From assembly GCA_944358535.1 (NCBI GenBank), contig CALVRH010000002.1:27840-91839 (forward strand): DNA of 64,000 nucleotides, given 5' to 3'. This document shows, piece after piece, positions 1 through 64,000 of this stretch. Each line of letters begins with the position of its first letter. Within the stretch, counting starts at the first letter, position 1. The stretch is from an uncultured Bacilli bacterium. Lineage in GTDB: Bacteria; Bacillota_I; Bacilli_A; RF39; UBA660. The notes below the pieces were generated by a model, which was given only the letters and a program-made list of their open reading frames with translations, did not search any database and was not told where the DNA came from. The position numbers and the translations under genes are program-made.

Positions 1-9
1 CTTGCAGCA

Positions 10-957
10 TTATACCACTCCTTCTAAACTCATTATTAGTTTATCCATTAGTAAATTAGTATTAATATTATATTTTATTAAGTCTTTTAATTCAACTAAT
101 TTATTTATTTTTTGACATAGTTCATTAATATCATTATTTTTTGAAATATTTTTTATATCATCATTTGGCGTAAAAATTTCTGATGGCTTATTTAATGAAT
201 AATTTAAAATATCTTTATAATAGTTTATCATTATTTCAAAGGCCATTTCAAATTCTTCTTTACTTGTTATATATTCATTCCAAAGTTTTCCTATATATAA
301 CATTGTATTTAAATGATTTTTTTCATAGTAGTTAACAAAGTCAATGATTTTAGATATTTTGTTTGTAACTACTTCATCATCTATTTCTTTATTTGAACCA
401 ATAGTTATTTGTTTTAATTTTTCAATGGTGGAAAGTTTTTCTTTTGAAATATCAGTGGATTTTAATTTTAGAATTTGACATCTAGATCTAATGGTAGAAA
501 GAACATTATATATGTTATCAGCTAATAAAATTGCTACTAAGTTATTATCTGGTTCTTCTAGAAATTTTAAGATAGAGTTTGCTGAGGATTTATTTAATCT
601 ATCTGCTTTTGTTATAATATAAACTCTTTTGTTACCAATTAAAGCTTTAGTATTGAATTCTTTTTGAAGGTTTTGAAGTTGTTCTTTTTTTACCCATAGA
701 CCATCAGGTTTAATTATTTCAATTTCTGGAAAGTTTCCTGAATCTATTACTTCGCATTGATGACAATTTCCACAATTTTCTTTCGCTAATTTTTTTAATG
801 GGCAAAGAAGAGATTTAACAAATGACATTGTAAAATTTATTGAATCATAAAAACCGCCTGTTTCTATTAAATAGGCGTGAGAGCATTTATCATTTAAAAT
901 AGCATTTTTTAATATTTTATAGACAATTGGTTGGGAATTTTTATAACTATCTAACAT
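10..957 (-). CDS. holB: DNA polymerase III subunit delta' (clamp loader)
   Basis: 315-aa ORF with AAA+ clamp-loader layout: HAYLIETGG, Cys-rich module CGNCHQC and sensor motif IRSRCQ. Lies downstream of dnaX-ybaB-recR as in Bacillus. Confidence 0.8.
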   Translation of the reverse strand: MLDSYKNSQPIVYKILKNAILNDKCSHAYLIETGGFYDSINFTMSFVKSLLCPLKKLAKENCGNCHQCEVIDSGNFPEIEIIKPDGLWVKKEQLQNLQKEFNTKALIGNKRVYIITKADRLNKSSANSILKFLEEPDNNLVAILLADNIYNVLSTIRSRCQILKLKSTDISKEKLSTIEKLKQITIGSNKEIDDEVVTNKISKIIDFVNYYEKNHLNTMLYIGKLWNEYITSKEEFEMAFEIMINYYKDILNYSLNKPSEIFTPNDDIKNISKNNDINELCQKINKLVELKDLIKYNINTNLLMDKLIMSLEGVV

Positions 958-969
958 CTTTAAATCCTC

Positions 970-1167
970 CTAATATACTATAAGTCTTATAATAATTAAA
1001 AAAATAAATGCGGGGATACTGAAAATAGTAATAAGTAAAACGGTTATTAAATTAATAGGAATAATAGCGGTTGCTGGAACGATAACATTATATCCATATA
1101 ACATGAAAAAACTCATTATAAATTTTTTTAACATTTTAAATAATTTATTAAGCATGAAACACCTCAA
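970..1167 (-). CDS. small integral membrane protein, possibly BofA-family
   Basis: 65-aa ORF with two hydrophobic helices. IPINLITVLLITIFSIPAFIFLIII resembles the BofA segment VPINLVTTAISGILGIPG. Position after recR matches Bacillus bofA. Start codon uncertain. Confidence 0.4.
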   Translation of the reverse strand: MRCFMLNKLFKMLKKFIMSFFMLYGYNVIVPATAIIPINLITVLLITIFSIPAFIFLIIIRLIVY

Positions 1168-1193
1168 TAAATTATATAATTTTACATGCTATT

Positions 1194-1793
1194 TTATGAG
1201 ATGGTTGTTCTATCTTCAATGGCCATTTCTAAGGTTAGAGGATCGATGTAATCAATGTCTGCTCCTAGTGGAATTCCATGGGCTATTTTTGAAATTTTTA
1301 CGTCAGTTCCTTCTAATAATTTTCTTATATATAAAGCAGTAGTTTCACCTTCAACACTTGGTTTTATGGCAAGTATTACTTCTTTAATATTTTCATTTTT
1401 AATTCTATTAATTAATTTGTCAATATGAATATCTTCAGGATTTATTCCTTCTAATGGAGAAATTAATCCTCCTAAAACATAGTATATGCCTTTAAATGAA
1501 CCTATTTTTTCAAAGAGAATAACATTCTTGCATTCTTCAACAACACAAATAGTTGATGTATCTCTAGATTTATCAGTGCATATTTGACATAGATTTTCTT
1601 CTGTTAAACTACCACATTTAGAACATTTTTTTATTTTTGTTTTACTATCATTTAATGATTTACTGAATAGGTCAATTATGTTATTATCCATGTTTAAAGT
1701 TGATAGAGCAAGTCTTTCAGCAGTTTTTTCACCGATGCCTGGAAATTTTTTAAAGCATTCGATTAAGTTTAATATTGTTTTTGGATAATTCAT
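1194..1793 (-). CDS. recR: recombination protein RecR
   Basis: 199 aa with HhH N-terminus, C4 zinc finger CSKCGSLTEENLCQIC and a Toprim domain. Overlaps the ybaB stop. Confidence 0.92.
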   Translation of the reverse strand: MNYPKTILNLIECFKKFPGIGEKTAERLALSTLNMDNNIIDLFSKSLNDSKTKIKKCSKCGSLTEENLCQICTDKSRDTSTICVVEECKNVILFEKIGSFKGIYYVLGGLISPLEGINPEDIHIDKLINRIKNENIKEVILAIKPSVEGETTALYIRKLLEGTDVKISKIAHGIPLGADIDYIDPLTLEMAIEDRTTIS

Positions 1794-2089
1794 TAGAATA
1801 GACCTGGCATTCCTTTAGTATATTTTCCCATTTTTTGTTCTGTTTCATTATCTATTTGGTGATTGGCGTCATTTATCGCAACTAAAATCATGTCTTGTAG
1901 CATTTCTATGTCATCTTTGTCTAGCTTTTCAGCGTCAATTTTTACTTCTACTACTTCTTTAGTCCCTTTAACTTTAACTGTTACGAGAGATGATTTACCT
2001 TCAAAAGTTTTTTCATCTATTTCTTTTTTTTCTTTTAACATATCATTTTGTAATTTTTGGGCTTGTTTCATCATTGCTTGTATATTCAT
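1793..2089 (-). CDS. ybaB: nucleoid-associated protein YbaB/EbfC
   Basis: 98 aa, starts MMKQAQKLQ and ends MPGLF. Conserved dnaX-ybaB-recR context. Confidence 0.88.
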   Translation of the reverse strand: MNIQAMMKQAQKLQNDMLKEKKEIDEKTFEGKSSLVTVKVKGTKEVVEVKIDAEKLDKDDIEMLQDMILVAINDANHQIDNETEQKMGKYTKGMPGLF

Positions 2090-2107
2090 TTTATTTCCTT
2101 CTTTCTA

Positions 2108-3865
2108 TTAATTGTATTCTATTATATCTTCAAACATTGATTCAATATTGTTTTTTGAATCATCTTCTTTAAAGATATCTTCTAATTTAAATTGTTCTTC
2201 TTTATAAATAAATGGTCTTAATTTATGATTAAAATCATTTTTAATTATTTCCCATTCATCTAAATTAGTTGCAATTAAATTATATTTTTTATTTAAAATT
2301 TTTTCAATAGTTTCTTCGAGAATTGGTAAATTTTCATTAAATAAGTCAGATAATCTATTTGTTTTAAAAACAAATATTAAATTTTCATCACTTGCAGCTT
2401 TTAAGGTACCATCTAAAATAATAGATGCTGAATGACTATATTCTGGGTCTAGTAATAAATCATTTAATAGTTCTAATGACGGGGTGATGTTTCTAACTTC
2501 TTGTTTGCTAAATTTAGCAAGCGTATTATCAATTCTAATTTGTTTTATTTTTTCAATATTATTTTTTAAGTTTTTGTTGATTTTTGGAATTTTTGGAGGT
2601 GTTTTAACTAATTCTTGAGTTGGTTTGTCGATTTCAACATTTTTTTTGTTTGGTTTTTGTTCGTTATTTTCGTTTTTATCATTAGAGTTTTCCACATTTT
2701 TTATTTGATTTTGTGGATAACTAACTATTTTTACTGAATTTTCATAATTTTTTTGTTCTAAACGTGCTTGTTCTGTGTTTTTTTCCACTATTTGTTGTTT
2801 TTTTTCAGAAATTATTTTAATAAGAGCTAATTCAAATAGTAATTTACTATTTGTATTATTTTTCATTTCAAAAGAGTATTTATTTAGTGTTTCAATGATT
2901 GTAAAAAGTTGATCTATATTAATTTTTGAAGAAATATTTTTATAAGTTTCAATATTTTTAGTATTTTCTTTAAAATAATTAGGTGCTTCTATAAATAAAA
3001 TAGTATTTCTTATAAATTCAATAAATTCTTCAATTAATTTAACAAAATCTTTTCCTTTATCATTATAGTTATCAATTTTTTTTAATATTTGATCTAATTT
3101 ATTATCTATTATGTTTTCTAATAGTTCACTTAGGTCTTCTTCGGTTAAAGTTCCGTTAATGTCATGAATATCATTTATGGTTATTTTTCCTTCGGTATAA
3201 GCTCTAGCTTGGTCAAGCATTCCGACAGAATCTCTCATTCCACCATCAGATAATTTTGCAATTTCATATAAGGCATTTTGATCAATATCTATTTCTTCTT
3301 TTTTGGCAATTTTACTAAGGTTTTCCACAATTGCATCATTGGTTATTTTTTTAAAATCTAATCTTTGACATCTAGATAGAATTGTTTCTAATACTTTGTG
3401 TGGATCTGTGGTGGCTAGAATAAATATTACATGAGCAGGGGGTTCTTCTAATGTTTTTAATAGGGCATTAAAGGCTCCTTGAGTAAGCATATGTACTTCA
3501 TCTATGATGTAAACTTTATATTTTCCATAAGCTGGTAATAAATTTATTTTATTTCTTAATTCTCTTATTTCATCGACACCATTATTACTAGCAGCATCAA
3601 TTTCAATAATATCGCTATTGTTTTCTTCTAAACAACTTACACATTTTCCACATGGCTTGCAATCTACGGGATGTTCACAGTTAATTATTTTAGCAAAGAT
3701 TTTGGCGATGCTGGTTTTACCAGTTCCTCTTGGACCAGCAAATAGGTAAGCATGGTTTATTTGATTATTTAGTATTGAGTTTTTTATAATTTTTACGATG
3801 ACATCTTGTCCACAGACATCATCGAGGGTTTTTGGTCTGTATTTTCTATATAATGCTTGATACAT
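2108..3865 (-). CDS. dnaX: DNA polymerase III subunit tau (gamma/tau)
   Basis: 585 aa with Walker A GPRGTGKTS, zinc module CGKCVSC, Walker B IIDEVHML and sensor SRCQRLDF, followed by a Lys/Asn-rich linker and C-terminal domain. Confidence 0.93.
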   Translation of the reverse strand: MYQALYRKYRPKTLDDVCGQDVIVKIIKNSILNNQINHAYLFAGPRGTGKTSIAKIFAKIINCEHPVDCKPCGKCVSCLEENNSDIIEIDAASNNGVDEIRELRNKINLLPAYGKYKVYIIDEVHMLTQGAFNALLKTLEEPPAHVIFILATTDPHKVLETILSRCQRLDFKKITNDAIVENLSKIAKKEEIDIDQNALYEIAKLSDGGMRDSVGMLDQARAYTEGKITINDIHDINGTLTEEDLSELLENIIDNKLDQILKKIDNYNDKGKDFVKLIEEFIEFIRNTILFIEAPNYFKENTKNIETYKNISSKINIDQLFTIIETLNKYSFEMKNNTNSKLLFELALIKIISEKKQQIVEKNTEQARLEQKNYENSVKIVSYPQNQIKNVENSNDKNENNEQKPNKKNVEIDKPTQELVKTPPKIPKINKNLKNNIEKIKQIRIDNTLAKFSKQEVRNITPSLELLNDLLLDPEYSHSASIILDGTLKAASDENLIFVFKTNRLSDLFNENLPILEETIEKILNKKYNLIATNLDEWEIIKNDFNHKLRPFIYKEEQFKLEDIFKEDDSKNNIESMFEDIIEYN

Positions 3866-3942
3866 CTTATCACCTCTATCTGTTTTATTATATCATATTT
3901 ATCCACAAAAAAAGGAAATAAGTTAGTGTATTTTTTGTTTAG

Positions 3943-4350
3943 TTACTTATTTCTTTTTGTTTTGAAAAAGTTTTTTAATAATTGAGAAGCTTTTTCCACA
4001 TTTTTTAATTGAATCATTGTAGGTTCTTTAAGGTTTGATTTTTTTTCTTGAGATGCAGCATAAATTACTTTTGATATTCTTGCCTGTTTTATTGTTTCTA
4101 AACACATTTTACATGGTTCTAGAGTCACATATAAAGTACAGTTGTCTAAGTGCCATGTTTTTTTCTTTTTACAGGCCTTTTCAATAGCATTTATTTCAGC
4201 ATGTCTTGTAATCATGTGAGTTTTTTCTCTTGTGTTATGTGCTTTAGCAATTATTTTATTGTTTTCTACTATGACTGCACCAATTGGAACATCATCTGTT
4301 TTTAAACTTTTTTTTGCTTCATTTAGGGCTATTTCTATGTATTTTTCCAT
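3943..4350 (-). CDS. tadA: tRNA-specific adenosine deaminase
   Basis: CDA-fold zinc motifs HAEINAI and PCKMC. ATG at 4350 is preceded by AGGTGG; the ORF-track GTG at 4359 overlaps that SD. Confidence 0.9.
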   Translation of the reverse strand: MEKYIEIALNEAKKSLKTDDVPIGAVIVENNKIIAKAHNTREKTHMITRHAEINAIEKACKKKKTWHLDNCTLYVTLEPCKMCLETIKQARISKVIYAASQEKKSNLKEPTMIQLKNVEKASQLLKNFFKTKRNK

Positions 4351-4370
4351 TATTACCACCTAATTAAAAA

Positions 4371-4443
4371 GGTACACACATTTAGAGGACCTTAAGGCTG
4401 CTATCTTCCGATTCTGACCTGGTTCAGCCATAAATGTTGTACC
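4371..4443 (-). ncRNA. ffs: small (4.5S-type) signal recognition particle RNA
   Basis: Reverse complement reads GGTACAACATTTATGGCTGAACCAGGTCAGAATCGGAAGATAGCAGCCTTAAGGTCCTCTAAATGTGTGTACC. It has the conserved helix-8 core CCAGGTCAG..CGGAAG..GCAGCC and a closing stem GGTACA/TGTACC. The locus next to tadA-dnaX matches the Bacillus scr neighbourhood. Ends approximate. Confidence 0.75.
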
Positions 4444-4605
4444 GATAATATAATATAATATTTTTTATAAAATTACAATTGTTTTTAATAAAAACAGTGT
4501 TTTTCCACAGTATTTTTTTTGATGATTTACATAGAATATAAAAAAATTTGCTATATATTTATGTGTATTAAATACATTTTTATTAATTTATACTGAATTA
4601 AATCA

Positions 4606-5924
4606 ATGTTTCACGTGAAACATTGTTATTACCTATATTTAAATTTTTTTACGTTTATTACAATTTAATAAAACATAATTATTTTGGCTTTTACTTGTTT
4701 TAAATAAATATTATTTGTTAATTTTGAAATTTTAAGTTGTAATTTTTTTATGTGATATATCCTATGTTTCACGTGAAACATTAAGTCTTTAAAAACTTTT
4801 TTTTAATATCAAGATTATATTTGATATTATATTATTTATATTAATAAAAAAAGGGGTTAATCAAAATAACTAATAAAAAGTAATGTATTTTAATAAATAA
4901 AAGGATAATTTAATTTAAATATATTAATTATATAATAACGTATAATATTGTTTATCATTTATAAAGTATAACAGATCAAAAATAGAAAACAATGTTTCAC
5001 GTGAAACATTGCATACCAGTATTTAAGTTTTAGTGGTTTATTGCAATTTGATAAAATATTCTTAATAAAACAAAACATAATCATTTTAGTTATTAATTGT
5101 TTTAAATAAATAATATTTATAAATTTTTAGATTTTAAGTTGTAATTCTTTTATGTGATATATTCTATGTTTCACGTGAAACATTAAGCCTGTGGAAAACT
5201 TTTTTATAAATATCAAGATTATATTTGATATTATATTATTTATATTAATAAATAAGGGTGTTTTACTTAAAATAACTAATAAAAAAACAATAATATATTT
5301 TAATAAATATAAGAATTTAATTTAAATATATTAATTATATAATAACGTATAATATTGTTTATTAGTTACAAGTATAACAAAAACAAAATAATAAACAATG
5401 TTTCACGTGAAACATTGTTTATTACCAGTATTTGAATTTTTAGTTATTTGTAGCATTTTAATAAAATATATTTATTTTAATTTTTATTTTAATTTAAATA
5501 AATATAATCTATTAATTTTAAAATATAAATTTAAAATTTTTGTATAATTATTTATCTTATGTTTCACGTGAAACATTAAGTCTGTGGAAAACTTTTTTTA
5601 TATTAAATATTTTTTACAAATAATATTTTATATTTTATATTTTATATCTTATTATTTTTTATTTAAAATTGAACAATGTTTCACGTGAAACATTGCATAC
5701 CAGTATTTAAGTTTTTAACGGTTTATTGCAATTTGATGAGAATATTTTTATAAAATATAATTATTTTGACTTTTACTTGTTTTAAATAAATAATATCTAT
5801 TATTTTTTGTTATCAATTTACATTTTCTTATGTGATATATCTATGTTTCACGTGAAACATTCACAAAAAAACGGTTTTGACACCGTTTTTAATTATACCT
5901 TTTTATATGTTTCACGTGAAACAT
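4606..5924. repeat. array of nine perfect parS sites inside a higher-order tandem repeat
   Basis: Exact 18-bp palindrome ATGTTTCACGTGAAACAT at 4606-4623, 4764-4781, 4992-5009, 5166-5183, 5398-5415, 5559-5576, 5676-5693, 5843-5860 and 5907-5924. The inner 16 bp equals the Bacillus parS consensus TGTTNCACGTGAAACA. Flanks alternate between two conserved types. Confidence 0.9.
5863..5890 (-). terminator. rho-independent terminator of gyrA
   Basis: Minus strand reads AAAACGGT-GTCAAA-ACCGTTTT followed by a T-run. Lies 40 bp after the gyrA stop, with one parS between stop and hairpin. Confidence 0.7.
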
Positions 5925-5927
5925 TGA

Positions 5928-8402
5928 TTATTCTTCTGAATTGTTTTCATTTTTTTGATTTTCAGAATCACTATTATCTTCTGATTCTTCTTTTATTAAT
6001 AAAGCTATACTACTTACTGTTTGGTTGTCTTTTAAATTGATTAATCTAACACCTTGGGCAACTCTTCCTGTTGTAGAAATTTGCTCGATTGGTAGTCTTA
6101 TTATTATTCCACTATTGGTAATTATCATTAAATCTTCATTACCTTTAACTATTTTGAATGAAACTATATTACCGTTTTTTTCGGTTATATTTAAGGCTTT
6201 AACACCTTTGCTACCACGATGTGTCATACGATATTCCTCAATATTTGTACGTTTTCCATAGCCTTTTTCTGTAACAACTAATATTTGTTCATTTGGATTG
6301 GCTATTTCACATCCAACACATTTACCATCGCCAAGATCTATACCTTTGACACCAGAAGCAGTTCTACCCATTATTCTAATTTCATTTTCATTAAATCTAA
6401 TCATACGACCATTTGAAGATGCAATTACTATTTCGTTTTCCCCATTTGTTTTCTTTACAGAAATTAATTGATCATTTTCTTTTAAAGAAATAGCAAGTTT
6501 TCCACTTTTTCTAATATTTTTGAATTCTTCAATAGCGGTTCGCTTTATTAATCCATTTTGTGTACAAAATACAATATTTTTATTTTCTTCATTTTGATTA
6601 ATTTTCAACATGGCAGTTACTTCTTCACTTTTTTCAAATGGCAATAAATTAACAATTGGTAAACCTTTTGATTGACGACTGTATTGTGGTATTTCATAAC
6701 CTTTTACTCTGTATGCTTTACCTTTATTAGTGAAGAACATTAAGTAATCATGAGTTGTCATTGATATAAGTGTTTCTACAAAGTCATCTTCATTAGTACT
6801 CATACCTTTGATACCAACACCACCGCGATTTTGTGTTTTATATGTTTCACTGGTCATACGTTTAATATAACCTTTATTTGTTAGTGTTACAACGATGTTT
6901 TCCACAGGTATGAGTGATTCATCCTCAATATAGTCAATTGCTGTCATATCTATGTTTGTACGTCTTTCATCACTATATTTATTCTTGATTTCTATCATTT
7001 CTTGTTTTATAATTTCTAAAACTTTAGCTTCTGATGCTAGAATTTCATTATAATATTTGATTTTTTCTAGTAAATCTTTTAACTCAGCTTCGATTTTTTC
7101 TCTTTCTAGGCCAGTTAAACGACGTAGTTTTAATTCTAGAATAGCTTCTGCTTGGACTTCAGTTAAACTATATTTAGCAATTAACTTAGTTTTTGCTTCT
7201 ACATCAGTTTTAGCATCTCTAATAATTTGAATAAAATCATCAATATTATCAAGAGCTATTTTATAACCTTCTAAGATATGAACTCTCTTTTCAGCTTTAT
7301 CTAAATCAAATCTTGTTCTTCTAATAATAACTTCTTTTTGATAATCAACATATTTTGAAATAATATCTTTTAACCCTAAAGTTCTTGGAGTATTATTATC
7401 AAGCATTAATAGAATAATTCCATATGTTGTTTGAAATTGGGTGTGTTTATATAAGTTATTCAAAACAACTTGTGGATTGGCATCTTTCTTTAATGTGATA
7501 GTTATTTTAATACCATTTTTTAAATCTGTATGATAGTCTGAGATACCATCAATTACTTTACTATGGACAAGTTCAGCTACTTTATCTTTTAAGTCTGAAG
7601 TATTTACACCATATGGAACTTCGTCGATAATAATGTAATGGCGACCATTTTTTTCTTCAATTGTAGCTTTACTTCTAATTGTAATTGTTCCACGACCTGT
7701 TTCATAGGCTTTTTTAATACCACTATTACCTAGAATAGTTGCACCGGTAGGAAAGTCTGGTCCTTTAATATACTGCATTAATCCATCGGTATCAATGTCT
7801 GGATTATCAATATAAGCAATACATCCATCAATTACTTCACCTAAATTATGCGGCGGAATATTGGTTGCCATACCAACAGCGATACCCATTGTTCCATTAA
7901 CTAAAATATTAGGGAAACGAGAAGGTAAAACAGTTGGTTCTTTTCTTGTTTCATCATAGTTTGTAGTGAAATCCACAGTATTTTTATTAATATCTCTTAA
8001 TAATTCTAAAGATATTTTGGCTAATCTTGATTCGGTATAACGCATGGCAGCGGCACCATAGCCTTCAATATTACCAAAATTTCCATGGCCATCAATTAAT
8101 GGGTAACGATAACTAAAGTCTTGTGCCATACGAACCATAGCTTCATAGATACTTGAATCACCATGTGGGTGATAATTACCCATTACTTCTCCGACAGTTT
8201 TTGCACTTTTCTTATGTGGTTTATCTGGGGTGTATCCAGATTCATACATTGAATATAAAATACGTCGATGTACAGGCTTTAAACCATCTCTTAAGTCGGG
8301 CAAAGCTCTTGATTTGATGACACTCATGGAATATTCAATAAATGATGATTCTATTTCATTTACAATGTTATTTTCTTCTAATCTATCTCTTGTATGATCC
8401 AT
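5928..8402 (-). CDS. gyrA: DNA gyrase subunit A
   Basis: 824 aa with [17 protein letters not shown], active-site region AAMRYTE and C-terminal beta-pinwheel repeats. Confidence 0.97.
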
Positions 8403-8412
8403 AAGTTACCTC

Positions 8413-11453
<3,041 letters not shown>

Positions 11454-11595
11454 GTTTTACATCACTACCCATTTTTAAGCTATTAATTTTTAAATTATAG
11501 TGTCTAGCATACTCCTATACCTCATTACCATTATACCACAAAATGGGCTTAAAAACGCAAAAATAGACGAAATAACGTCTATTTTATATTTCTTT

Positions 11596-12048
11596 TTATG
11601 AATTTTTTCGATTTTTTAAAATTAATAGTAATTTTGTAGCTCTTAATACTTGATTTTCAAAAGATTCATAGGATATATTTAAATCAATTTGATGGTTTGT
11701 TTTGAATAAAATAGTTACTTTATTTCCATTTTTCTTATAATCAGAAATGTTTTTTAAAGATATCCAAGCACATTCATTATTTTTATATGATGTGGTTGGA
11801 AATAATATTATTTCTCTTGTTTCTTCAACAATTATAGGTAATTTATATTTACTTCCTAGAACTGTTTTGGCACCTTCTAATCTTCCTTTGAATGAACTAC
11901 CGTAATATGAACAACTATAATCAATAAGTTTATTAATTGGATATTCAATATTTGTTATTCCATTAATATCAATTATGGTTGTGGAAAAGTTATTTTCAGT
12001 TATTAAAGCGCAGGTAGTACTATTAATTTCATATGTTTTTGTATTCAT
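11596..12048 (-). CDS. comK: ComK-family competence transcription factor-like protein
   Basis: Matches B. subtilis ComK blocks: SCSYYGSSFKGR (SCRFFGSSYAGR), KLPIIV..ILFPTTSYKNNECAWIS and ISYESFENQVLR (ISYNSFENQVYR). ATG at 12048 follows AGGGAGGA. Confidence 0.75.
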   Translation of the reverse strand: MNTKTYEINSTTCALITENNFSTTIIDINGITNIEYPINKLIDYSCSYYGSSFKGRLEGAKTVLGSKYKLPIIVEETREIILFPTTSYKNNECAWISLKNISDYKKNGNKVTILFKTNHQIDLNISYESFENQVLRATKLLLILKNRKNS

Positions 12049-12151
12049 AATTCCTCCCTTTGTCAAATGACATATCTCTTATACTCATTTTATAGGTCGA
12101 ATTTTGTTACTTTTTGTCATATAAAGGGAATTTTTAAAAAAAAAGAACTTT

Positions 12152-13273
12152 TTAATAAGTTCTTATAGGTAAAATCAATTGTATTAAGTCATCACTTAAT
12201 GGGTTTCTTAATATAATAGGTTTGATTTCTCCGTTGAACATTAGTTCTATTTCTTCAGATTCTAATGATTTTACAGCGTCCATCATGAATTTAGAATTAA
12301 AAGCTATTTTGATTTCACTATCATTATTTTTTTCTACAGTAATTTTTTCTTCAACATTGCCAATTTCAGGAATATTTGATGAAATAACAGCTATGTCATT
12401 ATTTGTTTCAAATTTTATAGTGTTTTTATCACTTTCATTAGTAAGTAATGAAGCTCTATCGATGGCACTATATAGATTATCATATTTAACTTTCATAGTT
12501 AATTCATAAGTGTCTGGAATTAGTTTTGATGTATCAGGGTAGGTGCCACTGATTAATCTAGTCATCATGACTATTTCATTAAATTTAAAAACTACTTTGT
12601 TTGCGAATATATGCATTTCAATATTTTCTTCATCTTCAGTCATTAGTTTTACTAATTCATTTAAGTTTTTATTTGGAATAACAATATTTGAGTTTTCCAC
12701 AGCTTTGTTTTCTAATGTAATTGTTTTAACAGCTAATCTATATGAATCAGTAGCAGTACATTTTAAAATGTTTTCATCAATTTTAAAGTTTATACCAGTT
12801 AATATTGGTCTTGTTTCACTAATTGAAGTAGCGAATGATGTTTGATTTATAATTGTTTTAAATAATTTTTGTTTTAAAATAATGGGGTTTTGATTAAATT
12901 CTAATTCTAGATCTGGAAATTCATTTACATTACTACAATTTAAAGTAAATGAAGAATTTTTAGTTGTTATGTATAATTTTGAATCAATTACTTCTTCTAA
13001 ATTTATTATTTCGTCTGGTAGTTTTTTTATTATTTCATATATATATCTACCTGATACAACTATTTCTCCAGTTGTATCAATTTTATTGATATTTTTTTTA
13101 TTAATAAATGTTTTAATAGAGATTTCACTATCGGTACTCATTAAATATAATCCTTCATCGGTTAATTCAAATTTTATACAGTTTAATATAGGTCTTAAAT
13201 TTTTTGTTGATATTCCTCTTATGACATAGTTTAAATGTTCTAAAAGTATATTTTGTTTAATTTCTAATTTCAT
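12152..13273 (-). CDS. dnaN: DNA polymerase III subunit beta (sliding clamp)
   Basis: 373 aa with three-domain clamp pattern and C-terminus LILPIRTY. Directly downstream of dnaA. Confidence 0.95.
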   Translation of the reverse strand: MKLEIKQNILLEHLNYVIRGISTKNLRPILNCIKFELTDEGLYLMSTDSEISIKTFINKKNINKIDTTGEIVVSGRYIYEIIKKLPDEIINLEEVIDSKLYITTKNSSFTLNCSNVNEFPDLELEFNQNPIILKQKLFKTIINQTSFATSISETRPILTGINFKIDENILKCTATDSYRLAVKTITLENKAVENSNIVIPNKNLNELVKLMTEDEENIEMHIFANKVVFKFNEIVMMTRLISGTYPDTSKLIPDTYELTMKVKYDNLYSAIDRASLLTNESDKNTIKFETNNDIAVISSNIPEIGNVEEKITVEKNNDSEIKIAFNSKFMMDAVKSLESEEIELMFNGEIKPIILRNPLSDDLIQLILPIRTY

Positions 13274-13329
13274 TAAAAATCACTCCTTTTATTTATTATT
13301 TATGTTTATTTTTTATTATTAATGTTCAT

Positions 13330-13410
13330 AAGTGTGGAAAAGTGTAATTTTACACCATAAATAAAGGTGTTTTACACTGTTTATAAAATGTGGAAAAGTG
13401 TGGATATTTT
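13330..13410. other. oriC part 2: DnaA-box cluster in the dnaA-dnaN spacer
   Basis: TGTGGAAAA at 13333-13341 and 13389-13397, TGTGGATAT at 13399-13407, in an AT-rich 150-bp spacer. Confidence 0.75.
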
Positions 13411-13422
13411 TATTTTTTTCCA

Positions 13423-14766
13423 CTACTTAATTTGATTTACTATTTTTGAAATTTCTACTTCAAGATTTTTATCTTTTTTTAGTTCTCTTTTTATTTTAGC
13501 AACTGAGTGCATTACTGTTGTATGATCTTTTCCACCAAATTCACTACCTATTTTTGGTAATGATTCTTTTAAATATACTCTACATATATACATACCTATT
13601 TGTCTTGGTACAGATATTTTGGATAATCTTTTTTTAGATTTTATATCTTCTACAGTAATGTTGTAATTGTTAGCTACTAACTGTATTACTTGATCTATTT
13701 TATTTCTAGATATTATGTTTTTTCCAATGTAATCTTTTAGAGCTTCAACGGCAAGCTCAAGAGTTATTTCAGATCCATTCATTATAGTAGCATAAGCAAA
13801 TACTCTAGTCAAAGCACCTTCTAATTTTCTGATGTCTGTGGTGCAGTTATTTGCGATATATTCTTTTACTTCTTCAGGTACATAACTTCCAATTCCTTGT
13901 GCTTCTATTTTTTTATCGAGTATTGCCATTCTTAGTTTAAAGTCAGGTGGTAAAATATCTATTGTTAATCCCCAATTGAATCTAGTTCTTAGTCTTTCTT
14001 CTAATTTTTTTAAATCATCTGGTGATCTATCAGAAGATATTATTATTTGTTTGTTTTTATTATGTAGTTCGTTAAAAGTGTTGAAAAATTCTTGTTGGGT
14101 TTTACTAGCTATTTCAAGGTATTGAATATCGTCAATCATGAGGACATCAATGTCACGGTATTTTCTTTTAAAGTTATCCACAGCTTTGAAATTACTTGTT
14201 TCATTTTTTCTATATATATTAAGAAAATCATCAACAAATTTTTCACTTGTTACGTATAAAACTTTTTTATTTGATGTAGATACTATATAGTTACCTATGG
14301 CATGCATTAGGTGAGTTTTTCCTAAACCGCTACTACCGTATATAAATAGTGGATTGTACATAGCACCTGGTTTTTCTGCAACAGCAAGTCCAATAGCTTT
14401 TGCAAATTTATTACTTTCTCCTGAAATAAAGTTATCAAAATTATATTTACTATCTAAGCCACTTTCAAATGTTGCTTCATTGTTATCAGTTATTTCTGTT
14501 TGAGGTTTATCTTCGGTTACTTCTTCTGGGGTAACATATTTAAATTTGAAGATAGATCCAGTTACTTCCATAAATGTTTCTTTTATTATGTCGCTATAGT
14601 TTTCTTGCAGATGTTTTTTATGTACATCTAGCGGTACTTCTACTATTGCATATTCGTTATTTAAATCAATTAATTTTGTGTCTTGAAACCATGTTTGATA
14701 TAAAACTGGTTTTAATTTTATCTCTATTTTAGATAAAAAAACGGACCAAATACTTTCTAAATCCAT
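13423..14766 (-). CDS. dnaA: chromosomal replication initiator protein DnaA
   Basis: Walker A GSSGLGKTHL, Walker B MIDDIQYL and C-terminal DNA-binding signature HTTVMHSVAKI. ATG at 14766 (MDLESIWS) chosen over the longer ORF-track start. Confidence 0.95.
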   Translation of the reverse strand: MDLESIWSVFLSKIEIKLKPVLYQTWFQDTKLIDLNNEYAIVEVPLDVHKKHLQENYSDIIKETFMEVTGSIFKFKYVTPEEVTEDKPQTEITDNNEATFESGLDSKYNFDNFISGESNKFAKAIGLAVAEKPGAMYNPLFIYGSSGLGKTHLMHAIGNYIVSTSNKKVLYVTSEKFVDDFLNIYRKNETSNFKAVDNFKRKYRDIDVLMIDDIQYLEIASKTQQEFFNTFNELHNKNKQIIISSDRSPDDLKKLEERLRTRFNWGLTIDILPPDFKLRMAILDKKIEAQGIGSYVPEEVKEYIANNCTTDIRKLEGALTRVFAYATIMNGSEITLELAVEALKDYIGKNIISRNKIDQVIQLVANNYNITVEDIKSKKRLSKISVPRQIGMYICRVYLKESLPKIGSEFGGKDHTTVMHSVAKIKRELKKDKNLEVEISKIVNQIK

Positions 14767-14835
14767 ACTACTACCCCCAATGGTTATAAACAATCTATAA
14801 ACATTTTACATTATTTTTACGTTTTTTTCTATAAA

Positions 14836-15064
14836 AACTGTGGAAAAAGATAAAAAAAATTATTAACAGGTTTTTTTTGTCGAAATTTAGGGGTTTTTGT
14901 AAAATTTCCACATATTATGTGGATAATTATTTTTGCACATTTGTGCATAAGTTTTTATTTTACACATATGTTGAAAAATAGTAAAAATGGTTTATAATAT
15001 AGGACTAACTTATGTGGAAATGTAATGTGAATAAAAGTTGAAAATATTTTACTGTGGAAAACTT
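14836..15064. other. oriC part 1: DnaA-box cluster upstream of dnaA
   Basis: TGTGGAAAA at 14839-14847 and 15053-15061, ATTTCCACA at 14904-14912, consensus TGTGGATAA (TTATCCACA) at 14918-14926, TGTGGAAAT at 15013-15021. A very AT-rich stretch follows. Confidence 0.8.
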
Positions 15065-15132
15065 AAATATTGATTTTTTGATAATTTTTTGATATAATTG
15101 TGGCAATTTTTATTATAATTTAGGTTTTTAAA

Positions 15133-15161
15133 TTGACAAATGTTAGTTTTATCTATATAAT
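15133..15161 (+). promoter_or_regulatory. sigma-A type promoter of rpmH
   Basis: TTGACA (15133-15138), 17-bp spacer, TATAAT (15156-15161), about 40 bp upstream of rpmH. Confidence 0.6.
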
Positions 15162-15200
15162 TTATAAAGCGATATGAATTTATGTAGGAGGTGTATATAG

Positions 15201-15326
15201 ATGTCTAAAAGAACGTTTCAACCAAATACTCGCAAGAGAAGTAAAAAAATGGGATTTTTTGCGCGAATGAAAGCTGGTATTGTAAGTAGAAGAAGAAATA
15301 AAGGCCGCAAGGTATTATCTCATTAA
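15201..15326 (+). CDS. rpmH: 50S ribosomal protein L34
   Basis: Not in the ORF track because it is short. Translates to [41 protein letters not shown], preceded by AGGAGG. Confidence 0.95.
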
Positions 15327-15329
15327 TTT

Positions 15330-15358
15330 GCCACTGCTGGTGTTGCAGTGGCTTTATT
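15330..15358 (+). terminator. hairpin after rpmH (possible attenuating terminator)
   Basis: GCCACTGC-loop-GCAGTGGC followed by TTTATT. Confidence 0.45.
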
Positions 15359-15379
15359 AGTAATTTATAAGGTTACTTT

Positions 15380-15724
15380 ATGAAGAAAATTAATATTGTT
15401 AAAGAAAATCGAGATTTTAATCGAATTATTAAAAATAATAGGCCTTTTAAGTATAAAGATTATATTATATATATAGATAAAAGGGAGCCTTCTATTTATA
15501 AATTTGGCTTTTCTGTAGGAAAAAAAGTTGGAAATGCGGTTACTAGAAATCGAGTAAAAAGACAAATAAAGAATATTGTTTCCCAAAATGACTATCAAAA
15601 TGATTTTGATTGTATTATAATAGTTGGTAAGGGAATATTAAGTCGAAGTTTTAGTGAAATGCGTGAAAATTTAAATTATGCTTTAAAAAAATTGAAATTA
15701 GTAAAGGAGCGAAAAGATGCGTAA
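15380..15724 (+). CDS. rnpA: ribonuclease P protein component
   Basis: 114 aa, basic, with RNR motif AVTRNRVKRQIKN. Conserved rpmH-rnpA-yidC order. Confidence 0.9.
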   Translation: MKKINIVKENRDFNRIIKNNRPFKYKDYIIYIDKREPSIYKFGFSVGKKVGNAVTRNRVKRQIKNIVSQNDYQNDFDCIIIVGKGILSRSFSEMRENLNYALKKLKLVKERKDA

Positions 15725-16733
15725 AAAATTAGGACTGATATTTATAATTGCAATTTTGACTTTATCTTTATCTGGATGTACGACTTATGTTAAGGATAAA
15801 GATGGTAACCCAGTTAAGGAGACAACGACTGGGCAGACACTTGCTGAAAATATACTTTGTAAGCCAACAAATGAAGATGTACTAAAAACTTATAAGAAAA
15901 ATAAGGTCGATATTGAAGATTTACCTAAGTGTTCTGATTTTACTCCAACATCTGGTGATTATGGTGGTTTATGGGAAACAATTTTTATTAAACCTTTAAG
16001 TTGGTTTATTATTAAGATTGGTGAATTTCTTGGAAATTATGGTGTGGCAATTATTGCTGTTACTTTAATTATTCGTTTGGTTATTTTTCCAATTAGTAAA
16101 AAGTCAGCACTTCAATCTGAAAATATGAGGTTTGCTCAAAAGGATTTAGAAAAACTTGAAAGAAAATATCGTGGTCGTGAAAGTCAAGAAGATCAAATGA
16201 TGAAAGCGCAAGAAATGATGGGAATTTATAAGAAATATGATATTAATCCAATGGCTGGTTGTTTATTTGCGTTTATTCAAATGCCACTTTTCTTTGCCTT
16301 TTTGGAAAGTTTAAATAGATTACCTATTGTTTTTGAGGGTAAGTTTTTGGGATTTAATTTAGGTATGAGTCCTTTTGTTAGATTATTTGGAGGAAGTTTT
16401 GATTTTTCAGCATTTGCAGATAGTTTTACTAATGGTGGTTGGATTTATTTATTACTTCCAATTTTAGTAGGACTTACAACATTCTTCTCATTTAAGTTAA
16501 ATTCTGGTGTTAGTGGTGGAAGTGAAGAACAACAACATCAAATGAAGACTATGATGAATGTAATGCTTGTATTTATTGTAATTACTTCATTTACAATGCC
16601 AACAAGTATTATTATATATTGGATAACTGGTAGTTTATTTACTATTGTTCAAGCTGAAATTATTAGGAGGATGAAAGAAAATGCTAAAGGTGGTACAAAA
16701 CGAATCAAAAAACAAAGAAGAAGCGTTAACTAG
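15717..16733 (+). CDS. yidC: membrane protein insertase YidC/SpoIIIJ (lipoprotein form)
   Basis: Lipobox LSLSGC, five hydrophobic helices and a basic C-terminal tail KRIKKQRR. Confidence 0.9.
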   Translation: MRKKLGLIFIIAILTLSLSGCTTYVKDKDGNPVKETTTGQTLAENILCKPTNEDVLKTYKKNKVDIEDLPKCSDFTPTSGDYGGLWETIFIKPLSWFIIKIGEFLGNYGVAIIAVTLIIRLVIFPISKKSALQSENMRFAQKDLEKLERKYRGRESQEDQMMKAQEMMGIYKKYDINPMAGCLFAFIQMPLFFAFLESLNRLPIVFEGKFLGFNLGMSPFVRLFGGSFDFSAFADSFTNGGWIYLLLPILVGLTTFFSFKLNSGVSGGSEEQQHQMKTMMNVMLVFIVITSFTMPTSIIIYWITGSLFTIVQAEIIRRMKENAKGGTKRIKKQRRSVN

Positions 16734-17295
16734 GTGTTTGGAAGAGTTAAATGTTAATTCTAATGAGGTTTATTATTATATAGAAGAAGGAGAAGTGGGA
16801 CTTTTTGGCAAGAAAAAATATATTGCTTATGTTGTTACTAGATATGATGTAAAAATTTATGTAAAAGAATTTTTAAATGAGCTTGCTAAAAAAATGAATA
16901 CATCATTTAATGTAGAAGTAAATGAAAATGATGGGATTATTTCTGCTATTATAGTAACTGATGATAGTTCAGTTATGATTGGAAAAGAAGGAAAAAATTT
17001 AAATGCTATTCAAACGATTTTAAGGCAATCGCTTAGAAAATATGGTAATTTTGATATTAAGGTTAATTTAGATATTTCTGGTTATAAAGCTAAAAGACAA
17101 AAAAATATTGAAAGAGAAGTTAGAAAAATAGCAAAAGAGGTTTTAAAAACTAAGATTGAGGCTAAGTTAGATCCGATGAATTCTTACGAGAGAAGAATTG
17201 TTCACACTATAATTTCTGAATATGATAATTTAGCTACTCAAAGTGAAGGTGAAGCTCCTAATAGATATGTAGTTATTAAGATTAAGGAAGATTAA
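16681..17295 (+). CDS. jag: RNA-binding protein Jag/KhpB (Jag_N-KH-R3H)
   Basis: 204 aa with R3H motif NSYERRIVHTII. ATG follows AGGAGGA. Overlaps the yidC tail in another frame. Confidence 0.85.
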   Translation: MLKVVQNESKNKEEALTRCLEELNVNSNEVYYYIEEGEVGLFGKKKYIAYVVTRYDVKIYVKEFLNELAKKMNTSFNVEVNENDGIISAIIVTDDSSVMIGKEGKNLNAIQTILRQSLRKYGNFDIKVNLDISGYKAKRQKNIEREVRKIAKEVLKTKIEAKLDPMNSYERRIVHTIISEYDNLATQSEGEAPNRYVVIKIKED

Positions 17296-17324
17296 GTTCT
17301 TTCTTTTTTTCTTTTTAAAAAGAC

Positions 17325-17561
17325 TTAGATATCTTTTCTATCTAAGTCTTTGGCAGTAAATTCCTCTCCAGTAAGGTTATTTTTGAAGTATATAGAATAG
17401 TCGCAAAGTCCGGCTATTTTTTCGATGGTTTCAAAAGTTGGATTTCTTTGACCTTTTTCGTACTGTGTAATGGTATTTCCTTTTACTTTAATCATTTGAC
17501 CTAGGACTTCTTGTTTATATTTCTTTTGTTTTCTCATATATCTGATTACTTTTCCAATCAT
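17325..17561 (-). CDS. XRE-family helix-turn-helix transcriptional regulator
   Basis: 78 aa with HTH QEVLGQMIKVKGNTITQYEKGQRNP. Divergent from 17684. Confidence 0.8.
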   Translation of the reverse strand: MIGKVIRYMRKQKKYKQEVLGQMIKVKGNTITQYEKGQRNPTFETIEKIAGLCDYSIYFKNNLTGEEFTAKDLDRKDI

Positions 17562-17579
17562 TTAAATCACCAACAAAAT

Positions 17580-17662
17580 TATCTCATTTTGTGATATTTT
17601 CTTATTGACAACTCACAAAATGTGAGTTAATATATTAGTAAGATAAACTCACAAATTGTGAT
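17580..17662 (+). promoter_or_regulatory. promoter with three related operator palindromes
   Basis: TTGACA 17605-17610, 17 bp, TAATAT 17628-17633. The spacer is filled by the palindrome AACTCACAAAATGTGAGTT (17610-17628). Related sites are ACTCACAAATTGTGAT (17647-17662) and ATCTCATTTTGTGATAT (17581-17597). Confidence 0.6.
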
Positions 17663-17683
17663 TTTTGTATGAGGTGAAGATTA

Positions 17684-18613
17684 ATGAGAGTGATTAAAAA
17701 ATTTTTAAAGAATAATATTTTTTGTTTTATATTAGGAGCATTTATATTTGGAGTTATCGGAGTATCAGCGGCTACTTATTTTGCAAGTAGTAATGTTACT
17801 TATGATAATAGTGAAAGTGGTCTTTTAAGTACAGATGTACAGGGTGCGATAGACGAACTTTATGATGTTTTTAATAATACAACAATTTCTGGAGCTGGTG
17901 GCGAGATAATAGATAAATCTAATATAGTTAATTCTGGTGATGGGTTATATGCTGAAGATAAATATGTTTATAAAGGAGCTAATCCTAATAATTATATAAC
18001 GTTTAATGGGGAAAAAGCCGGCTGGCGAATAATATCTATCGAAACAGATGGAACAATAAAAATAATTAAAAGAACAACTTTATATGCTTTAAAGTGGGGC
18101 AGTAATCATGGTGATGCTGATTGGAGTACTTCTTACTTAAAAGAATATTTTAATACAACATATTATAATAGTCTTACTAGTGCTGCAAAACAACAGATAA
18201 TATCAAGTTATTGGCCACCTAGTGGTATGACTGGAAAAATTGTAAAAGATAAAATTGCATTATTTACAGTTCCTGAGTATTTAAGGGCAAATAGTAATGT
18301 AAGTCAATGTGGTACGGGTTTTTTGAATAGTCAAAATTCCAGCACATGTAAAAATACAAATTGGATATATAATATGATACTTAACGATACTACTAGGATT
18401 GGTTATTGGGTATGGACTTTGACTACTTGGATGAATGTAGATTCTGAACTTTATGGCTATGTTTATAGATTAAATGTTCCATCTGGAAATTTTACGGTAG
18501 ATTTATCAGTAAATGCTAATTCTTATGTGTATCCTGTTCTTTACCTTTCGTCAGATATTAAAATTACTGGTGGAAACGGTTCACAAAATAATCCATATGA
18601 AATTTCTTTATAA
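17684..18613 (+). CDS. secreted or membrane-anchored protein of unknown function
   Basis: 309 aa with N-terminal signal/anchor ending VSA-A, then NVTYDNSESGLLSTDVQGAIDELY and a Trp/Tyr-rich domain. Confidence 0.5.
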   Translation: MRVIKKFLKNNIFCFILGAFIFGVIGVSAATYFASSNVTYDNSESGLLSTDVQGAIDELYDVFNNTTISGAGGEIIDKSNIVNSGDGLYAEDKYVYKGANPNNYITFNGEKAGWRIISIETDGTIKIIKRTTLYALKWGSNHGDADWSTSYLKEYFNTTYYNSLTSAAKQQIISSYWPPSGMTGKIVKDKIALFTVPEYLRANSNVSQCGTGFLNSQNSSTCKNTNWIYNMILNDTTRIGYWVWTLTTWMNVDSELYGYVYRLNVPSGNFTVDLSVNANSYVYPVLYLSSDIKITGGNGSQNNPYEISL

Positions 18614-18740
18614 AAAGGCTAATTATATACAACAATGTATATTTTAGTCTTTTTTATTTGTAAAGAAGATAGTAAATTTTTCTTTGTGTGTTTAAATACG
18701 TTTAGTGATGTGTTATTATTTATAATAGGGGGAGTTGGTT

Positions 18741-20222
18741 ATGAAAAAGGGTTTTAATAATGAAAAGTATGTAGAAATACAAAGTAAAAGAATAAAGGAG
18801 AAAATAAAGGAGTTTGATAAGCTTTATTTAGAATTTGGAGGTAAATTATTTGACGATTATCATGCTTCGAGAGTTTTACCTGGTTTTGAACCAGATTCTA
18901 AAATAAAGATGCTTTGTGAGCTTAAAAAGATTACGGAAATAATTATTTGTATTAATGCTAAGGATATAGAAAGAAAGAAAATTCGGGCTGATTATGGTAT
19001 TACTTATGATATGGAAGTTTTGAGATTAATTGATGAGTTTCAAAATTTAGGATTATCTGTTAATAGTGTAGTTATTACTTTATATACGGGCAAGGAAAGC
19101 TCTAAGAAGTTTATTAATCAACTTGAAAAAAGAGGTGTTAAGACTTATGTCCATACACCTACTAAAGGTTATCCAACTGATGTTGATGTAATTGTTAGTG
19201 ATGAGGGTTATGGGGCTAATCCTTATATTAAAACGACTAAAAAATTAGTTGTTGTTACGGCTCCTGGTCCTTCTAGTGGTAAATTGGCTACTTGTTTATC
19301 TCAGCTTTATCATGAATATAAAAAGGGAGTTAAGGCTGGTTATGCGAAGTATGAGACTTTTCCTGTTTGGAATTTACCTTTAAAACATCCTGTTAATGTG
19401 GCTTATGAAGCGGCAACTGCTGATTTAAAGGATGTTAATATGATTGACTCTTTTCATTTAGAGAAATATGGAATTACTTCGGTTAATTATAATCGTGATT
19501 TAGCTGTATTTCCGGTGCTTAAAGCGATACTTTATAAGATTACGGGAAAAGATATATATTATTCGCCAACTGATATGGGTGTTAATATGATAGGTTTTTG
19601 TATTGATGATGATGAGGTTATTCGCATGGCTAGCAGGCAAGAAATTATTCGAAGGTATTATAAAGCTTTTTGTGATTATAAGACTGGTGATGCAGAAGAA
19701 GATGTATATAAGAGAATTAGGCTTTTGATGAACGAATTAGAAATTGATCCTTTGAAGGAAAGGCCGGTTATAAAAGTGGCTAGAGAAAAAAGTAGTTTGG
19801 AAGATTTACCGGTTATTGCGTTAGAACTTGGTAATGGAAAAATTATTACTGGTAAAAAGACTGAGCTTTTAAGTCCGGCTAGTAGTTTAATTTTAAATGC
19901 GATAAAGGCGCTTAATAAGATACCGGATGATGTTGATTTGCTTTCTAAATCAGTACTTGAGCCTATTTTAAAGTTAAAACCACTTAGTAATCACTCATCG
20001 AAATCATTAAATTTAGAGGAGGTTCTTATTACTTTAAGTATTTGCTCAGTTACTAATCCAATTATTAAAAAGGCTTTAAAGAATTTGAATAAGTTATCAG
20101 GGTTAGAGGCGCATGCATCTTTTATGGTTTATAATGGAGATTTGAATACTTTAAAGAGGCTTAATATTAATTTAACATGTGACCCAGTATTTTATTCGAG
20201 TAATTTATTTATGAGTGAGTAA
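18741..20222 (+). CDS. UPF0371/DUF1846 family protein
   Basis: About 493 aa. N-terminus FNNEKYVEIQSKRI...LYLEFGGKLFDDYHASRVLPGFEPD is characteristic of DUF1846. ATG at 18741 follows GGGGGAG. Confidence 0.65.
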   Translation: MKKGFNNEKYVEIQSKRIKEKIKEFDKLYLEFGGKLFDDYHASRVLPGFEPDSKIKMLCELKKITEIIICINAKDIERKKIRADYGITYDMEVLRLIDEFQNLGLSVNSVVITLYTGKESSKKFINQLEKRGVKTYVHTPTKGYPTDVDVIVSDEGYGANPYIKTTKKLVVVTAPGPSSGKLATCLSQLYHEYKKGVKAGYAKYETFPVWNLPLKHPVNVAYEAATADLKDVNMIDSFHLEKYGITSVNYNRDLAVFPVLKAILYKITGKDIYYSPTDMGVNMIGFCIDDDEVIRMASRQEIIRRYYKAFCDYKTGDAEEDVYKRIRLLMNELEIDPLKERPVIKVAREKSSLEDLPVIALELGNGKIITGKKTELLSPASSLILNAIKALNKIPDDVDLLSKSVLEPILKLKPLSNHSSKSLNLEEVLITLSICSVTNPIIKKALKNLNKLSGLEAHASFMVYNGDLNTLKRLNINLTCDPVFYSSNLFMSE

Positions 20223-20280
20223 AAAACGGTAATTTATTTACTGTTTTTTGTGCTATAATATTTGAGAAAAGGAGCTAATT

Positions 20281-20832
20281 ATGAGAAAAAAAGATATTAC
20301 AAAAGAGCTTGTTCAAGATGAGGAGTTTTTGAAGATAGTGGCTCCGATACTTGGGTCGAGTGAATTTCAGAAGCGTAAAAATTGGGTTCACCATGAGAAT
20401 TGTTCTCTTTATGAACACTGTTTAGTTGTTTCATATTTGTCATATAGGATATGTAAAAAAAGACATTGGAGTTATAAAGATGCGGCAATTGGTGGTTTAC
20501 TTCATGATTTTTACAAAGAACCTTGGCAAGAACATATATACGATAAGGTACCTTTTTTTAAAAAACATGGTTTTGTACATGCGCATGAGGCAATGGAAAA
20601 TGCTTATAAGTTTTTTCCAGAGCTTATGAACGAGAGAATTGCGAATATAATTGAAAGACATATGTTTCCACTTAATATAATTCCGCCTAAATATAAGGAG
20701 GGATGGGTTGTAACTTATGCGGATAAGAGACTTTCAATGGATGTGGTAGTTAATATTAAGGCTTTACCTAAGTATTTAGGTTTGGCTCGTATGTTTTATA
20801 AGATTAAGAATTTTTTTAAGTTTGGTAGGTGA
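20281..20832 (+). CDS. HD-domain phosphohydrolase
   Basis: 183 aa with H...HD pattern (HCLVVSYL, LLHDFYK). Confidence 0.65.
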   Translation: MRKKDITKELVQDEEFLKIVAPILGSSEFQKRKNWVHHENCSLYEHCLVVSYLSYRICKKRHWSYKDAAIGGLLHDFYKEPWQEHIYDKVPFFKKHGFVHAHEAMENAYKFFPELMNERIANIIERHMFPLNIIPPKYKEGWVVTYADKRLSMDVVVNIKALPKYLGLARMFYKIKNFFKFGR

Positions 20833-20836
20833 TTTG

Positions 20837-22186
20837 ATGGAAGATACGATAGCGGCTATATCAACGGCACAAGGTGTTGGAGCGATATCTATTATTAGGG
20901 TTAGTGGACCCGAGGCTATTCAAATTGTCAGTAAGATTTTTTCTAATAAAAAGTTTTATGATGCTCCTAGTCATACTATTCATTATGGTTATATAATGGA
21001 TGGTGATGAGAAGATTGATGAGGTTTTAGTAACTATTATGAGGAGTCCTAAGACTTTTACTAAGGAAGATATTGTAGAGATAAATGCTCATGGTGGAATT
21101 ATGACTACTGATAAGATTTTAGAATTGTTATTAGTTAATGGATGTAGATTAGCGGAACCTGGAGAGTTTACTAAAAGAGCTTTTTTAAATGGACGAATTG
21201 ATTTAACAGAAGCTGAAGGTGTTATGGATTTAATTAATTCAAAGACGGATATATCTAGAAAAATAGCTTTAAATCAAGTTGGTGGTAAAGTATCTAATAT
21301 GATTAGTAGGCTTCGAGATGAACTTGCCGGTATAATTGCAAATATTGAGGTTAATATTGATTATCCAGAGTATGAAGATATTGAAGAGATGACAATTGAA
21401 AAGATTAATTCTAATTTAAGTGAACTTGAAGATAAAATAGATAAGATTTTGAAGGAAAGTAAGAATGGTGAGGTTTTAACACATGGTATTAAAACGGTGA
21501 TTATTGGTAAACCTAATGTTGGAAAAAGTAGTTTGCTTAATAGATTAATTGGTGAGGATAAGGCTATTGTTACGGATATTAGGGGAACGACACGTGATAG
21601 TGTTGAGGCTACTTTACGTGTAGATAATTTAATTTTAAATTTAATTGATACGGCGGGCATTAGAAAAACTGATGATGTTGTTGAAAGTATTGGGGTAGAC
21701 AAGAGTTTAAAATTAATAGATGAAGCTGATTTGATTTTATTTGTAGTTAATTATAATGAAAAATTAAGTGATGAAGATTTAGTTATTTTAGATAGATTAA
21801 AAGGTAAAAATTATATTACAATAGTGAATAAAACTGATTTAGAGAAGAAAATTGATGATGATAAGCTTTCTAACGTGGTTTATGTTAGTGCTTTAAATGA
21901 TAAAAACATTGATGAAATAGGTAATAAAATTAAGAAGTTATTTAATTTAGAGAAAATTGAAACAACTGATTTAACTTATTTAACTAGTGCGAGAAGTCAA
22001 TCTATTTTAAGAAAGGTTTTAGGAAGTGTTAAAGCAGTTAGAAAAGGTATAGAAGAAAATTATCCTATCGATATGGTGGAAATTGATTTAAAGGATATAT
22101 GGAATTTACTTGGCGAGATAATTGGTGAGAGTTATGATGAGGAATTATTAGATCAATTATTTAGTAGATTTTGTGTTGGTAAGTAA
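20837..22186 (+). CDS. mnmE: tRNA modification GTPase MnmE
   Basis: G1 GKPNVGKSS, G3 DTAGIR, G4 NKTD and C-terminal FCVGK. Confidence 0.95.
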   Translation: MEDTIAAISTAQGVGAISIIRVSGPEAIQIVSKIFSNKKFYDAPSHTIHYGYIMDGDEKIDEVLVTIMRSPKTFTKEDIVEINAHGGIMTTDKILELLLVNGCRLAEPGEFTKRAFLNGRIDLTEAEGVMDLINSKTDISRKIALNQVGGKVSNMISRLRDELAGIIANIEVNIDYPEYEDIEEMTIEKINSNLSELEDKIDKILKESKNGEVLTHGIKTVIIGKPNVGKSSLLNRLIGEDKAIVTDIRGTTRDSVEATLRVDNLILNLIDTAGIRKTDDVVESIGVDKSLKLIDEADLILFVVNYNEKLSDEDLVILDRLKGKNYITIVNKTDLEKKIDDDKLSNVVYVSALNDKNIDEIGNKIKKLFNLEKIETTDLTYLTSARSQSILRKVLGSVKAVRKGIEENYPIDMVEIDLKDIWNLLGEIIGESYDEELLDQLFSRFCVGK

Positions 22187-22252
22187 AATATTTTATTTGA
22201 CTAAAGTGTTTCTCTGATGTAGAATTAACTCTAGTATTTGGTGGTGATTTAT

Positions 22253-24103
22253 ATGGAATATGAAGTAATTGTAGTAGGTGGTGGTCATGCGGGATGTGAA
22301 GCTGCTTTAGCATGTGCTCGCATGGGTCATAAGACTTTACTTGTTACAGGAAATATTAATAATATTGCGGATATGCCATGTAATCCATCGATTGGTGGTA
22401 GTGCGAAAGGTATAGTTGTTAGAGAAATAGATGCTTTAGGCGGAGAGATGGGAAATAATGCAGATAAGAGCTTACTACAAATAAAGATGCTTAATACTGC
22501 TAAAGGTCCAGCTGTTCGTAGTTTAAGGGCACAAGCTGATAAAATAACTTATCCAAAAAATATGCTTAAGACTTTAGAGATTACAGATAATTTAGATATT
22601 AAGGAAGCTTTAGTTAAAGATGTTCTTACTTTTAATAACAAAGTTAGTGGAGTATTACTTGAAAGTGGAAAAGAAATTAAAGCTAAGGCGGTTATTTTAA
22701 CAACTGGTACATATATGAATGCGGATATTATGGTTGGTGATACGCGTCATAGGGAAGGACCTCATGGGGAGAGGCCATCTAATTATTTAAGTGATAATTT
22801 AGCTAAAAAAGGTTTTATTATTAAAAGATTAAAGACAGGAACTCCACCTAGGATTGCTCGCGATAGTATTGATTTTTCAAAAGCTAAAAGAGAAGATGGT
22901 GACAAGATTTATCACACTTTTAGTTTTAATAATGAACCGATGTATGATATAGATAAACAAGTACCTTGTTATTTGATCTATACGAATGATGAAACTCATA
23001 AAATTATTAGAGATAATTTAAATAAATCTAGTATGTATGGTGGTTTATCAGATATTAAGGGTGTTGGCCCTAGATATTGCCCTTCGATTGAAGATAAAAT
23101 AGTTAGATTTAGTGATAAGGAAAGACATCAATTATTTTTAGAGCCGGAAAGTTTATTTTATGATGATATTTATTTACAAGGTTTTTCAACTAGTATGCCT
23201 TATGATGTTCAAGAAAAGATGGTTCATAGTTTGACAGGTTTAGAGAATGCGAAAATTTTAAAATATGCTTATGCGATAGAGTATGATGCAATTTATCCGA
23301 CTCAGCTTAAGTTTAATTTGGAAACTAAGTTGATTGAAAATTTATTTACAGCAGGTCAGATAAATGGTACAAGTGGATATGAAGAAGCTGCTTGTCAAGG
23401 ATTAATGGCTGGTATTAATGCTTGTTTGAAATTAGAAGGAAAAGAACCATTTATTTTAAGAAGAGATGAAGCTTATATTGGTGTATTAATAGATGATTTG
23501 ATTACTAAAGGTATAAGAGATCCTTATAGATTACTTACTTCTAGAGCAGAATATAGATTACTTCTTAGAACTGATAATGCGGATTTAAGACTTCGTGAAT
23601 ATGGTCATAAATTTGGTCTTGTTTCTGATGAAAAGTATGAAAGATTTTTAAATAAAAAAGAAAATATTGAAAAAGCAACTATTGAATTTAAGGAAAAAAG
23701 ATTAACTCCTAAAAATAATGAATATTTAGAAAGTTTAGGAACTAAGCCTTTAAGAGATGGAATTTCTTTATATGATTTACTTAGAAGACCAGAAATTAAA
23801 ATAGATGATTTGATTAAGTTTTTAGATAATGATTACAGTTCTGAAGTGTTAGAACAAGTTTCTATTTCGGCTAAATATGAAGGTTATATTAATAAAGCTC
23901 TTCACGAAGCTGAAAAGTTAAAAAGTTTGGAAAATAAAAAAATTCCAGAAAATATTGATTATGATGCAATGCATAATTTAGCTAGTGAGGCTAAACAAAA
24001 GTTAAAAGAAGTTAGACCACTTACAATTGGTCAAGCAATGCGGATTAGTGGAGTAAATCCAGCCGATATTTCAATACTTACTATGTATATGAAGCGAGGT
24101 TAA
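22253..24103 (+). CDS. mnmG: tRNA uridine 5-carboxymethylaminomethyl modification enzyme MnmG
   Basis: FAD motif VVGGGHAGCEAA, about 616 aa. mnmE-mnmG-rsmG order. Confidence 0.95.
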   Translation: MEYEVIVVGGGHAGCEAALACARMGHKTLLVTGNINNIADMPCNPSIGGSAKGIVVREIDALGGEMGNNADKSLLQIKMLNTAKGPAVRSLRAQADKITYPKNMLKTLEITDNLDIKEALVKDVLTFNNKVSGVLLESGKEIKAKAVILTTGTYMNADIMVGDTRHREGPHGERPSNYLSDNLAKKGFIIKRLKTGTPPRIARDSIDFSKAKREDGDKIYHTFSFNNEPMYDIDKQVPCYLIYTNDETHKIIRDNLNKSSMYGGLSDIKGVGPRYCPSIEDKIVRFSDKERHQLFLEPESLFYDDIYLQGFSTSMPYDVQEKMVHSLTGLENAKILKYAYAIEYDAIYPTQLKFNLETKLIENLFTAGQINGTSGYEEAACQGLMAGINACLKLEGKEPFILRRDEAYIGVLIDDLITKGIRDPYRLLTSRAEYRLLLRTDNADLRLREYGHKFGLVSDEKYERFLNKKENIEKATIEFKEKRLTPKNNEYLESLGTKPLRDGISLYDLLRRPEIKIDDLIKFLDNDYSSEVLEQVSISAKYEGYINKALHEAEKLKSLENKKIPENIDYDAMHNLASEAKQKLKEVRPLTIGQAMRISGVNPADISILTMYMKRG

Positions 24104-24104
24104 T

Positions 24105-24803
24105 ATGAATTTAAATGAATTTAAAGTTGAAGTAGATAAATTAGGTATTAAGGTTACTGAAGAGGAGATAAGTAAATTAGAAAAGTATGCTTTACTTTTA
24201 AAAGATTGGAATGGAAAAATTAATTTGACTGCTATAACCGAAAAAGAACAAGTGTTTTTAAAACATTTTTATGATAGTTTAACTTTAGTTAAAATAATTG
24301 ATTTAAGTAAAATTGATAGTATATGTGATTTAGGAACAGGAGCTGGTTTTCCTGGAGTTGTACTTAAAATATTTTTTCCTAATTTAAAATTAACTTTGGT
24401 TGACGCTTTAAATAAAAGAATTAATTTTTTAGATGTTGTAGTTAAAGAGTTAAATTTGGAAAATGTTACTTTAGTGCATGCAAGAGCAGAAGAATATGGT
24501 AAAAATCATAGAGAATGTTTTGATGTTGTGACAGCTAGAGCTTTATCTAGTTTTCCTATTTTACTTGAGTATGGAATACCTTTATTAAAAACCTGTGGCC
24601 ATTTGATTGCAATGAGGGGTTTAAATGATAGTGTTGATGGGGTTAATGCGCTTAAAGTTTTAAATTCGAAAATTAATAATATTATTGAGTTTAAATTACC
24701 TTTTGAAGAGAGTAATAGAACTTTAGTTGATATAGTAAAAATTTCTCAAACTTCTTTGAAGTATCCTAGAAGGTATGCAGAAATTAAAAAGAAACCAATT
24801 TAA
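24105..24803 (+). CDS. rsmG: 16S rRNA (guanine527-N7)-methyltransferase
   Basis: 232 aa with SAM motif DLGTGAGFPG. Confidence 0.92.
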   Translation: MNLNEFKVEVDKLGIKVTEEEISKLEKYALLLKDWNGKINLTAITEKEQVFLKHFYDSLTLVKIIDLSKIDSICDLGTGAGFPGVVLKIFFPNLKLTLVDALNKRINFLDVVVKELNLENVTLVHARAEEYGKNHRECFDVVTARALSSFPILLEYGIPLLKTCGHLIAMRGLNDSVDGVNALKVLNSKINNIIEFKLPFEESNRTLVDIVKISQTSLKYPRRYAEIKKKPI

Positions 24804-24915
24804 GAAGTTTATAATATAAACTTTATCATTTTTTATGGTAAAGTTTTTTAAATGGTTGAATTATTTTCTAAAAAATAGTATGATAAAGTAAAAGAATAGA
24901 AGGGAGGGGTGGATT

Positions 24916-26643
24916 GTGCTTGAAAACGGTCAATTAATGGTGCTCAATATGCGTGATATTCTTCCTAACAGATTTCAGCCACGTATTAGATTTGATGAAG
25001 AAAAATTAGAAGAGTTAGCAGATTCAATAAGTAAATATGGCGTTATTCAACCAATTGTGGTTAGAACTGTTGGAAATAAGTTTGAAATTATTGCGGGCGA
25101 AAGACGTTTTAAAGCTAGCAGACTTGCAAATAGATCTACCATCCCAGCTATTGTACTTAATTTATCAGATAAGGATAGTGAAGAGATTGCTTTACTTGAA
25201 AATGTTCAAAGGCAAGAGTTAAATCCAATTGAGGAAGCTGTTTCATATAAGCGAATTTTAGATATGGGATATATTACTCAGGAGGAACTTTCTAGAAAAA
25301 TAGGTAAATCGCAATCTACGATTGCAAATAAGATAAGGTTACTTAATTTGGATGATGAAGTTCAAAGTTATTTACTTAATAATAAGATTTCTGAAAGGCA
25401 TGCAAGAAGTTTACTTAGAATTTCTGATAAGGAAAAACAAGTGGAAATGCTTCATAGAATAGTTGAAGAAAGATTAACTGTTAAACAAACAGATAAAGAA
25501 ATTGCTAAGATTAGAGAAACTGAAAAATCTGTTAAACCAGTTGATTTAAATATTCCTGTTAAAAAAAATGTTCAACCAGTGGTAAATCCTGTTAGTAAAT
25601 CTGAGGAAATTGAGAGTTTATTTGATGATGATTTTGATAAGAATGAAGGGGGAGATAGTATGGATATAGATAGGATTATGCGTGAAGCTAAAGATATAAA
25701 TTCTGCTTCTATACCAGAGGCAAAAGATATTTCTAATTTAATGGTTCCGGGTGAAATGTCTGGTCAACCAGTTAATCAACCTATGCCTGAGGTTCAACCA
25801 GTAGAAGAGATGGAAGCAAAGAAATTTATTAATGTAGAATCTCCAACTGAAACACCTAAGCAGGTGGAGCACCCAGTTAATAATACAGTTACTTTTGATA
25901 GTATGTTTAATCAACATGTTACGCCAGTAGCTACGCCAGAAGGTCAAGTTATGAGTAATACGCAACCTACTCCTTCAATAAATGATTCTTCTAGTATTCC
26001 AGCGCCGTCTGTTACACCAAATGTTTCACTGGTAGAAAGTATGTCAACACCTTCAGAGACAGTGAATGATTTTTCGACTATGCCTCCTACTATAAATAAT
26101 AATGTAGTTAGTTCTACAGATAGTTCAATGTCAGAGGTAAGTGGAGATAATAATGTTTCATCAATTCCTGAAATTTCAAATGTAGATGTTAATAATTTAA
26201 ATGTTGGTCCAAATATTTATAGCAATTCTGAATCTGATGATATTTCTTTAGATACGAAGAAATCTATTTCATCCGCAGTGGCTAGTGCTCTTAAAAAATA
26301 TCATGAAAATAAGGCTCGTCAAAGTTTAGCTAATACAATTCCATCGCCTACTGCTAATGTTACTCCTTCAGTGAATAATGTTAATACAGTAAATATTCCA
26401 GATATGGATATTATTGCATCTGATACATTGAATGAGTATTCAAACAAAAATGTTCAACCAACGATGGCTAGTACAATTAGTCAAGATGTTAAACCGGTTA
26501 ATAATCAAGTTAGTTTTGCAAATGTTGTGAAAATGCTTAGAGATTGTGCTGATAGAATTGAACAAAACGGATATTTTGTTAATATGGACGAATTAGATTT
26601 AGGTAATCAATATAAGGTTACTTTTACAATTAATAAGGAATAA
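24916..26643 (+). CDS. parB: ParB/Spo0J-family partition protein with a very long low-complexity linker
   Basis: The N-terminal ~200 aa is canonical: ParB box GERRFKAS and HTH ELSRKIGKSQSTIANKIRLLNL. About 330 aa of Ser/Pro/Asn/Val-rich sequence follows, then a short structured C-terminus. GTG start follows GGAGGGG. Confidence 0.88.
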   Translation: MLENGQLMVLNMRDILPNRFQPRIRFDEEKLEELADSISKYGVIQPIVVRTVGNKFEIIAGERRFKASRLANRSTIPAIVLNLSDKDSEEIALLENVQRQELNPIEEAVSYKRILDMGYITQEELSRKIGKSQSTIANKIRLLNLDDEVQSYLLNNKISERHARSLLRISDKEKQVEMLHRIVEERLTVKQTDKEIAKIRETEKSVKPVDLNIPVKKNVQPVVNPVSKSEEIESLFDDDFDKNEGGDSMDIDRIMREAKDINSASIPEAKDISNLMVPGEMSGQPVNQPMPEVQPVEEMEAKKFINVESPTETPKQVEHPVNNTVTFDSMFNQHVTPVATPEGQVMSNTQPTPSINDSSSIPAPSVTPNVSLVESMSTPSETVNDFSTMPPTINNNVVSSTDSSMSEVSGDNNVSSIPEISNVDVNNLNVGPNIYSNSESDDISLDTKKSISSAVASALKKYHENKARQSLANTIPSPTANVTPSVNNVNTVNIPDMDIIASDTLNEYSNKNVQPTMASTISQDVKPVNNQVSFANVVKMLRDCADRIEQNGYFVNMDELDLGNQYKVTFTINKE

Positions 26644-26647
26644 GTTT

Positions 26648-27850
26648 ATGAAAGATATGGAAGAGTTAATTAATTATTGTTTAAATTGTCCTACTAAACC
26701 TTGTAGGAAAGGTTGTCCCTTAGAAAACAATATTCCAGATTTTATTAAAGCAGCTAAGAATCAAAAGTTTTTAGATGCTTTTAATATACTTAGTGAAACA
26801 ACGGTTTTATCATCTATATGTGGAAGAATTTGTCCTTTTAATAAACAATGTGAAGGAAATTGTGTAAGAAGATTAAAAGGTGAGCCTGTTCAAATTGGTA
26901 AAATAGAGGCTTATATTGGTGATAAGTTTTTAGATAGTGATTATCCTTTATTTTCAAGTATGAATGAAAAAAATAAAAATAAAGTAGCGATAGTTGGTGG
27001 AGGTCCAGCGGGTTTAACTTGTGCGGCTTTTTTGAAGAAGTTCGGTTATGATGTGACAATATTTGAAAAATATGATTATTTAGGAGGAATTATCAGTCAT
27101 GGTATTCCTAGTTTTAGGTTGGATAAAGAGGTTACTTTAAAGACTTTTAAAAAGATTATTGATTTAGGAATTAAAGTTGAATTTAATAAAGAACTTGGGA
27201 GAAATTTGTCACTAAAAAAATTGAAAAAGAAGTTTGATGCAATATTTCTAGGATTTGGTGCGAACAAATCGAAAATATCTAATATAAAAGGTAAAAAATT
27301 ACCTAATGTGTATGGAGCTAATGAATTTTTAGAAAGTAAAAGAAAATTAGACTTGTATAATAAAAACGTTATAGTAATTGGAGCTGGCGATGTGGCAATG
27401 GACATGGCTAGAACAGCTAGAAAATGGGGCGGTAATGTTTTAACAATTTATTACCGTGAAAAAAAATATATGAAGGCTGATGCTTTTCAAGTTAAATTGG
27501 CATGTGAAGAAGGTGTTGATTTTCTTTTTAATACAACTTTAAAACAAATAATTAAAAATAATATCGGTTATAAAGCATATTTTATTAATAAGAAGGGAAT
27601 AAAATTTGTTTATCCTTGTGACTATGTGTTTTTTGCTATTGGTTCAAAAACGGACGAAAAAGTTACTAAAAAATTAGGTTTGAAATTGGATATTAATGGA
27701 TATATTAAAACTGATAAAAAGCAAATGACATCTATGGAAGGCGTGTTTGCTGGTGGTGATTTGATAGGTATTGAACAAACAGTTGCACATGCTGCTCGTT
27801 CTGGTAGAGATGCAGCTTATAATATTGATTTATATTTGACAAAAAAATGA
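26648..27850 (+). CDS. GltD-like NAD(P)H-dependent Fe-S flavin oxidoreductase
   Basis: N-terminal Cys clusters (CPTKPCRKGCP, CGRICP..CEGNC), then VAIVGGGPAGL and GAGDVAMD dinucleotide folds. Confidence 0.7.
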   Translation: MKDMEELINYCLNCPTKPCRKGCPLENNIPDFIKAAKNQKFLDAFNILSETTVLSSICGRICPFNKQCEGNCVRRLKGEPVQIGKIEAYIGDKFLDSDYPLFSSMNEKNKNKVAIVGGGPAGLTCAAFLKKFGYDVTIFEKYDYLGGIISHGIPSFRLDKEVTLKTFKKIIDLGIKVEFNKELGRNLSLKKLKKKFDAIFLGFGANKSKISNIKGKKLPNVYGANEFLESKRKLDLYNKNVIVIGAGDVAMDMARTARKWGGNVLTIYYREKKYMKADAFQVKLACEEGVDFLFNTTLKQIIKNNIGYKAYFINKKGIKFVYPCDYVFFAIGSKTDEKVTKKLGLKLDINGYIKTDKKQMTSMEGVFAGGDLIGIEQTVAHAARSGRDAAYNIDLYLTKK

Positions 27851-27888
27851 TTTAAATATAAAATTAAATAGCATTTGAGGTGATAGAT

Positions 27889-28731
27889 ATGCTTAAGTTT
27901 ACAAAAATGGAAGGTATTGGCAACGATTATGTTTATATAGATGCTATTAATCAAATAATTGATAATCCAAGTGAGCTTTCTAAAAAAGTTAGTGATAGAC
28001 ATTTTGGAATCGGTTCTGATGGATTAATATTAATTAGTAAAAGTGATAAAGCTGATTTTAAGATGAATATATATAATCCTGATGGGTCTGAGGCTGAGAT
28101 GTGTGGTAATGGAATAAGATGTTTAGCTAAATTTGTTTATGATAAAAAAATGACTAATAAAACATCTATTACAGTTGAAACTTTGTCTGGAATTAAAACA
28201 TTAGATTTAAAGGTAGAAAAAGGAAAAGTTTCTTTAGTTACTGTTGATATGGGTGAACCAATACTTGATGCCGATAAAATACCCGTTATTAATGGTTTTA
28301 AAGAAAAATCTTTGAATGGTATTGATTTTATTAATGTTAAAGTTGAATTTAAAAAATTTACTTGTGTGTCAATGGGAAACCCTCATGCAATATGTTTTAT
28401 TGATAACATTAATAATATTGATATAGCTAAAATTGGACCAATTATTGAAAACGACAAATGTTTTCCTAATAAAACAAATGTTGAATTTATAGAAATTATT
28501 AGTAAGAATGAAATTAATATGCGAGTTTGGGAACGTGGTACTGGTGAGACATTAGCTTGTGGGACTGGAGCATGCGCTTCGGTTATAGCGAGTATTTTAA
28601 ATGGGTATACTGATAGAAAAGTTACCGTTAATTTACTTGGTGGAAAGTTGGAAATTCTCTGGAATAAAGAAGATAATCATGTTTATATGAAAGGTCCAGC
28701 TAGAACTGTTTATGAAGGTGAAATTGATTAG
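27889..28731 (+). CDS. dapF: diaminopimelate epimerase
   Basis: GNDYVYID with catalytic Cys motifs CGNGIRC and ACGTGACA. ATG at 27889 follows GAGGTGA. Confidence 0.92.
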
Positions 28732-28756
28732 ACACTAATAGGTGTCTAATTTTTTC
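28728..28756 (+). terminator. rho-independent terminator after dapF
   Basis: TTAGACAC-loop-GTGTCTAA followed by TTTTTTC. Confidence 0.7.
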
Positions 28757-28813
28757 TTTTTTGCTTTGTTTTTTTTTGAACATGATATAATTATATTAAA
28801 GGTAGATGATTTG

Positions 28814-29929
28814 ATGATTGAATTTAGAAAGGTATCGAAAGCTTATAAAAATAATATGGTTTTAAAAGATATTTCTTTTAATATTGAGAAGGGGAAATTT
28901 ACTGTATTAATTGGTGAATCAGGTTGTGGTAAGACTACTTTACTTAAAATGATTAATAAGTTAATAGTTCCAACTAAAGGTGATATTTTTATTGATGGAA
29001 AAGATATTAAAGAAATTGATGATATTAAACTTCGAAGAAGTATGGGATATGTTATTCAACAAACTGGTTTATTTCCGCATATGACGGTTAGAGAGAATAT
29101 AACAATTATTCCTAAAATATTAAAGGTAGATGAAAATAAAATAAATAAAGATTCGTTAGAAATGATGAATATGATAGGATTAGATGAATCTTTACTTGAT
29201 AGATATCCTAGTGAGCTTTCTGGCGGACAGCAACAACGTATTGGAATTGCGAGAGCTTTTATTACTAATCCTAATATTATTTTAATGGATGAGCCTTTTA
29301 GTGCTTTAGATCCAATGAGTAGAGTTGCTTTACAGGATGAATTACTTAAATTACAAGAAAAATTACATAAAACGATTGTGTTTGTAACTCATGATATGGA
29401 TGAAGCTATAAAATTAGCTGATAAAATAGCAATTTTTGATAATGGTGAGTTAGTACAGTATGATGTTCCAGAAAATATTTTGAAACATCCGGCAAATGAT
29501 TTTGTTAAAAATTTTGTTGGTAAGAAAAGAATTTGGACAAGTCCTAAGTATATTAAGGTTGAGGATATTATGATTGATAAACCAGTTACTTGTTTTCCAA
29601 ATTATACGGTATTTTATTGTCTTAATAAAATGAAGATGATGAAGGTTGATAGTTTAATGGTTGTTGATGATAAAAAGAATTTTCTTGGAGTTTTGTATGC
29701 AGAAAGTGTTACAGATAAAGAGGCAATGAATAAAGAAGCTAGTGAATATATGCTTAAGGATATTCCAATTGTAAAAAAAGGCGATTCTATTAGTACTTTA
29801 GCTAAGTTAGTTACAGAAAGTAGACTTTCTAATATTCCAGTTTTAGATGAAGAAAATCATTTATGTGGTCTTATTACTAGAAGTAGTTTAATTATGGCTT
29901 TAAGTCAGCAGTTCTTGGAGGAGGAATAG
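28814..29929 (+). CDS. osmoprotectant-type ABC transporter ATP-binding protein with tandem CBS domains
   Basis: Walker A GESGCGKTT, signature LSGGQQQR, Walker B ILMDEP and a C-terminal CBS pair. ATG at 28814 (MIEFRKV). Confidence 0.85.
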   Translation: MIEFRKVSKAYKNNMVLKDISFNIEKGKFTVLIGESGCGKTTLLKMINKLIVPTKGDIFIDGKDIKEIDDIKLRRSMGYVIQQTGLFPHMTVRENITIIPKILKVDENKINKDSLEMMNMIGLDESLLDRYPSELSGGQQQRIGIARAFITNPNIILMDEPFSALDPMSRVALQDELLKLQEKLHKTIVFVTHDMDEAIKLADKIAIFDNGELVQYDVPENILKHPANDFVKNFVGKKRIWTSPKYIKVEDIMIDKPVTCFPNYTVFYCLNKMKMMKVDSLMVVDDKKNFLGVLYAESVTDKEAMNKEASEYMLKDIPIVKKGDSISTLAKLVTESRLSNIPVLDEENHLCGLITRSSLIMALSQQFLEEE

Positions 29930-29930
29930 T

Positions 29931-31496
29931 ATGGAGTTTATAGATTATGTAATTCAAAATCATGAACAAATTATTTCACTTTTTTTAGAACATATTGAGC
30001 TTACTTTTATTGCTGTTGGTCTTTCTATTTTAATAGGTGTTCCTATTGGAATTTTAATTAGTTACGTTAGAAAGTTGGATAAACCTATTTTAGGTCTTTC
30101 TTCAGTTATTCAAGCAGTTCCATCAATGGCTTTACTTGGTTTTATGATTCCGTTTGTTGGAATTGGTACTATTCCTGCTATTATTGTGGTTATACTTTAT
30201 TCATTACTACCAATTATTAAGAATACATATACTGGTATTAATGGTATTAGTGAGTCGATGATTGAATCGGCTAAGGGTATTGGTCTTACTAAAAGTCAAA
30301 TTTTGTTTAAAATTCAGATTCCTCAAACATTACCAGTTATTATGGCTGGTATTAGAATTTCAGCTGTATCAGCAGTAGGTTTAATGACTATGTCAGCATT
30401 TATTGGTGGTGGCGGTCTTGGTTATTTGATATTTTCTGGTATTAGAACGGTTAATAATTATCAAATTTTAGCTGGGGCAATTCCGGCTTGTATTTTAGCT
30501 TTATTTGTTGATTATTTCTTTAGTTTAATAGAAAAGTTAGTGACTCCTGTTAGTATACAAATGAAAGATTTATCTAGAGAGGAAGTATTAAGAAAACGCA
30601 AAATACAAAAGGTTATATTATTTTTAATTTTATTAATTATTGGTGGTGTGTTTTTAAGTCAAGTTAAATTTAATGATAACAATGTAAAAACAATTACGGT
30701 GAGTGGTAAGGACTTTACAGAACAAAATATTTTGTGCGAAATGGTTTCTGATTATATTGAATCTAATACGGATATTTCAGTTAATAGAAAGTGTAATTTA
30801 GGTGGTGCTCAAGTCGTATTTTCAGCAATTCAAAGAGGAGATATTGATTTATATATTGATTATTTAGGAACTGATTATACAGATATTTTGAAATATTCAC
30901 CTATTAGTGATGTTAATAAGGTGTATCAAACAGTTAAATCAGAGTTTAATAGTAAATATAATTTATCTGTTTTAAAACAAATGAATTTTAATAATACTTA
31001 TGCTTTGGCGGTTAGGCAAGATACTGCTTTAAAATATAATTTGAAAACAATATCTGATATTGTTCCTTATGCTAGAGAGTTAAAGATTTCTCCAACTTTA
31101 GAATTTGTTAATAGAGAGGATGGGTTAGCTGGTCTAAATAAAACTTATGGACTTAATTTTGCAGATGTTATTGCAATAGATGGGAGTCCTAGATATACAG
31201 CTTTAATGAATGATAATAGTCAGGTTATTGATGCTTTTACAACTGATGGATTACTTAGAAAGTTTGGTTTGGTTGTTTTAGAGGATGACAAGAATTTCTT
31301 TCCCCCTTATTATGCAGTTCCAGTTATTAGAAATGAAGTTTTAGATGAGTATCCTGAACTTGAAGAACTTATGAATAATTTAGGGGGATATTTAACTAAT
31401 GAAAGTGTTCAAGAGTTAAATTATGAAGTTGATGAATTAGGTAAAAATCCTGAGATTGTTGCAAATGAGTTTTTAAAAGAAAATAATTTAATATAG
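29931..31496 (+). CDS. ABC transporter permease fused to an OpuAC-like substrate-binding domain
   Basis: 521 aa. The N-terminal half has multiple TM helices with an EAA-like loop. After another TM helix the C-terminal half resembles glycine-betaine/choline binding proteins. Confidence 0.8.
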   Translation: MEFIDYVIQNHEQIISLFLEHIELTFIAVGLSILIGVPIGILISYVRKLDKPILGLSSVIQAVPSMALLGFMIPFVGIGTIPAIIVVILYSLLPIIKNTYTGINGISESMIESAKGIGLTKSQILFKIQIPQTLPVIMAGIRISAVSAVGLMTMSAFIGGGGLGYLIFSGIRTVNNYQILAGAIPACILALFVDYFFSLIEKLVTPVSIQMKDLSREEVLRKRKIQKVILFLILLIIGGVFLSQVKFNDNNVKTITVSGKDFTEQNILCEMVSDYIESNTDISVNRKCNLGGAQVVFSAIQRGDIDLYIDYLGTDYTDILKYSPISDVNKVYQTVKSEFNSKYNLSVLKQMNFNNTYALAVRQDTALKYNLKTISDIVPYARELKISPTLEFVNREDGLAGLNKTYGLNFADVIAIDGSPRYTALMNDNSQVIDAFTTDGLLRKFGLVVLEDDKNFFPPYYAVPVIRNEVLDEYPELEELMNNLGGYLTNESVQELNYEVDELGKNPEIVANEFLKENNLI

Positions 31497-31505
31497 GAGG
31501 TTTTT

Positions 31506-32135
31506 ATGATTTCAGTTAATATTCAAAGTAGTATTTTAATTAGTGGAAATATTAAAATATATTTTGATCCGATAAAGATGGATAGAAAGTATGATGCAGA
31601 TTATATTTTTATAACCCATAGTCATTATGATCATTTTTCAAAAGAAGATATTTTAAACATTAAAAATGATAATACAGTTATTATTGGTCCTTATGATATA
31701 TATAATAAGTGTTTAGAAATGGGATTTAGTAAAGATAAGGTTATTAAAGTAAAACCTTGTGAAGAATATGATTATGGTGTTATTAGATTTAAAACAGTTT
31801 ATGCATATAATTTAAATAAAACTTTTCATTTAAAACAAAGTAATTGGGTTGGTTATTTACTTGAATTTGAAGGTAAGAAATATTATATTGCGGGTGATAC
31901 GGATGTTATTATGGATAATTTATCTGTTTTAAAAAATATAGATGTTGCTTTTATTCCTATTGGTGGAACTTATACTATGGATGTTTTAGAAGCAGCTGAT
32001 TTTGTAAATAAGATAAAGCCTAAATCAGTTGTTCCTATTCATTATGGTATGGTGGCCTTTGATGAAAAGGATTTGAAACAATTTATATTAAATGTTAGTA
32101 GTGATATAAAAGTTGATGATTTATTAGGAAAATAA
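31506..32135 (+). CDS. MBL-fold metallo-hydrolase
   Basis: 209 aa with motif THSHYDHF. Confidence 0.7.
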   Translation: MISVNIQSSILISGNIKIYFDPIKMDRKYDADYIFITHSHYDHFSKEDILNIKNDNTVIIGPYDIYNKCLEMGFSKDKVIKVKPCEEYDYGVIRFKTVYAYNLNKTFHLKQSNWVGYLLEFEGKKYYIAGDTDVIMDNLSVLKNIDVAFIPIGGTYTMDVLEAADFVNKIKPKSVVPIHYGMVAFDEKDLKQFILNVSSDIKVDDLLGK

Positions 32136-32193
32136 ATTTTTCAAGATTATTTCACATAAATATGATATACTTTATTTAGATTGGAGGAATTGT

Positions 32194-32469
32194 ATGAAAT
32201 GCCCAGTTTGTAAAGATGTTACTTTACTTATGAGCGAAAAGAAAGGTATTGAGATTGATTATTGTCCTGAATGCCGTGGAATATGGCTTGATAGGGGAGA
32301 ACTTGAAAAATTAGTAGAAAAAGAGAATGAAACTTTACGTTCTAATTATAGTGATTATGATGAGCGTGAAAAGTATGATAAAGATATGAAGTATTCAAAG
32401 AATGGTAAACATACTAAAAGAAAAAAAGAATCTATTTTTGGAGAAATATTTGATATGTTTGGTGATTAA
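32194..32469 (+). CDS. TFIIB-type zinc-ribbon protein
   Basis: CPVC...CPECRGIWLDRGELEKL. Confidence 0.6.
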   Translation: MKCPVCKDVTLLMSEKKGIEIDYCPECRGIWLDRGELEKLVEKENETLRSNYSDYDEREKYDKDMKYSKNGKHTKRKKESIFGEIFDMFGD

Positions 32470-32543
32470 AGATATTAAATATTTCTTTTTTCTTGACATA
32501 GAGTTAGCTCTAGGTTATATAATTACTTTAGGATGGTGGTCTA

Positions 32544-32903
32544 ATGAGTATTGGTGAGGTTGCTAGAGAACTTGATTTGTCAATTGATACTTTAAGGTAT
32601 TATGAGAAAATAGGACTTGTTAAAAATATTAATAAAATTAATGGAAAACGTGAATATACTGATGAAAATATTAAAGATTTAAAGTTTATTTTATGTATGA
32701 AATCTGCTGGACTTTCTTTAATGGATATTAAGAGGTTTTTAAAATATTATGAGGAAGGTAATAAAACATTAGATTTAAGAATAGATATGCTTAAAAATCA
32801 GAAGATAGTGTTAGAAAAAGAAATTAAGGAAAAACAAGATACTTTAGATTATTTAAATTATAAAATTGATCTTTATGAAAAAAGAAAAGGGGAAAAGAAA
32901 TGA
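32544..32903 (+). CDS. MerR-family transcriptional regulator
   Basis: IGEVARELDLSIDTLRYYEKIGLV plus a coiled-coil dimerisation helix. Confidence 0.85.
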   Translation: MSIGEVARELDLSIDTLRYYEKIGLVKNINKINGKREYTDENIKDLKFILCMKSAGLSLMDIKRFLKYYEEGNKTLDLRIDMLKNQKIVLEKEIKEKQDTLDYLNYKIDLYEKRKGEKK

Positions 32904-33367
32904 GATTAATTTGCTATTATTCTTATACTGGTAATACGAGAGCTTTAGCTTATAAAATTAAAGAAAAATATGGTTATGATATATGTGAAATTAAACCAGT
33001 AAAACCTTATAGTGATGATTATGATATGGTAGTTAATGAAGCTCAAGAGGAAGTTAATATGAATTATCAACCTGAAATACAAGATTTGAATGTTGATTTA
33101 GATAAATATGACACGATAATATTGATGATGCCAGTTTGGTGGTATACATTTGCTTCACCGGTTAATACTTTTTTACATAAATATGATTTATCTGGAAAGG
33201 TGATTTATGCTGTTGCTACTAATGGAGGTTGGTTAGGACATACTTTTGAAGATATTGAAAGAGTGTGTAAGGTAAGTATTAAAGATAAAGTTAGTTTAAA
33301 ATATAATAATGATGAATTATTAGAGGAAGGTAAGTTTAATAGTTTTATAGAAAGGATTGGTAAATAA
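32900..33367 (+). CDS. flavodoxin-like protein
   Basis: 155 aa starting YSYTGNTRALA. Translationally coupled to merR. Confidence 0.55.
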   Translation: MRLICYYSYTGNTRALAYKIKEKYGYDICEIKPVKPYSDDYDMVVNEAQEEVNMNYQPEIQDLNVDLDKYDTIILMMPVWWYTFASPVNTFLHKYDLSGKVIYAVATNGGWLGHTFEDIERVCKVSIKDKVSLKYNNDELLEEGKFNSFIERIGK

Positions 33368-33691
33368 ATGGTTAAACAGACTGCAGGAAGAGATATTTTA
33401 GGGGATTTTGCTCCTAAATTTGCTGAACTTAATGATGATGTTTTATTTGGTGAAGTATGGTCTAGAGAAGATAAACTTTCTTTAAGAGATCGTTCACTTG
33501 TTACAGTAGTGGCCTTAATGAGTAAGGGAATTTTAGATTCTAGTTTTCAAAGTCATTTAATTAATGCGAAGAAAAATGGTATTACTAAAGATGAGATGGC
33601 TGAAATTTTAACCCATGCGGCTTTTTATGCTGGATGGCCAAATGCTTGGGCTGCATTTAGAATGGCTAAGGAGGTTTATAAAGATGAATAA
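33368..33691 (+). CDS. carboxymuconolactone decarboxylase-family protein
   Basis: 107 aa with VWSREDKLSLRDRSLVTVVALM and HAAFYAGWP. Confidence 0.65.
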   Translation: MVKQTAGRDILGDFAPKFAELNDDVLFGEVWSREDKLSLRDRSLVTVVALMSKGILDSSFQSHLINAKKNGITKDEMAEILTHAAFYAGWPNAWAAFRMAKEVYKDE

Positions 33692-34112
33692 AGAAGAATT
33701 TGAAAAGGTAAATGTTTTTGGTTTAGGTAATCCTAATGATGCTTTTGCACAGTATTTTATAGGTCAAAGTTATTTAAATCCTTTGACTGATTTAAATGAA
33801 ACAAGTTTATTTTTAGCAAATGTTACTTTTGAACCAGGATGCAGAAATAACTGGCATATTCATCATGCATCTAATGGTGGTGGACAGTTATTAATATGTA
33901 CAGCTGGATATGGCTGGTATCAAGAAGAAGGAAAAGAGGCTATTAGTTTGGAACCGGGTAAGGTTATTACGATACCAGCTAATGTTAAGCATTGGCACGG
34001 TGCTAAGAAAGATTCATGGTTTAGTCATATTGCTATTGAGGTTCCTAGTAAAGATACTACTAATGAGTGGTGTGAGGCAGTTAGTGATGAAGAATATAAT
34101 AAATTGGGCTAA
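33684..34112 (+). CDS. cupin-domain protein
   Basis: NWHIHH...HWHGA cupin motifs. ATG at 33684 follows AGGAGG; the longer ORF-track start overlaps the previous gene. Confidence 0.65.
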   Translation: MNKEEFEKVNVFGLGNPNDAFAQYFIGQSYLNPLTDLNETSLFLANVTFEPGCRNNWHIHHASNGGGQLLICTAGYGWYQEEGKEAISLEPGKVITIPANVKHWHGAKKDSWFSHIAIEVPSKDTTNEWCEAVSDEEYNKLG

Positions 34113-34139
34113 TGCTCAATTTTTTGGTATAATTTTATT

Positions 34140-35018
34140 ATGATATTAAATGTTAGTGGAAGAACAGATATTGTAGCTTTTTATAGTAAGTGGTTTATGA
34201 ATAGGTATAATGAGGGTTATGTTGATGTGCGTAATCCTTTTTATCCTAAACTAGTTAGTAGGATATATTTTGATGATGTTGATTTGATTGTTTTTTGTAC
34301 AAAGAATCCTTTACCTATTTTAGATAATTTAAACAAGATTAATAAACCAATTATTTTTCATGTAACTTTAACTCCTTATGGAAAGGATATAGAACCTAAT
34401 GTTATTCCAAAAGGAAAAATTATAGAAGCTATAAAAAAATTATCTAATATGATTGGTGTGGATAATGTATATGTTAGATATGATCCTATATTAATTAACG
34501 AAAAATATGATATTAATTTTCATATAAAATCTTTTAAAAGCTTATGTGAAAAGTTAAATGGATATATTAAACATATTATTGTATCATTTGTAGATGATTA
34601 TAAAAATGTTAGAAATAATATGGAAGTTTTAAAATTAATAAAATTTGATGATAATATTTATAAAATTATTGGTGAAAATTTTAGTAAGATTGCTAGCAAT
34701 AATGGAATGACTGTACAGACGTGCTTTGAAAAAAATGATTTATCAGAGTATGGCTTTATTTCTAGTCCTTGTGTTTCTAAAGAACTTGCATTTTCTTTAA
34801 CTGGGAAAAAGTTTCCTAAGTGGAAGGCACGTGATTGTGGATGTGCCGAAATGGTGGATATTGGGATTTATAATACGTGTAAGCATTTTTGTAAGTATTG
34901 TTATGCAAATTATGATGAGAAAAAAGTAATGGATAATGTGAAAAAGCATGATGATGATTCTTCACTTTTGATTGGCTATTTAAATAAAAATGATGAAATT
35001 AAAATTAGGAAAAAATAA
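34140..35018 (+). CDS. DUF1848-family protein
   Basis: 292 aa starting LNVSGRTDIVAFYSKWFMNRY, with a C-terminal Cys cluster CKHFCKYCYA. Confidence 0.55.
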   Translation: MILNVSGRTDIVAFYSKWFMNRYNEGYVDVRNPFYPKLVSRIYFDDVDLIVFCTKNPLPILDNLNKINKPIIFHVTLTPYGKDIEPNVIPKGKIIEAIKKLSNMIGVDNVYVRYDPILINEKYDINFHIKSFKSLCEKLNGYIKHIIVSFVDDYKNVRNNMEVLKLIKFDDNIYKIIGENFSKIASNNGMTVQTCFEKNDLSEYGFISSPCVSKELAFSLTGKKFPKWKARDCGCAEMVDIGIYNTCKHFCKYCYANYDEKKVMDNVKKHDDDSSLLIGYLNKNDEIKIRKK

Positions 35019-35258
35019 TTTACATTTTATTTACATATTATTATGTTTTTATATAAATTTTCAATAATATTACTTTTTAATATTTTAAAATAAACACTTT
35101 ATTTTATTAACATTTACTTTATATTTTTGAATAAAATGATATATATTGCTTTAAAAGGTAATAAAATGTAAAAAAATGTTATGTTAAATTAGTTATTCGC
35201 TGTTTGTGGGGTACTAAATTTTAATTAGTTTTGATATTCTTTTTTTGAGGTGGGAAAA

Positions 35259-36401
35259 ATGGATACTTTGAAAATCGGAAAGTTTATTGCACTTAAGAGA
35301 AAAGAAAAAAATATGACACAGGAAGAGTTAGCTCGAGTTTTGGGGGTGACTAATAAAACTGTATCAAGGTGGGAAAATGGAAATTATATGCCTGATTTAT
35401 CTTTACTAAAACCTTTAAGTGAAACTTTGGGTGTTAGTTTAAATGCACTTTTAAGTGGAGAAGAAGATGTGGATGTTCAAAAAGCTGATGAAAATATTTC
35501 TAACATTACTAATTATTCTAACTTGGTAATTAAAAAGATTTTTAAAAATATTTATATATTTGTTATGTTTTTGGGTTTATTTTTAATTATTTCGGCTTTA
35601 ATTGTTACTTCTCCAGAAAGTAGCTGGGGGGCAATTTATACAGCTATTGGTTTATGCGTGTTTATAGCTGGTTTTAATAGATGTTTAAAAAATTATAAAG
35701 TTATTTGGCAGTGGATTTTGACTTTAGGTGTTACTTTATTATGTTTGGGTTGTTTGTTATTTTTTGATTATTTGAACGTTATAGAAAATAAAAGTGTTCC
35801 TAGGTTTAGGTTGACTGTTACTTATACTAGTGATGATATAATAAAATATGAAACTTTATTTTATAATGTTTTTAGAATAAATCATGATACTTCAAATGAA
35901 TATTATATTGTGGATAATTTAAAGAAATATGATTTTTCCACAGTACCTAGAAGTCCATTTAATAGAGATTTGAGTGGTATTGATAATATTATAAAATATA
36001 AAAGTAAATATATAGGTGATAATAGTAATACTGGTAATTTAATTAATTCTTTACCACTTGCTGATTATGGTTATGTTTTTGAAATTGATGATAATAAGTT
36101 GATAGTAGATTATCATATGACAGATTGGTATTTGAATGATGATTTATATGTAAATAAAGCTTTAATATATAATAGTGTTTCTTTATTTGCTTTAATTAAT
36201 AATTTAGAAAGTATTACATATAATTTCAGTGGCTCTTCTTATTATGTGGATAGAGATGATATAGAAAATAATTATCCTAATTATTTTAAAGTTTTTGTTG
36301 ATGACAAAATAAATAAGAATAATTTTAATAAGTATGTTGAAAACCTTATGAATGATGAAGATTTTATAAAAAATAATTTTAAAAAAATGTTTAAAAGTTA
36401 A
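35259..36401 (+). CDS. membrane-bound XRE-family HTH protein with DUF4825-like extracytoplasmic domain
   Basis: HTH MTQEELARVLGVTNKTVSRWENG, three or four TM helices, C-terminal KYIGDNSNTGNLINSLPLADYG. Confidence 0.65.
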   Translation: MDTLKIGKFIALKRKEKNMTQEELARVLGVTNKTVSRWENGNYMPDLSLLKPLSETLGVSLNALLSGEEDVDVQKADENISNITNYSNLVIKKIFKNIYIFVMFLGLFLIISALIVTSPESSWGAIYTAIGLCVFIAGFNRCLKNYKVIWQWILTLGVTLLCLGCLLFFDYLNVIENKSVPRFRLTVTYTSDDIIKYETLFYNVFRINHDTSNEYYIVDNLKKYDFSTVPRSPFNRDLSGIDNIIKYKSKYIGDNSNTGNLINSLPLADYGYVFEIDDNKLIVDYHMTDWYLNDDLYVNKALIYNSVSLFALINNLESITYNFSGSSYYVDRDDIENNYPNYFKVFVDDKINKNNFNKYVENLMNDEDFIKNNFKKMFKS

Positions 36402-36458
36402 ATTTGACAAAAATTTCTGATGTTATATAATATTTTCCGTATTTAAAGGGGGAATATT

Positions 36459-36932
36459 ATGACTTTTAATAATATAAATTTACAAGGTAAAAAGGTTTTT
36501 GGTATATTTGAATCAAATTCTAAAAAAATTTCAGTTAAAAATGAAATTGTTTCTTTTGCGGCAGATTATTGGGCTGATGCTATAGAAAATGCTGAAGATA
36601 AACAAATTAGTTATCAAATGGGTAATGGAGTGATAACTTTATCTGATAAAGAAATAGATAGATTTAAAAAATCTTTTATTAATTATGTTTCAAAGATTTT
36701 TCCGAATGAAGGTAGTATTATGCTTTGGACTTCTGATGGAACTCATTTTGAAGATGTTGGGACAGATGCTTATTTACCAGAAATTATGAAAAATTGTAAT
36801 TTACCATTAATATGTTTACCTAGTGATTTATGTATGTGGATATCTTCTAATAAAATTGTTGTGGAAAATGATTTTAATCAAGAAGTAATTTATGATACGA
36901 ATAAAAAGCAAAATAAAAATGGACTTTTGTAA
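36459..36932 (+). CDS. hypothetical protein
   Basis: 157-aa ORF with GGGGGA SD. No recognisable motif. Confidence 0.35.
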   Translation: MTFNNINLQGKKVFGIFESNSKKISVKNEIVSFAADYWADAIENAEDKQISYQMGNGVITLSDKEIDRFKKSFINYVSKIFPNEGSIMLWTSDGTHFEDVGTDAYLPEIMKNCNLPLICLPSDLCMWISSNKIVVENDFNQEVIYDTNKKQNKNGLL

Positions 36933-36940
36933 GCCCGTTT

Positions 36941-37966
36941 TTATTTTTTTGGATCAATCATAATTTTTACCGCATCATCTGTTCCACTTGTTAATCTTTC
37001 ATAAGCTTTTTGGGTTTCTTCAAGTGGTACAATATCATCGACAAATTTCATAACATCTATTTTTTTATTTGCCATTAAACTTATACAATTTTTAAATTCT
37101 TCTTTTGTATATGCGATTGCACCTTTAATTGTTAATTCTTTCATAACCGCAATTACAGATGCAAATTCTATTGGTTTAGGTGATACACCAACTAAGACAA
37201 TTGTTCCACCTGGTCTAACTGTCATTAATTCACTTTCTACAGCTTTAGTAGTACCAGAACAGTCTATTACAACATCAAATCCATTAGGAATTTTAGTAAA
37301 AATATTATTTAAAAAGTTTTCATCTTTAGCATCGAACCAATCATCAGCAACATTTAGTTTTACTGATTTTTTGCCTCTAGCTTCATTTGTTTCACTTACG
37401 GCAACAAATTCAGCACCTTCTAGTTTAGCAAACATAGCTGAGACTAGACCGATAATCCCACCACCAACAATTAAAACTTTATCTCCGACTCTAATGTCAG
37501 CTAAATGAACAGCATGTAAGCCAACTGCTGTTGGTTCAACCATTGCACCCTCTTCATCTGTAATATTATCTGGTAATTTTAATACCATGTCTGGTCTTAT
37601 TGCTATTGTGCTTGTTAATCCGCCTGGATTATCTAATGATAGTCCAATGGCATGAGTCCAAGTTTCTGAACAATACTGTGGATTTCCTGTTTCACATGCT
37701 TCACAGTTCCCGCATGGTGAGATAGGTAGAGCAGTTACTCTATCTCCAATTTTTAAATCTGTTCTACTACCAGGATTTACAACTTTACCTGTAAATTCAT
37801 GTCCCATTATTAAACCTTTAGGTTCTCCAGCATCCCAGTTATGGATATCTGAACCACATATTCCGGTTTTTATTATGTCAATTATTACTTTGTTATTATC
37901 TGGTTTTGGAGCATCTACATCGGCTATTTTAAATTTCTTTATATCTTCTAATATTGCAGCTTTCAT
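36941..37966 (-). CDS. zinc-dependent medium-chain alcohol/polyol dehydrogenase
   Basis: GICGSDIH, GHEFTG, structural zinc CGNCEACETG, NAD fold VGGGIIGL. Confidence 0.85.
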   Translation of the reverse strand: MKAAILEDIKKFKIADVDAPKPDNNKVIIDIIKTGICGSDIHNWDAGEPKGLIMGHEFTGKVVNPGSRTDLKIGDRVTALPISPCGNCEACETGNPQYCSETWTHAIGLSLDNPGGLTSTIAIRPDMVLKLPDNITDEEGAMVEPTAVGLHAVHLADIRVGDKVLIVGGGIIGLVSAMFAKLEGAEFVAVSETNEARGKKSVKLNVADDWFDAKDENFLNNIFTKIPNGFDVVIDCSGTTKAVESELMTVRPGGTIVLVGVSPKPIEFASVIAVMKELTIKGAIAYTKEEFKNCISLMANKKIDVMKFVDDIVPLEETQKAYERLTSGTDDAVKIMIDPKK

Positions 37967-38057
37967 TATATCCCTCCATTATGATTATAACATTTGTTAA
38001 ATTATGAAGAATAAAAAAATTAAAAATATTTTTAAATTTTACTTTTAGTATACTAAA

Positions 38058-38085
38058 AGTAGTATGCAATTTTATGCATACTACT
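38058..38085 (-). terminator. hairpin downstream of the collagen-like gene
   Basis: AGTAGTATGCA-6 nt-TGCATACTACT followed by TTT on the minus strand. Confidence 0.45.
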
Positions 38086-38094
38086 TAATTGTAA

Positions 38095-39180
<1,086 letters not shown>

Positions 39181-39188
39181 TTAAGATT

Positions 39189-39710
39189 ATGAAAAAGGTT
39201 AGTATATTATTTTTCGGGTTAATTTTATTGTTTGTTGGTTGTTCAAATAAAGAAGAAGTTAAAACGGAAGATTTATCTTTAAAAGAAATTGAAAAAACTT
39301 TAAAAGAAAATGAGAATTCTATAAAAGAGTTATTACAAGAGAATAAAGAATTAGAACAAAAAGTTGAAAATTTAAATAAAGAGAATAGCCAACTTAATGA
39401 AAAAATTTCTTTGTTAGAAAAAAGTGATGAATCAATTAATGATGATATTAATAAAAAATATCAAGAATTAAAAAACAGTAATACTAATAGTACAAAAGTT
39501 GTATCTACTAATAATTATACTATTTCTAAAAATCAATTAATTGGAAATTGGAAATATTTAAATAATAAAAATGAAATAAGTTTTACTAATAATAATGTTG
39601 AAGTGTATGGAAATTGGATTATATATAATGGATATCAAGCTGTTTATTATATGTATAAAGATGGTAAGTTATATATTACAGATGATGGCGTTGTAATGTT
39701 GAAAAAATAA
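39189..39710 (+). CDS. lipoprotein with coiled-coil region
   Basis: Lipobox LFVGC, then heptad-like KELEQKVENLNKENSQLNEKISLLEK. Confidence 0.6.
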   Translation: MKKVSILFFGLILLFVGCSNKEEVKTEDLSLKEIEKTLKENENSIKELLQENKELEQKVENLNKENSQLNEKISLLEKSDESINDDINKKYQELKNSNTNSTKVVSTNNYTISKNQLIGNWKYLNNKNEISFTNNNVEVYGNWIIYNGYQAVYYMYKDGKLYITDDGVVMLKK

Positions 39711-39765
39711 AAATATTTTTCTAATAAATGTGGTAAAATAATATTATTTCGAGGTGAAAAATAAA

Positions 39766-40209
39766 ATGGATAAATTAGATAGATTTATTAAAGCACAGGA
39801 AAATACATATTATATAGCTTTAAATGAAATAAAGAATGGTAGAAAGAGGTCACATTGGATGTGGTATATTTTTCCACAGATAAAAGGTCTTGGTATGAGT
39901 GATGCTTCTAGATTTTATGGAATAGATGGTGTTATAGAGGCTAGAGCATATTTGGATAATGAAATATTAGGCGCTAGATTACGTGAAATAACAGGTGAAC
40001 TTTTAAAACTTAATGAAAATAATCCTTTTGATATTTTTGGAACAATTGATACGATTAAGTTAAAATCTTGTATGACTTTATTTAATTATGTTTCTGATGA
40101 AGATATTTTTATGGATGTTTTAGAAAAATTTTATAATGGAGAGATAGATGATAAAACAATTTTTCTTTGTGAAAAAGGGAAAAGTTTAACATATAAGAAT
40201 AAAAAATAA
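39766..40209 (+). CDS. DUF1810-family protein
   Basis: [40 protein letters not shown] is typical of DUF1810. Confidence 0.6.
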
Positions 40210-40241
40210 AAGATGACATTATTATAGTGAGGAGGAATTTT

Positions 40242-40517
40242 GTGTTCGATTTAGTATCTAAATTTGATCCGAGTGGTGATCAACCACAGGCAATAGATGA
40301 ACTTGTTAAAGGAGTAGAGGAAGGAAAAAAATTCCAAGTATTATTGGGGGCAACGGGTACTGGTAAGACTTTTACGATAGCTAATGTTATTCAAAAAACT
40401 CAAAAGCCAACGCTTGTTTTAGCTCATAATAAGACACTAGCTGGACAGTTATATGGAGAACTCAAAGAGCTCTTCCCAAATAATCACGTGTGCTATTTCG
40501 TTTCTTATTATGATTAA
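40242..40517 (+). pseudogene. uvrB: uvrB 5' stub 1 (codons 1-91, ends at the element junction)
   Basis: GTG start after GAGGAGG. The 91 codons match the N-terminus of the intact UvrB at 51785 almost exactly and include Walker A GATGTGKT. The stop is created at the junction TATTATGATTA-A. Confidence 0.9.
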
Positions 40518-40569
40518 AATAAAAAAACGTTGAAAAATAAGGTTTTTTGATGTTATTAAATCTATAAAA

Positions 40570-41784
40570 ATGTACAAAAAAATACCAAATTCAGAAGTTC
40601 CTAAATTTAAAGCTACATATACTGATACAATAAGTGTTTATATTGTGCCATCTGACATTGCTGTTGCTATTGAAAATTTGAATGAAAGAGATATAGATTC
40701 TAGGGAATTGGAAAAGCGAATCTCTGATATAAAAAATGAATTGGCATTTTTTTCTGAATTAAATACTAATTGTTTTGATTATATTTTAGTTAATGATTAT
40801 AATATTTATAGTGTAAAAGAATTTAATGATTTTATTTCCAAGACGTTAAATATTAATATTAATAAAGATTTACAAGATAATGATTTTTTGAATTATATTC
40901 CATCTGATATAAAAAAAGAAGTAGATGAATTTGTTACAAAGGCGAAAAAGTCAATTCTATATACTTCATTTGATGGTGACGATATGCATTATTTAAATGA
41001 TATATGTAATGATGTGATAAATAGAGAAGAAATACCACTAAATCCAGAAGCAGCTTTAGGTTATTATGTATCCACTGTAACTCTTGGTGGTACAAAACAA
41101 AAAGTGATGGCAGATTGTTTAACTTTAGAAATGTTATCTGATAAATTGTATGTTTATCGAAATGATGATGTAGATATATCTGAAGGAATTATTGCCGAAT
41201 TGATACTTTGGAATATTATTAAAAATCAAGGCTTTTCTTTTATACATGATGTTAGAAGATTAGAAAATCCTAAAGATGATATTTTAAGTGGAAGTGAACT
41301 TAGCCAATGGATTAGCAGTCAAGATTCTGTGTTGAATCAAGAACTGTTTCACAATTTATTAAATAGTTATATGAAACAAAATCATGAATCAGTTTATATT
41401 ATTGCGAATTTTAAAAATTTTAAACACATTGATTGGGCAAGAGCATATTGTTATGATAGTGACTTATGTCCTATAAGTCCTCAAAACATTCTACCTTTTT
41501 CATTATATAAGAATGATGAAAACAATTATTTAGAGTCTAGATTAAATTTACTAGACAGAGTGAATCAAGTATTTCTATTTATTGATAGATTTAATGAGAA
41601 AGAGGAAATAAAAAATTTAGATAAGTTTTCTTTAGCAGAGTTATATTATTTAAAGGAATATTGCCCTAATAAAATGTTTACTATAATTGGTTGGAATCAA
41701 GCTAATGTTCCAAAATATGACAAAGGTAAAAAATGGTCGTTGACAAGTAAGGAAGATATTAAGGTTAGAAGGTTGGTAAAATAG
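40570..41784 (+). CDS. multidomain protein: guanylate-kinase C-terminal-like segment plus two nucleoside 2-deoxyribosyltransferase/DUF4406-like modules
   Basis: The first ~95 aa resemble the lid/C-terminal part of Gmk (VYIVPSD...FDYILVNDYNIYSVKEF) without a P-loop. Two repeats follow the pattern ILYTSF..IPLNPE..SDKLYVY..SEGIIAEL and VYIIANF..PISPQ..VFLFID..SLAELYY. No clear SD. Confidence 0.4.
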   Translation: MYKKIPNSEVPKFKATYTDTISVYIVPSDIAVAIENLNERDIDSRELEKRISDIKNELAFFSELNTNCFDYILVNDYNIYSVKEFNDFISKTLNININKDLQDNDFLNYIPSDIKKEVDEFVTKAKKSILYTSFDGDDMHYLNDICNDVINREEIPLNPEAALGYYVSTVTLGGTKQKVMADCLTLEMLSDKLYVYRNDDVDISEGIIAELILWNIIKNQGFSFIHDVRRLENPKDDILSGSELSQWISSQDSVLNQELFHNLLNSYMKQNHESVYIIANFKNFKHIDWARAYCYDSDLCPISPQNILPFSLYKNDENNYLESRLNLLDRVNQVFLFIDRFNEKEEIKNLDKFSLAELYYLKEYCPNKMFTIIGWNQANVPKYDKGKKWSLTSKEDIKVRRLVK

Positions 41785-41820
41785 TTTTTTCATGTTATAA
41801 TCAAATATAGGTGTTTAAAT

Positions 41821-42594
41821 ATGAAAATAATAAATAATGATGAAAAAATTAATAATGTGTTAAAAGTTTTTTTACCAACAGTAGAACAAGATTATAGTAT
41901 TTTAAAAGGTAATTTGTTAAAAGAAGCTGAAAAAAGTTTTATTTATGATAATCCTAATGCTTTTGTGATAGGTTTAATATCTGATCAATCGGTTAAAGCA
42001 GAGTTGGCGTGGAGTTTACCTTATAATTTATATAAGAGATTGGGTACTTTTAATTTTAAAAATATAGTACAAAACTTTGATGTTGAGTCTTTAGAAAAAG
42101 TTATCAAAGAAAAGCCTGCATTACATAGGTATCCAAATAGAATGGCGAATTATATATTTTTTGCAATGAAGAAAATATTGGAAGATTATAATAATGATGC
42201 ACAAAAAATTTGGAAAAATCAACAGGCTAGTGTTATTGTGAAAAGACTAGAAGAATTTAAAGGAATTAGTCATAAAAAAGCTTCTCTAGGAACATTAATT
42301 TTAATTCGTGATTTAGGAGTAGATATTGAAGATAAACAAAATATTGATATTGCTTATGATGTACATATTCGACGAATCTTTTTAAGAATGGGTTTGGTTG
42401 AAAAAGATACACAGGAAGATATTATAAATAAAGCAAAGCAAATTAATCCTAAATTTCCTGGCGAATTGACTACTTCATTTTGGGCTATTGGTAGAAAATA
42501 CTGTTTTGCAAATAATCCGAGTTGTGAAGCGTGTCCGTTAAATCATTATTGTAGAGAGTATAAATTGAAAACAACTATGAAAGTGGGTGCGTAA
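41821..42594 (+). CDS. HhH-GPD superfamily (endonuclease III-like) DNA glycosylase homologue with Fe-S cluster loop
   Basis: HhH FKGISHKKASLGTLILIRDLGV, Asp-containing YDVHIRRIFLRMGL (cf. VDTHVxR) and Cys loop CFANNPSCEACPLNHYC. Confidence 0.55.
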   Translation: MKIINNDEKINNVLKVFLPTVEQDYSILKGNLLKEAEKSFIYDNPNAFVIGLISDQSVKAELAWSLPYNLYKRLGTFNFKNIVQNFDVESLEKVIKEKPALHRYPNRMANYIFFAMKKILEDYNNDAQKIWKNQQASVIVKRLEEFKGISHKKASLGTLILIRDLGVDIEDKQNIDIAYDVHIRRIFLRMGLVEKDTQEDIINKAKQINPKFPGELTTSFWAIGRKYCFANNPSCEACPLNHYCREYKLKTTMKVGA

Positions 42595-43174
42595 TTTGAA
42601 ATTAATATTAGCTTCTTCGTCTAAAATGAGAAAAGAAATATTACAAAAGGTTGGTTTGAAGTTTACAGTAATTAGTAGTGATGTTGATGAGCAAACGAGT
42701 GCTAATACAAATGAAGAATATTTGATTAATTTATCTAAATTAAAAGCAAATAAAATTGCTTCATCTTTATCTGAAGGTGTAGTTATTGGGGCTGATTCTA
42801 TGATATGTTTTAATGGAAAAAGAATTGGAAAACCTAAAACTAAAGAAGAAGCAAGTAGAATTTTAAAAGAATTATCTGGGAAAGTTAATTATGCTTTAAC
42901 CGGAGTTACTATTTTGGATTTATATACTGGTAAAAGCGTGTGCTTTTGTGAAAAAACGAAAGTTTATTTTGATGAATTGTCTGATGAGGAAATAGAATGG
43001 TATATAAATAATGAGGAACATATTTTAGAACGTGCAGGATATTCGTTGGCTGGAAAAACAGCAGTGTTTATTCCTAGAATAGATGGAGATTATTATAATG
43101 TTTTGGGTATGCCTATATGTAGAGTTTATAAGGAATTAAAAAAACTTGGTTATAATTTGTCTGATTTCGAGTAA
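42587..43174 (+). CDS. maf: Maf-family nucleoside triphosphate pyrophosphatase
   Basis: LILASSSKMRKEILQKVGLKF..SDVDE, GADSM, YNVLGMP. Start is either GTG 42587 or TTG 42595. Confidence 0.8.
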   Translation: MRNLKLILASSSKMRKEILQKVGLKFTVISSDVDEQTSANTNEEYLINLSKLKANKIASSLSEGVVIGADSMICFNGKRIGKPKTKEEASRILKELSGKVNYALTGVTILDLYTGKSVCFCEKTKVYFDELSDEEIEWYINNEEHILERAGYSLAGKTAVFIPRIDGDYYNVLGMPICRVYKELKKLGYNLSDFE

Positions 43175-43453
43175 AAATATTATTATTGAAAGAAAATAAT
43201 AATATTTTTTTATAAATATTTTTAATTGTAGTGATGTATTGTTGTTTTATACTATTATAAATGATAAAATATCTAATAGCTTTAAAATTAGTGTTATTTG
43301 CTTCAAGTAATATTATTTAGTTATTTTATATGATGTTTAGTAAATTTGTGACTTTTTCGCGTTGCGAAGTTAAAAATAGTCAAAATTTGAGTAAAAAAAT
43401 TAGTGACTTTTTGAAAAAATATGCTGATAATTGTCATAATAAGGAGGGATTTT

Positions 43454-43729
43454 GTGTTCGATTTAGTATCTAAATTTGATCCTAGTGGTGATCAACCAGA
43501 GGCAATAGATGAACTTGTTAAAGGAGTAGAGGAAGGCAAGAAATTCCAAGTATTACTGGGCGCAACGGGTACTGGTAAGACTTTTACGATAGCTAATGTT
43601 ATTCAAAAAACGCAAAAACCAACACTTGTTTTAGCTCACAATAAGACACTAGCTGGACAGTTATATGGGGAACTTAAGGAACTCTTCCCAAATAATCATG
43701 TTTGTTATTTCGTCAGTTATTATGATTAA
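43454..43729 (+). pseudogene. uvrB: uvrB 5' stub 2 (codons 1-91)
   Basis: GTG start after AAGGAGGG. About 93-95% nucleotide identity by eye to the other two copies, with mostly synonymous changes. Same junction stop. Confidence 0.9.
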
Positions 43730-43984
43730 AATAAAAAAAACGTTGAAAAATAAGGCTTTTTAATGTTATTTAATTCATAAAAATGTATAAAATAGTACTA
43801 AAAAAACGAAATAATATAAGCTGAAAACATAGAATTTGTGACCTTTATGCGTTGCAAAATGGAATTACGAATTTTATTAATATGAAACTATAATTTTTTA
43901 TAACATATTTTTGCTTGTGTACATAGCCATTTTATTTTATAAGATGGCTAATTTTTTTTATGGAAAGGAGGGTGAAAAATATTA

Positions 43985-44083
43985 ATGAATGGAAAAATTA
44001 TTGCTGTTGTAAATCATAAATGTGATGTTGGTAAAACTATAATAGTCTTTAACTTATGGGGTAACTTTAACAAATTCTGGTAA
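43985..44083 (+). pseudogene. ParA/Soj-type ATPase relic (32 codons)
   Basis: MNGKIIAVVNHKCDVGKTIIVFNL corresponds to the deviant Walker A KIIAVxNxKGGVGKTT and is then truncated. Good SD. Confidence 0.5.
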
Positions 44084-44178
44084 TTAAGTAAAATCTATAA
44101 ATTATAAAATGAATAGTAAAGATATATGGATATAGATCAGTGTAAATAACCTAAAGTTATTTTTTTTGTGTATAAAGG

Positions 44179-44207
44179 TTGCAAAACTGTTAAAAAAATG
44201 ATATTAT
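44179..44207 (+). promoter_or_regulatory. possible promoter of the E2 operon
   Basis: TTGCAA, 17 bp, TATTAT, 34 bp upstream of the GTG at 44241. Confidence 0.35.
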
Positions 44208-44240
44208 TATTAATAAAATTTTTGTGTTGGGAGTGATTTT

Positions 44241-45650
44241 GTGCCATTATTTTCTATTATAGTACCAACTTGTAATGTAGAAAAATATATAGCTGATTGT
44301 TTAAATAGTATTGTAAAACAAAATTTTAAGGATTATGAGGTAATAATTGTCGATGATGGTTCGACTGATAATACTTTGAATATTGTTACTGGATTTTGTG
44401 ATAAATATGATAATTTTTATTTATTTAAGGAAGAACATAATGGTGTTTCTACTGCACGAAATATTGGATTAAATAAATCTAAAGGACACTATATAATGTT
44501 TTTAGATGGTGATGATTTTATTGATTCTAATAGTTTACTTTATATTTCTAAGATTATTACTGCCACTCATAAAGATGCTTATGTATCAAATTTTAAAACA
44601 GTTAATAGTGATGACTGTGATAGACAGTTATATGATCGTCAAATAGATTATAAAATGATTGATGAAAGAAGAATGTCTGCTGTATTGGATTATATAAAGA
44701 TAAGTAAGATAATTTTTACAGTTTGGAGATTTATAGTAAAAAGAGATTTAATCTTAAAATATAAATTATTTTTTATTAACGGTATTGTTCACGAAGATGA
44801 AGAATGGACTGTAAAAATGTTATGTCATATTAAAAATTTATATTATATAGATATAAAATACTATAATTATAGATTACATAATAATTCTATAACTACTTCA
44901 TTAAATTTATTCAATGTTTTTTGTTATTATGACATTGTTACAATATTGACAAAATATGCTATTTTAGAAAAAGTAAAATATAAAAAAGATTTTTATTTGT
45001 TTTATGCAAAAAAATTATCAAAATATGCGACTAAATTGATTTCGAGTGTTTATAATGATAATGCGAAAAAAGTAAAAAAGAAAAATATAATAATTTTTGG
45101 CGGTAGTAGATGTGGTAAAAGTACATTAGCTAGAAGAATTTCTAGAAAATTTAATTATAATTTAATATCTTTAGATTTTTTAATTACAGCCTTTCAATAT
45201 GGAATGCCGAATTTAAACATTAATCATTTGCGGAGAGATGAAGTTATGTTAAATGATATTTTTAGTTTTATGTATAGTTATATTAGAGCTTTAAATCATG
45301 ATAGTAAAAATTCTTATGATGTTAATTATGTGATAGAAGGATGTTATTTAAAATTAGATGATTTTGTTGAGAAGTTTAACATTAATAATTTTATGATAAT
45401 TGTTTTGGGATATGATGATAGTGCTACTCAATTATTTAATGATATAAGAACTCATGATACTATAAAAGATTGGACAAAAGATTTATCTGATGAAGATTTA
45501 TTAAAGTATTGTAATAGGGTAATTGAAGATTGTAAAAAATTAAAAGAATATTGTTTAAAAAGAAAAATTCCATATTTTGATATGTCTGGTGATAGAAACG
45601 AAAAAATTTTTTCAATAATAGATAAGGTAAGGATAGAAAATGGTTTATAA
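44241..45650 (+). CDS. family-2 glycosyltransferase fused to a P-loop kinase-like domain
   Basis: GT-A motifs FSIIVPTCN, VDDGSTDNT, LDGDD, HEDEEW. The C-terminal ~200 aa has Walker A FGGSRCGKSTLA. Confidence 0.65.
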   Translation: MPLFSIIVPTCNVEKYIADCLNSIVKQNFKDYEVIIVDDGSTDNTLNIVTGFCDKYDNFYLFKEEHNGVSTARNIGLNKSKGHYIMFLDGDDFIDSNSLLYISKIITATHKDAYVSNFKTVNSDDCDRQLYDRQIDYKMIDERRMSAVLDYIKISKIIFTVWRFIVKRDLILKYKLFFINGIVHEDEEWTVKMLCHIKNLYYIDIKYYNYRLHNNSITTSLNLFNVFCYYDIVTILTKYAILEKVKYKKDFYLFYAKKLSKYATKLISSVYNDNAKKVKKKNIIIFGGSRCGKSTLARRISRKFNYNLISLDFLITAFQYGMPNLNINHLRRDEVMLNDIFSFMYSYIRALNHDSKNSYDVNYVIEGCYLKLDDFVEKFNINNFMIIVLGYDDSATQLFNDIRTHDTIKDWTKDLSDEDLLKYCNRVIEDCKKLKEYCLKRKIPYFDMSGDRNEKIFSIIDKVRIENGL

Positions 45651-46737
45651 TTATGAAACAATAAATAAGTATTTAGATGAAATAAAAAAAACAGAAGGCA
45701 TATCATTACAAACAATAAATTATCAACATAATTCAATAAATGGAATTTTATTTAAATGTAATAAAAAGAAATTTTTTAAAATTATTTCTAAAGATGAAGC
45801 AATGAGAGAAAGAAATTCTATCAAAATATGTAGTTCAATTTTTCCAGTTATGCCACAAACTGATGTGTATTGCTTTAATGAAAATTTATGCCTAGTTTTG
45901 TATGACTATGATATAAATGTAGGGTTAAATAAAGGACTTTTAAATGATTATTTTGTTATTAATGATTTTAAGAAAACTTTTGATGAAGCACCCATCAATA
46001 AACTTCTCTGTTTTTATAAAAAAAGTTCACAGAACTCGCAAAAAATCACAAAAGCTCCAATTGATATTTTCTTTCGAGAAAGAGTGCATTCAAGATTGAA
46101 CAATTGGTATAAAAACAATAATGATTTTTATAAAACCGTGATTGTTAATGGGGAAAATAGTGTTACTACAGAAAAAATTATTAAAGAGACTATTTCTTAT
46201 TTTCAGTTAGAAAAAGCACATGATGGCTTTATCACTCAAGGTGATCATAATGTATTAAATTTGTCAATTACTTCATATTTTTTTGATGTTAGTTCGGCTG
46301 GTTATAATTATGCTATTGGAGAATTTGCAATGTGTTTTATATCTATTTTGTTTTTTGATCAATATATTTGTCCAAAATATCATGAAGAGTCTTATAAAAA
46401 TCATGAAAAAATATTTGAAACTTTAAATAATTATAAGCCCAAAATAAATTATAATCTATATAAGGAAAACATTGTGATTAATTGTGAATTTAGAATAAGT
46501 AAAATTAGAAGGGCATATATTTTAAAATTTCTTGATATTGTAAAAGATTTTGATATATATGATGATTTGATTTATTTTGTTATAATGAGATTGCTTTGTA
46601 TATTTAACATTAATACTTTTGATAGTGATGACTATTATTATATATTGTTTTTAATACATTGGTTTTATTTAAAATTGTCTAATTTGAATTATAATAAGTT
46701 AAAAAATTTGATACTAAAAATGAATCTTTTGGATTGA
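45640..46737 (+). CDS. APH/choline-kinase-like phosphotransferase
   Basis: Putative catalytic loop ITQGDHNVLN (HxDxxxxN-like), followed by FFDVSSAG (metal-binding Asp). N-lobe Lys/Glu candidates FFKIISKDEAMRE. Confidence 0.45.
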   Translation: MVYNYETINKYLDEIKKTEGISLQTINYQHNSINGILFKCNKKKFFKIISKDEAMRERNSIKICSSIFPVMPQTDVYCFNENLCLVLYDYDINVGLNKGLLNDYFVINDFKKTFDEAPINKLLCFYKKSSQNSQKITKAPIDIFFRERVHSRLNNWYKNNNDFYKTVIVNGENSVTTEKIIKETISYFQLEKAHDGFITQGDHNVLNLSITSYFFDVSSAGYNYAIGEFAMCFISILFFDQYICPKYHEESYKNHEKIFETLNNYKPKINYNLYKENIVINCEFRISKIRRAYILKFLDIVKDFDIYDDLIYFVIMRLLCIFNINTFDSDDYYYILFLIHWFYLKLSNLNYNKLKNLILKMNLLD

Positions 46738-46775
46738 GTTAAGTTAATTTATTGAAGAAAGGGGTCAAGTAATGT

Positions 46776-47492
46776 ATGAAAAATGATATAATTATTACAG
46801 GTGGGGCGAATGGTATAGGATTAGAATGTGCAAAATTATATAAATCTAAAGGATATAATGTTTTTGTTTTAGATATTGATAAAGTAGAAGGAAAAAAATT
46901 GTCGAAATATGGGATACATTATTATGTTTGTGATGTTTCATCCGAAGATGATGTAAATTACATTGCTAATTTAATGTTGCCGCAATTGAATCAATTAGTT
47001 GCTATTATTAATTGTGCGGCAATTCAAATTGAAGAAGATTTTGAATGTTATAATCAAAAAAAATGGCAAAAAGTTATAAATACAAATTATTTTGGTGTAT
47101 GTAATGTAATTCATGCTTTTTTTAAATTTTTGTCTGAAGGTTCTACAATTTTGAATTTAATTTCTGTTCATTCAGTTAAACCGCGAACAAAAAAATATGC
47201 TTATGATTCTTCAAAGAGTGCAATTGAAATACTAACAAAAGAACTTGCATTAGAATTTGCTCCCCATAAAATCACTGTTAATGCATTATCATTTGGTGCG
47301 GTGGAGACAGACATGAATAATACTTGGCTAACTCATAGTGAACAAAGAGAAATAGCTAGAGCTAAAGTACCGTTAAAAATTGTTTTTAATCCTGTGCAAA
47401 TTGCAAATTTTACATATGTGATAATAAAAGTATTTTCTAAATATACAACAGGTTCAGTTTTTGTTATTGATGGTGGAAGAAGTTTAACTTAA
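46776..47492 (+). CDS. short-chain dehydrogenase/reductase
   Basis: TGGANGIG cofactor motif, NCAA, catalytic YDSSK. Confidence 0.8.
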   Translation: MKNDIIITGGANGIGLECAKLYKSKGYNVFVLDIDKVEGKKLSKYGIHYYVCDVSSEDDVNYIANLMLPQLNQLVAIINCAAIQIEEDFECYNQKKWQKVINTNYFGVCNVIHAFFKFLSEGSTILNLISVHSVKPRTKKYAYDSSKSAIEILTKELALEFAPHKITVNALSFGAVETDMNNTWLTHSEQREIARAKVPLKIVFNPVQIANFTYVIIKVFSKYTTGSVFVIDGGRSLT

Positions 47493-47521
47493 ATAACTGT
47501 ATTATGAAAGGAAGATGTTTT

Positions 47522-47974
47522 ATGAATATTAGAGTACGTGGAATTGTTGTTGAAAATAATCATTTATTATTGATAAAAAGGGTGCGAATGGAAAATAACA
47601 AAGAAAATATTTATTATGTTTTTCCAGGTGGTGGTTTAGAAACTGGCGAAACTTTGGAGGAAGGAGTTAAAAGAGAAGTTTTAGAAGAATTGGGAATTGA
47701 TGTAGAGGTGCAAGATATGAGATACCTTGAAAATTTTAAGCATACTGATACTTATTTCTTTAATTGTAAGTGGATTAGTGGAAATTTAGGTACAGGTAAA
47801 GGACCTGAATTTACCTCAAAAGAATATGAAAATAGAGGATTATATATTCCTATGGCTGTACCTATTTCCGAGCTTTCTAAATTAAATGTCGTACCTAGTG
47901 AGGTCAGAGATTTAGTTGTAAATGATTATAAAAATAAAGAAAAAGGTGATTCTGGTTGTATCAAATTTCGTTAA
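47522..47974 (+). CDS. Nudix hydrolase
   Basis: Complete Nudix box GGGLETGETLEEGVKREVLEELGI. Confidence 0.8.
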   Translation: MNIRVRGIVVENNHLLLIKRVRMENNKENIYYVFPGGGLETGETLEEGVKREVLEELGIDVEVQDMRYLENFKHTDTYFFNCKWISGNLGTGKGPEFTSKEYENRGLYIPMAVPISELSKLNVVPSEVRDLVVNDYKNKEKGDSGCIKFR

Positions 47975-49164
47975 ATGGTTTAGATGGCTCTGGTAAAACA
48001 ACTCAATACAGTTTGTTAAAAAAGAATTTTTACTATGCTTATTTTTCTAATGATATTTCAAAATATAATGTTTTTCCTAATTTAAAGGGTGACAATTTTT
48101 TTAGATGGTGGTTTTTAGAAAGTTCATTGGATGAGTTTTGTGATTCAATTTATAAAGGAATCAAATTAAGAAATGATGATTCTTTGAATCAACAAAAAAA
48201 AATAGTTTTTAATGATAAAGGTATTTTTACTTTTGATTGTAGAATTCTAGCTAATTTTTTATTAAGGGGTTATTCAAATGAAAATATTAATCAGTTTATA
48301 AGAGAATATAAATCAAAATATGAAATTGAAAATGAGGATTTGTCTGTTTTTTTGAATGTTTCTGATACTTCTAAATTAAATTCTAGAAGAAAAAATAGAA
48401 ATGTTGATTCTCGGAATTCTTATGATGATTATTATGAACAATATCAAAACAAGTTGTTAGAAGTGACTAATGGTTTATTATATCAGAGTGATATAAAATT
48501 AATTAATGCGAACGATAAAATTGAAAATGTCTTTAAAAATTTATTCAACTTGTTTATTGGTAATGAACAACAATTTATATTTGTTTCTGGAGTATCTGAA
48601 TCAGGTAAAAGTACAGCTTCAGAATATTTGAGTATGAAGTTACCTAATGCGATACATGTTAAAATGCGAGATATTTCTGATGAATTATATCGAAATTCAA
48701 ATAGTAAAGAAGAAAAATATATATGGATGCGTGAACAAGAAAAGTATTCACCTTATAAATTTTGGTTTGATTTTTTGATGTTAACATCTGCTTATACAAA
48801 AAATAATCAGATCATAATAATGGATACATTGCATGGAATATCAGCTGCACAGTATATGAAAAAAATATTAGGTGATCGTTTATCTATATTATATATTGAT
48901 GCTTTATTTAATAATAGGGTTAATAGAGAATATAATAAATTAAAGTTAAAAGGTGAAAATTGTAGTATTTCAGATATTGCGAAAAGAACCGAAAAAAAAG
49001 ATATTGCTAAAGCAAAATTTGGACTATTGTCAATAAAGAAATTACCATATACTTATATTTTAAATAATGATGATGATTTTTATAGTTTTGAAAAAAAATT
49101 AGATGTTTTTGCTAATTATATTTTAGGAGAACAGGAAAAAAATAAATGTATAGTGAAAAAATAA
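47956..49164 (+). CDS. two-domain P-loop kinase (thymidylate-kinase-like N-domain plus a second nucleotide-kinase-like domain)
   Basis: LNGLDGSGKTTQ (Tmk-type GxDGxGKTT) and a second Walker A VSGVSESGKSTA. TTG start follows AAAAGGTGA. Confidence 0.5.
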   Translation: MYQISLNGLDGSGKTTQYSLLKKNFYYAYFSNDISKYNVFPNLKGDNFFRWWFLESSLDEFCDSIYKGIKLRNDDSLNQQKKIVFNDKGIFTFDCRILANFLLRGYSNENINQFIREYKSKYEIENEDLSVFLNVSDTSKLNSRRKNRNVDSRNSYDDYYEQYQNKLLEVTNGLLYQSDIKLINANDKIENVFKNLFNLFIGNEQQFIFVSGVSESGKSTASEYLSMKLPNAIHVKMRDISDELYRNSNSKEEKYIWMREQEKYSPYKFWFDFLMLTSAYTKNNQIIIMDTLHGISAAQYMKKILGDRLSILYIDALFNNRVNREYNKLKLKGENCSISDIAKRTEKKDIAKAKFGLLSIKKLPYTYILNNDDDFYSFEKKLDVFANYILGEQEKNKCIVKK

Positions 49165-50051
49165 AATATTCATTTATAATTCCAACATATAATTCTGAAA
49201 AAACTATATTTAAATGTTTGAATAGTGTTTTAAATCAAGAAAATTGTGATTATGAGGTTTTGATTATTGATGATGGTTCGACCGATAATACTTTGAATAT
49301 TGTTACTGAACTTTCAAAAAAAAATGATAAAATCAAAATAAAAAAGAATAGTCATAAGGGAATTAGTGAAATTAGAAATATTGGTATATGTAATAGTATT
49401 GGTGATTATATAATTTTTGTGGATTCTGATGATTATGTTAATCCTGAATTACTAAGTGTCTTAAATAAATATGATGATGACGTTATTAAATTTTCTGTTT
49501 TTTGTAGTAATGGTGGTGATAGATTTGTTCAGCCTAAATTTATATCAATTACTGGTATGGAATGTTTAAAATTGTTTTGTAATAGTGAAAATATTTTTGC
49601 TACACCATGGGGTTATGCTTTTAGGAGGAGTTTGTTTTTAAATAATAAATTATTTTTTTTAAAAGGAAAAACGCATGAGGATTTTGGCTTAATACCTTTG
49701 GTGTTAATTTATGCTAAGACTGTTAGTAGTATAGAATATGTTGGATATAATTATATTAAACGTGTTGGAAGTATTACTCAGGAAACTGAGTATGAAAAAG
49801 AAATATCTAGAATGTATGATTTTATTGATCAATTTTGCTTTGTAATTGGTAGTCTTAATAATATGGATATTGAACAATCATACAAAAAAATTTATAATGA
49901 TTATTTTATAAATAGATTATATATAAAAATTAATAATTTTAAACGTAATATAAAAGAATATTATGATTATGATGAGGTGGTAAAAAAATGTTGCAAAAAA
50001 ATCAATACGTTTTTGATAAAACAAAAGTTGAATTACCGGAAATTTACATAA
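49146..50051 (+). CDS. family-2 glycosyltransferase
   Basis: FIIPTYN, IDDGSTDNT, VDSDD, HEDFG. Confidence 0.75.
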   Translation: MYSEKIKYSFIIPTYNSEKTIFKCLNSVLNQENCDYEVLIIDDGSTDNTLNIVTELSKKNDKIKIKKNSHKGISEIRNIGICNSIGDYIIFVDSDDYVNPELLSVLNKYDDDVIKFSVFCSNGGDRFVQPKFISITGMECLKLFCNSENIFATPWGYAFRRSLFLNNKLFFLKGKTHEDFGLIPLVLIYAKTVSSIEYVGYNYIKRVGSITQETEYEKEISRMYDFIDQFCFVIGSLNNMDIEQSYKKIYNDYFINRLYIKINNFKRNIKEYYDYDEVVKKCCKKINTFLIKQKLNYRKFT

Positions 50052-51172
50052 AAAAACTTAATGAGGTTGTTGAGCAAGCTATTAAAATTTTTAAAAATAA
50101 TTTAAAAAGTATAATTTTAGGTGGTTCTGGCGGGAAGGCTGAAATTATTCCATATTGGTCTGATTTAGACATATATATTGTATTAGATGAATATAATTTT
50201 TCTCAGGTGCAAACATTTATGAAGGTTGATAATAAATATGATGAAATTCATGTTGGTGTAACAATATATACAATGGATGAAGTGGTAAATAATTTGATTG
50301 ATGGAAAAACAAAAGTTATGATTTATGAAAAGGAACAATTAAATGTTGATCCAACCCTTTATGGAAAAAATTATTTTTTAAAACAAAAGTATACTGACAT
50401 ACAACTTAATGATATTAATAATTTGCCTAGTATTGTTCATTCTTGTAGAAGAAATTGCATTGATTTAGAAAATAATGAAGTGACCTTATTAAAGTCGCAT
50501 GTAAAAAAGTTTATTGTTATGTTAAAATGTATTTTAAATATTAATGGAATATTTTCTTATGGATATCAAAAGGTTATGAACGATTTTTACAATTTGTGTG
50601 AAGAAAAGAAATTGTTGAATAAAAGGATACTTAATTTTAAAATTAAAGAGGTTACTTCAAAAAATTATAATTTGAGTGAAGCAAAAGAAGATTTTTTAAA
50701 TATAAATAAATTTGTTTTTGAAAACTTATTAGAACTAATAAATAAAAAAATTAATAAGAGTGAGCAGGTTATATCTTGTATGGGTGTTGTTTCTTGTAAA
50801 AAAAACAATGACATATATGTTGCTCTATTACGGGATGTTAATAATTGTTGGGTTATTCCAAAAGGACATTTGGAAAAAAACGAAACATTTATAGAAGCGG
50901 CAATTAGAGAGGTAAAAGAAGAAACTAATGTAGATATCACCACTCATGATTTTGTAGATAAGGTTGGAGAATATAAATATTGTTCTAATCTTGAAGGAAC
51001 TATGAAATTAATAAAAATTTATTTATTTAAAGTTGATGAATTTCAACCGATTGTTCCTTCGGTTAAAGAAAGTTTTGTGGATGGAAAGTGGTTATTATTG
51101 AGAGAAGCCATAGAAAAAAGTACATATCAGGAGCAAAAATCTGCTTTAGAAAAAATAGAATTGATGTTATAA
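49988..51172 (+). CDS. Pol-beta-superfamily nucleotidyltransferase fused to a Nudix domain
   Basis: N-terminal GGSGGKAEIIPYWSDLDIYIV (GS-x-DxD NTase signature). C-terminal Nudix box KGHLEKNETFIEAAIREVKEETNV. 64-nt overlap with the preceding gene. Confidence 0.6.
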   Translation: MLQKNQYVFDKTKVELPEIYIKKLNEVVEQAIKIFKNNLKSIILGGSGGKAEIIPYWSDLDIYIVLDEYNFSQVQTFMKVDNKYDEIHVGVTIYTMDEVVNNLIDGKTKVMIYEKEQLNVDPTLYGKNYFLKQKYTDIQLNDINNLPSIVHSCRRNCIDLENNEVTLLKSHVKKFIVMLKCILNINGIFSYGYQKVMNDFYNLCEEKKLLNKRILNFKIKEVTSKNYNLSEAKEDFLNINKFVFENLLELINKKINKSEQVISCMGVVSCKKNNDIYVALLRDVNNCWVIPKGHLEKNETFIEAAIREVKEETNVDITTHDFVDKVGEYKYCSNLEGTMKLIKIYLFKVDEFQPIVPSVKESFVDGKWLLLREAIEKSTYQEQKSALEKIELML

Positions 51173-51216
51173 AAATAAATTGAATCCCGAAATTTGAATA
51201 AAGAAAAAAATGTCAA

Positions 51217-51256
51217 AAAGCTATGATAAATAATAAAAGTATTATAGCTTTTTTTG
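51217..51256 (+). terminator. terminator of the E2 operon
   Basis: AAAGCTATGATA-loop-TATTATAGCTTT followed by a T-run. Confidence 0.55.
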
Positions 51257-51311
51257 TGATAAGATATCATTGAAGAGTGATAATTTGAAAAATAATTATA
51301 TTGTTCATTGA

Positions 51312-51561
51312 TTTAGACATATACGCAACAATGCTATAAAATAAAAGTTTTTGTGTAAAAACTGTTTCTCTTATGTTAGGACACAGTTCTACAATAATTA
51401 CAACAGATGTTTATTATGATAAGAGTTGTTTAGTAATTGATTTAACTGAGGAATTAAATAGGTATATAGATAAGGTAAAACCGGTTAATAAAATTAACAA
51501 AGATGTAGTTGATGTTGCAACGAATTTTAATAAAATATTTAAAGAATTTCAGTTAGTATGA
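51312..51561 (+). pseudogene. tyrosine recombinase (integrase) C-terminal relic
   Basis: VKTVSLMLGHSSTIITTDVYYD matches the integrase C-terminal box (LGHSSxxxTxxxYxH, catalytic Tyr). An upstream FRHIRNNAI (cf. LRHTxAT) lies in another frame, and the rest of the gene is absent. Confidence 0.6.
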
Positions 51562-51784
51562 CATGAGTAGTTGTGTTAATTTATTATAAATGATAAAATA
51601 CATAATAGCTTGAAATTATTGGTGTTATTTAAGTTTATTTAATGCTATTTAATGTTGTTTTGTGTTATTTAGTAAGTTTGTGACTTTTATGCGTTGCAAG
51701 ATTAAAATTTTGAAAAAAACGGTGGATATTTGTATTTTTGCAACGAATTTAATGGTTAGTAGTAGTCATAGTGAGGTGATAAAA

Positions 51785-53734
51785 ATGTTCGATTTAGTAT
51801 CTAAATTTGATCCGAGTGGTGATCAACCACAGGCAATAGATGAACTTGTTAAAGGAGTAGAAGAAGGAAAAAAATTTCAAGTATTACTAGGGGCAACGGG
51901 TACTGGTAAGACTTTTACGATAGCTAATGTTATTCAAAAAACGCAAAAACCGACACTTGTTTTAGCTCACAATAAGACACTAGCTGGACAGTTATATGGG
52001 GAACTCAAAGAGCTTTTCCCAAATAATCACGTGTGTTATTTTGTCTCATATTATGATTATTATCAGCCAGAAGCTTATGTGGCTAAAACTGATACTTATA
52101 TAGAAAAAGATGCTTCAATTAATGATGAAATTGATGAACTTAGACATTATGCGACTGCATCACTTTTAGCTCATAAAGATGTAATTGTGGTGGCCTCTGT
52201 TTCTTGTATATATGGTATTGGAGAGATTGAAGATTATAAGAAAAAAGTTTTATTTTTAAGTGTTGGAGAGACTGTAGATAGAGATCAAGTCATTGAAAAA
52301 TTGATTGAAATGCTTTATGAGAGAAATAATATTGATTTAAAACGTGGTACTTTTAGAGTCCATGGAGATGTTTTAGAAATTGTTCCTATTGGGCAGCATG
52401 CTCATGGGATTAGAGTAGAGTTTTTTGGTGATGAAATTGATAGAATTAGTGAGTTTGATTTAGTTACTGGAACTTTAGTAAACGATAAAAAAACTTATAC
52501 ATTATTTCCCGCAAGTCATTTTGTTACTAATGATGAAAAATTGAAGATTGCTATTGAAAATATTAAGAAAGAATTAGAAGGGCAATTAGAAAAGTTTCAA
52601 AGTGAAAATAAGTTACTTGAGTATCAAAGATTAAAAGAAAGAACTAATTATGATATTGAAATGCTTTCGGAAACAGGTTCTTGTAGGGGAGTAGAAAATT
52701 ATTCAGCACCACTCGCTTTAAGAAAACCAGGAGAGATGCCAACAACTTTAATTGATTTCTTTGGTGATGATTTTTTGCTTGTTGTCGATGAATCTCATGT
52801 TACATTACCACAAGTTAGAGCTATGTACAATGGAGATAGAATGCGTAAGCAAGCTTTGGTTGATTATGGTTTTAGACTTCCTAGTGCACTTGATAATAGG
52901 CCTTTAAAGTTTGAAGAATTTGAGGGTAAAATTAAACAAGCAATATTTGTTTCTGCAACACCAGGAGATTATGAGATGGAAAAAGTTCATAATAAGGTTA
53001 CTGAACAAATTATAAGACCAACAGGTTTATTAGATCCAAAAATTGAGGTTAAACCGACTAAAAATCAAATAGATGATTTAGTTAGTCAAATACATAAACA
53101 AATAGAGAAAAATGAAAGAACTTTAATTACAACTTTGACAATTAGAATGGCTGAAGAATTATCGGTTTATTTGAAAAATTTAGATATTAAAGTTGCTTAT
53201 TTACACAATGAGATTAAGACTTTAGAGAGAATGCAGATAATTCATGATTTGAGGGTTGGTAAATATGATGTGGTTGTTGGAATTAATTTACTTCGTGAGG
53301 GAATAGATGTTCCAGAAGTTAGTTTGATTGCAATAATGGATGCGGATAAACAAGGATTTTTACGAAGTGAACGTAGTTTAATTCAAACAATTGGTAGAGC
53401 TGCTCGTAATGCGAATGGTAGAGTTATCATGTATGCGGATGAGATAAGTTCAGCTATGGATGCAGCTATAAAGGAAACTAATAGAAGAAGAAGTATTCAA
53501 GAAGCATATAATGAAAAACATGGTATTATTCCAAAAACAATTATTAAAGAAATACGTGAAGTTATCTCTAATAAGTTTGAAATTAAAGAGAAAAAAGAGA
53601 AAAAGATGACTAAGAAAGACAAAGAAAAATTGATGTTTGATTTAGAACATGAAATGAAAGAGGCAGCTAAGAATCTTGATTTTGAAAGAGCTATGGAGCT
53701 ACGTGATGCATTATTTGAGATGCAAAGTGAATAA
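51785..53734 (+). CDS. uvrB: excinuclease ABC subunit B
   Basis: 649 aa with [16 protein letters not shown], helicase motifs and a C-terminal UVR domain [16 protein letters not shown] at 51785 follows GTGAGGTGA; the ORF-track N-terminal extension is non-homologous. Confidence 0.95.
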
Positions 53735-53762
53735 GGATTAGAGTTTTTCTAATCTTTATTTT
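53735..53762 (+). terminator. terminator after uvrB
   Basis: GATTAGAG-TTTT-TCTAATC followed by TTTATTTT. Confidence 0.6.
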
Positions 53763-53820
53763 GCTTTTCATTCTTTTGTTTCTTAAGCTTGAATATGCTA
53801 TAATGTAGGTGGTGACAAAT

Positions 53821-54246
53821 ATGCATAAGAGTAAGTATAATTTTATGAAGTTTATCGATTGGATAATTAGAATATTAGGTTATACAGTAATTTTAATGTT
53901 GATGACTTTAGTTTTTAAAAATACTTTATATATTGATAATTCATATTATGGTTTATGGTGTTTGATTGCTTCTGTACTTATTTATTTACTTAATAAAACA
54001 GTTAAACCTTTTTTGATATGGCTTACTATTCCAATTACAGGGGTTACTTTAGGGTTGTTTTATCCATTTATTAATTTAATTATTTTAAAAATAGTGAGTT
54101 TTATATTGGGAGATCATTTTAATTTATATGGTATTTGGTTTGCGGTATTAGTGGCAATTTCAATTTCTGTTTTAAATGTTATTTTAGATATGACTGTATT
54201 TAAACGTTTGACATTTAAGGAGGCAAAAAATGAAGCCAATAATTGA
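53821..54246 (+). CDS. PF04020 (holin-4-like, YvlD-type) membrane protein
   Basis: Four TM helices. Extended -10 TGCTATAAT at 53796-53804. ATG at 53821 follows AGGTGGTGA. Confidence 0.55.
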   Translation: MHKSKYNFMKFIDWIIRILGYTVILMLMTLVFKNTLYIDNSYYGLWCLIASVLIYLLNKTVKPFLIWLTIPITGVTLGLFYPFINLIILKIVSFILGDHFNLYGIWFAVLVAISISVLNVILDMTVFKRLTFKEAKNEANN

Positions 54247-55021
54247 TTTAGGAATTATATCTATTCACTGGTATTCAATAATTATATTTGTGGCTATTTT
54301 GATTGGCTCTAATTTAGCAATAAAAGAGGCAAAGCGGCACGGGTATGAAGAAGATTTTGTGGTTAATTTGCTTTTTTTAGGAGTGATTTTAGGAATTATT
54401 GGAGCTCGCATTTACTATGTTATTTTTAATTTTGATTATTATAAGTATAATTTAATAGAAATATTTAAGGTGTGGAATGGCGGTTTAGCAATTCATGGGG
54501 GAATAATTGCTGGCTTTATAACTATTGCTATAATTTGTTATAAGAAAAAAGTTAATTTACTTCGTATTTTAGATTATTTAGTGGTTGGGCTTATTATTGC
54601 TCAGGCTATTGGTAGATGGGGTAATTTCTTTAATGGGGAAGCTCATGGGCCTGCGACAACACTTGCTTATTTAGAAGGTTTACATTTACCACAGTTTATC
54701 ATTGATGGAATGAATATAGGTGGTAATTATTATATTCCAACATTTTTATATGAATCAGTATGGTGTTTAATAGGTTTTATTGTTATGATTATTTTGAGAA
54801 GACGAAAGTTTATGAAAATTGGATATTTAACTAGTTTTTATTTAGTGTGGTATGGAATTGAAAGATTTTATGTCGAAGGAATGCGAACAGATAGTTTGAT
54901 GTTTTTAACGCTTAAGGTGGCTCAAATCGTATCACTATGTATGATAGTAATTGGATTTATTGTATTTATATATAGTTTTAGAAAGAAAATAAAATATGAA
55001 GGTGGTGAAGGAAATGCCTAA
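54230..55021 (+). CDS. lgt: prolipoprotein diacylglyceryl transferase
   Basis: 263 aa, polytopic, with signature IGRWGNFFNGEAHG. Confidence 0.92.
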   Translation: MKPIIDLGIISIHWYSIIIFVAILIGSNLAIKEAKRHGYEEDFVVNLLFLGVILGIIGARIYYVIFNFDYYKYNLIEIFKVWNGGLAIHGGIIAGFITIAIICYKKKVNLLRILDYLVVGLIIAQAIGRWGNFFNGEAHGPATTLAYLEGLHLPQFIIDGMNIGGNYYIPTFLYESVWCLIGFIVMIILRRRKFMKIGYLTSFYLVWYGIERFYVEGMRTDSLMFLTLKVAQIVSLCMIVIGFIVFIYSFRKKIKYEGGEGNA

Positions 55022-55892
55022 GTGTGTGATTGTTGGTGCAGGTCCAGCTGGGATGAATGCGGCTTTATATTTAAAAAGAGCAGGAATTGATGTTTCAATT
55101 ATTGAAAAAAATATTCCTGGTGGAGAGATGCTTAAGACAAACAAGATAGAAAATTATTTAGGTTTTTCAGAAATCGATGGTGGTGATCTTGCATTAAAAA
55201 TGAGTGCCCAAATAAAAAAAATAGGCGTTCCTATTATAAAAGATGAGGTTTTGAATATTACTAAGAAAAAAAAGTTTGAGATTGTGACTAAAAAAGGTAC
55301 AATACAGGCAGATTATGTAATTGTTGCGACTGGTAGGACACCAAGAAAGTTAGGAGTTTTAGGTGAGGATGATATGCTTAACCGAGGCATTAGTTATTGC
55401 GCTGTTTGTGATGGAGCTTTTTATCGTGGCTTGGATGTGGCTGTAGTTGGAGGTGGAGATAGTGCTTTGACTGAGGCTTTATATCTAGCAGATTTATGTA
55501 ATAAGGTGTATGTGCTTGTTCGTAAAGATGTAAGAGCTAACGAGATTTTACAAAACAGGGTTAAAGCTAAGAAAAATATTGTTTTATTAAAAAATGTTCA
55601 AGTTAGTGCACTTAATTATAGTGATAAGTTATCGCAAGTTATTTTATCAGATGGTAATAAACTTGATATTAGTGGTATGTTTATTGCAATAGGTGGCATA
55701 CCAAAGTTAGATTTTTTAGCTAACTTAGATTTAAATTTAAAAAATGGTTATATCAAAACCAATGATAATATGGAAAGTAGTGTTAAGGGGTTATATGCTG
55801 CCGGCGATGTTAGAGATAAAGATTTTTATCAGATTATTACTGCGGCAAGTGATGGAGCGATTGCAGCTCTTAGTATTAAGGAGGATGTATAA
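55014..55892 (+). CDS. trxB: thioredoxin-disulfide reductase
   Basis: GAGPAGM, redox centre CAVCDG, GGGDSA. ATG at 55014 chosen. Confidence 0.85.
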   Translation: MPKCVIVGAGPAGMNAALYLKRAGIDVSIIEKNIPGGEMLKTNKIENYLGFSEIDGGDLALKMSAQIKKIGVPIIKDEVLNITKKKKFEIVTKKGTIQADYVIVATGRTPRKLGVLGEDDMLNRGISYCAVCDGAFYRGLDVAVVGGGDSALTEALYLADLCNKVYVLVRKDVRANEILQNRVKAKKNIVLLKNVQVSALNYSDKLSQVILSDGNKLDISGMFIAIGGIPKLDFLANLDLNLKNGYIKTNDNMESSVKGLYAAGDVRDKDFYQIITAASDGAIAALSIKEDV

Positions 55893-55894
55893 GT

Positions 55895-56836
55895 ATGAAA
55901 GTAGCAGTTTTAGGTGGAGGTACTGGAATGAGCCAGTTACTTCGCGGACTTAAGAAATTACCGTTTGATATTTCAGCTATTGTATCGGTTTGTGATGATG
56001 GAAGTAGTACAGGTAGACTTAGAGAAGAATTTCATACACCAGCAGTTGGTGATATAAGAAAAGTTTTGATTAGTTTATCTGAAAATGAGGAGGAAATAAA
56101 AAAACTTTTTGATTATAGGTTTAATACTTCTAGCGATTTAGATGGTCATGCACTTGGAAATTTATTACTTACTGGAGCGGCAGAAATTACTGGAAGTGTT
56201 TCTGATGGCATAGAACTTGTTAATTCACTTTTGAAGTTGAAAGGTAAAGTTATGCCACTTACTGAAGATGATGTTGTACTTATGGGTAAGATGGCTAGTG
56301 GCAAAGTGGTTATGGGTGAACATCTTATTACAGAATATGATGATAAGATAAAAAAAGTTTATTATAAAGAAACTCCAGAGGTTAATCCTGATGTTTTGAA
56401 GTCGATTCGTGAGGCTGATGCAATTATTTTAAGTATGGGTAGTTTGTTTACAAGTATTATTCCTAATTTGCTTTGTAAGGAAGTAAAAAAAGAAATAGAT
56501 AATAGTAAGGCTAAAATAATTTATGTTTGTAACATTATGACACAGCCTGGTGAGACGGATAATTTTACTGTTAGTGACCATGTTAAACTTTTAAATAGTT
56601 ATTTAGGAAAAAGAAAGATTGATGCTGTTATTGTAAATAATGGTGAAATTGATAGTGCTATTGTTGAAAATTACGAAACTACGGAACAAAAGGATTTGGT
56701 TGAAGTTGATCGTAATAATTTACAAAATTACAATCTTGATATTATTGAAAATGATTATATTTCAATTGAAAATGATATGATAAGACATAATACGCTTAGA
56801 GTGGCTCTTGATATACTTTCATATTTGCTTGATTAG
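55895..56836 (+). CDS. yvcK: YvcK/CofD-family gluconeogenesis/cell-shape factor
   Basis: VAVLGGGTGMSQLLRGLK...DDGSSTGRLR. Upstream of whiA as in Bacillus. Confidence 0.88.
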   Translation: MKVAVLGGGTGMSQLLRGLKKLPFDISAIVSVCDDGSSTGRLREEFHTPAVGDIRKVLISLSENEEEIKKLFDYRFNTSSDLDGHALGNLLLTGAAEITGSVSDGIELVNSLLKLKGKVMPLTEDDVVLMGKMASGKVVMGEHLITEYDDKIKKVYYKETPEVNPDVLKSIREADAIILSMGSLFTSIIPNLLCKEVKKEIDNSKAKIIYVCNIMTQPGETDNFTVSDHVKLLNSYLGKRKIDAVIVNNGEIDSAIVENYETTEQKDLVEVDRNNLQNYNLDIIENDYISIENDMIRHNTLRVALDILSYLLD

Positions 56837-56846
56837 GGGTGATTAG

Positions 56847-57767
56847 ATGTCCTTTACAGCTTTAGTTAAAGATGAGGTTAGTAGATTAGATATATCAGAA
56901 ACGGAGAGAATTTCTGAACTTTCAGCTATTGTTCAAAATAGTGAGCATGATAATAAAATAAAAATTGTTACAGAAAATAATACGGTTGCTAGACTTATTT
57001 ATTCTCTTTTTAAAGATATATTTAATGTTTATCCAAAAGTTAGTGTTAGAAGAGGTTATAATTATAATAAGAATATGCTTTATACTTTAGAAGTTAGGCA
57101 AAAGATTTCACACATTTTGAGAAGTTTAGGTATTTCTTCGGATGTTCCAGAAAACTTTATATATGCAGATGAGGATTTATTGATGGCATATTTGAAGGGT
57201 TTGTTTTTAATGAAAGCAAGTGTGAATGATCCTAAGACTTCGAGATATCATTTGGAGTTTAATTTAGATAACTTTAAGTATGCGGAGTTTGTTTCGAATT
57301 GTTTAAATCATTTTAATTTAAATAGTAAGATTTTACATCGCGAACATAGATATGTCGTATATATTAAAGAAGCTGAAAAAATAGGAGATTTTCTTAGAAT
57401 AATGGGTGCAGTTAAAGCGGTTCTTTATTTTGAGGATATTCGTATTTATAGAGATCATAAAAATATGACGAATAGGCTTAATAATTGTGAGCAAGCTAAT
57501 GTGGATAAGATTATTGAAACAGCTAATGATCAAGTAAAGGATATTTTGTTTTTAAAAGAAATGGATGTATATGATTTACTTAGTGATAAAGAGAAAGAAG
57601 TATCAGAGTATAGGGTTAAGTATCCAGAGGCTTCGCTTGTTGAACTTAGTCAAATAATTAGTATGGAAACAGGTAATAAAATTACCAAATCTGGTGTGTA
57701 TCATAGACTTAACAAAATTAGACAGTTGGCTTTAAAACTTAAAGAAAAGAAAAAATCAGAAAATTAA
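56847..57767 (+). CDS. whiA: DNA-binding protein WhiA
   Basis: 306 aa with degenerate LAGLIDADG scaffold plus C-terminal HTH KSGVYHRLNKI. Confidence 0.9.
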   Translation: MSFTALVKDEVSRLDISETERISELSAIVQNSEHDNKIKIVTENNTVARLIYSLFKDIFNVYPKVSVRRGYNYNKNMLYTLEVRQKISHILRSLGISSDVPENFIYADEDLLMAYLKGLFLMKASVNDPKTSRYHLEFNLDNFKYAEFVSNCLNHFNLNSKILHREHRYVVYIKEAEKIGDFLRIMGAVKAVLYFEDIRIYRDHKNMTNRLNNCEQANVDKIIETANDQVKDILFLKEMDVYDLLSDKEKEVSEYRVKYPEASLVELSQIISMETGNKITKSGVYHRLNKIRQLALKLKEKKKSEN

Positions 57768-57778
57768 AAGTTTTTTGA

Positions 57779-57836
57779 TTTTTTTCATGGGAAAAAAGGA
57801 AATACGTTTTTTACGTCGTATGTTTATATATGAAGG
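57779..57836 (+). repeat. conserved 58-nt leader, copy 1 (upstream of Rpn-like gene 1)
   Basis: TTTTTTTCATGGGAAAAAAGGAAATACGTTTTTTACGTCGTATGTTTATATATGAAGG. Nearly identical copy at 58774-58831. Confidence 0.8.
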
Positions 57837-57864
57837 GATAAAAAGGGACTTAGAAAGGAGAACT

Positions 57865-58761
57865 ATGAAAATAGACGAAAATTATCTTGCAGATTTAGAT
57901 CAAAAATTATCTTTAATACCACTCAGCTATGATAGAGCTTTTAAAAGTGTTTTTAAAATTAATTTAGATATTTTAAAAGATTTCTTAAAAGTAGCTATCC
58001 CTACAAATATAAACGATGATGATAGTATTAATCTTTTGGATAGCGAAATATCTGTCACAAGTAAAAATGAATATCAAAAAAATTCCTTTATATTAGTAGT
58101 CATTAATAATAAAATATATATTGAAGTAGAAGTGGATAAAAGCAAATTAGAATATGTATCTGACCATAACTTTTCATATAGAGATATAATATTTACCAAA
58201 GTTATTAATACAAAAGAATATCTAAATTGTTTAATATATAATTATGTATATCATCTTGATTTAAATGAAAGTTCGTATGAAGATGTTTTAGAAGATGAAA
58301 TAGTTTTATATGGTCAAAAAACTCATAAAATATATATTCCTAATAGTCGTACATTCACTAAAGCCTTAAAACTTTATAGGAATTTATATTACAATAAAGG
58401 TGATAGAAGACCAGAAGTTATATGGTATACATTATTTACAGCAAAGACATTTAGTGAGTTATATGAATTAGCTAAGAATGTAATGGATGAGACGAAGGTT
58501 CAAAAGTTAATGGAGGCGGTTATAAATATGAGTAAAGATGAGGTTATTATTCATGAGTGGCAGAAAGAAAAGATGGATGCTTTAGTTAAACATAATGAAC
58601 TTGAAGGAGCAAAAAAAGAAGTCAAAGATGAAGAAATTAAAGAGAGTACATTTGAAACAGCTAAAAAATTACTCAATATGAAAATGAGTATAGAAGATAT
58701 TTCAAAAGCAACTGGTCTAACTGCAGAAGAAATTAAAAAAATTAAAAATACTGAAAATTAA
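57865..58761 (+). CDS. Rpn/YhgA-like PD-(D/E)xK nuclease family (putative transposase) protein
   Basis: N-terminal LSYDRAFKSVFK and C-terminal AKKLLNMKMSIEDISKATGLTAEEIKKI, typical of this family. ATG follows AAAGGAG. Confidence 0.55.
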   Translation: MKIDENYLADLDQKLSLIPLSYDRAFKSVFKINLDILKDFLKVAIPTNINDDDSINLLDSEISVTSKNEYQKNSFILVVINNKIYIEVEVDKSKLEYVSDHNFSYRDIIFTKVINTKEYLNCLIYNYVYHLDLNESSYEDVLEDEIVLYGQKTHKIYIPNSRTFTKALKLYRNLYYNKGDRRPEVIWYTLFTAKTFSELYELAKNVMDETKVQKLMEAVINMSKDEVIIHEWQKEKMDALVKHNELEGAKKEVKDEEIKESTFETAKKLLNMKMSIEDISKATGLTAEEIKKIKNTEN

Positions 58762-58773
58762 AGAAATTCAGTA

Positions 58774-58831
58774 TTTTTTTCATGAAAAAAAGGAAATACG
58801 TTTTTTACGTCGTATGTTTATATATAGAAGG
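58774..58831 (+). repeat. conserved leader, copy 2
   Basis: Same sequence as 57779-57836 apart from a 1-nt indel and two substitutions. Confidence 0.8.
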
Positions 58832-58862
58832 TAGTTTTATCTTCTTAGAAGGAGGTTATAGC

Positions 58863-59744
58863 TTGAAAAATAAGCTAAATAAAGATTTTTTTGTATGGTT
58901 AGATCAATTTTATAATGTATTTCCTATGACTTATGATTATACGTTTAAAGATATTTTTAAAAATCACCCTTGGCTTTTACGAGAATTTGTTGGAGATATT
59001 TTAGATTTACGTTTTATAAATGAGTGTGACATATATTTTGAAGATGATTATTTAAAGGAAAAAGCAGATGAGTATGGCAAATTTGTACGTATATATATTG
59101 TTATAGATGATCATATTGATTTAGTTGTCAGAGTTAATCGTGAACTTTTTGAAAAAGATTATTTTCAAAATAATTTACATGAAAATGATTGGTTTAATAA
59201 TTTGAAAAGAAAAGGTGAAAAGTTAAATAATGATAAAAAAGAAAAATTACGTAAAACTGTGGAAGAAGATGATTTTGATAATGATTATATACGAGTAATG
59301 TATGAAATGGAAGATGTTGGTAGCGATATTATAAGAGGTGTTCATCAAATATCTATTTTTGTATATACTTCTCATTATAGAAAATTATATTTTGAAGAGG
59401 GTTATAGAAATAAAAAAACCATATGGCTGGCTGCTTTAGATCCTAAATCTTATACAGAGTTATATGAATTGATGAATCAAATTTTAGATAGCCGATTATT
59501 ATATATGTTTATGAGTTACGTTATAGAGATGAGTAGTAATAATGATATAGAATATATGCTGCAAAAAGAAAGTTATAGGAAAATGAGAATACGTGAAAAA
59601 TATGAAATTAAAAAAAATAATGCAATTAAGGAAAAACAATTAGAAATTGCAGATAAGATGCTTGAAGAAAATATTGATTTGAATACAATTTCTAAAATAG
59701 CCTCTTTAACCATAGATGAAATCAAAAAACGTACTGAAGAATAA
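58863..59744 (+). CDS. Rpn/YhgA-like family protein, paralogue 2
   Basis: MTYDYTFKDIFK and C-terminal ADKMLEENIDLNTISKIASLTIDEIKK. TTG start follows AAGGAGG. Confidence 0.5.
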   Translation: MKNKLNKDFFVWLDQFYNVFPMTYDYTFKDIFKNHPWLLREFVGDILDLRFINECDIYFEDDYLKEKADEYGKFVRIYIVIDDHIDLVVRVNRELFEKDYFQNNLHENDWFNNLKRKGEKLNNDKKEKLRKTVEEDDFDNDYIRVMYEMEDVGSDIIRGVHQISIFVYTSHYRKLYFEEGYRNKKTIWLAALDPKSYTELYELMNQILDSRLLYMFMSYVIEMSSNNDIEYMLQKESYRKMRIREKYEIKKNNAIKEKQLEIADKMLEENIDLNTISKIASLTIDEIKKRTEE

Positions 59745-59831
59745 AAACTTCAGTTTTTAAATGTCTTTTCTAGTTAAATCATTGGTTTTAAATTTGTCTT
59801 TGTTTTTCTTATTAATAAAGTATATTTCATA

Positions 59832-59961
59832 TCAACATTTGTTTGCAATTTGTTCAATTGTATCAAAAGAAATAATCCTCTGTTCGTTTTCATAACGTGA
59901 AAGATTTTGCTGGGAAATACCTATTTCTTTAGCTAATACATCTTGTTTTAATTTTTCTCAT
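59832..59961 (-). pseudogene. XRE-family HTH gene relic (frameshifted and truncated)
   Basis: Minus strand encodes KLKQDVLAKEIGISQQNLSRYENEQRIISFDTIEQIANKC. The ATG (MRKI) is out of frame across an A-run. Confidence 0.55.
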
Positions 59962-59982
59962 ATATTTTAATGCTTTTCCTAA

Positions 59983-60239
59983 CCATATTCCGGTAACTTA
60001 AATAGATGTGATTTAGATGGTAGTAATTGTAGTCAATTAGCTAATGATCGTTCTAATCAGAATATTAATAGTATATATGTAACTAGTGACTATTTGTATT
60101 ATGCCATTACTAGCTATACGGCAAATAATGATCTTGGTTATTTTATACCATATTCCGGTAACTTAAATAGATGTGATTTAGATGGTAGTAATTGTAGTCA
60201 ATTAGCTAAATTTTATCCTAATCAGAATATTACTTTTTA
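59983..60239 (+). pseudogene. 3' relic of a beta-propeller (DUF5050-like) repeat protein gene with an internal direct repeat
   Basis: No start codon. Encodes ...PYSGNLNRCDLDGSNCSQLA... twice. The 62-bp exact direct repeats are at 59983-60044 and 60148-60209. Confidence 0.45.
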
Positions 60240-60382
60240 ATTATTGTATAATGGTTTAAACTTGAAATGTAATGTTTCAAGTTTTATTGTGGAAAAATAT
60301 ATCACAAGATTTTTATTATTTTGGATAGTGGTTGACAAGACAATCTTATCATTTTATAGTATAATGATAAGAGGGTGATATT

Positions 60383-61363
60383 ATGCGTGAACTCTTTGAA
60401 ATATTAAATGAAAATATAAAAAAGCATGATGAAATTATAATAATGACCCATGCTAGACCTGATTTAGATGGTATGGGGTCTAGTTTGGCTTTATATAAAA
60501 TTATTTCTTCTATGAAAAAGAAATGTTTTATTGTATCTCCTAAGGAAAAGTTATATCGTTCTTTGGATAAGGCAATGAAATTGCTTTCAGAAAATGATAT
60601 CAATTTTGAGTTTAGAAGTGAAGATGATATTTTAAATAATAAATTTAATAAGCCTTTGCTTGTTGTTTTAGATACGCAAAAAACTGAATTAGTTGAGTCA
60701 GAAAAAGTACTTGATTTGATAGATGATAAAATTGTTATTGATCATCATATTGGAAGTTTAGATTCGATTGATGATACCATTTACAAATATAGCGATGCCA
60801 ATAAGTCTAGTATTGTTGAAGTTATGGCCGAGTATTTAAATTATTTAGATTTAAAAATAGAACCATTAATTATGACAGTTTTGCTTTCTGGAATGGTGGT
60901 TGATACTAGTAGTTTTAACATTAAGACAACCGCTAGAACTTTTGATATGGCTTCTTATTTAGCTCGTAATGGTGCAGATTTTGTTATTATTCAAGATTTA
61001 CTTAAGGAACCAAGAGAAGAAATGGTTCAAAGGTATAGTTTTATAAGTAATAGTGTAGAAGTGGTTCCTGATGTACTTATGTGTAAGATGGATGATAAGA
61101 TACATGGTAATGTTGATATTGCACTTTTAGCTAAGGAGTTACTTAAATTTGAAGATATTAAAGCGTCTTTTGCAATTGGCAGGTTATCACAAAGTATTGT
61201 TGGAGTTAGTGCAAGATCTATGGGAAATGTAAATGTTGGAGAGATTATGGAAAAGATTGGTGGCGGTGGTCATTTAACGGACGCGGCCGCTCAAATTAAA
61301 GGTAAAAGTGTAGATGAGGTGGCAAAAGATTTAGAAAAAGTTATTAAGGATGTGATAAAATGA
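60383..61363 (+). CDS. stand-alone DHH/DHHA1 phosphoesterase (GdpP catalytic-domain homologue)
   Basis: HARPDLDGMGS, IVIDHH and GGGH motifs. Sits directly upstream of rplI-dnaB, where Firmicutes carry gdpP/yybT. Confidence 0.8.
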   Translation: MRELFEILNENIKKHDEIIIMTHARPDLDGMGSSLALYKIISSMKKKCFIVSPKEKLYRSLDKAMKLLSENDINFEFRSEDDILNNKFNKPLLVVLDTQKTELVESEKVLDLIDDKIVIDHHIGSLDSIDDTIYKYSDANKSSIVEVMAEYLNYLDLKIEPLIMTVLLSGMVVDTSSFNIKTTARTFDMASYLARNGADFVIIQDLLKEPREEMVQRYSFISNSVEVVPDVLMCKMDDKIHGNVDIALLAKELLKFEDIKASFAIGRLSQSIVGVSARSMGNVNVGEIMEKIGGGGHLTDAAAQIKGKSVDEVAKDLEKVIKDVIK

Positions 61364-61797
61364 GAGTTATATTACTTCAAGATGTTAAGAAACAAGGTAA
61401 AAAAGATGATATAATAGAAGTTAAAGATGGTTATGGAAATTATTTAATTAACAATAAATTAGCAGTTTTAGAAACTAAAGGTAGCAGTAAGGTTTTGAAG
61501 AAGCAGCAGGAAGAGGCGGCTTTAGAGGAGTCTTTACTTTTAAAAGATTGCGAGGATATTAAAACTAAGTTAGAAAAAATGACTTTGAATTTTAAAGTAA
61601 ATACTGGTAAAAATGGTCAGGTATTTGGTCAGATTAGTACTAAACAAATATCTGATAAACTTAAGGAAAAAGGATTTAATATTGATAAAAGAAAAATTAA
61701 ATTAGATGTACCTATTAATACTTTAGGAACGACGAATGTTAAAGTTATTTTACATAAAAAGGTGGAGGCTACTTTAAAAATACATTTGGAGAAGTAG
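61360..61797 (+). CDS. rplI: 50S ribosomal protein L9
   Basis: MRVILLQDVKKQGKKDDIIEVKDGYGNYL. Confidence 0.95.
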   Translation: MRVILLQDVKKQGKKDDIIEVKDGYGNYLINNKLAVLETKGSSKVLKKQQEEAALEESLLLKDCEDIKTKLEKMTLNFKVNTGKNGQVFGQISTKQISDKLKEKGFNIDKRKIKLDVPINTLGTTNVKVILHKKVEATLKIHLEK

Positions 61798-61805
61798 GTG
61801 ATTAG

Positions 61806-63152
61806 ATGAATGAAAGAGCAATGCCGCAGAAGATAGATGCAGAGCAAGCTATTTTAGGTTCGATGTTTTTAAGTGAGAAAGCGCTTGAATTAATTATTGA
61901 GCGTTTAAATAAAGATATGTTTTATTTAGATTCTCACAAAAAAATATTTGAGACTATTAAAAATTTGGCTGATAAAAAGATTCCAATTGATATCACAACG
62001 GTTACAGCGGAGCTTGAGCGAAAGAAACTACTTAATCAAATTGGTGGGGTTGAATATTTAACCCAGATAATTAATATTGTTCCAACGGCCGCTAATGCGG
62101 AAGAATATGTTAAAATAGTTGAAGAAAAATATTTAAGACGTAATTTGATTGAGGCAGGAACAGATATTGCGAATGCGGGTTTTTCTTCTACAGAAGATAT
62201 TGGAGATATTTTAGACGAAGCTGAAAAGAAAATATTTGATGTGGTTAAAAACAGAAGAGGTTCTGAGTTTAAAAGTATTCAAGATGTTTTGTTTAAAGCA
62301 CAAGCTGATTTAGAGAAACTTTCTTCAATGAAAGGTGAGATTACGGGTGTTCCTTCTGGATATTATGATATTGATAGATTAACAGCTGGTTTTCATGAAA
62401 ATGAACTTATAATTATTGCTGCTCGTCCAGCTATGGGTAAGACAGCGTTTGCAGTTAATTTGGCGGTTAATATGGCAATGAATGCAAAAAAAACTGTGGC
62501 TTTATTTAATATGGAGATGGGAGCTGAACAACTTATTAGTCGTATGCTTTCTTCTGTTGGACAGATTGAGGCTTCTAAACTTCGTACAGGAAAATTAGAG
62601 CATCAAGATTGGAAAAGGGTGAATGAAGCTATTAGTAGATTAGCTGATACGAGAATATTTATTGATGATACTCCAGGTATGACTGTTAGTGAGATTAGAG
62701 CAAAATGCAGGAGATTAGCTAATTCAGAAAATGGTCTTGATATTGTTATTATCGATTATTTGCAGTTAATTAGTGGTTCTGCAAGATATGCTGGTCAAAG
62801 GCAACAAGAAGTATCTGAAATATCTAGATCTTTAAAAACTATGGCGATGGAGCTTAATATTCCGGTTATTGCTCTTGCCCAACTTTCACGTAGTGTTGAG
62901 GGAAGAGAAGATAAAAGACCATTACTTTCTGATTTAAGAGAGTCCGGATCTATTGAGCAAGATGCAGATATAGTCGCATTTTTATACCGTGATGATTATT
63001 ATAATAAAGAAAGTGCGATAGATGAAAATACAAGTAAAAGTGAATTTATTATTTCAAAGCATCGTAGTGGTCCTACTGCAACAGTTAATTTGATTTTTAA
63101 ACGAGATACGAGTTCATTTTTTAATATGGAAAATAGTCAGGTAGGTGAGTAA
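61806..63152 (+). CDS. dnaB: replicative DNA helicase (DnaB; DnaC in Bacillus nomenclature)
   Basis: 448 aa with Walker A ARPAMGKTAF, IIDYLQLI and SRSVEGREDKRPLLSDLRESGSIEQDAD. Confidence 0.95.
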   Translation: MNERAMPQKIDAEQAILGSMFLSEKALELIIERLNKDMFYLDSHKKIFETIKNLADKKIPIDITTVTAELERKKLLNQIGGVEYLTQIINIVPTAANAEEYVKIVEEKYLRRNLIEAGTDIANAGFSSTEDIGDILDEAEKKIFDVVKNRRGSEFKSIQDVLFKAQADLEKLSSMKGEITGVPSGYYDIDRLTAGFHENELIIIAARPAMGKTAFAVNLAVNMAMNAKKTVALFNMEMGAEQLISRMLSSVGQIEASKLRTGKLEHQDWKRVNEAISRLADTRIFIDDTPGMTVSEIRAKCRRLANSENGLDIVIIDYLQLISGSARYAGQRQQEVSEISRSLKTMAMELNIPVIALAQLSRSVEGREDKRPLLSDLRESGSIEQDADIVAFLYRDDYYNKESAIDENTSKSEFIISKHRSGPTATVNLIFKRDTSSFFNMENSQVGE

Positions 63153-64000
63153 ATGAAAAAGATTTCAATTATGTTTATGCTTTTTATAATAGTTGTTGGA
63201 GTTTTTGTTTTGGGTTTTGGATATAAGGCTTCACCTGAGCCTAACAATTATTATGAGGTATATTTAAATGATAAGGCTTTAGGAACAATTCAGTCTGAGC
63301 AAGAACTTGAAGATTATATTGATGAAAATGGAGCATATTATAAGAGAAAGTTTAATGTTGATAAAGTTTATTCTCCTAAGGGATTACAAGTCAGAAAATT
63401 AACGACATATGATGGTGATGTTGATTCAGTATCTTCTATTTATAATAAAATTTCTAAAAATGAGAAATTTACTATTAAGGGATATGAATTTGTTATTAAA
63501 AAGCAATCTGAAGAAAATAATGAAGATAGCAGTCCAACTTTATCAACACAAAGTATTTATGTTTTAGATAAAAGTATATTTAAAAAAGCAGTAGAAAAGT
63601 TAACTGAAACTTTTGTGGGGGCAGATGCTTATAAAACTTATTTGGATGGAACGCAGGTTGAAATTGAAACTACTGGTGAAAATATTCAAAATGTATATAT
63701 TAATGAAGATATTACGGTTAGAGAAACTAAAATACCTGTTGATGAGACAATATATACTGATGAAGATACTTTGGCAAATTATTTATTATATGGCGAAAAT
63801 CAAAAAAGTACATCGTACATTGTTAAAGCTGGAGATACAGTTGAAAGTGTAGCTTTCAATAATAAGGTTAGTCCAGAGGAATTATTACTTTCTAATGAAA
63901 CGCTTACTAGTACAGCTAATTTATTATATCCTGGCCAGCAACTTAGAATTGTCGAAACTAATCCACAAATCAGTGTAGTTGAAGAATCTTATTTGGTTGA
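63153..64000 (+). CDS. membrane-anchored LysM-domain protein (3' end outside the window)
   Basis: An open frame from the ATG at 63153 runs to the window end and is missing from the ORF track. It has an N-terminal TM helix MFMLFIIVVGVFVLGF and a LysM-like YIVKAGDTVESVAFNNKVSPEELLLSN. Confidence 0.6.
   Translation, partial: MKKISIMFMLFIIVVGVFVLGFGYKASPEPNNYYEVYLNDKALGTIQSEQELEDYIDENGAYYKRKFNVDKVYSPKGLQVRKLTTYDGDVDSVSSIYNKISKNEKFTIKGYEFVIKKQSEENNEDSSPTLSTQSIYVLDKSIFKKAVEKLTETFVGADAYKTYLDGTQVEIETTGENIQNVYINEDITVRETKIPVDETIYTDEDTLANYLLYGENQKSTSYIVKAGDTVESVAFNNKVSPEELLLSNETLTSTANLLYPGQQLRIVETNPQISVVEESYLV

Follow-up and report, generated by a model that had tools for sequence, protein, structure and literature searches.

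The window, a stretch of 64,000 nucleotides from an uncultured Bacilli bacterium of the gut, carries dnaX, tadA, gyrA, gyrB, recF, a ComK-family gene, dnaN and dnaA to the left of the replication origin and the rpmH side to its right (the identities of dnaX, tadA, recF, dnaN and dnaA were checked with NCBIfam). The genome is streamlined, with 27% GC, a size of roughly 1.3–1.5 Mb and little intergenic DNA. The encoded DnaA has a canonical DNA-binding domain IV, as its PRQ basic loop and GGKDHTTVMH (DHTTV) signature align with the solved B. subtilis DnaA structure 8btg. The origin lies in two parts on either side of dnaA, and a field of predicted DnaA boxes extends from there to dnaX:

2688–2696, plus strand: predicted DnaA box TTTTCCACA in dnaX, sense AAT-GTG-GAA-AAC (Asn-Val-Glu-Asn); orthologous site boxed in 12 dnaX sequences
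2712–2720, minus strand: predicted DnaA box TTATCCACA, antisense in dnaX (Ser-Tyr-Pro-Gln); forms an inverted pair with the 2688 box, 15 bp apart
2781–2788, plus strand: 8-mer TTTTCCAC in dnaX, ATA-GTG-GAA-AAA
3321–3329, plus strand: predicted DnaA box TTTTCCACA in dnaX, ATT-GTG-GAA-AAC
3644–3652, plus strand: predicted DnaA box TTTTCCACA in dnaX, in a different frame, TGT-GGA-AAA (Cys-Gly-Lys); site boxed in 13 dnaX sequences
3899–3907, plus strand: predicted consensus box TTATCCACA in the dnaX-tadA intergenic spacer, oriented as the coding copies
3992–4000, plus strand: predicted DnaA box TTTTCCACA near the 3' end of tadA, AAT-GTG-GAA-AAA
4501–4509, plus strand: predicted DnaA box TTTTCCACA, non-coding, adjoining the SRP RNA gene (4356–4453)
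4607–5923: parS array of nine perfect palindromes TGTTTCACGTGAAACA in repeat units of about 400 bp, mid-field
5190–5198 and 5583–5591, minus strand: predicted DnaA boxes within the parS array
6898–6906, plus strand: predicted DnaA box TTTTCCACA in gyrA, CCT-GTG-GAA-AAC (Pro-Val-Glu-Asn); box in 31 genomes
8954–8962, plus strand: predicted DnaA box TTTTCCACA in gyrB, at a universally conserved Asn-Val-Glu-Lys peptide
9197–9205, plus strand: predicted DnaA box TTTTCCACA in gyrB, ATT-GTG-GAA-AAA; 19 carriers
10339–10346, plus strand: 8-mer TTTTCCAC at the 3' end of recF, GAG-GTG-GAA-AAA
10852–10860, plus strand: predicted DnaA box TTTTCCACA in recF, TTT-GTG-GAA-AAA; 17 carriers
11980–11988, minus strand: predicted DnaA box, antisense in the ComK-family gene (Phe-Ser-Thr)
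12693–12701, plus strand: predicted DnaA box TTTTCCACA in dnaN, GCT-GTG-GAA-AAC
13333–13406, minus strand: oriC part 2, in the dnaA-dnaN spacer, with boxes at 13333 and 13389 and an 8-mer at 13399, followed by TAATAATAAAAAA and, ahead of dnaN, an AT-rich tract
14174–14182, plus strand: predicted consensus box TTATCCACA in dnaA, GCT-GTG-GAT-AAC (Val-Asp-Asn); 14 carriers
14839–15061, minus strand: oriC part 1, upstream of dnaA, with boxes at 14839, 14918 (TTATCCACA) and 15053 and 8-mers at 14905 and 15013
34457, 35909, 35934, 36860, 39870, 57500 and 60288: the seven full TTWTCCACA 9-mers right of oriC

Outside oriC proper, the 12 kb between dnaA and dnaX hold about 16 stringent boxes, compared with 5 perfect boxes in oriC, and 12 of the 16 full boxes lie in coding sequence. 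All are within 12 kb of dnaA, at spacings of 93 bp to 2.4 kb; the densest stretch is 2688–4501 (7 boxes in 1.8 kb), and positions within genes follow no pattern. Every site in the field is TTTTCCACA or TTATCCACA, matching the 9-mer DnaA-box consensus TTWTNCACA. The field word is TTWTCCACA, extended to K-TTTTCCACA, and both oriC clusters flanking dnaA are built from it. The genes that carry most of the boxes are essential, and the usual coding form is xxT-GTG-GAA-AA(A/C). All box coordinates given in a first-pass annotation of this DNA are correct, and its nine coding copies do read xxT-GTG-GAA-AAx (GAT-AAC in dnaA), but its list left out 3644, 3899, 2712, 5190 and 5583, and it counted five full 9-mers right of oriC rather than seven. 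Its statement that the boxes always have one orientation and always use GTG describes most coding copies; it is overstated, because three coding boxes depart from it (3644, 2712, 11980) and because orientation largely follows coding opportunity. Synonymous recoding could create a sense box at 14 sites and an antisense box at 7, which largely accounts for the orientation bias.

The boxes are far more numerous than composition or coding would predict. The window contains 21 copies of TTTTCCACA, where 1.13 are expected (0 of 100 shuffles reach 21), and 17 of them fall in the first 15.1 kb. In the left-hand coding sequence, 10 sense TTWTCCACA boxes are found against 0.87 expected when synonymous codons are shuffled, a count reached in 0 of 1000 shuffles; the excess over chance claimed in the first pass is real, and stronger than was claimed. 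It is limited to the two stringent words, as other one-mismatch variants of the box number 1 against 2.3 expected. Codon choice at these sites runs against that of the surrounding genes, where G-ending codons are otherwise strongly avoided (GTG makes up 8% of left-hand valine codons, and GAG has a share of 3%). GTG is nevertheless used in 10 of the 12 Val-Glu-Lys/Asn tripeptides left of oriC and in 1 of 11 to the right, as had been proposed, so that these tripeptides take up 10 of the 17 GTG codons of the left genes; an eleventh lies in the Val-Asp-Asn box of dnaA. The tripeptides are themselves in surplus on the left (12, with 2.7 expected) and missing from the first 13 kb on the rpmH side (0, with 3.3 expected). 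The asparagine codon after the box is AAC in 61 cases and AAT in 13 (82% AAC, against a 25% baseline), and the codon before it ends in T in 158 of 176, a sequence preference that reaches the tenth base.

The background was taken from the DNA next to oriC, about 45 kb of it on the left and 49 kb on the right. Box density on the dnaA side is about 1 per kb at 0–12 kb, 0.18 per kb at 13–35 kb and about 0 at 35–45 kb, while the 49 kb on the rpmH side are at baseline. The word is therefore local to the dnaA side and not replichore-wide, as the first pass had it. Treating 'left of oriC' as a separate replichore is shakier: the field is indeed left-sided, but in the closest clade third-position (GC3) skew does not switch at oriC, the plus-strand value staying positive across the origin and, on the dnaA side, over 45 kb or more. 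The dnaA-side genes point away from oriC despite this positive skew.

Comparison with related genomes, which are kin and not phylogenetically independent, shows the GTG of the boxes kept in 88 of 108 comparisons (81%), against 212 of 910 (23%) for other synonymous sites ending in G. Within the closest clade, the valine of Val-Glu-Lys/Asn is written GTG at 77% of sites, and other valines at 4.6%; the GTG share at these tripeptides falls with growing clade distance to 61%, 30%, 35% and 6%, and it is 3–6% in outgroups. Three sites illustrate how the words are kept. At the gyrA site, outgroups encode Pro-Val-Glu-Asp (GTT-GAA-GAT), and the box arose by an Asp-to-Asn replacement together with synonymous changes. 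In tadA, all 26 of the closest sequences, with amino-acid identities as low as 63%, have xAT-GTG-GAA-AAx although the flanking residues vary and outgroups cannot be aligned there; the box is conserved at a place where the protein varies. The gyrB site at 8954 is boxed in 23 of 83 orthologues scattered over the tree, where about 5% is the baseline for GTG; it has been gained and lost repeatedly while genomes keep 4–11 boxes, a turnover that fits selection on density. These patterns show that natural selection maintains the box words at the DNA level, by means of rare synonymous codons, an amino-acid replacement here and there, and surplus Val-Glu-Lys/Asn tripeptides. The sites are thus conserved at synonymous positions, and upkeep by synonymous codon choice, as first suggested, is borne out, with the replacements and the tripeptide excess going further. 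In one relative (L053), 8 sense boxes lie instead in rpmH-side genes matching mnmG, mnmE and rsmG in size and position, which suggests that position counts and not gene function.

The reading we favor, which stands about an even chance of being right, is that the field would serve as a sink or reservoir of DnaA close to the origin, comparable to the B. subtilis box clusters and the E. coli titration boxes but in a variant embedded in coding sequence. DnaA monomers would bind the field boxes and so make them an initiator sink or reservoir near the origin; the field, duplicated right after initiation, would lower free DnaA and partly set initiation timing. The placement of boxes in coding DNA may reflect the scarcity of intergenic DNA, and Val-Glu-Lys/Asn would be the cheapest encoding of the word, which would fix its orientation too. 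The initiator-titration model was reportedly put forward by Hansen, Christensen and Atlung in 1991.

In E. coli, DnaA is titrated by dispersed boxes that are concentrated around oriC, bear marks of positive selection and favor the lagging strand (Olivi et al., 2025, PMC12371093). The field resembles them in that TTWTNCACA is over-represented near oriC beyond composition and in a pattern conserved among relatives; positive selection was proposed in E. coli. If forks move to the left from oriC, TTWTCCACA here would be a lagging-strand word too, although GC3 skew suggests the opposite fork direction and strand is confounded with coding opportunity. Unlike the E. coli boxes, which titrate DnaA and occupy about 10% of the chromosome, the field, for which titration is a prediction, spans about 12 kb, is enriched more than tenfold, lies on one side of oriC, and is demonstrably encoded in essential genes by way of synonymous codons and changed amino acids. 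The datA locus of E. coli, roughly 1 kb of non-coding DNA with five boxes and an IHF site, promotes hydrolysis of DnaA-bound ATP. Like datA, the field would bind DnaA away from oriC and hold initiation back, a role predicted here; none of the datA features just named was seen in it.

In B. subtilis, oriC-proximal clusters repress early initiation in a location-dependent manner, and such elements were predicted to be common in bacteria without SeqA and Hda (Okumura et al., 2012, PMC3245932). The likeness extends to a Firmicute-type bipartite oriC with extra boxes close by, and to a functional link with Spo0J/parS there (PMC3245932) and a parS array within the field here. The B. subtilis clusters are, however, compact and intergenic, several doubling as promoters, whereas the boxes here are mostly single, hundreds of bp apart and inside coding sequence; only 2688–4501 comes near a cluster. 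Single boxes in B. subtilis are bound weakly relative to clusters, and strong in-vitro DnaA sites in open reading frames (rplB) are unbound in vivo, possibly cleared by transcription (PMC4447404). By analogy, these unbound sites would count against a sink. Titration alone would also not account for the one-sidedness of the field in this clade, and whether boxes act as a sink or as a local concentrator, that is, the sign of their effect on initiation, is not readable from sequence.

An unlikely alternative is transcriptional control, in which DnaA bound inside dnaA, dnaN, recF, gyrB, gyrA and dnaX would form an orientation-dependent roadblock or attenuator, the initiator level tuning the replication genes. 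Most box carriers in the window are indeed replication genes with sense-oriented boxes, and there is a precedent in E. coli, where DnaA boxes in the transcribed regions of asnC and guaB are said to block RNA polymerase in one orientation (reportedly the work of Schaefer and Messer, 1989). The patternless positions within genes, the strongly conserved box in tadA, the rpmH-side boxes of L053, the turnover of sites at constant box number and an orientation bias due mostly to coding opportunity all speak against it.

The parS array offers a further reading, also improbable, that the boxes place DnaA in a ParB-parS domain and so, in place of titrating initiator away, gather it at oriC like a positive antenna or tie initiation to segregation. 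The field surrounds the nine parS sites, and two repeat units hold an oppositely oriented predicted box 7 bp from a parS. Relatives whose DnaA is as little as 49% identical also have the array directly after gyrA. It is always found on the dnaA side, and this would supply a reason for one-sidedness; a ParB gene is present at 24916–26643, and B. subtilis shows synergy between the loss of its box clusters and that of Spo0J (PMC3245932). On the other hand, parS copy number is untied to box number (L015, L039 and L045 have 7–8 parS and 0–1 boxes), no ParA gene was found in the region adjoining the ParB gene, and in L053 the field lies on the parS-less side.

Very unlikely is an unusual direction of replication, in which the field would be a polar barrier, or a marker, that goes with the missing skew switch (one-way replication or a relocated origin). 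Box density peaks in the clade whose GC3 skew stays positive through oriC, and the tripeptide is cleared from the opposite side, but clades with a normal switch (L012, L013, L065, L044) also carry the field. In four runs contig word depth stays flat from one side of oriC to the other, without a step (about 40–45 on either side for X1 and X2), and we know of no fork-barrier activity of DnaA-box complexes. It is likewise highly improbable that a different factor reads the word, or that the word belongs with KOPS, SRS and Chi among skewed architectural words. Strong orientation bias, enrichment of a short oriented word in coding sequence and the preference reaching the tenth base recall such words, which occupy both arms with polarity towards the terminus, whereas this one covers a few tens of kb of one arm beside oriC, is absent from the other, falls in density away from oriC without rising towards the terminus, and is identical to the boxes of both oriC clusters. 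An origin by chance, codon-pair effect or mutational bias, without function, is almost certainly wrong even though peptides of the Val-Glu-Lys/Asn type are common where proteomes are AT-rich, given the codon-shuffle null, the rarity of GTG in the same context on the right and in outgroups, the avoidance of G-ending codons on the left and the retention of box GTG.

Because the flanked oriC is not a strand-skew switch, an asymmetric or relocated origin is conceivable. Essential genes of this clade would dual-code a replication-control element, in codon and amino acid, and the one-sided field and the tripeptide clearing opposite would be part of an origin that favors one fork direction or has moved from dnaA, a picture we regard as quite unlikely. 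As for the sink or reservoir that we favor, its role would rest on predicted DnaA binding; the upkeep of boxes in essential genes, by codons and amino acids alike, sets this field apart from the titration boxes of E. coli.

The source is an uncultured gut bacterium of the class Bacilli, AT-rich at about 27% GC, whose kin are "Firmicutes bacterium CAG:822" and Candidatus Coprosoma; the chromosomes of complete relatives are ~1.3–1.5 Mb. DnaA-box clusters lie at two places, upstream of dnaA and in the dnaA–dnaN spacer, which also carries a TAATAATAAAAAA tract and AT-rich DNA, an arrangement like that of the bipartite oriC of Firmicutes. The main features on either side are as follows.

Left 15 kb, minus strand: holB, recR, ybaB, dnaX, tadA and the SRP RNA gene
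Left 15 kb, continued, minus strand: a 1.4-kb non-coding stretch, gyrA, gyrB, recF, a ComK-family gene, dnaN and dnaA
4607–5923: nine perfect parS palindromes (TGTTTCACGTGAAACA) in ~400-bp repeat units
11596–12066, minus strand: the ComK-family gene, between dnaN and recF, matched in 83 of the sequences examined (the fetched loci and the window itself)
Right of oriC, plus strand: rnpA, yidC, mnmE, mnmG, rsmG and a long ParB gene
24916–26643, plus strand: the ParB homologue, unusually long at 575 aa, with no ParA (Soj) gene adjoining it

Outside oriC proper, DnaA boxes crowd into the dnaA side. The window has 21 copies of the word TTTTCCACA (1.13 expected), 17 of them in the first 15.1 kb, and seven of TTATCCACA (0.9 expected); only these two stringent words are enriched, and other, weaker one-mismatch variants are not. 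With synonymous codons shuffled 1000 times as the null, the 10 sense boxes of the left genes stand far above the 0.87 expected, with 10 or more reached in 0/1000 shuffles, while the right genes hold 4 vs 1.7 expected. All box coordinates in the first-pass annotation were correct on re-count, and the nine coding copies listed there do read xxT-GTG-GAA-AAx. Five copies had been missed (2712, 3644, 3899, 5190 and 5583), that at 3644 lying in a different frame and encoding Cys-Gly-Lys, and the right-hand count of five should be seven. Some boxes form close pairs: two in dnaX (2688–2720) are inverted, with 15 bp between them, and at 8247–8276 and 13055–13084 of the relative's locus L093 there are direct pairs exactly 21 bp apart. 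Such 21-bp direct pairs lie, in relatives, in dnaX and in a gene ~3 kb beyond holB.

The boxes are written against the local codon bias. G-ending codons are avoided in the left genes (GTG is 8% of Val, GAG 3% of Glu), yet Val-Glu-Lys/Asn is written GTG-GAA in 10/12 cases there vs 1/11 on the right, which bears out the GTG preference first noticed by eye. The tripeptide is itself in excess on the left (12 vs 2.7 expected in within-protein shuffles). Among positions where synonymous recoding could create a box in the left genes, 10 of 14 sense opportunities are realised and 2 of 7 antisense ones, so that the near-uniform orientation is largely accounted for by Val-Glu-Lys/Asn being the cheapest coding route. 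Among relatives, Asn after a box is encoded by AAC in 61 cases and by AAT in 13 (AAC baseline 25%), and the selected word is therefore a 10-mer. In the first 13 kb of rpmH-side coding sequence (15380–27850), Val-Glu-Lys/Asn occurs 0 times vs 3.3 expected (P about 0.03), and in the same stretch it occurs 0.24 times per 1000 codons in the closest clade vs ~1 per 1000 in outgroups; box-prone peptides may be shunned on that side.

The comparison drew on loci from more than 100 genomes, taken around dnaA, around holB and around two genes lying further out. Genomes of the closest clade (DnaA identity 84–94%) hold 4–11 sense and 0–2 antisense boxes per ~9 kb of dnaA-side coding sequence, and 0–1 sense-oriented boxes on the rpmH side. 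GTG makes up 77% of dnaA-side Val-Glu-Lys/Asn valines in this clade vs 4.6% at other Val codons, a share that runs 61%, 30%, 35% and 6% in ever more distant clades. When the window is set against 19 close genomes, the GTG of a box is kept in 81% of cases vs 23% for ordinary synonymous G3 sites, and the proposal that the boxes are maintained by synonymous codon choice is thus upheld by comparison of relatives. At orthologous sites, the gyrA box reads CCT-GTG-GAA-AAC in place of an ancestral Pro-Val-Glu-Asp (GTT-GAA-GAT); the tadA box is invariant where the protein cannot otherwise be aligned; and the Asn-Val-Glu-Lys peptide of gyrB is universally conserved, its GTG having been gained and lost repeatedly.

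Position, rather than gene function, appears to govern the field. A regulon confined to replication genes is weakened by the conserved tadA box and by the relative's locus L053, in which boxes lie in rpmH-side genes matching mnmG, mnmE and rsmG in size and position; from L053 it follows that proximity to oriC sets where boxes accumulate. A word skewed along the whole replichore can be set aside, since the right arm is at baseline and box density falls with distance from dnaA, from ~1 per kb (0–12 kb) to 0.18 per kb (13–35 kb) and ~zero (35–45 kb), in agreement with the local, one-sided field originally proposed. A general GTG-GAA codon-pair preference is excluded by the window's right side (GTG 1/11), by the rpmH side of the closest clade (1/7) and by outgroups (3–6%).

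Right of oriC there is another small group of boxes (34457, 35909, 35934 and 36860; 8-mers at 36245 and 36835), and a further box at 39870. Those of 34457–36868 are in and around an XRE-type/DUF4825 gene, beside minus-strand genes of which one encodes a collagen-repeat protein. Runs that contain the remainder of the window have almost no depth over 35054–36300, and this is therefore probably a strain-variable island. Another strain-variable patch, close to oriC, is 17330–21000: in runs X3 and X15, which hold the surroundings, depth is low or nil across an unknown 309-aa gene and one of the DUF1846 family.

The parS array fills a 1.4-kb non-coding stretch of 19% GC, with no further parS elsewhere in the 64-kb window. 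It looks like a plasmid-style centromere array, but is chromosomal. A parS array immediately past gyrA is a conserved feature of relatives with DnaA identities down to 49%, and none has it within 10 kb on the rpmH side. Box number is not coupled to parS copy number, the two showing no correlation.

Strand composition poses a puzzle of its own at this oriC, canonical though it looks. GC skew over the whole sequence flips at 14 kb, mostly in step with gene orientation. At third codon positions, both flanks of oriC have a plus strand rich in G and T, and the left genes have C3 > G3, like the two head-on genes on the right; no GC3/AT3 skew switch is seen at the dnaA-flanking oriC in the window (1–64000) or in six relatives' loci (L093, L083, L115, L129, L195 and L211). 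In the closest clade this G-/T-rich plus strand continues on the dnaA side over 45 kb or more, though most genes there point away from oriC, so that the genes from dnaA to holB and further out resemble head-on genes in their skew; a switch sought leftward in relatives was not found within ~45 kb. A moved origin, asymmetric replication or some other cause could underlie this. One-way replication gains no support from contig word depth, which is flat on both sides of oriC in four chicken-gut runs, a weak test given assembler depth rather than raw reads and growth state not known. More distant clades have a normal switch, and some with a normal switch also have the field, so field and anomaly are separable and a strict link is excluded.

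The field is built from the box of the organism's own oriC, and the cognate DnaA has a DNA-binding domain of canonical type. Read most economically, the field comprises origin-proximal high-affinity DnaA sites, selected for number over exact place; DnaA binding, like the sign of any effect on initiation, is inferred. In Bacillus subtilis, intergenic DnaA-box clusters restrain initiation best when close to oriC and show a genetic interaction with Spo0J (PMC3245932); as a caution, sites inside genes that bind in vitro were found unoccupied in vivo in that species (PMC4447404). Origin-proximal boxes in Escherichia coli are apparently selected, strand-biased and titrate DnaA (PMC12371093). The B. 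subtilis clusters are intergenic, whereas the field here is largely embedded in coding DNA; this embedding is new relative to both parallels, as are the field's compact, one-sided form and the proof of selection at the level of codons. A literature search of limited reach found no account of coding-embedded DnaA boxes kept by codon choice.

The evolutionary evidence is clean: single DnaA boxes scattered outside oriC are selected for in their own right, with a force that outweighs codon bias and has altered residues of gyrase, clamp, clamp loader and DnaA itself. These results support initiator-titration ideas in a Firmicute-like lineage and, with box density dropping stepwise across related clades, offer a natural gradable system. 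Anyone recoding a genome, or redesigning genes near the origin by synonymous changes, would need to reckon with such sites, and replication control may lie hidden in coding sequence, a place that origin finders and annotation pipelines do not search.

Follow-up and report, generated by a model that had tools for sequence, protein, structure and literature searches.

The DNA analysed here, referred to as the window, is a 64-kb (64,000-nucleotide) stretch from an uncultured Bacilli bacterium. It contains a gene-free spacer with a GC content of 0.17-0.22, bordered by ffs and tadA on one side and by the 3' end of gyrA on the other, and all nine exact matches to the 18-mer ATGTTTCACGTGAAACAT in the window lie inside this spacer (Table 1). 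The GC skew changes sign at about 15 kb of the window, and the skew switch together with the DnaA-box clusters places the array about 9-10 kb from oriC. The order gyrA-array-tadA is kept in related genomes. A preliminary description of the region had reported nine exact copies of the palindrome at the positions listed in Table 1, the perfect match of their inner 16 bp to the Bacillus-type parS consensus, the lack of further copies in the rest of the window, the gene-free spacer with its flanking genes, and a distance of about 9 kb to oriC; each of these observations was reproduced.

Table 1. Features of the array locus, the origin region and the ParB-family gene, in window coordinates
Feature	Position	Strand	Remarks
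tadA	3943-4359		
ffs (small SRP RNA)	4356-4453	-	Rfam RF00169, 60.8 bits; first gene downstream of the array on the minus strand
Gene-free spacer	4454-5927		1474 bp, from ffs to the gyrA stop codon; contains the whole array
Higher-order units	4596-5930	+	U1 to U4
Unit U1	4596-4981	+	
Unit U2	4982-5387	+	
Unit U3	5388-5665	+	truncated
Unit U4	5666-5930	+	truncated
parS 1	4606-4623		type A; extended 22-bp palindrome CAATGTTTCACGTGAAACATTG
parS 2	4764-4781		type B; context CTATG...CATTAAG
parS 3	4992-5009		type A
parS 4	5166-5183		type B
parS 5	5398-5415		type A
parS 6	5559-5576		type B
parS 7	5676-5693		type A
parS 8	5843-5860		type B
Terminator-like hairpin and U-run for gyrA	5862-5897	-	between parS 8 and parS 9; -10.6 kcal/mol, z = -2.96
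parS 9	5907-5924		neither type; 3 nt downstream of the gyrA stop codon
gyrA	5928-8402	-	stop codon at 5928; 3' end adjoins the array
oriC region	13333-15061		DnaA-box clusters at 13333-13407 and 14839-15061, either side of dnaA; GC-skew switch
ParB-family gene, Noc-type	24916-26643	+	575 aa; only ParB-family gene in the window

All nine sites are perfect 18-bp palindromes that enclose the 16-bp Spo0J/ParB consensus TGTTNCACGTGAAACA, and none of them deviates from this consensus at any position. No match to ATGTTTCACGTGAAACAT was obtained across 100 dinucleotide shuffles, and the base composition predicts 1.4e-5 copies of the 16-mer per 64 kb. Besides the nine, the window holds no site with two or fewer mismatches to TGTTNCACGTGAAACA; the three matches with three mismatches, for which 1.56 are expected, are at chance level. 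The roughly 83 kb of sequence available for the species, comprising the window and flanking contigs, contains no copy of ATGTTTCACGTGAAACAT elsewhere. Within the spacer, no Rfam family and no excess of promoter-like sites was detected, and the array shows no plasmid or phage similarity. Several short open reading frames that start with MFHVKH (30-49 aa, window 4606-5924) were considered as genes and rejected as translations of the palindrome, which gives rise to such frames at several sites because the 18-mer starts with ATG on both strands.

In the array, a two-site unit of about 400 bp occurs four times in tandem, and two of these copies (U1 and U2) are full-length at 386 and 406 bp. In each unit, a type-A site (CAATG...CATTG) is followed by a spacer of about 160-175 bp, a type-B site (CTATG...CATTAAG) and a tail no longer than about 230 bp; U4 also holds the ninth site, and the distance from one site to the next varies irregularly between 64 and 232 bp. 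Pairwise identity of the units is 73-87%, corresponding to 13-27% divergence of the intersite DNA, and the longest exact repeat within the array measures 49 bp, while all nine 18-mers are identical. Invariant 18-mers in diverged units indicate constraint or homogenization acting on the sites and argue against an assembly artefact. The array grew through tandem duplication of the two-site unit, not through nine independent insertions, and the number of units still varies between strains.

Contigs of the same species from other samples reproduce the tadA-proximal site spacings, and eight of the ten retrieved carry between one and nine of the sites. Most short-read contigs of the species break off inside the array. 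A contig from another metagenome (L001) shows the same nine sites at the same spacings; it is 100% identical to the window over 6 kb and may not be fully independent of it. Compared with window 4440-5420, positions 1-1320 of contig L005 contain an extra unit of 231 bp, which brings in a further parS, directly after the ffs-proximal site, and the copy number of the array is therefore polymorphic within the species.

Comparable loci were collected in two scans. The first, with one genome per species, selected two perfect parS sites 100-160 nt apart and yielded at least 120 matches; the second selected, in metagenomes, Noc-binding sites (NBS) located within 6-66 nt of a parS and yielded at least 120 loci. 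Both samples are pattern-selected, and counts derived from them show the existence and wide spread of such arrays and are not measures of prevalence.

Among the genome-scan matches listed, 17 GTDB species representatives are relatives of the window species, with GyrA proteins 63-82% identical and records labeled as uncultured Bacilli, Tenericutes or Mycoplasma and, in one case, as Candidatus Onthocola. All 17 contain a parS cluster of 2-10 perfect sites in the gyrA-tadA-dnaX neighbourhood, so the conservation of the array in related genomes, which the preliminary description had singled out as a check, was borne out for the relatives listed. The flanking A and T of the 18-mer are kept at 76 of the 77 sites of these genomes, and the site used by the clade is therefore effectively the 18-mer. 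The sites are kept in relatives and are constrained relative to the flanking DNA, and sequence comparison indicates that they are under selection and maintained at this locus across the whole clade.

Within a pattern-selected sample of complete gyrA-tadA spacers, 68 of 75 hold at least one consensus parS, with a median of three and a maximum of seven. One relative (L065) has nine perfect sites and one single-mismatch site with a 55-bp period between tadA and dnaX, and a tenth perfect parS in its gyrA-tadA spacer. Because the spacers of relatives hold one to seven consensus sites and L065 has ten perfect ones, the nine sites of the window appear as the upper end of a continuum rather than as a singular event. 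More generally, because the gyrA-tadA spacer contains one to seven consensus parS in most related low-GC uncultured Bacilli, the array is an enlarged form of an origin-proximal parS cluster shared by the lineage.

The preliminary description had set the array apart from the layout of typical chromosomes, with their dispersed and partly degenerate sites, and had considered it exceptional and closer to that of plasmids. The contrast is accurate for Bacillus subtilis, which shares with the window an identical 16-bp core (TGTTNCACGTGAAACA) and a similar gene order around oriC (gyrA-gyrB-recF-dnaN-dnaA / rnpA...rsmG-noc). B. subtilis has about 8-10 parS, several of them degenerate and intragenic, across a large origin domain, and its soj-spo0J genes adjoin noc, whereas the window has nine perfect sites in 1.3 kb and no soj-spo0J beside its noc-like gene. 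The comparison with plasmids is less apt. Plasmid centromeres such as F sopC and P1/P7 parS resemble the array in that ParB-family sites are iterated in tandem in one non-coding block. However, plasmid arrays have short regular periods and plasmid-specific sequences and lie beside a parAB operon, while the array described here has the chromosomal consensus. A plasmid-type iterated centromere was rejected as a classification on the grounds of the irregular spacing (64-232 bp), the conserved chromosomal location, the absence of parAB nearby and the lack of plasmid or phage similarity.

Dense chromosomal clusters of parS have been described before and prove to be common, and in this respect the array is not very unusual. 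Among the genome-scan matches listed, 17 of 120 have at least five perfect parS within 1.5 kb, and these dense clusters are spread over many phyla, with Lachnospiraceae, Treponema, Paceibacterota, Saccharibacteria, Bdellovibrionales and others represented. In Myxococcus xanthus, 24 parS, most of them within about 3 kb, are found about 30 kb from oriC (PMC3778016; bioRxiv 10.1101/2021.05.05.442810). Both loci pack many consensus sites, with roughly 130-150 bp per site, into a short stretch close to the origin that would form one compact ParB loading zone, and the density of nine sites in 1.3 kb is about equal to that of the M. xanthus cluster. In view of M. xanthus and the other taxa, the claims of an exceptional layout and of a general contrast with chromosomes do not stand. 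The two clusters differ in their setting: the M. xanthus sites lie just upstream of parAB, whereas no parAB is found here within about 83 kb, and the present array lies between gyrA and ffs/tadA and consists of identical 18-mers within a recent tandem duplication. Corynebacterium glutamicum, with 10 parS in 35 kb, 73 kb from oriC (PMC7083940), resembles the window in that its identical consensus sites form one cluster, mostly intergenic and on one side of the origin, but this cluster is about 25-fold less dense. One parS is enough for function in that organism (PMC7083940), which implies that multiplicity of sites is not essential.

The gene at 24916 had been taken to encode the ParB that binds these palindromes. 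Its product is indeed a ParB-family protein, with an N-terminal CTPase domain and a helix-turn-helix domain (PF02195, 2.5e-30; PF17762, 1.1e-33), but its scores and specificity residues mark it as Noc-type and not as a canonical ParB, and it is probably not the protein that binds parS. It matches Noc structures with 212 and 177 bits and Spo0J structures with 158-160 bits; among the NCBIfam models, nucleoid_noc (TIGR04285) gives 273.9 bits, under its cut-off of 315, and parB_part gives 165. Four positions (173, 179, 184 and 201 in Caulobacter numbering) determine the specificity of these proteins; Caulobacter ParB has R-T-A-G at them, and Noc has Q-K-K-R (PMC7383237). In a mutational scan, parS-specific variants always contained R173, while Q173 and R201 in combination with a lysine at position 179 or 184 resulted in NBS preference, one lysine being reported as enough (PMC7383237). 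The 24916 protein has Q173, K179, N184 and R201, and hence matches Noc at three of the four positions, with asparagine at 184. Its recognition region (GKSQSTIANKIRLLNL...SERHAR) provides Q173 and R201 in place of the R173/G201 pair of canonical ParB/Spo0J proteins. The Q-K-N-R reading is invariant across 14 homologues of 60-80% identity. As a control, R173/G201 was present in 28 of 28 sampled ParB genes beside parS clusters of unrelated taxa among the matches listed. The CTP-binding motifs GERRFKA and ENVQRQ are intact and invariant.

In other respects, the protein departs from the Noc proteins of Bacillus and Staphylococcus (PMC7383237, PMC8429893). Noc possesses an N-terminal, 10-aa amphipathic membrane-targeting helix (PMC8429893). 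This helix is absent from the 24916 protein, residue 9 of which aligns to Noc residue 30, and no N-terminal extension is possible, as a stop codon at 24889 interrupts the frame. The protein also has a linker, about 300 aa long and containing conserved islands (e.g. MDIDKIMREAKDIN and VTFDSMFNQ), and a conserved C-terminal domain; long homologues (535-635 aa) are plentiful in gut metagenomes. Set against these differences, and against a score below the NCBIfam Noc cut-off, Noc is the best match, and the specificity residues, the location of the gene directly after rsmG and the occurrence of NBS in relatives are Noc-like. The protein is thus a Noc-type paralogue that is predicted to bind NBS (TATTTCCCGGGAAATA) and probably not parS.

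No second ParB-family gene and no ParA Walker-A motif was found in the window, and neither ParB nor ParA was found in about 10 kb past each window end (L001 and L133). The gene order in window 24105-27850 and 60383-63152 (rsmG, noc-like gene, ..., DHH-family gene, rplI, dnaB) corresponds to that of B. subtilis minus soj-spo0J. A relative represented by a 1.0-Mb contig (L131) has the same order around its noc-like gene, and soj-spo0J is likewise absent there.

A search for NBS (ATTTCCCGGGAAAT) returned none in the roughly 83 kb of the window species, and in the window none even with three mismatches to the 16-mer. Relatives, by contrast with the window species, contain many perfect NBS (TATTTCCCGGGAAATA). 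In four loci, these are interleaved with parS in one array (L024 2258-2963, L047 1146-1799, L014 2962-3225 and L090 549-1560); in L024, a circular long-read metagenome-assembled genome (OZ006970.1), a 126-bp unit with one NBS and one parS is repeated 5.6 times. All composite loci among the metagenome matches listed are of low GC content (0.19-0.38), and 117 of the 120 are situated in the gyrA/tadA/dnaX neighbourhood; a ParB-family helix-turn-helix matching the search motif was found in none of these 120. The clustering of NBS near oriC, interleaved with parS, differs from the scattered distribution of NBS in Bacillus and Staphylococcus. Because perfect NBS are present and conserved in relatives, an NBS binder is likely to be active in the clade, which fits the prediction from the specificity residues. 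Taken together, the presumed NBS binder and the residue-based prediction suggest that another protein recognizes parS.

NBS were also noted within dnaX. Six relatives have a perfect copy inside this gene (L095 5578, L087 4859, L047 3555, L079 2248, L090 2700 and L032 5260); five of the six share its reading frame, in which it encodes ISREI, and the surrounding protein sequence is not conserved. The homologous position in the window (2798-2815, minus strand, in dnaX) encodes IISEKK and keeps only the left half-site, and is therefore a decayed NBS.

Based on these data, the reading that we favour, with reasonably good confidence, is that the array is a true centromere of the chromosome, in which nine parS of presumed high affinity cluster near the origin, with the canonical ParB probably encoded outside the window and the 24916 protein being of the Noc type. 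It is this Noc-type character of the 24916 protein that places the cognate ParB probably outside the window. Points against this reading are that no canonical ParB or ParA gene was found in the window or in about 10 kb to either side, that soj-spo0J is missing from the ancestral, Bacillus-like position after noc, which leaves the separate ParB an inferred one, and that the roughly 83 kb of the species show no NBS for the Noc-type protein. In a mechanism adopted from established ParB biology, each site would serve as a nucleation point for dimers of canonical ParB/Spo0J, which would bind CTP, form closed clamps and slide to flanking DNA. Nine adjacent loading sites would increase the loading flux and create one compact ParB zone covering oriC, which would in turn recruit SMC, and ParA/Soj if present, for origin segregation. 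The centromere-like zone for ParB and SMC loading that the preliminary description had envisaged is thus the best reading of the array, while the exceptional density attributed to it is matched in M. xanthus.

Alternatively, the 24916 protein might itself be the cognate ParB and load at the nine sites, perhaps as the last ParB-family protein of a reduced genome. It is the sole ParB-family gene product in about 83 kb around oriC, soj-spo0J is gone from its ancestral position, the CTP-binding motifs are retained without change, and the species has many parS yet no visible NBS. These points have to be weighed against the recognition residues: Q173, K179 and R201 stand opposite to the R173 invariably found in parS-specific variants (PMC7383237) and to the R...G combination of every sampled parS-adjacent ParB, and relatives with an identical recognition helix have perfect NBS. 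On balance, the 24916 protein is improbable as the parS binder.

The palindromes could also serve a role unrelated to ParB, as binding sites for another CACGTG-binding regulator, as hairpin terminators or as a selfish miniature repeat. On the minus strand, type-A sites with the T-runs that follow them do resemble terminator hairpins by score, but the ParB consensus is matched at all 16 positions, the sites occur in one origin-proximal spacer instead of being dispersed, the same spacer is used throughout the clade, and neither plasmid or phage similarity nor an RNA family was detected, which makes such a role very unlikely. Least credible of all is an artefact of metagenome assembly with inflated copy number or mis-joined units, since, although most short-read contigs of the species end within the array and L001 may not be independent, ordinary reads and k-mers resolve units as divergent as these with exact repeats no longer than 49 bp, contigs from other samples repeat the tadA-proximal spacings, and relatives have similar arrays, including one in a circular long-read genome.

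The array itself adds a well-defined natural parS cluster, very dense and fully homogeneous, that comes from a gut lineage without cultured members. It may provide a natural test case for the scaling of ParB and SMC loading with site number, and it is a recognized obstacle to short-read assembly, as most contigs break off within it. The wider context carries more weight: throughout the clade the centromere stays in a single spacer, many members interleave parS and NBS, and the Noc-type protein of the clade is without the membrane helix that defines nucleoid occlusion. The interleaved parS/NBS arrays of relatives and the helix-less Noc paralogue are the more novel lead compared with the nine-site array, and no description of a composite parS/NBS block in combination with a helix-less, long-linker Noc paralogue was found in the literature searched.

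A tentative model, to which we give somewhat less than even odds, would regard the spacers around tadA, mainly that between gyrA and tadA, as a shared loading platform in this clade, with canonical ParB at parS, the helix-less, long-linker Noc paralogue at NBS, and the two kinds of site often alternating in one tandem repeat. The window species would then be a derivative that lost its origin-proximal NBS, with the decayed site in dnaX, and in which parS expanded to nine. A more radical variant, in which soj-spo0J was truly lost and the Noc-type protein itself loads at parS against the published specificity code, is improbable. If two ParB-family clamps were indeed loaded side by side at the origin, this would constitute a new way to coordinate origin segregation with a second function, and would offer a naturally occurring test of the switch between ParB and Noc specificity.

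Several further observations concern other parts of the region. Two adjacent open reading frames of about 320 aa (window 57775-59744), located between whiA and a DHH-family gene, have no confident Pfam match, and their counterparts in other contigs of the species give weak or faint HTH_Rpn_C matches only. A GC-rich island on the minus strand (window 36941-39081), with a GC content of up to 0.42 compared with about 0.27 and a reversed GC skew, contains genes for a zinc alcohol dehydrogenase and for a collagen-triple-helix-repeat protein, both of which run opposite to the adjacent genes; the island is possibly of foreign origin, or the repeat protein might be exosporium-like. Between recF and dnaN lies a ComK-family gene (window 11596-12066, minus strand; PF06338, 7.5e-38). 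Finally, about 3 kb past the right end of the window, contig L133 contains a SpoIIR-family gene (14242-14769), and this small, 27%-GC lineage of uncultured Bacilli therefore has at least one sporulation-family gene.

Follow-up and report, generated by a model that had tools for sequence, protein, structure and literature searches.

The window analyzed here, a stretch of 64,000 nucleotides from an uncultured Bacilli bacterium, carries the first 91 codons of uvrB three times (starts at 40242, 43454, and 51785), which raises the question of how one gene came to have three beginnings and where that of the working gene comes from. A repeat search of the window found a direct repeat of 300 nt in three copies (40218-40517, 43430-43729, and 51761-52060) that are spaced 3212 and 8331 nt apart and reach 89-92% identity to copy 1. 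In the alignment, copies 1 and 2 part from copy 3 straight after the 11-bp core TATTATGATTA (40506-40516, 43718-43728, and 52049-52059) and are ended by a TAA formed at this junction, and copy 3 runs on into an intact uvrB ORF of 649 aa with all UvrB domains (Pfam). An earlier sequence-only reading had proposed the three copies and their common end point, and our analysis confirmed both together with the claimed sizes of two inserted elements (E1, ~3.2 kb; E2, ~8.3 kb), a conserved arm of ~75 bp after the core in copies 1 and 2 (74 nt, 40516-40589 vs. 43729-43802, 85% identity), and homology of the ~250 nt that precede copies 2 and 3 (43234-43286 vs. 51563-51615, 81%; 43308-43375 vs. 51640-51707, 76%). 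We read the region with high confidence as E1 (3.2 kb, 40517-43728) and E2 (8.3 kb, 43729-52059), two non-autonomous integrative elements in tandem, laid out as follows (identities are to L084 and L085, loci from another species discussed below):

39754-40209, + strand: DUF1810 gene, native left neighbor of uvrB (Pfam PF08837, E = 7e-53)
40242-40517, + strand: uvrB 5' copy 1, displaced resident fragment of 91 codons plus junction TAA, attL of E1 (repeats, alignment)
40506-40516, + strand: 11-bp core, E1 left junction (alignment)
40517-40589, + strand: E1 left arm, truncated at 40589, where ~1.18 kb present in L084 is deleted (deletion end from blastn)
40570-41784, + strand: E1 cargo, 404-aa remnant of a guanylate kinase (GK)-fused protein (98% aa identity to L084)
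41821-42594, + strand: E1 cargo, HhH-GPD / EndoIII-like, 257 aa (Pfam PF00730; 98.4% aa identity to L084)
42587-43174, + strand: E1 cargo, Maf-like, 195 aa (Pfam PF02545, E = 1e-51; 99.5% aa identity to L084)
43175-43453, + strand: E1 right arm with candidate promoter and 23-nt motif (homology to E2 right arm)
43454-43729, + strand: uvrB 5' copy 2, surrogate at the E1 right end, now displaced by E2, with GTG start and junction stop
43729-43870, + strand: E2 left arm, homologous to the left arms of L082, L084, L085, and the ICEs in L136 and L145
43924-43950, + strand: terminator-like hairpin followed by a T-run, just within the E2 left end
44241-51172, + strand: E2 cargo, seven co-oriented genes (Pfam)
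51295-51561, + strand: tyrosine-integrase relic, C-terminal ~80-90 codons with degenerate box II region and in-frame stop
51562-51784, + strand: E2 right arm with candidate promoter, 23-nt motif, and RBS (96.8% identical to L085)
51785-53734, + strand: working uvrB, 649 aa; the E2 surrogate supplies codons 1-88, the chromosome all others (Pfam UvrB domains)
52049-52059, + strand: 11-bp core in the working gene, attR of E2

Neither E1 nor E2 is an active element; both are remnants that lack autonomy, and the window contains no intact integrase. The E1 left arm is 85% identical to that of E2 and, by eye, nearly identical to that of L084, where the counterpart of the 404-aa remnant has 506 aa and a GK domain of which the remnant keeps a residual C-terminal match. 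E2 encodes a GT2 and P-loop protein (469 aa), an unknown protein of 365 aa, an SDR, a NUDIX protein, a dNK/TMK-like protein (402 aa), another GT2 protein (301 aa), and an NTase and NUDIX protein (394 aa). A motif scan placed the 23-nt motif once per arm (E1 right, 43345-43367; E2 left, 43835-43857; E2 right, 51677-51699) where 0 sites are expected by chance, and did not find it at empty sites. The hairpin is the sole terminator-like site in 39600-44300, and the E2 right arm has no Rfam match and no unusual fold.

Comparison with other uvrB loci gave insight into the insertion site. An uninterrupted DUF1810-uvrB junction, which the sequence-only reading had suggested looking for, was found in strains of the same species (L132 and L146-L148) as well as in a sister lineage (L137 and L138), and the 120 nt upstream of copy 1 match this native junction of L132 except for 3 mismatches. 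In L145 (same species), L136, and L090, the uvrB junction is occupied by a conjugative-type element with genes for ParA/ParB, sortase, SSB, MobC, and a relaxase, which we tentatively link to the uvrB integrase family because it shares the junction and a left arm homologous to that of E1 and E2; its right end lies outside the sequence seen. E1 occurs alone in L084, with cargo 98.6% identical over 2711 nt (a block that stops at 43299 in the window) compared to 77.7% for the uvrB body and 73.7% for the lgt region in the flanks. Similarly, E2 is found alone in L085-L092 from another species, with 95-98% nucleotide identity for the seven cargo genes, 96% for the relic, and 97% for the right arm as compared to 75-81% for the uvrB body and 69% for the holin gene; it is also alone in L131 and stands in tandem with the conjugative-type element in L090. 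Empty sites, occupancy that varies among strains, and element identity (95-99% overall) far above that of the flanks (70-78%) bear out the proposal that related elements inserted site-specifically at one intragenic site, and the earlier reading is on the whole supported. A point against it is that the native L132 allele resembles copy 1, presumably the resident fragment, less closely (92.7% identity) than copy 2 (96.7%).

The integrase relic noted upstream of copy 3 is weak on Pfam evidence alone (E = 0.059) but real, as positions 51325-51558 match residues 355-432 of the intact 432-aa integrase of L113 with 79.5% identity (E = 6e-34) and DNA homology to this integrase gene begins at 51280. 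Relatives of the relic itself are all short, with P0012 retaining RFHDLRH...LGHSS...Y. Intact relatives, as had been anticipated, were found beside uvrB in many genomes by following the shared arms and the relic: the integrase has relatives in 654 clusters at E <= 1e-30, and uvrB follows immediately downstream on the same strand in 34 of 39 loci with relatives of the integrase. At least 2 of the 5 remaining loci are contig ends (L098 and L109), and L108, a family member with no uvrB within 6 kb downstream, counts against the association. A right-end module of PemK/MazF, an Xis-like ORF, Rec1, and Int is conserved 5' of uvrB, and Lachnospiraceae and Acutalibacteraceae, too, have the junction within these 11 bp. 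Very probably, these sequences represent a family of elements with a tyrosine integrase specific for the core TAYTATGATTA at uvrB codons 89-92, which in the working gene of the window forms Tyr89-Tyr90-Asp91 and the first two bases of Tyr92.

If insertion occurs at this core, the working UvrB should be a chimera, as had been claimed, and in L085 this is directly visible. Compared with host allele A, the working gene of L085 shows 68-77% identity over nt 1-180 and 95-100% from nt 301 onwards. Informative sites are of element type up to nt 261 and of host type from nt 282, so that the allele switch, placed between nt 264 and 282, maps inside the core and demonstrates a chimeric UvrB there. For the window, the evidence is the mismatch pattern against the empty-site allele of L132: 21 mismatches in nt 1-264, 0 in nt 265-659, and 42 in nt 660-1947. 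The three 5' copies differ pairwise by 6-11% in almost only synonymous changes (14-18 synonymous codon differences per pair); their 91-aa translations differ in a single residue apart from the start codon, which is GTG in copies 1 and 2 and ATG in copy 3. As a sign of selection, the two E2 surrogates compared differ by 30 synonymous and 0 nonsynonymous codon changes. Each element brings its own first 91 codons and keeps uvrB whole despite insertion into its start.

Mechanistically, the circular attP would comprise the right arm, ~290 nt of uvrB-type upstream sequence, uvrB codons 1-88, the core, and the left arm. Recombination with the chromosomal core would strand the resident 5' fragment as a dead end closed by the junction TAA and fuse the surrogate 5' end of the element to the chromosomal uvrB body, leaving uvrB intact but chimeric. 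E1 has no integrase and E2 carries the same C-terminal relic in every host, so both were probably mobilized in trans, with the integrase provided by a related element, for example the conjugative-type one at L145, L136, and L090, like cis-mobilizable elements (CIMEs) in an accretion array. CIMEs are att-flanked, lack recombination and transfer genes, and stand in tandem with an ICE using the same att site; their site-specific accretion with ICEs of the ICESt1/ICESt3 family was reportedly described by Pavlovic in 2004 and Bellanger in 2011. In their sequence, E1 and E2 fit this pattern, and E2 adjoins an ICE-type element in L090, but the uvrB att site lies in the 5' end of a gene with a long coding surrogate. 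Despite the 98.6% identity of its cargo, E1 carries a surrogate that matches the host in each case (type A in L084, type B in the window), which simple inheritance along with the element does not explain; we infer that gene conversion between flanking 5' copies may reshuffle surrogate alleles.

Whether the elements also supply the promoter of uvrB, the other half of the original claim, is less firm than their supply of 5' codons. By eye, candidate promoters can be seen in the right arms of E1 (TTGTTT-N17-TAAAAT, ~43242-43270, with TG two bases 5' of the -10 hexamer) and E2 (TTGTGT-N17-TAAAAT, ~51571-51599), but a promoter scan of this AT-rich DNA found sites no more numerous than in shuffles. 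The active uvrB promoter may lie in the surrogate upstream DNA, and read-through from the co-oriented cargo into uvrB, which may occur, counts against this idea.

Instead of two successive insertions, E1 and E2 could have arrived as one composite made elsewhere and co-excised across the outer att sites, a serious if doubtful possibility. Composites do form, as the tandem in L090 illustrates; three contigs with the exact UvrB of the window carry the E1-E2 tandem (among them L153 and L154, from different samples, at 99.97% and 99.7% identity); and within the species no strain turned up that carries just one of the two elements, the site being empty in L132 and L146-L148 and occupied by the ICE in L145. 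However, each element occurs alone in another species and is thus a separable unit, and copies 2 and 3 are 7% apart. It is unlikely that some or all insertions arose by homologous (Campbell-type) recombination through the ~300-350 bp of uvrB 5' homology on a circular element. Mosaicism in the middle copy of L090 (where a patch at nt 126-174 differs from the E2 surrogate and makes the copy more similar to those of host type), the drop in mutual identity of E2 surrogates from 95% to 78% towards the core, and the host-matched E1 surrogates speak for such exchange, but all left junctions fall in the same 11 bp across distant lineages, the switch in L085 lies at the core and not at a variable point, the site goes with an integrase family of its own, and alleles A and B, only ~73% identical, are a poor substrate. 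Homologous exchange fits reshuffling after insertion better than insertion itself. Returning to integrase-mediated insertion, we regard it as highly improbable that the elements switch uvrB by regulated gene integrity or active lysogeny, with repair depending on excision: uvrB is a DNA-repair gene, and streptococcal islands such as SpyCIM1 control mutL in this way as mentioned in PMC4701971, but uvrB is intact with both elements integrated, neither has a working integrase, and no LexA/Cheo box was found near any uvrB 5' copy. An assembly artefact or a local tandem duplication without mobile DNA, conceivable for an apparently metagenome-derived source with repeats prone to mis-joining, is effectively refuted by the recurrence of the tandem in other assemblies from different samples, the almost exclusively synonymous divergence of the copies, the separate occurrence of E1 and E2, and the existence of empty sites, and no result of our analysis favors it.

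No publication naming uvrB as an integration target was found; in gut Firmicutes, this gene appears to be a widespread target that has so far gone undescribed. The insertion mechanism itself is already known from other genes, so restoration of a 5' end with promoter is not as unusual as had been supposed: it is on record for prfC (SXT), for dusA islands, and for streptococcal rbgA/ftsK/ebfC ICEs (PMC8409611, PMC4482086, PMC4701971). The SXT/R391 ICE inserts into the 5' end of prfC (cited in PMC8409611), though with another integrase, target, and phylum, and the elements of the window are decayed, non-conjugative derivatives. Also close are the dusA-specific integrases with their islands and IMEs (Farrugia 2015, PMC4482086), including IMEVchUSA3 (Durand 2021, PMC8409611). 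Like the uvrB elements, they form a tyrosine-integrase family defined by a single target, a conserved gene entered at its 5' end; the island gives a new 5' coding end, the old one marks the far boundary, and cargo is highly diverse with some members mobilized by conjugative helpers. Differences lie in target and hosts (uvrB in gut Firmicutes vs. dusA in Proteobacteria), in the surrogate (88-91 codons including the Walker A motif vs. 35 residues; essentially identical to the native protein in the window vs. 61% identity for IMEVchUSA3), and in the pairing of Int with a second tyrosine recombinase in uvrB elements. IMEVchUSA3 was also shown experimentally to provide a promoter (PMC8409611), whereas the uvrB elements are known here from their sequences. 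In streptococci, ICEs whose tyrosine integrases are directed to the 5' end of rbgA, ftsK, or ebfC are known (Ambroset 2016, PMC4701971), and uvrB is not among their listed targets there. They share with the uvrB elements Firmicutes hosts, relaxase/MobC-type conjugation modules, and insertion into the 5' end of a conserved gene with the N-terminus preserved and the upstream region sometimes replaced, but their direct repeats measure 12-54 bp as compared to ~275-350 bp at uvrB.

The 5′ end of uvrB occurs 3 times in the window and only its third copy is full-length, as the sequence-only reading had stated. A repeat search of the window recovered a three-copy direct repeat of 300 nt with 89–92% identity to copy 1 and spacings of 3212 and 8331 nt, in agreement with the sizes of ~3.2 and ~8.3 kb proposed for E1 and E2, the 2 tandem integrative elements inside the 5′ end of the gene. 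The features of this region are as follows:

40218–40517: copy 1 of the 300-nt repeat, with the 11-bp core (crossover site) at 40506–40516
40517–43728: E1, with a 404-aa remnant of a guanylate kinase fusion, an HhH-GPD/EndoIII-like protein, and a Maf protein
43345–43367, + strand: 23-nt motif (motif scan)
43430–43729: copy 2 of the repeat, with the core at 43718–43728
43729–52059: E2, with 7 co-oriented genes (2 GT2 glycosyltransferases, an SDR, 2 NUDIX-containing proteins, a dNK/TMK-like P-loop protein, and one unknown), then a recombinase-tail ORF
43835–43857, + strand: 23-nt motif (motif scan)
51295–51561: tyrosine integrase relic, C-terminal part only
51677–51699, + strand: 23-nt motif (motif scan)
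51761–52060: copy 3 of the repeat, with the core at 52049–52059

A three-way alignment keeps the copies together from the ribosome-binding region to uvrB codon 91, and copies 1 and 2 depart from copy 3 right after the core TATTATGATTA. Beyond the core, these 2 copies have a 74-nt arm in common (40516–40589 and 43729–43802; 85% identity), and the TAA codon that closes both fragments arises at the junction. Copy 3 continues into a 649-aa ORF with the complete set of UvrB domains while E1 and E2 are in place. The end of a DUF1810 gene sits 5′ of copy 1, and the ~250 nt 5′ of copy 2 and of copy 3 are homologous to each other (76–81%). Start codons aside (GTG in copies 1 and 2, ATG in copy 3), the 91-aa translations of the 3 copies are one residue apart (Q to E in copy 2), and synonymous differences affect 14–18 codons per pair of copies; all 3 copies therefore evolved as working coding sequence. 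The junction falls inside the same 11 bp in distant lineages, with displaced uvrB fragments ending there in L123 and L111 of Lachnospiraceae and in L036 of Acutalibacteraceae (L numbers denote loci in other genomes or contigs).

Insertion at this position implied that relatives might have the DUF1810 gene directly before an intact uvrB, and such empty sites are indeed present. Contigs of the same species were found via homologues of the DUF1810 protein (99% protein identity); a search for an exact match to this protein, read from a GTG start, returned none, and it was the homologues that led to the empty site. L132, L146, L147, and L148 of this species all show DUF1810, intact uvrB, a holin-like gene, and lgt. 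At the same site, L145 of this species has DUF1810, a 93-aa uvrB fragment, and then a conjugative-type (ICE-type) element encoding ParA, ParB, SpaA, a sortase, SSB, PcfM, DUF3991/Toprim, MobC, and a relaxase. The sister lineage (DUF1810 89% identical) likewise comprises empty sites (L137 and L138) and a conjugative-type element as in L145 (L136). Two loci with the window's exact UvrB, L153 and L154, contain the E1+E2 tandem at 99.97% and 99.7% identity. The empty site, the polymorphism among strains, and the recurrence of the tandem in L153 and L154 together exclude the assembly artefact that had been named as a possible source of the 3 copies.

Both elements have close relatives in hosts that are themselves much more divergent. 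For E1, a scan with the arm sequence located L084, in which a uvrB 5′ fragment is followed by the arm, a CYTH gene, a full-length 506-aa guanylate kinase fusion, the HhH-GPD and Maf genes, and intact uvrB. The cargo is 98.6% identical at the nucleotide level over 2711 nt (window 40589–43299), compared with 77.7% for the uvrB body and 73.7% for the lgt region, and the left end of E1 in the window is short by ~1.18 kb relative to L084. Compared with L084 4786–6993, window 40570–41784 has lost the CYTH-domain gene and the complete guanylate kinase domain through this 1.18-kb deletion; it also joined the left arm of E1 to the remnant, which has its new ATG inside the arm. For E2, look-ups with the relic protein reached L085–L092, which lack E1 and DUF1810 and show the order rsgA, group II intron reverse transcriptase, uvrB 5′ fragment, the 7 E2 genes, relic, and intact uvrB. 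Between the window and L085, identity is 74% in the displaced left copy, 85% in the E2 left arm, 95–98% in the cargo, 96% in the relic, 97% in the right arm, 87% in the surrogate (the element-borne uvrB 5′ end), 75–81% in the uvrB body, and 69% in the holin-like gene. An overall identity of 92% over 10 kb had suggested horizontal transfer of the whole of uvrB, which we rejected since segment by segment the uvrB body reaches just 75–81%. E2 is also found in L131. For both elements, identity inside thus exceeds that of the flanks (98.6% versus 74–78% for E1 and 95–98% versus 69–81% for E2), as expected for horizontal spread.

The conserved E2 block at 44241–51172 comprises the 2 GT2, SDR, 2 NUDIX, dNK/TMK-like, NTase, and unknown genes at 95–98% across hosts. 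PADLOC matches of this cargo are weak (PDC-S07, VakA, and mad8), and among the 10 cargo proteins PADLOC recovered no recognisable defence system beyond such NUDIX/kinase-type matches. The group II intron reverse transcriptase (RVT_1+GIIM) of the type-A host (see below for allele types) lies at 579–1850 in L085–L091, between rsgA and the displaced uvrB fragment, and the ICE-type element of L090 contains a further reverse transcriptase.

Behind E2, L090 has another 91-aa uvrB fragment and then the ParA...relaxase element of conjugative type. The hosts of L084 and L085 are ~94% identical from uvrB to lgt, so that 3 states (E1 alone, E2 alone, and E2 with an ICE-type element) are present in a single host lineage. 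As judged from these comparisons of sequence, E1 and E2 are separable units that moved between hosts.

Where the crossover took place can be read from the uvrB alleles. The 5′ copies fall into 2 allele groups that are ~73% identical to each other: type A has the two L084 copies plus the left copies in L085, L086, and L090, and type B has the 3 copies of the window, L082, and the copies on the E2 side in L085, L086, L092, and L090. Over nt 1–60, the working uvrB of L085 matches the window at 96.7% and L084 at 68.3% identity, and from nt 301 it is 95–100% identical to L084 and ~78% to the window. Among informative sites, the element type extends to nt 261 and the host type begins at nt 282; together with the left junction, this allele switch places the exchange in nt 265–275, i.e., in the 11-bp core. 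The N-terminus encoded in L085 equals that of window copy 3 (100% identity), compared with 82% identity to the native fragment that was displaced. For the window itself, comparison of uvrB with the empty-site allele of L132 gives 21 mismatches in nt 1–264, none in nt 265–659, and 42 in nt 660–1947. Both comparisons bear out the proposal that the working UvrB is a chimera with an element-derived N-terminus.

Allele type does not strictly follow the element. The E1 surrogate is of type A in L084 and of type B in the window, and the block of 98.6% identity ends at 43299, 5′ of the surrogate. Copy 2 is 96.7% identical to the native allele of L132 and copy 1 is 92.7% identical to it, and the middle copy of L090 has a patch at nt 126–174 that raises its identity to the host-type copies. 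We tentatively attribute this mixing to gene conversion among the flanking repeats, or to homologous exchange between them, once an element had inserted. Across same-species strains, the first 264 nt of uvrB diverge by 7–8% versus 2.5% for the remaining gene. The Ser88 codon (uvrB nt 262–264; window 40503, 43715, and 52046; L132 10738) alternates between TCN and AGY among alleles, being TCT in copy 1, AGT in copy 2, TCA in copy 3, and AGC in L132 and L085.

The integrase relic just 5′ of copy 3 matches Pfam weakly when taken alone (E = 0.059), and it was its alignment with an intact relative that settled its identity as a tyrosine integrase: window 51325–51558 corresponds to residues 355–432 of the intact 432-aa integrase of L113 (79.5% identity, E = 6e-34). 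The first ~350 codons are gone and the remainder contains an in-frame stop. A homology search with the relic gave short relics only; intact relatives were obtained by aligning relic proteins with the integrase of L043, a full 430-aa protein encoded directly 5′ of uvrB. Retrieval from species-representative genomes yielded 39 loci, mostly from Lachnospiraceae with other Clostridia and a few “Bacilli” MAGs, and 34 of them have uvrB immediately 3′ of the integrase gene and in the same orientation. The other 5 are 2 contig ends (L098 and L109), 2 short partial matches (L124 and L129), and one true exception (L108), where the integrase at 6001–7257 has no uvrB within 6 kb downstream, which could reflect use of a secondary site or altered specificity. 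Element relatives with a full integrase at uvrB, as looked for on the basis of the initial reading, thus exist: an intact Int (the uvrB-adjacent tyrosine integrase) of 431–432 aa lies directly 5′ of uvrB in L113, L141, L144, L155–L157, and ~20 further loci.

This integrase family comprises 654 clusters at E ≤ 1e-30 and is spread over Lachnospiraceae, Oscillospirales-type, and Erysipelotrichales-like gut bacteria. Its members have PF14659 and PF00589, sometimes with the PF14657 arm-binding domain; no NCBIfam model reached the cut-off for Int or for Rec1, and identity of Int to phage integrases is at most 30%. The intact right-end module has the order sigma70_r4-like regulator, PemK/MazF, small ORF, excisionase-like HTH, Rec1, Int, and uvrB. 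Rec1 is a second tyrosine recombinase of ~400 aa and a paralogue of Int (24–29% identity) that overlaps Int where gene calls were seen, and the 2 proteins may form a two-recombinase integration system. Rec1 precedes nearly every intact Int (L113 1436–3936; also L141, L144, L155–L157, and most of L094–L120). An identical 431-aa Int, P0146, stands before uvrB in 2 different syntenies (uvrB, radical SAM, uvrA, holin, and lgt versus uvrB, holin, and lgt) in L155/L156 and L157, which points to a very recent transfer between hosts.

The ends of the elements share further sequence. Left arms are homologous among E1, E2, L082, L084, L085, and the ICE-type elements of L090, L136, and L145. A 23-nt motif, TTTGTGACyTTTATGCGTTGCAA, is found once per arm and always on the + strand, i.e., in direct orientation, starting ~107 nt inside the element in the left arm and ~108 nt 5′ of the surrogate start codon in the right arm. 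It recurs at the same relative positions in L082, L084, L085, L090, L113, L115, L131, L136, L141, and L144 and is not found in empty sites, with 0 occurrences expected by chance; the E1 left-arm copy in the window was lost through the E1 deletion. It is a candidate arm-type binding site. L082 (1118–7940) and L144 (59–6492) have other cargo behind an E2-type left arm, namely a two-component system, a DUF1430/FtsX-like permease, and an ABC ATPase, and in L144, whose element bears Int, this cargo runs in the reverse direction.

A candidate promoter for the restored gene, TTGTnT-N17-TAAAAT with a TG two bases 5′ of the −10 hexamer, is conserved in the 2 right arms and 5′ of each L084 copy, the native one among them. 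In this AT-rich DNA, promoter and terminator consensus scans gave counts no better than shuffles. The scan found no terminator between cargo and uvrB, and read-through into uvrB is therefore possible. No LexA/Cheo box was found near any uvrB copy, and the surrogate leader has no Rfam match and no unusual fold (z = 0.2).

How such units moved is a separate matter. E1 is bounded by arms and core at both ends, and Pfam/domain annotation shows no recombinase gene in it; E2 has the relic only, and annotation found neither relaxase nor coupling protein nor type IV secretion/mating apparatus encoded in either. E1 and E2 are accordingly predicted to be unable to move by themselves and, without transfer genes, are not ICEs, whereas the left 10 kb of their same-site relatives in L145, L136, and L090 encode relaxase, MobC, ParA/ParB, SSB, and sortase. 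The same Int truncation of E2 occurs in the window, in L085-type hosts, and in L131; the same truncation in 3 host lineages and an integrase-less E1 in 2 argue for spread after integrase loss. Because integrase-less E1 and E2 are near-identical in hosts whose flanks are ~70–78% identical, help by a helper element in trans or cis is probable, and we infer trans-mobilisation, probably by accretion with ICE-type relatives. Flanked by att sites and devoid of working genes for recombination or transfer, E1 and E2 correspond to cis-mobilisable elements (CIMEs), and the tandem of E2 with the ParA...relaxase element at the same site in L090, with homologous arms, corresponds to CIME accretion. The history of the E1+E2 array itself would be compatible with 2 insertions at this site and with arrival as a composite.

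Replacement of a gene's 5′ end by an inserting element has precedents. Islands in dusA replace its 5′ end, with the old end as island boundary (PMC4482086); IMEVchUSA3 gives dusA a new promoter and a 35-aa N-terminus, as determined by experiment, and a comparable replacement by SXT in prfC is noted in that paper (PMC8409611); ICEs of streptococci insert into the 5′ end of rbgA, ftsK, and ebfC with 12–54-bp repeats (PMC4701971). Restoration of the uvrB 5′ end by the element is supported here by the junctions and the chimera, but its description as unusual was not borne out, as the mechanism is established for these genes. Like these systems, the uvrB elements have an integrase at the element end beside the att junction (a relic in the window, intact Int in relatives), core-containing direct repeats in the target gene, an empty site in related strains, horizontal spread, and a target ORF, the 649-aa uvrB, restored as a chimera by element-borne 5′ sequence. 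Unlike them, they target uvrB with a much longer surrogate of 88–91 codons including the Walker A motif, belong to another integrase family, one that is apparently uncurated and whose members are paired with a second recombinase, and form a clear tandem array of non-autonomous derivatives. Regulated gene integrity or active lysogeny, as for SpyCIM1 in mutL or the comK prophage, needs an inactive target, and uvrB is intact here. We found no description of uvrB as an integration or attachment target in the literature searched, TIGER/Islander listings being outside this scope. What is noteworthy is uvrB as a target and the breadth of the integrase family; the principle is already known.

Codons 89–92 of uvrB encode what we take to be conserved tyrosines at the base of the UvrB beta-hairpin. 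A joint reading, which we put forward tentatively and regard as possible rather than probable, is that these codons are the dedicated att site of a large undescribed ICE family and its integrase-less hitch-hikers in gut Firmicutes, a family that maybe uses a two-recombinase integrase (Rec1 and Int), and that element traffic and gene conversion keep replacing UvrB codons 1–88 and the upstream control region, with nucleotide excision repair and cargo expression rewired by the element. Such traffic and conversion would generate a hypervariable pool of uvrB 5′ alleles with a sharp boundary at the core, and the native uvrB promoter, now orphaned, would be the one to drive the co-oriented cargo, nucleotide- and DNA-repair-related in E1. 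In many gut Firmicutes, the 88 N-terminal UvrB residues, Walker A motif for ATP binding included, are of foreign origin, and the upstream control region probably is too. The core nucleotide excision repair gene uvrB joins prfC, dusA, rbgA, and ftsK on the short list of 5′-end landing sites rebuilt by an element, and a known target of the 654-cluster integrase family would help to delimit ICEs, IMEs, and remnants in gut metagenomes. In L085-type genomes, the imported segment differs by 18% from the native one at the protein level, which makes the functional tolerance of UvrB for chimeras testable. Accretion and hitch-hiking find a clean natural example in the array of tandem elements that includes integrase-less members.

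The same contigs also vary in a collagen-like gene at 38095–39081 (− strand), which has 9-nt G-x-T repeats in 36 repeat registers and a C1q-like C-terminal match; its product is 328 aa long in the window, 280 aa in L132, 307 aa in L145, and 316–325 aa in the sister lineage.

Follow-up and report, generated by a model that had tools for sequence, protein, structure and literature searches.

The window, the whole stretch of 64,000 nucleotides from an uncultured Bacilli bacterium that was analysed, holds three consecutive open reading frames (ORFs) beside fragments of uvrB:

40570–41784, forward strand: ORF 1 (protein 1, 404 aa), a 5′-truncated GK-X gene
41821–42594, forward strand: ORF 2 (protein 2, 257 aa), an intact endonuclease III/MutY-type Fe-S HhH-GPD glycosylase paralogue
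42587–43174, forward strand: ORF 3 (protein 3, 195 aa, GTG start), an intact cassette-type Maf nucleotide pyrophosphatase

Coordinates, strand and sizes all agreed with the original prediction, which had seen in these ORFs a nucleotide- or base-directed triad within a single insert. By their linkage in other genomes, the three ORFs are the remainder of a rare gene cassette that mobile elements carry from one gut bacterium to another, and not random remnants. Both findings on which that prediction had staked itself, a DUF4406 relationship of protein 1 and linkage of the three genes elsewhere, were obtained. A literature search found no publication on DUF7768, a family to which protein 1 is related, and no printed description of a cassette combining HhH-GPD, Maf, guanylate kinase and deoxyribosyltransferase.

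The cassette lies in one of two tandem elements at uvrB

The three ORFs belong to element E1, which is followed by a second element, E2, and both are framed by copies of the uvrB 5′ end:

40227–40517, forward strand: uvrB′ copy A, the displaced original uvrB 5′ end, 96 codons with a stop right after ...SYYD (99% protein identity to the intact uvrB 5′ end)
40518–40589, forward strand: E1 left-end arm up to the deletion junction 40589/40590; the same ~74 nt follow uvrB′ copy B (85% repeat)
43175–43429, forward strand: E1 right-end arm, in which the element brings along the region upstream of uvrB; it contains a 21-nt motif at 43345–43365
43430–43729, forward strand: uvrB′ copy B, the 5′ end brought by E1 and severed by the E2 insertion
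43730–44080, forward strand: E2 left end, with the shared arm, the 21-nt motif at 43835–43855 and a ParA-like pseudogene remnant at ~43986–44080
51563–51760, forward strand: E2 right-end arm, with the 21-nt motif at 51677–51697
51782–53734, forward strand: intact uvrB, its first ~96 codons from E2 (84% identity to L002 uvrB over 648 aa)

The three uvrB 5′ copies (40218–40517, 43430–43729 and 51761–52060) are 87–92% identical to one another, and loose ends at 43728 (runs X4 and X8) continue into intact uvrB. Both arms of E1 and E2, together with their 21-nt motif, are common to a complete 28.7-kb ICE in genome G065, which encodes ParA/ParB, a relaxase, T4CP, VirB4 and two integrases and has ParA at the end corresponding to the E2 left end; the left-end arm beside uvrB′ recurs in L033, L049, L046, L050, L037 and L040 as well as in this ICE. 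No recombinase was found in E1 or E2 and no integrase on contig C2. Both elements have the attributes of a CIME: both att-side ends are kept, the integration and transfer genes are lost, and the ends are those of a complete ICE. Judged by these ends, the cassette is cargo of a decayed, integrase-less (CIME-like) element derived from an ICE family whose members insert at codon ~96 of uvrB and restore the gene as they do so. The insert had been placed inside a nucleotide-excision-repair gene; uvrB is nevertheless not disrupted, because each element brings a replacement 5′ end, and what had been taken for one ‘nucleotide-centric insert’ consists of two distinct elements, members of one family arranged in tandem. 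That the tandem is a misassembly across the uvrB′ repeats was considered and rejected, as the longest exact runs between copies are 50–76 nt and independent contigs span the deletion and the uvrB′ copy B/E2 junctions. Tandem accretion of a CIME and an ICE has been reported in streptococci (PMC5704250); by comparison with that report, integration here is at codon ~96, in the 5′ portion of uvrB, the host belongs to uncultured chicken-gut Bacilli and excision or transfer is putative. Documented here is an ICE family for which the 5′ portion of uvrB serves as an integration hotspot in gut Bacilli with small genomes, where decayed elements have accreted in tandem.

Protein 1 has lost half of a guanylate kinase

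Protein 1 had been described as having a ‘P-loop-less’ guanylate-kinase-like N-terminus, and the missing loop proved to be the result of a deletion rather than a design. Only the C-terminal half of guanylate kinase is represented, by residues 12–89 (TIGR03263 positions 105–178 of 180, 24.7 bits against a cut-off of 160.45; VIA structural match of Z 9.2 to residues 98–196 of 2qor), and the window protein does not contain a complete guanylate kinase domain with P-loop. Orthologues at 94–98% identity are 499–506 aa long and have the P-loop intact; the full-length orthologue P0004 matches PF00625 with 73.3 bits over positions 2–180 and carries a ‘GMSGVGKS’ P-loop. A 1.18-kb deletion in the window copy, with its junction at 40589|40590 spanned by metagenome contigs from independent studies, took out a CYTH gene together with ~102 codons, among them those of the kinase P-loop; it is because of this 5′ truncation of the gene that the kinase part lacks the loop. 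Protein 1 is made up of 7 fortuitous codons from the element end and residues ~103–499 of the full protein, that is, the C-terminal half of guanylate kinase and two DUF7768/DUF4406-like modules; its start codon at 40570 lies inside the element end sequence, with no Shine–Dalgarno-like stretch upstream. With CYTH and the P-loop gone, the cassette in this genome is probably crippled.

In the predicted model of protein 1 (pLDDT 89.5), two Rossmann-like modules follow the kinase part. The window protein gave no Pfam match at E ≤ 0.01. In a search of 1.84 billion proteins, a profile of X alone (the central module of the cassette, joined to the guanylate-kinase part in GK-X) led to P0380 at E 3.9e-8, a protein that scores 113.7 bits with DUF7768 and 23.8 bits with DUF4406 (cut-off 22); the X profile (A4) aligned to P0380 over module 1 with hhalign 98% (E 2.4e-13, 101 columns), module 2 of the X homologues P0055 and P0105 scores above the DUF7768 cut-off, and the two modules match one another with hhalign 77–84%. 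From this profile-level homology, X has an internally duplicated structure, with two tandem modules of the DUF7768/DUF4406 type that are deoxyribosyltransferase-like. The proposed assignment of both modules to the deoxyribosyltransferase/DUF4406 pattern accordingly stands at superfamily level, through the profile link, but not as membership of PF05014, for which X gave no Pfam match and for which hhalign against 20 genome-derived domains stayed below 1% probability with either module. In a protein atlas, DUF7768 and DUF1937/DUF4406 clusters lie near X at a score of 0.83 only, the level of a lead; DUF4406 gave one match in 400 genomes of the phylum, too few for a comparison profile, and a PDB sequence search with the X profile returned one chance-level match only.

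A Foldseek search with the full three-domain model of protein 1 yielded global matches that were all meaningless (TM ≤ 0.21), and a domain-wise VIA search was therefore used instead. The best structural matches of module 2 were nucleoside 2′-deoxyribosyltransferases (8rh3, Z 7.9, rmsd 2.6, 100 aligned; 6evs, Z 7.9), with further matches to 7o62 (Z 7.2), 1f8x (Z 6.7) and MilB (4ohr, Z 6.7), and module 1 matched the NDT fold at Z ≤ 6.9, all at or below a Z of about 7–8, where values under 8 are flagged by the tool as common for unrelated Rossmann-like folds. Within the same flagged range, TIR domains (Z ~7), ThsB and a CD38-like toxin (Z 6–7) matched both modules, TIR and Toprim coming nearly equal to the deoxyribosyltransferases. 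Glu205, Glu210 and Glu357 of X are invariant across 75 sequences.

X might on these scores be a TIR- or SLOG-like enzyme acting on NAD+ or a signal nucleotide, which would make the cassette a signalling-type immune system, and a Pycsar-type TIR effector does lie two genes downstream in locus L026. We nevertheless hold this to be very improbable, since the sequence-level link runs to DUF7768/DUF4406 and not to TIR families, deoxyribosyltransferases head the structural matches of module 2, and X is fused to nucleotide phosphohydrolases and a kinase rather than to sensors or effectors.

The glycosylase and Maf proteins are divergent members of known families

Protein 2 scored 30.3 bits with the HhH-GPD family PF00730 (gathering cut-off 26.2), and its predicted model (pLDDT 93.7) has an endonuclease III-like fold, with 1orn as the best Foldseek match (E 2.2e-7, TMt 0.76); among the matches listed of 55 PDB matches at E ≤ 0.001 were endonuclease III, MutY/MUTYH, NTHL1, ROS1 and thymine-DNA glycosylase. 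In 1p59/1orn, the aligned counterpart of D180 (‘YDVH’) is the Asp of ‘IAVDTH’, and D180 is invariant in 61 sequences. The original prediction was right about a four-Cys loop, although not about an x7 spacing: the [4Fe-4S] loop reads C228-x6-C235-x2-C238-x5-C244 and aligns with its counterpart in 1p59. The four Cys, like K152 and D180, show complete or nearly complete conservation. K152 and K153, both invariant, open the second HhH helix of the model; equivalence of K152 to the HhH Lys of bifunctional glycosylase/lyases is our own reading of motif and predicted helices and not a printed alignment. Common fold, aligned catalytic Asp and four-Cys loop tie protein 2 to endonuclease III and MutY, from which it differs by an N-terminal helical extension, a longer stretch between HhH motif and Asp, and scores far below the cut-offs for an endonuclease III orthologue (nth, TIGR01083, 26.7 against 211.7 bits) and for the mutY equivalog (25.6 against 286.5 bits). 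Among NCBIfam models the closest is TIGR03252, which is uncharacterised (83.8 bits against a cut-off of 136.5). A predicted complex of X (residues 112–404) with protein 2 scored 0.00 in a run without controls, a value with no bearing either way.

Protein 3 had been recognized as a Maf protein, and the family scores bear this out (PF02545, 175.6 bits against 27; TIGR00172, 169.2 against 117.15). Alignment to 1ex2 revealed the universal Ser10, Arg13 and Asp70 in protein 3, and these residues, three of the six Maf signature residues listed in PMC3899018 and numbered as there, are kept in 19 of 19 cassette Mafs. The specificity triad is M-S-A in the window protein; among the cassette Mafs, 16 have T-S-A, two more M-S-A and one S-S-A. 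None matches the triads reported for the subfamilies YhdE (R-T-Q) and YceF (W-Q-E) (PMC3899018), with which the cassette Mafs share the fold and Ser10/Arg13/Asp70 but not the triad. The cassette Mafs form a clade of their own, with a T/M/S-S-A specificity motif. By analogy with the family, their activity would be that of a house-cleaning NTP pyrophosphatase. A check for a second maf copy found no other Maf in the 90.5%-complete genome.

The cassette genes are linked across Bacilli and Clostridia

Among 30 public loci holding a relative of protein 1 (X), the gene adjacent or fused to X was HhH-GPD in 27, guanylate kinase in 26, Maf in 20 and CYTH in 5, which upholds the proposed linkage of the triad in other genomes. 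Four of the ten Maf-less loci (L008, L011, L012 and L020) stop inside the HhH-GPD gene or directly behind it, L004 has a Maf pseudogene, and in L026 and L027 a methyltransferase stands in Maf's place. The full cassette has the order CYTH, GK-X fusion, Fe-S HhH-GPD glycosylase and Maf. The kinase is fused to X in the Bacilli forms and occurs in 44 of the 120 homologues listed; eight homologues are X+HhH-GPD fusions (550–580 aa), and distant relatives include X+CYTH, X+methyltransferase (P0280), X+Ppx/GppA and NUDIX+DUF7768 x2 fusions. Within the genus, X is present in 4 of 37 genomes and Maf in 9 of 61, in 7 of these within the cassette; 3 of 399 genomes of the class have the cassette. Four of the seven carriers in the genus (G000, G017, G023 and G079) have a damaged cassette.

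That the three ORFs are unrelated housekeeping genes or chance remnants in a decayed island is hardly credible, despite the damage to the window copy and the lack of a recombinase in the island. In both Bacilli and Clostridia the genes are found together, at 45–60% identity and in two different orders; several Rosetta-stone fusions join them, the Mafs form a cassette-specific clade, and the genome also possesses a canonical HhH-GPD gene and a gmk apart from those of the cassette.

Proposed function of the cassette

Gene content, predicted models and analogy to characterized enzymes suggest, as the most likely role of the cassette, the exclusion of a non-canonical and probably guanine-like base from DNA and the nucleotide pool, either as pool sanitation or as defence against phages with modified DNA, a reading to which we give an even chance. 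The phosphohydrolases (Maf and CYTH, elsewhere NUDIX or Ppx/GppA) would trim the nucleotide to the monophosphate, X would cleave or exchange the base at the N-glycosidic bond of the (d)NMP, the kinase module would handle a GMP-like monophosphate, and the HhH-GPD enzyme would remove the same kind of base from DNA; the substrates named here are guesses. The ‘base exchange or modification’ originally ascribed to the triad is one among several possibilities. If the pool-and-DNA reading is true, the cassette would be a compact, transferable pathway joining house-cleaning NTP pyrophosphatases, NDT-superfamily (d)NMP N-glycosidases/transferases and base-excision glycosylases, which are usually studied apart, and would provide the first functional context for DUF7768 and for a third Maf specificity class.

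The kinase fits a catabolic ‘purge’ awkwardly and a biosynthetic or salvage base swap better. In such a swap, Maf or CYTH would convert a (d)NTP to the (d)NMP, X would move the phospho(deoxy)ribosyl group to a guanine-like or modified base and the kinase would phosphorylate the product, the purpose being dNTP rebalancing in a small-genome auxotroph or production of a modified DNA nucleotide. The kinase, present in 26 of the 30 loci and fused to X in Bacilli, would then have a natural forward role; the small host genome (1.33 Mb) and the methyltransferase that replaces Maf in L026 and L027 and is fused to X in P0280 would also fit. However, the swap leaves the DNA glycosylase, which neighbours X or is fused to it in 27 of the 30 loci, with no clear role, and no polymerase, base-synthesis or transglycosylase gene was found linked to the cassette in the neighbourhoods of the loci. 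Base-swap pathways are typical of viral genomes, whereas the cassette was not found in viral contigs (0 X relatives among 63 pattern matches). We regard the swap as unlikely, though by no means negligible.

A precedent for the pool-and-DNA reading, and for just the kind of transfer that a swap requires, comes from Z-genome phages, in which DmtZ is described as an NDT-family dAMP N-glycosidase/transferase and DutZ as a dNTP hydrolase, encoded by adjacent or fused genes (PMC12884076). The likeness to the cassette lies in an NDT-superfamily dNMP enzyme beside or fused to a dNTP hydrolase, with a product that is then phosphorylated; DmtZ, as described there (PMC12884076), is a single NDT-like domain in phages, whereas X comprises two tandem DUF7768/DUF4406-type modules, is found on mobile elements of bacteria and is joined to a guanylate-kinase module, Fe-S HhH-GPD and Maf. 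Also comparable are DNPH1 and MilB, reported as (d)NMP N-glycosidases of the NDT superfamily (PMC10603095, PMC10483697, PMC4081090). They are Rossmann-like, as is X, and the proposed common chemistry is base release from a nucleoside monophosphate for pool sanitation or base supply; X, unlike these enzymes, has two modules in one chain and no PF05014 profile match, and its activity is putative.

On the DNA side, Dag1 and Dag2 are reported as HhH-superfamily defence glycosylases that are encoded on mobile DNA and excise modified guanines from phage DNA (bioRxiv 10.1101/2025.10.29.685425), and the defence glycosylase Brig3 acts with a helper, BapA, an accessory base-modifying enzyme encoded in the same operon (bioRxiv 10.64898/2026.02.25.707755). 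In the accessible portions of these reports, the Dag and Brig3 systems are single proteins or pairs, in no case described together with Maf, an NDT-like protein or a kinase, and the word ‘kinase’ occurs 0 times in the main text of the Dag paper (bioRxiv 10.1101/2025.10.29.685425); the comparison with protein 2 is by description only. If the pool-and-DNA reading is true, the cassette would be a candidate partner system for these recently found glycosylases.

No PADLOC-DB 2.0 family matched the three window proteins at E ≤ 0.1, which counts against the pool-and-DNA reading, as do the frequent decay of the cassette in the genus and the lack of X relatives among viral contigs. Among 138 neighbour proteins of the 30 loci, PADLOC placed candidate defence genes less than 6 kb away in about seven loci: SNF2 DpdE/ZorD-like (L007), RhuM/PDC-S05 (L010), YhcG/PDC-S02 (L011), PDC-S01 (L017), Cas9 (L021), the PycTIR-like TIR effector (L026) and a ‘Hydrolase’ model (L027). 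Matches of ABC-ATPase neighbours to mad3/mad8 were set aside as generic. This defence-gene neighbourhood, which has no background rate for comparison, is only suggestive.

A more specific idea, possible if on the doubtful side, is that the intact cassette might be a new mobile immune system against phages with modified-purine DNA (for example, 7-deazaguanines), acting both on the pool (Maf/CYTH from NTP to NMP, X from NMP to base) and on DNA (excision by HhH-GPD), with the gene set of genome G028 as its thymine-side counterpart. In that set, the C-terminal half of a deoxyribosyltransferase was tried as a second NDT-like module and rejected as a weak match (hhalign 5–9%); its other members, at the same uvrB hotspot, are a thymidylate kinase, UDG and a MazG-like protein.

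Genomic setting of the cassette remnant

The window belongs to a host genome of 1.33 Mb (about 25% GC, 55 contigs, 90.5% complete), and the metagenome runs that contain its DNA are mostly from chicken gut. The region from 39.7 to 53.7 kb is laid out as follows.

Gene order at 39.7–53.7 kb (window positions)
ahead of uvrB′ copy A, first in order: DUF1810 gene
40227–40517: uvrB′ copy A, a 96-codon 5′ fragment
between uvrB′ copies A and B, the three cassette genes (element E1):
40570–41784: protein 1, 404 aa
41821–42594: protein 2, HhH-GPD, 257 aa
42587–43174: protein 3, Maf
43430–43729: uvrB′ copy B, a second 5′ fragment
between uvrB′ copy B and intact uvrB: E2 block, approximately 8 kb
51782–53734: intact uvrB

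The gene uvrB is intact despite the tandem E1–E2. Its three 5′ copies (A, B and C, the last being the start of the intact gene) share 87–92% mutual identity; approximately 74 nt 3′ of fragments A and B are 85% alike, and copies B and C are preceded by approximately 140 nt that are 76–81% alike. Nearby, a collagen-repeat (GxT) protein gene at 38095–39081 (minus strand) raises GC locally to a peak of about 42%, against 25% for the genome, and a similar gene lies upstream of a uvrB′ fragment at another locus, L011.

Protein 1 is a truncated kinase fusion

Protein 1 gave no Pfam match. Its residues 12–89 matched the last 75 positions of a guanylate kinase profile, and residues 1–99 corresponded structurally to the C-terminal half of guanylate kinases (Z 9.2). 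Homologues take three forms: proteins of approximately 500 aa whose guanylate kinase domain is complete and includes a ‘GMSGVGKS’ P-loop (44 of 120 among the matches listed), proteins of approximately 311 aa consisting of the C-terminal part alone, here termed X, and proteins of 550–580 aa in which an HhH-GPD domain is fused to X (8 of 120 among the matches listed). Compared with the 98%-identical locus L002, the window lacks 1.18 kb (L002 approximately 4818–5999) comprising a CYTH gene and the first approximately 102 codons of the kinase–X gene. The window ATG at 40570 lies within the left-end sequence of the element and is merely in frame, with no Shine–Dalgarno-like stretch before it. Judged from these alignments, protein 1 is the product of a truncated gene; the kinase part, described earlier as P-loop-less, lacks the P-loop by deletion of the 5′ part of the gene and not by design, and full homologues have the P-loop.

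The deletion is real and polymorphic. Three other studies (runs X4, X5 and X6) yielded Logan contigs that cross its junction (40589/40590), and in run X8 a contig starts at 40589/40590 with a loose end reading into the intact gene. In chicken-gut metagenomes (runs X4–X8), intact kinase–X forms and E2-less forms coexist with the window arrangement. In the E2-less forms, found in contigs of runs X4 and X8, the sequence at 43728 continues into uvrB; run X4 also yielded a contig across the junction of uvrB′ copy B and E2 (43728/43729), so the tandem form is present there too.

X is related to DUF7768 and DUF4406

In X, the structure model of protein 1 (pLDDT 89.5) has two Rossmann-like modules, at residues approximately 127–252 and 271–387, which are homologous to each other (hhalign 77–84%, E ~1e-5), with ‘SEGIxAE’ of module 1 aligning with ‘SLAEL’ of module 2. 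The best structure matches of module 2 were nucleoside 2′-deoxyribosyltransferases (NDTs; 8rh3 and 6evs, Z 7.9; 7o62, Z 7.2), with TIR and ThsB domains close behind (Z ~7) and the N-glycosidase MilB at Z 6.7. Module 1 gave middling scores (Z 6–7) to CD38-like, TIR and Toprim domains.

Among 1.84 billion representative proteins, a profile built from X alone matched only 175 at E ≤ 0.001. These include P0380 (E 3.9e-8), which has a DUF7768 score of 113.7 bits, passes the DUF4406 cut-off and aligns with the X profile over module 1 (hhalign 98%); two further X homologues exceed the DUF7768 cut-off in module 2. Because these proteins link X to both families, X belongs with DUF7768/DUF4406, and it is predicted to act like the NDT superfamily; DUF4406 itself is a member of the deoxyribosyltransferase clan. 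The deoxyribosyltransferase/DUF4406 pattern originally seen in protein 1 thus stands at superfamily level, and membership of the NDT family PF05014 was rejected, neither X module matching a profile of 20 PF05014 domains (hhalign probability <1%).

The HhH-GPD and Maf proteins

Protein 2 scored above the Pfam HhH-GPD threshold, and its model (pLDDT 93.7) best matched endonuclease III and MutY (1orn, E 2e-7, TMt 0.76). In the alignment to Geobacillus endonuclease III, D180 falls on the Asp of the ‘VDTH’ motif, and the C-terminal Cys loops of the two proteins also align; the loop spacing, given earlier as C-x7-C-x2-C-x5-C, is C-x6-C-x2-C-x5-C in the sequence. Protein 2 was rejected as the organism’s nth, its score falling far under the nth and mutY equivalog cut-offs and a stronger HhH-GPD gene (88.6 bits) lying on another contig of the host genome.

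Protein 3 clearly belongs to the Maf family (PF02545, 175.6 bits; TIGR00172, 169.2 bits). A second maf copy, raised by the original prediction, was looked for in the 90.5%-complete host genome and none was found, leaving the cassette Maf as the only one detected there. The universal Ser, Arg and Asp are conserved in the cassette Mafs, and 19 of 19 carry T/M/S-S-A at the three specificity positions by which YhdE (R-T-Q) and YceF (W-Q-E) are told apart (PMC3899018). Two non-cassette Mafs of the same genus differ from the cassette Mafs at the specificity positions.

The cassette genes are linked across lineages

We counted the gene neighbours of X homologues at 30 genome loci, from gut and rumen Bacilli, Erysipelotrichaceae, Clostridia and one Chloroflexia. 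HhH-GPD was adjacent or fused to X at 27 loci, a guanylate-kinase module accompanied X at 26, Maf at 20 and CYTH at 5. The proposed triad therefore recurs in other genomes and, as far as conserved neighbourhood tells, the cassette genes (CYTH, kinase–X, HhH-GPD and Maf) belong together. HhH-GPD is missing at L018, at L031 (the Chloroflexia relative, 26% identity) and at L029, which has a radical-SAM–X fusion next to a NUDIX gene (L029:2013–3650; the fusion protein, of 396 aa, comes after the NUDIX gene and joins a radical SAM domain to the second X module). Among the ten Maf-less loci, L008, L011, L012 and L020 end within or just past the HhH-GPD gene, L004 has a Maf pseudogene, and two have a SAM methyltransferase in the Maf position. 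These two are X–HhH-GPD fusion loci (L026:7941–9836 and L027:3719–6527), where the methyltransferase is followed by a Pycsar-type TIR effector in L026 and by a Pua-like plus calcineurin-like phosphoesterase protein in L027.

Gene order depends on lineage: Bacilli have Maf downstream and co-oriented, and in Clostridia the cassette Maf is divergent and alone, outside any maf–radC–mreB row. Distant relatives of X occur as fusions with CYTH, methyltransferase, HhH-GPD, Ppx/GppA or NUDIX.

The cassette resides on decayed mobile elements

Searches found X in 4 of 37 genus genomes (one with a fragment only) and 3 of 399 class genomes. Nine of 61 genus genomes yielded a Maf, which in seven lay within the cassette, and cassette copies are damaged in 4 of 7 genus carriers. 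Neighbours elsewhere include a Mob_Pre relaxase (L014), a large serine recombinase (L017) and NikA (L007). From this sequence survey, the cassette is accessory and probably mobile. L007 (G066:C5) bears the public title Vescimonas coprocola (Clostridia) against its placement in the window’s genus, which may reflect an error in the title or in the binning.

At least 12 of 61 genus genomes contain additional, truncated copies of the uvrB 5′ end. In G065, a complete 28.7-kb ICE lies between a uvrB′ copy and uvrB (L044 and L045, G065:C2:17500–48500), with ParA and ParB at the uvrB′ side, two adjacent tyrosine integrases next to uvrB, and a relaxase, coupling protein, VirB4 and PrgI. It also encodes MazF, a sortase, a thioester-domain adhesin and, between NikA/MobC and the relaxase, a reverse transcriptase. 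The left arm, the right arm and a 21-nt motif are common to this ICE and E1/E2. The motif, TTTGTGACYTTTWYGCGTTGC, occurs in the window at 43345–43365, 43835–43855 and 51677–51697, in the same orientation and near element ends (0 expected by chance), and recurs at either end of the G065 ICE and in further islands; it is a candidate arm-type integrase site. A ParA-like pseudogene remnant of approximately 30 codons (43986–44080), at the left end of E2 and thus at the same end as the ICE ParA, marks E2 as a decayed ICE, and in L010 an integrase fragment directly follows Maf. Because of the common arms and motif, the ParA pseudogene and the L010 fragment, E1 and E2 are taken as decayed tandem derivatives of one ICE family. 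The tandem fits the accretion scheme described for streptococcal CIMEs, integrase-less, cis-mobilisable ICE derivatives (PMC5704250).

A predicted role in removing a non-canonical base

We found no match for DUF7768 in the literature, nothing relevant for HhH-GPD, Maf, guanylate kinase and deoxyribosyltransferase together, and no description of the cassette in print. The partners of X would trim nucleotide phosphates (Maf, CYTH, NUDIX and Ppx/GppA), phosphorylate a GMP-like monophosphate (the kinase module) or cut the N-glycosidic bond in DNA (HhH-GPD). Because all partners fall into these classes, X is predicted to act on (d)NMP as an N-glycosidase or phospho(deoxy)ribosyl transferase, the simplest common denominator. 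DNPH1 and MilB are N-glycosidases acting on (d)NMP (PMC10603095, PMC10483697, PMC4081090), and phage DmtZ is a dNMP N-glycosidase/transferase whose gene adjoins that of a dNTP hydrolase or is fused to it (PMC12884076), much as X goes with phosphate-trimming partners.

We favour a reading in which the cassette would purge one non-canonical, probably guanine-like, base from both pool and DNA, serving sanitation or defence against modified-DNA phages; the substrates are guesses and the fold scores moderate. A precedent is the defence against 7-deazaguanine phages by HhH-fold glycosylases (bioRxiv 10.1101/2025.10.29.685425). Proteins 1–3 matched no PADLOC model (E ≤ 0.1), and X relatives were not found in viral contigs. 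The main rival is a base-swap or salvage pathway, which the kinase module fits better than it does a purge.

The same uvrB site holds a 3.2-kb island in G028, between a uvrB′ fragment and uvrB (L047, G028:C7:23000–27600, ORFs 1360–3762). It encodes a thymidylate kinase (a second copy in G028), a UDG-superfamily protein, a MazG-like protein and a 313-aa PF05014 deoxyribosyltransferase, and by analogy would be a striking functional counterpart of the X cassette at this hotspot.
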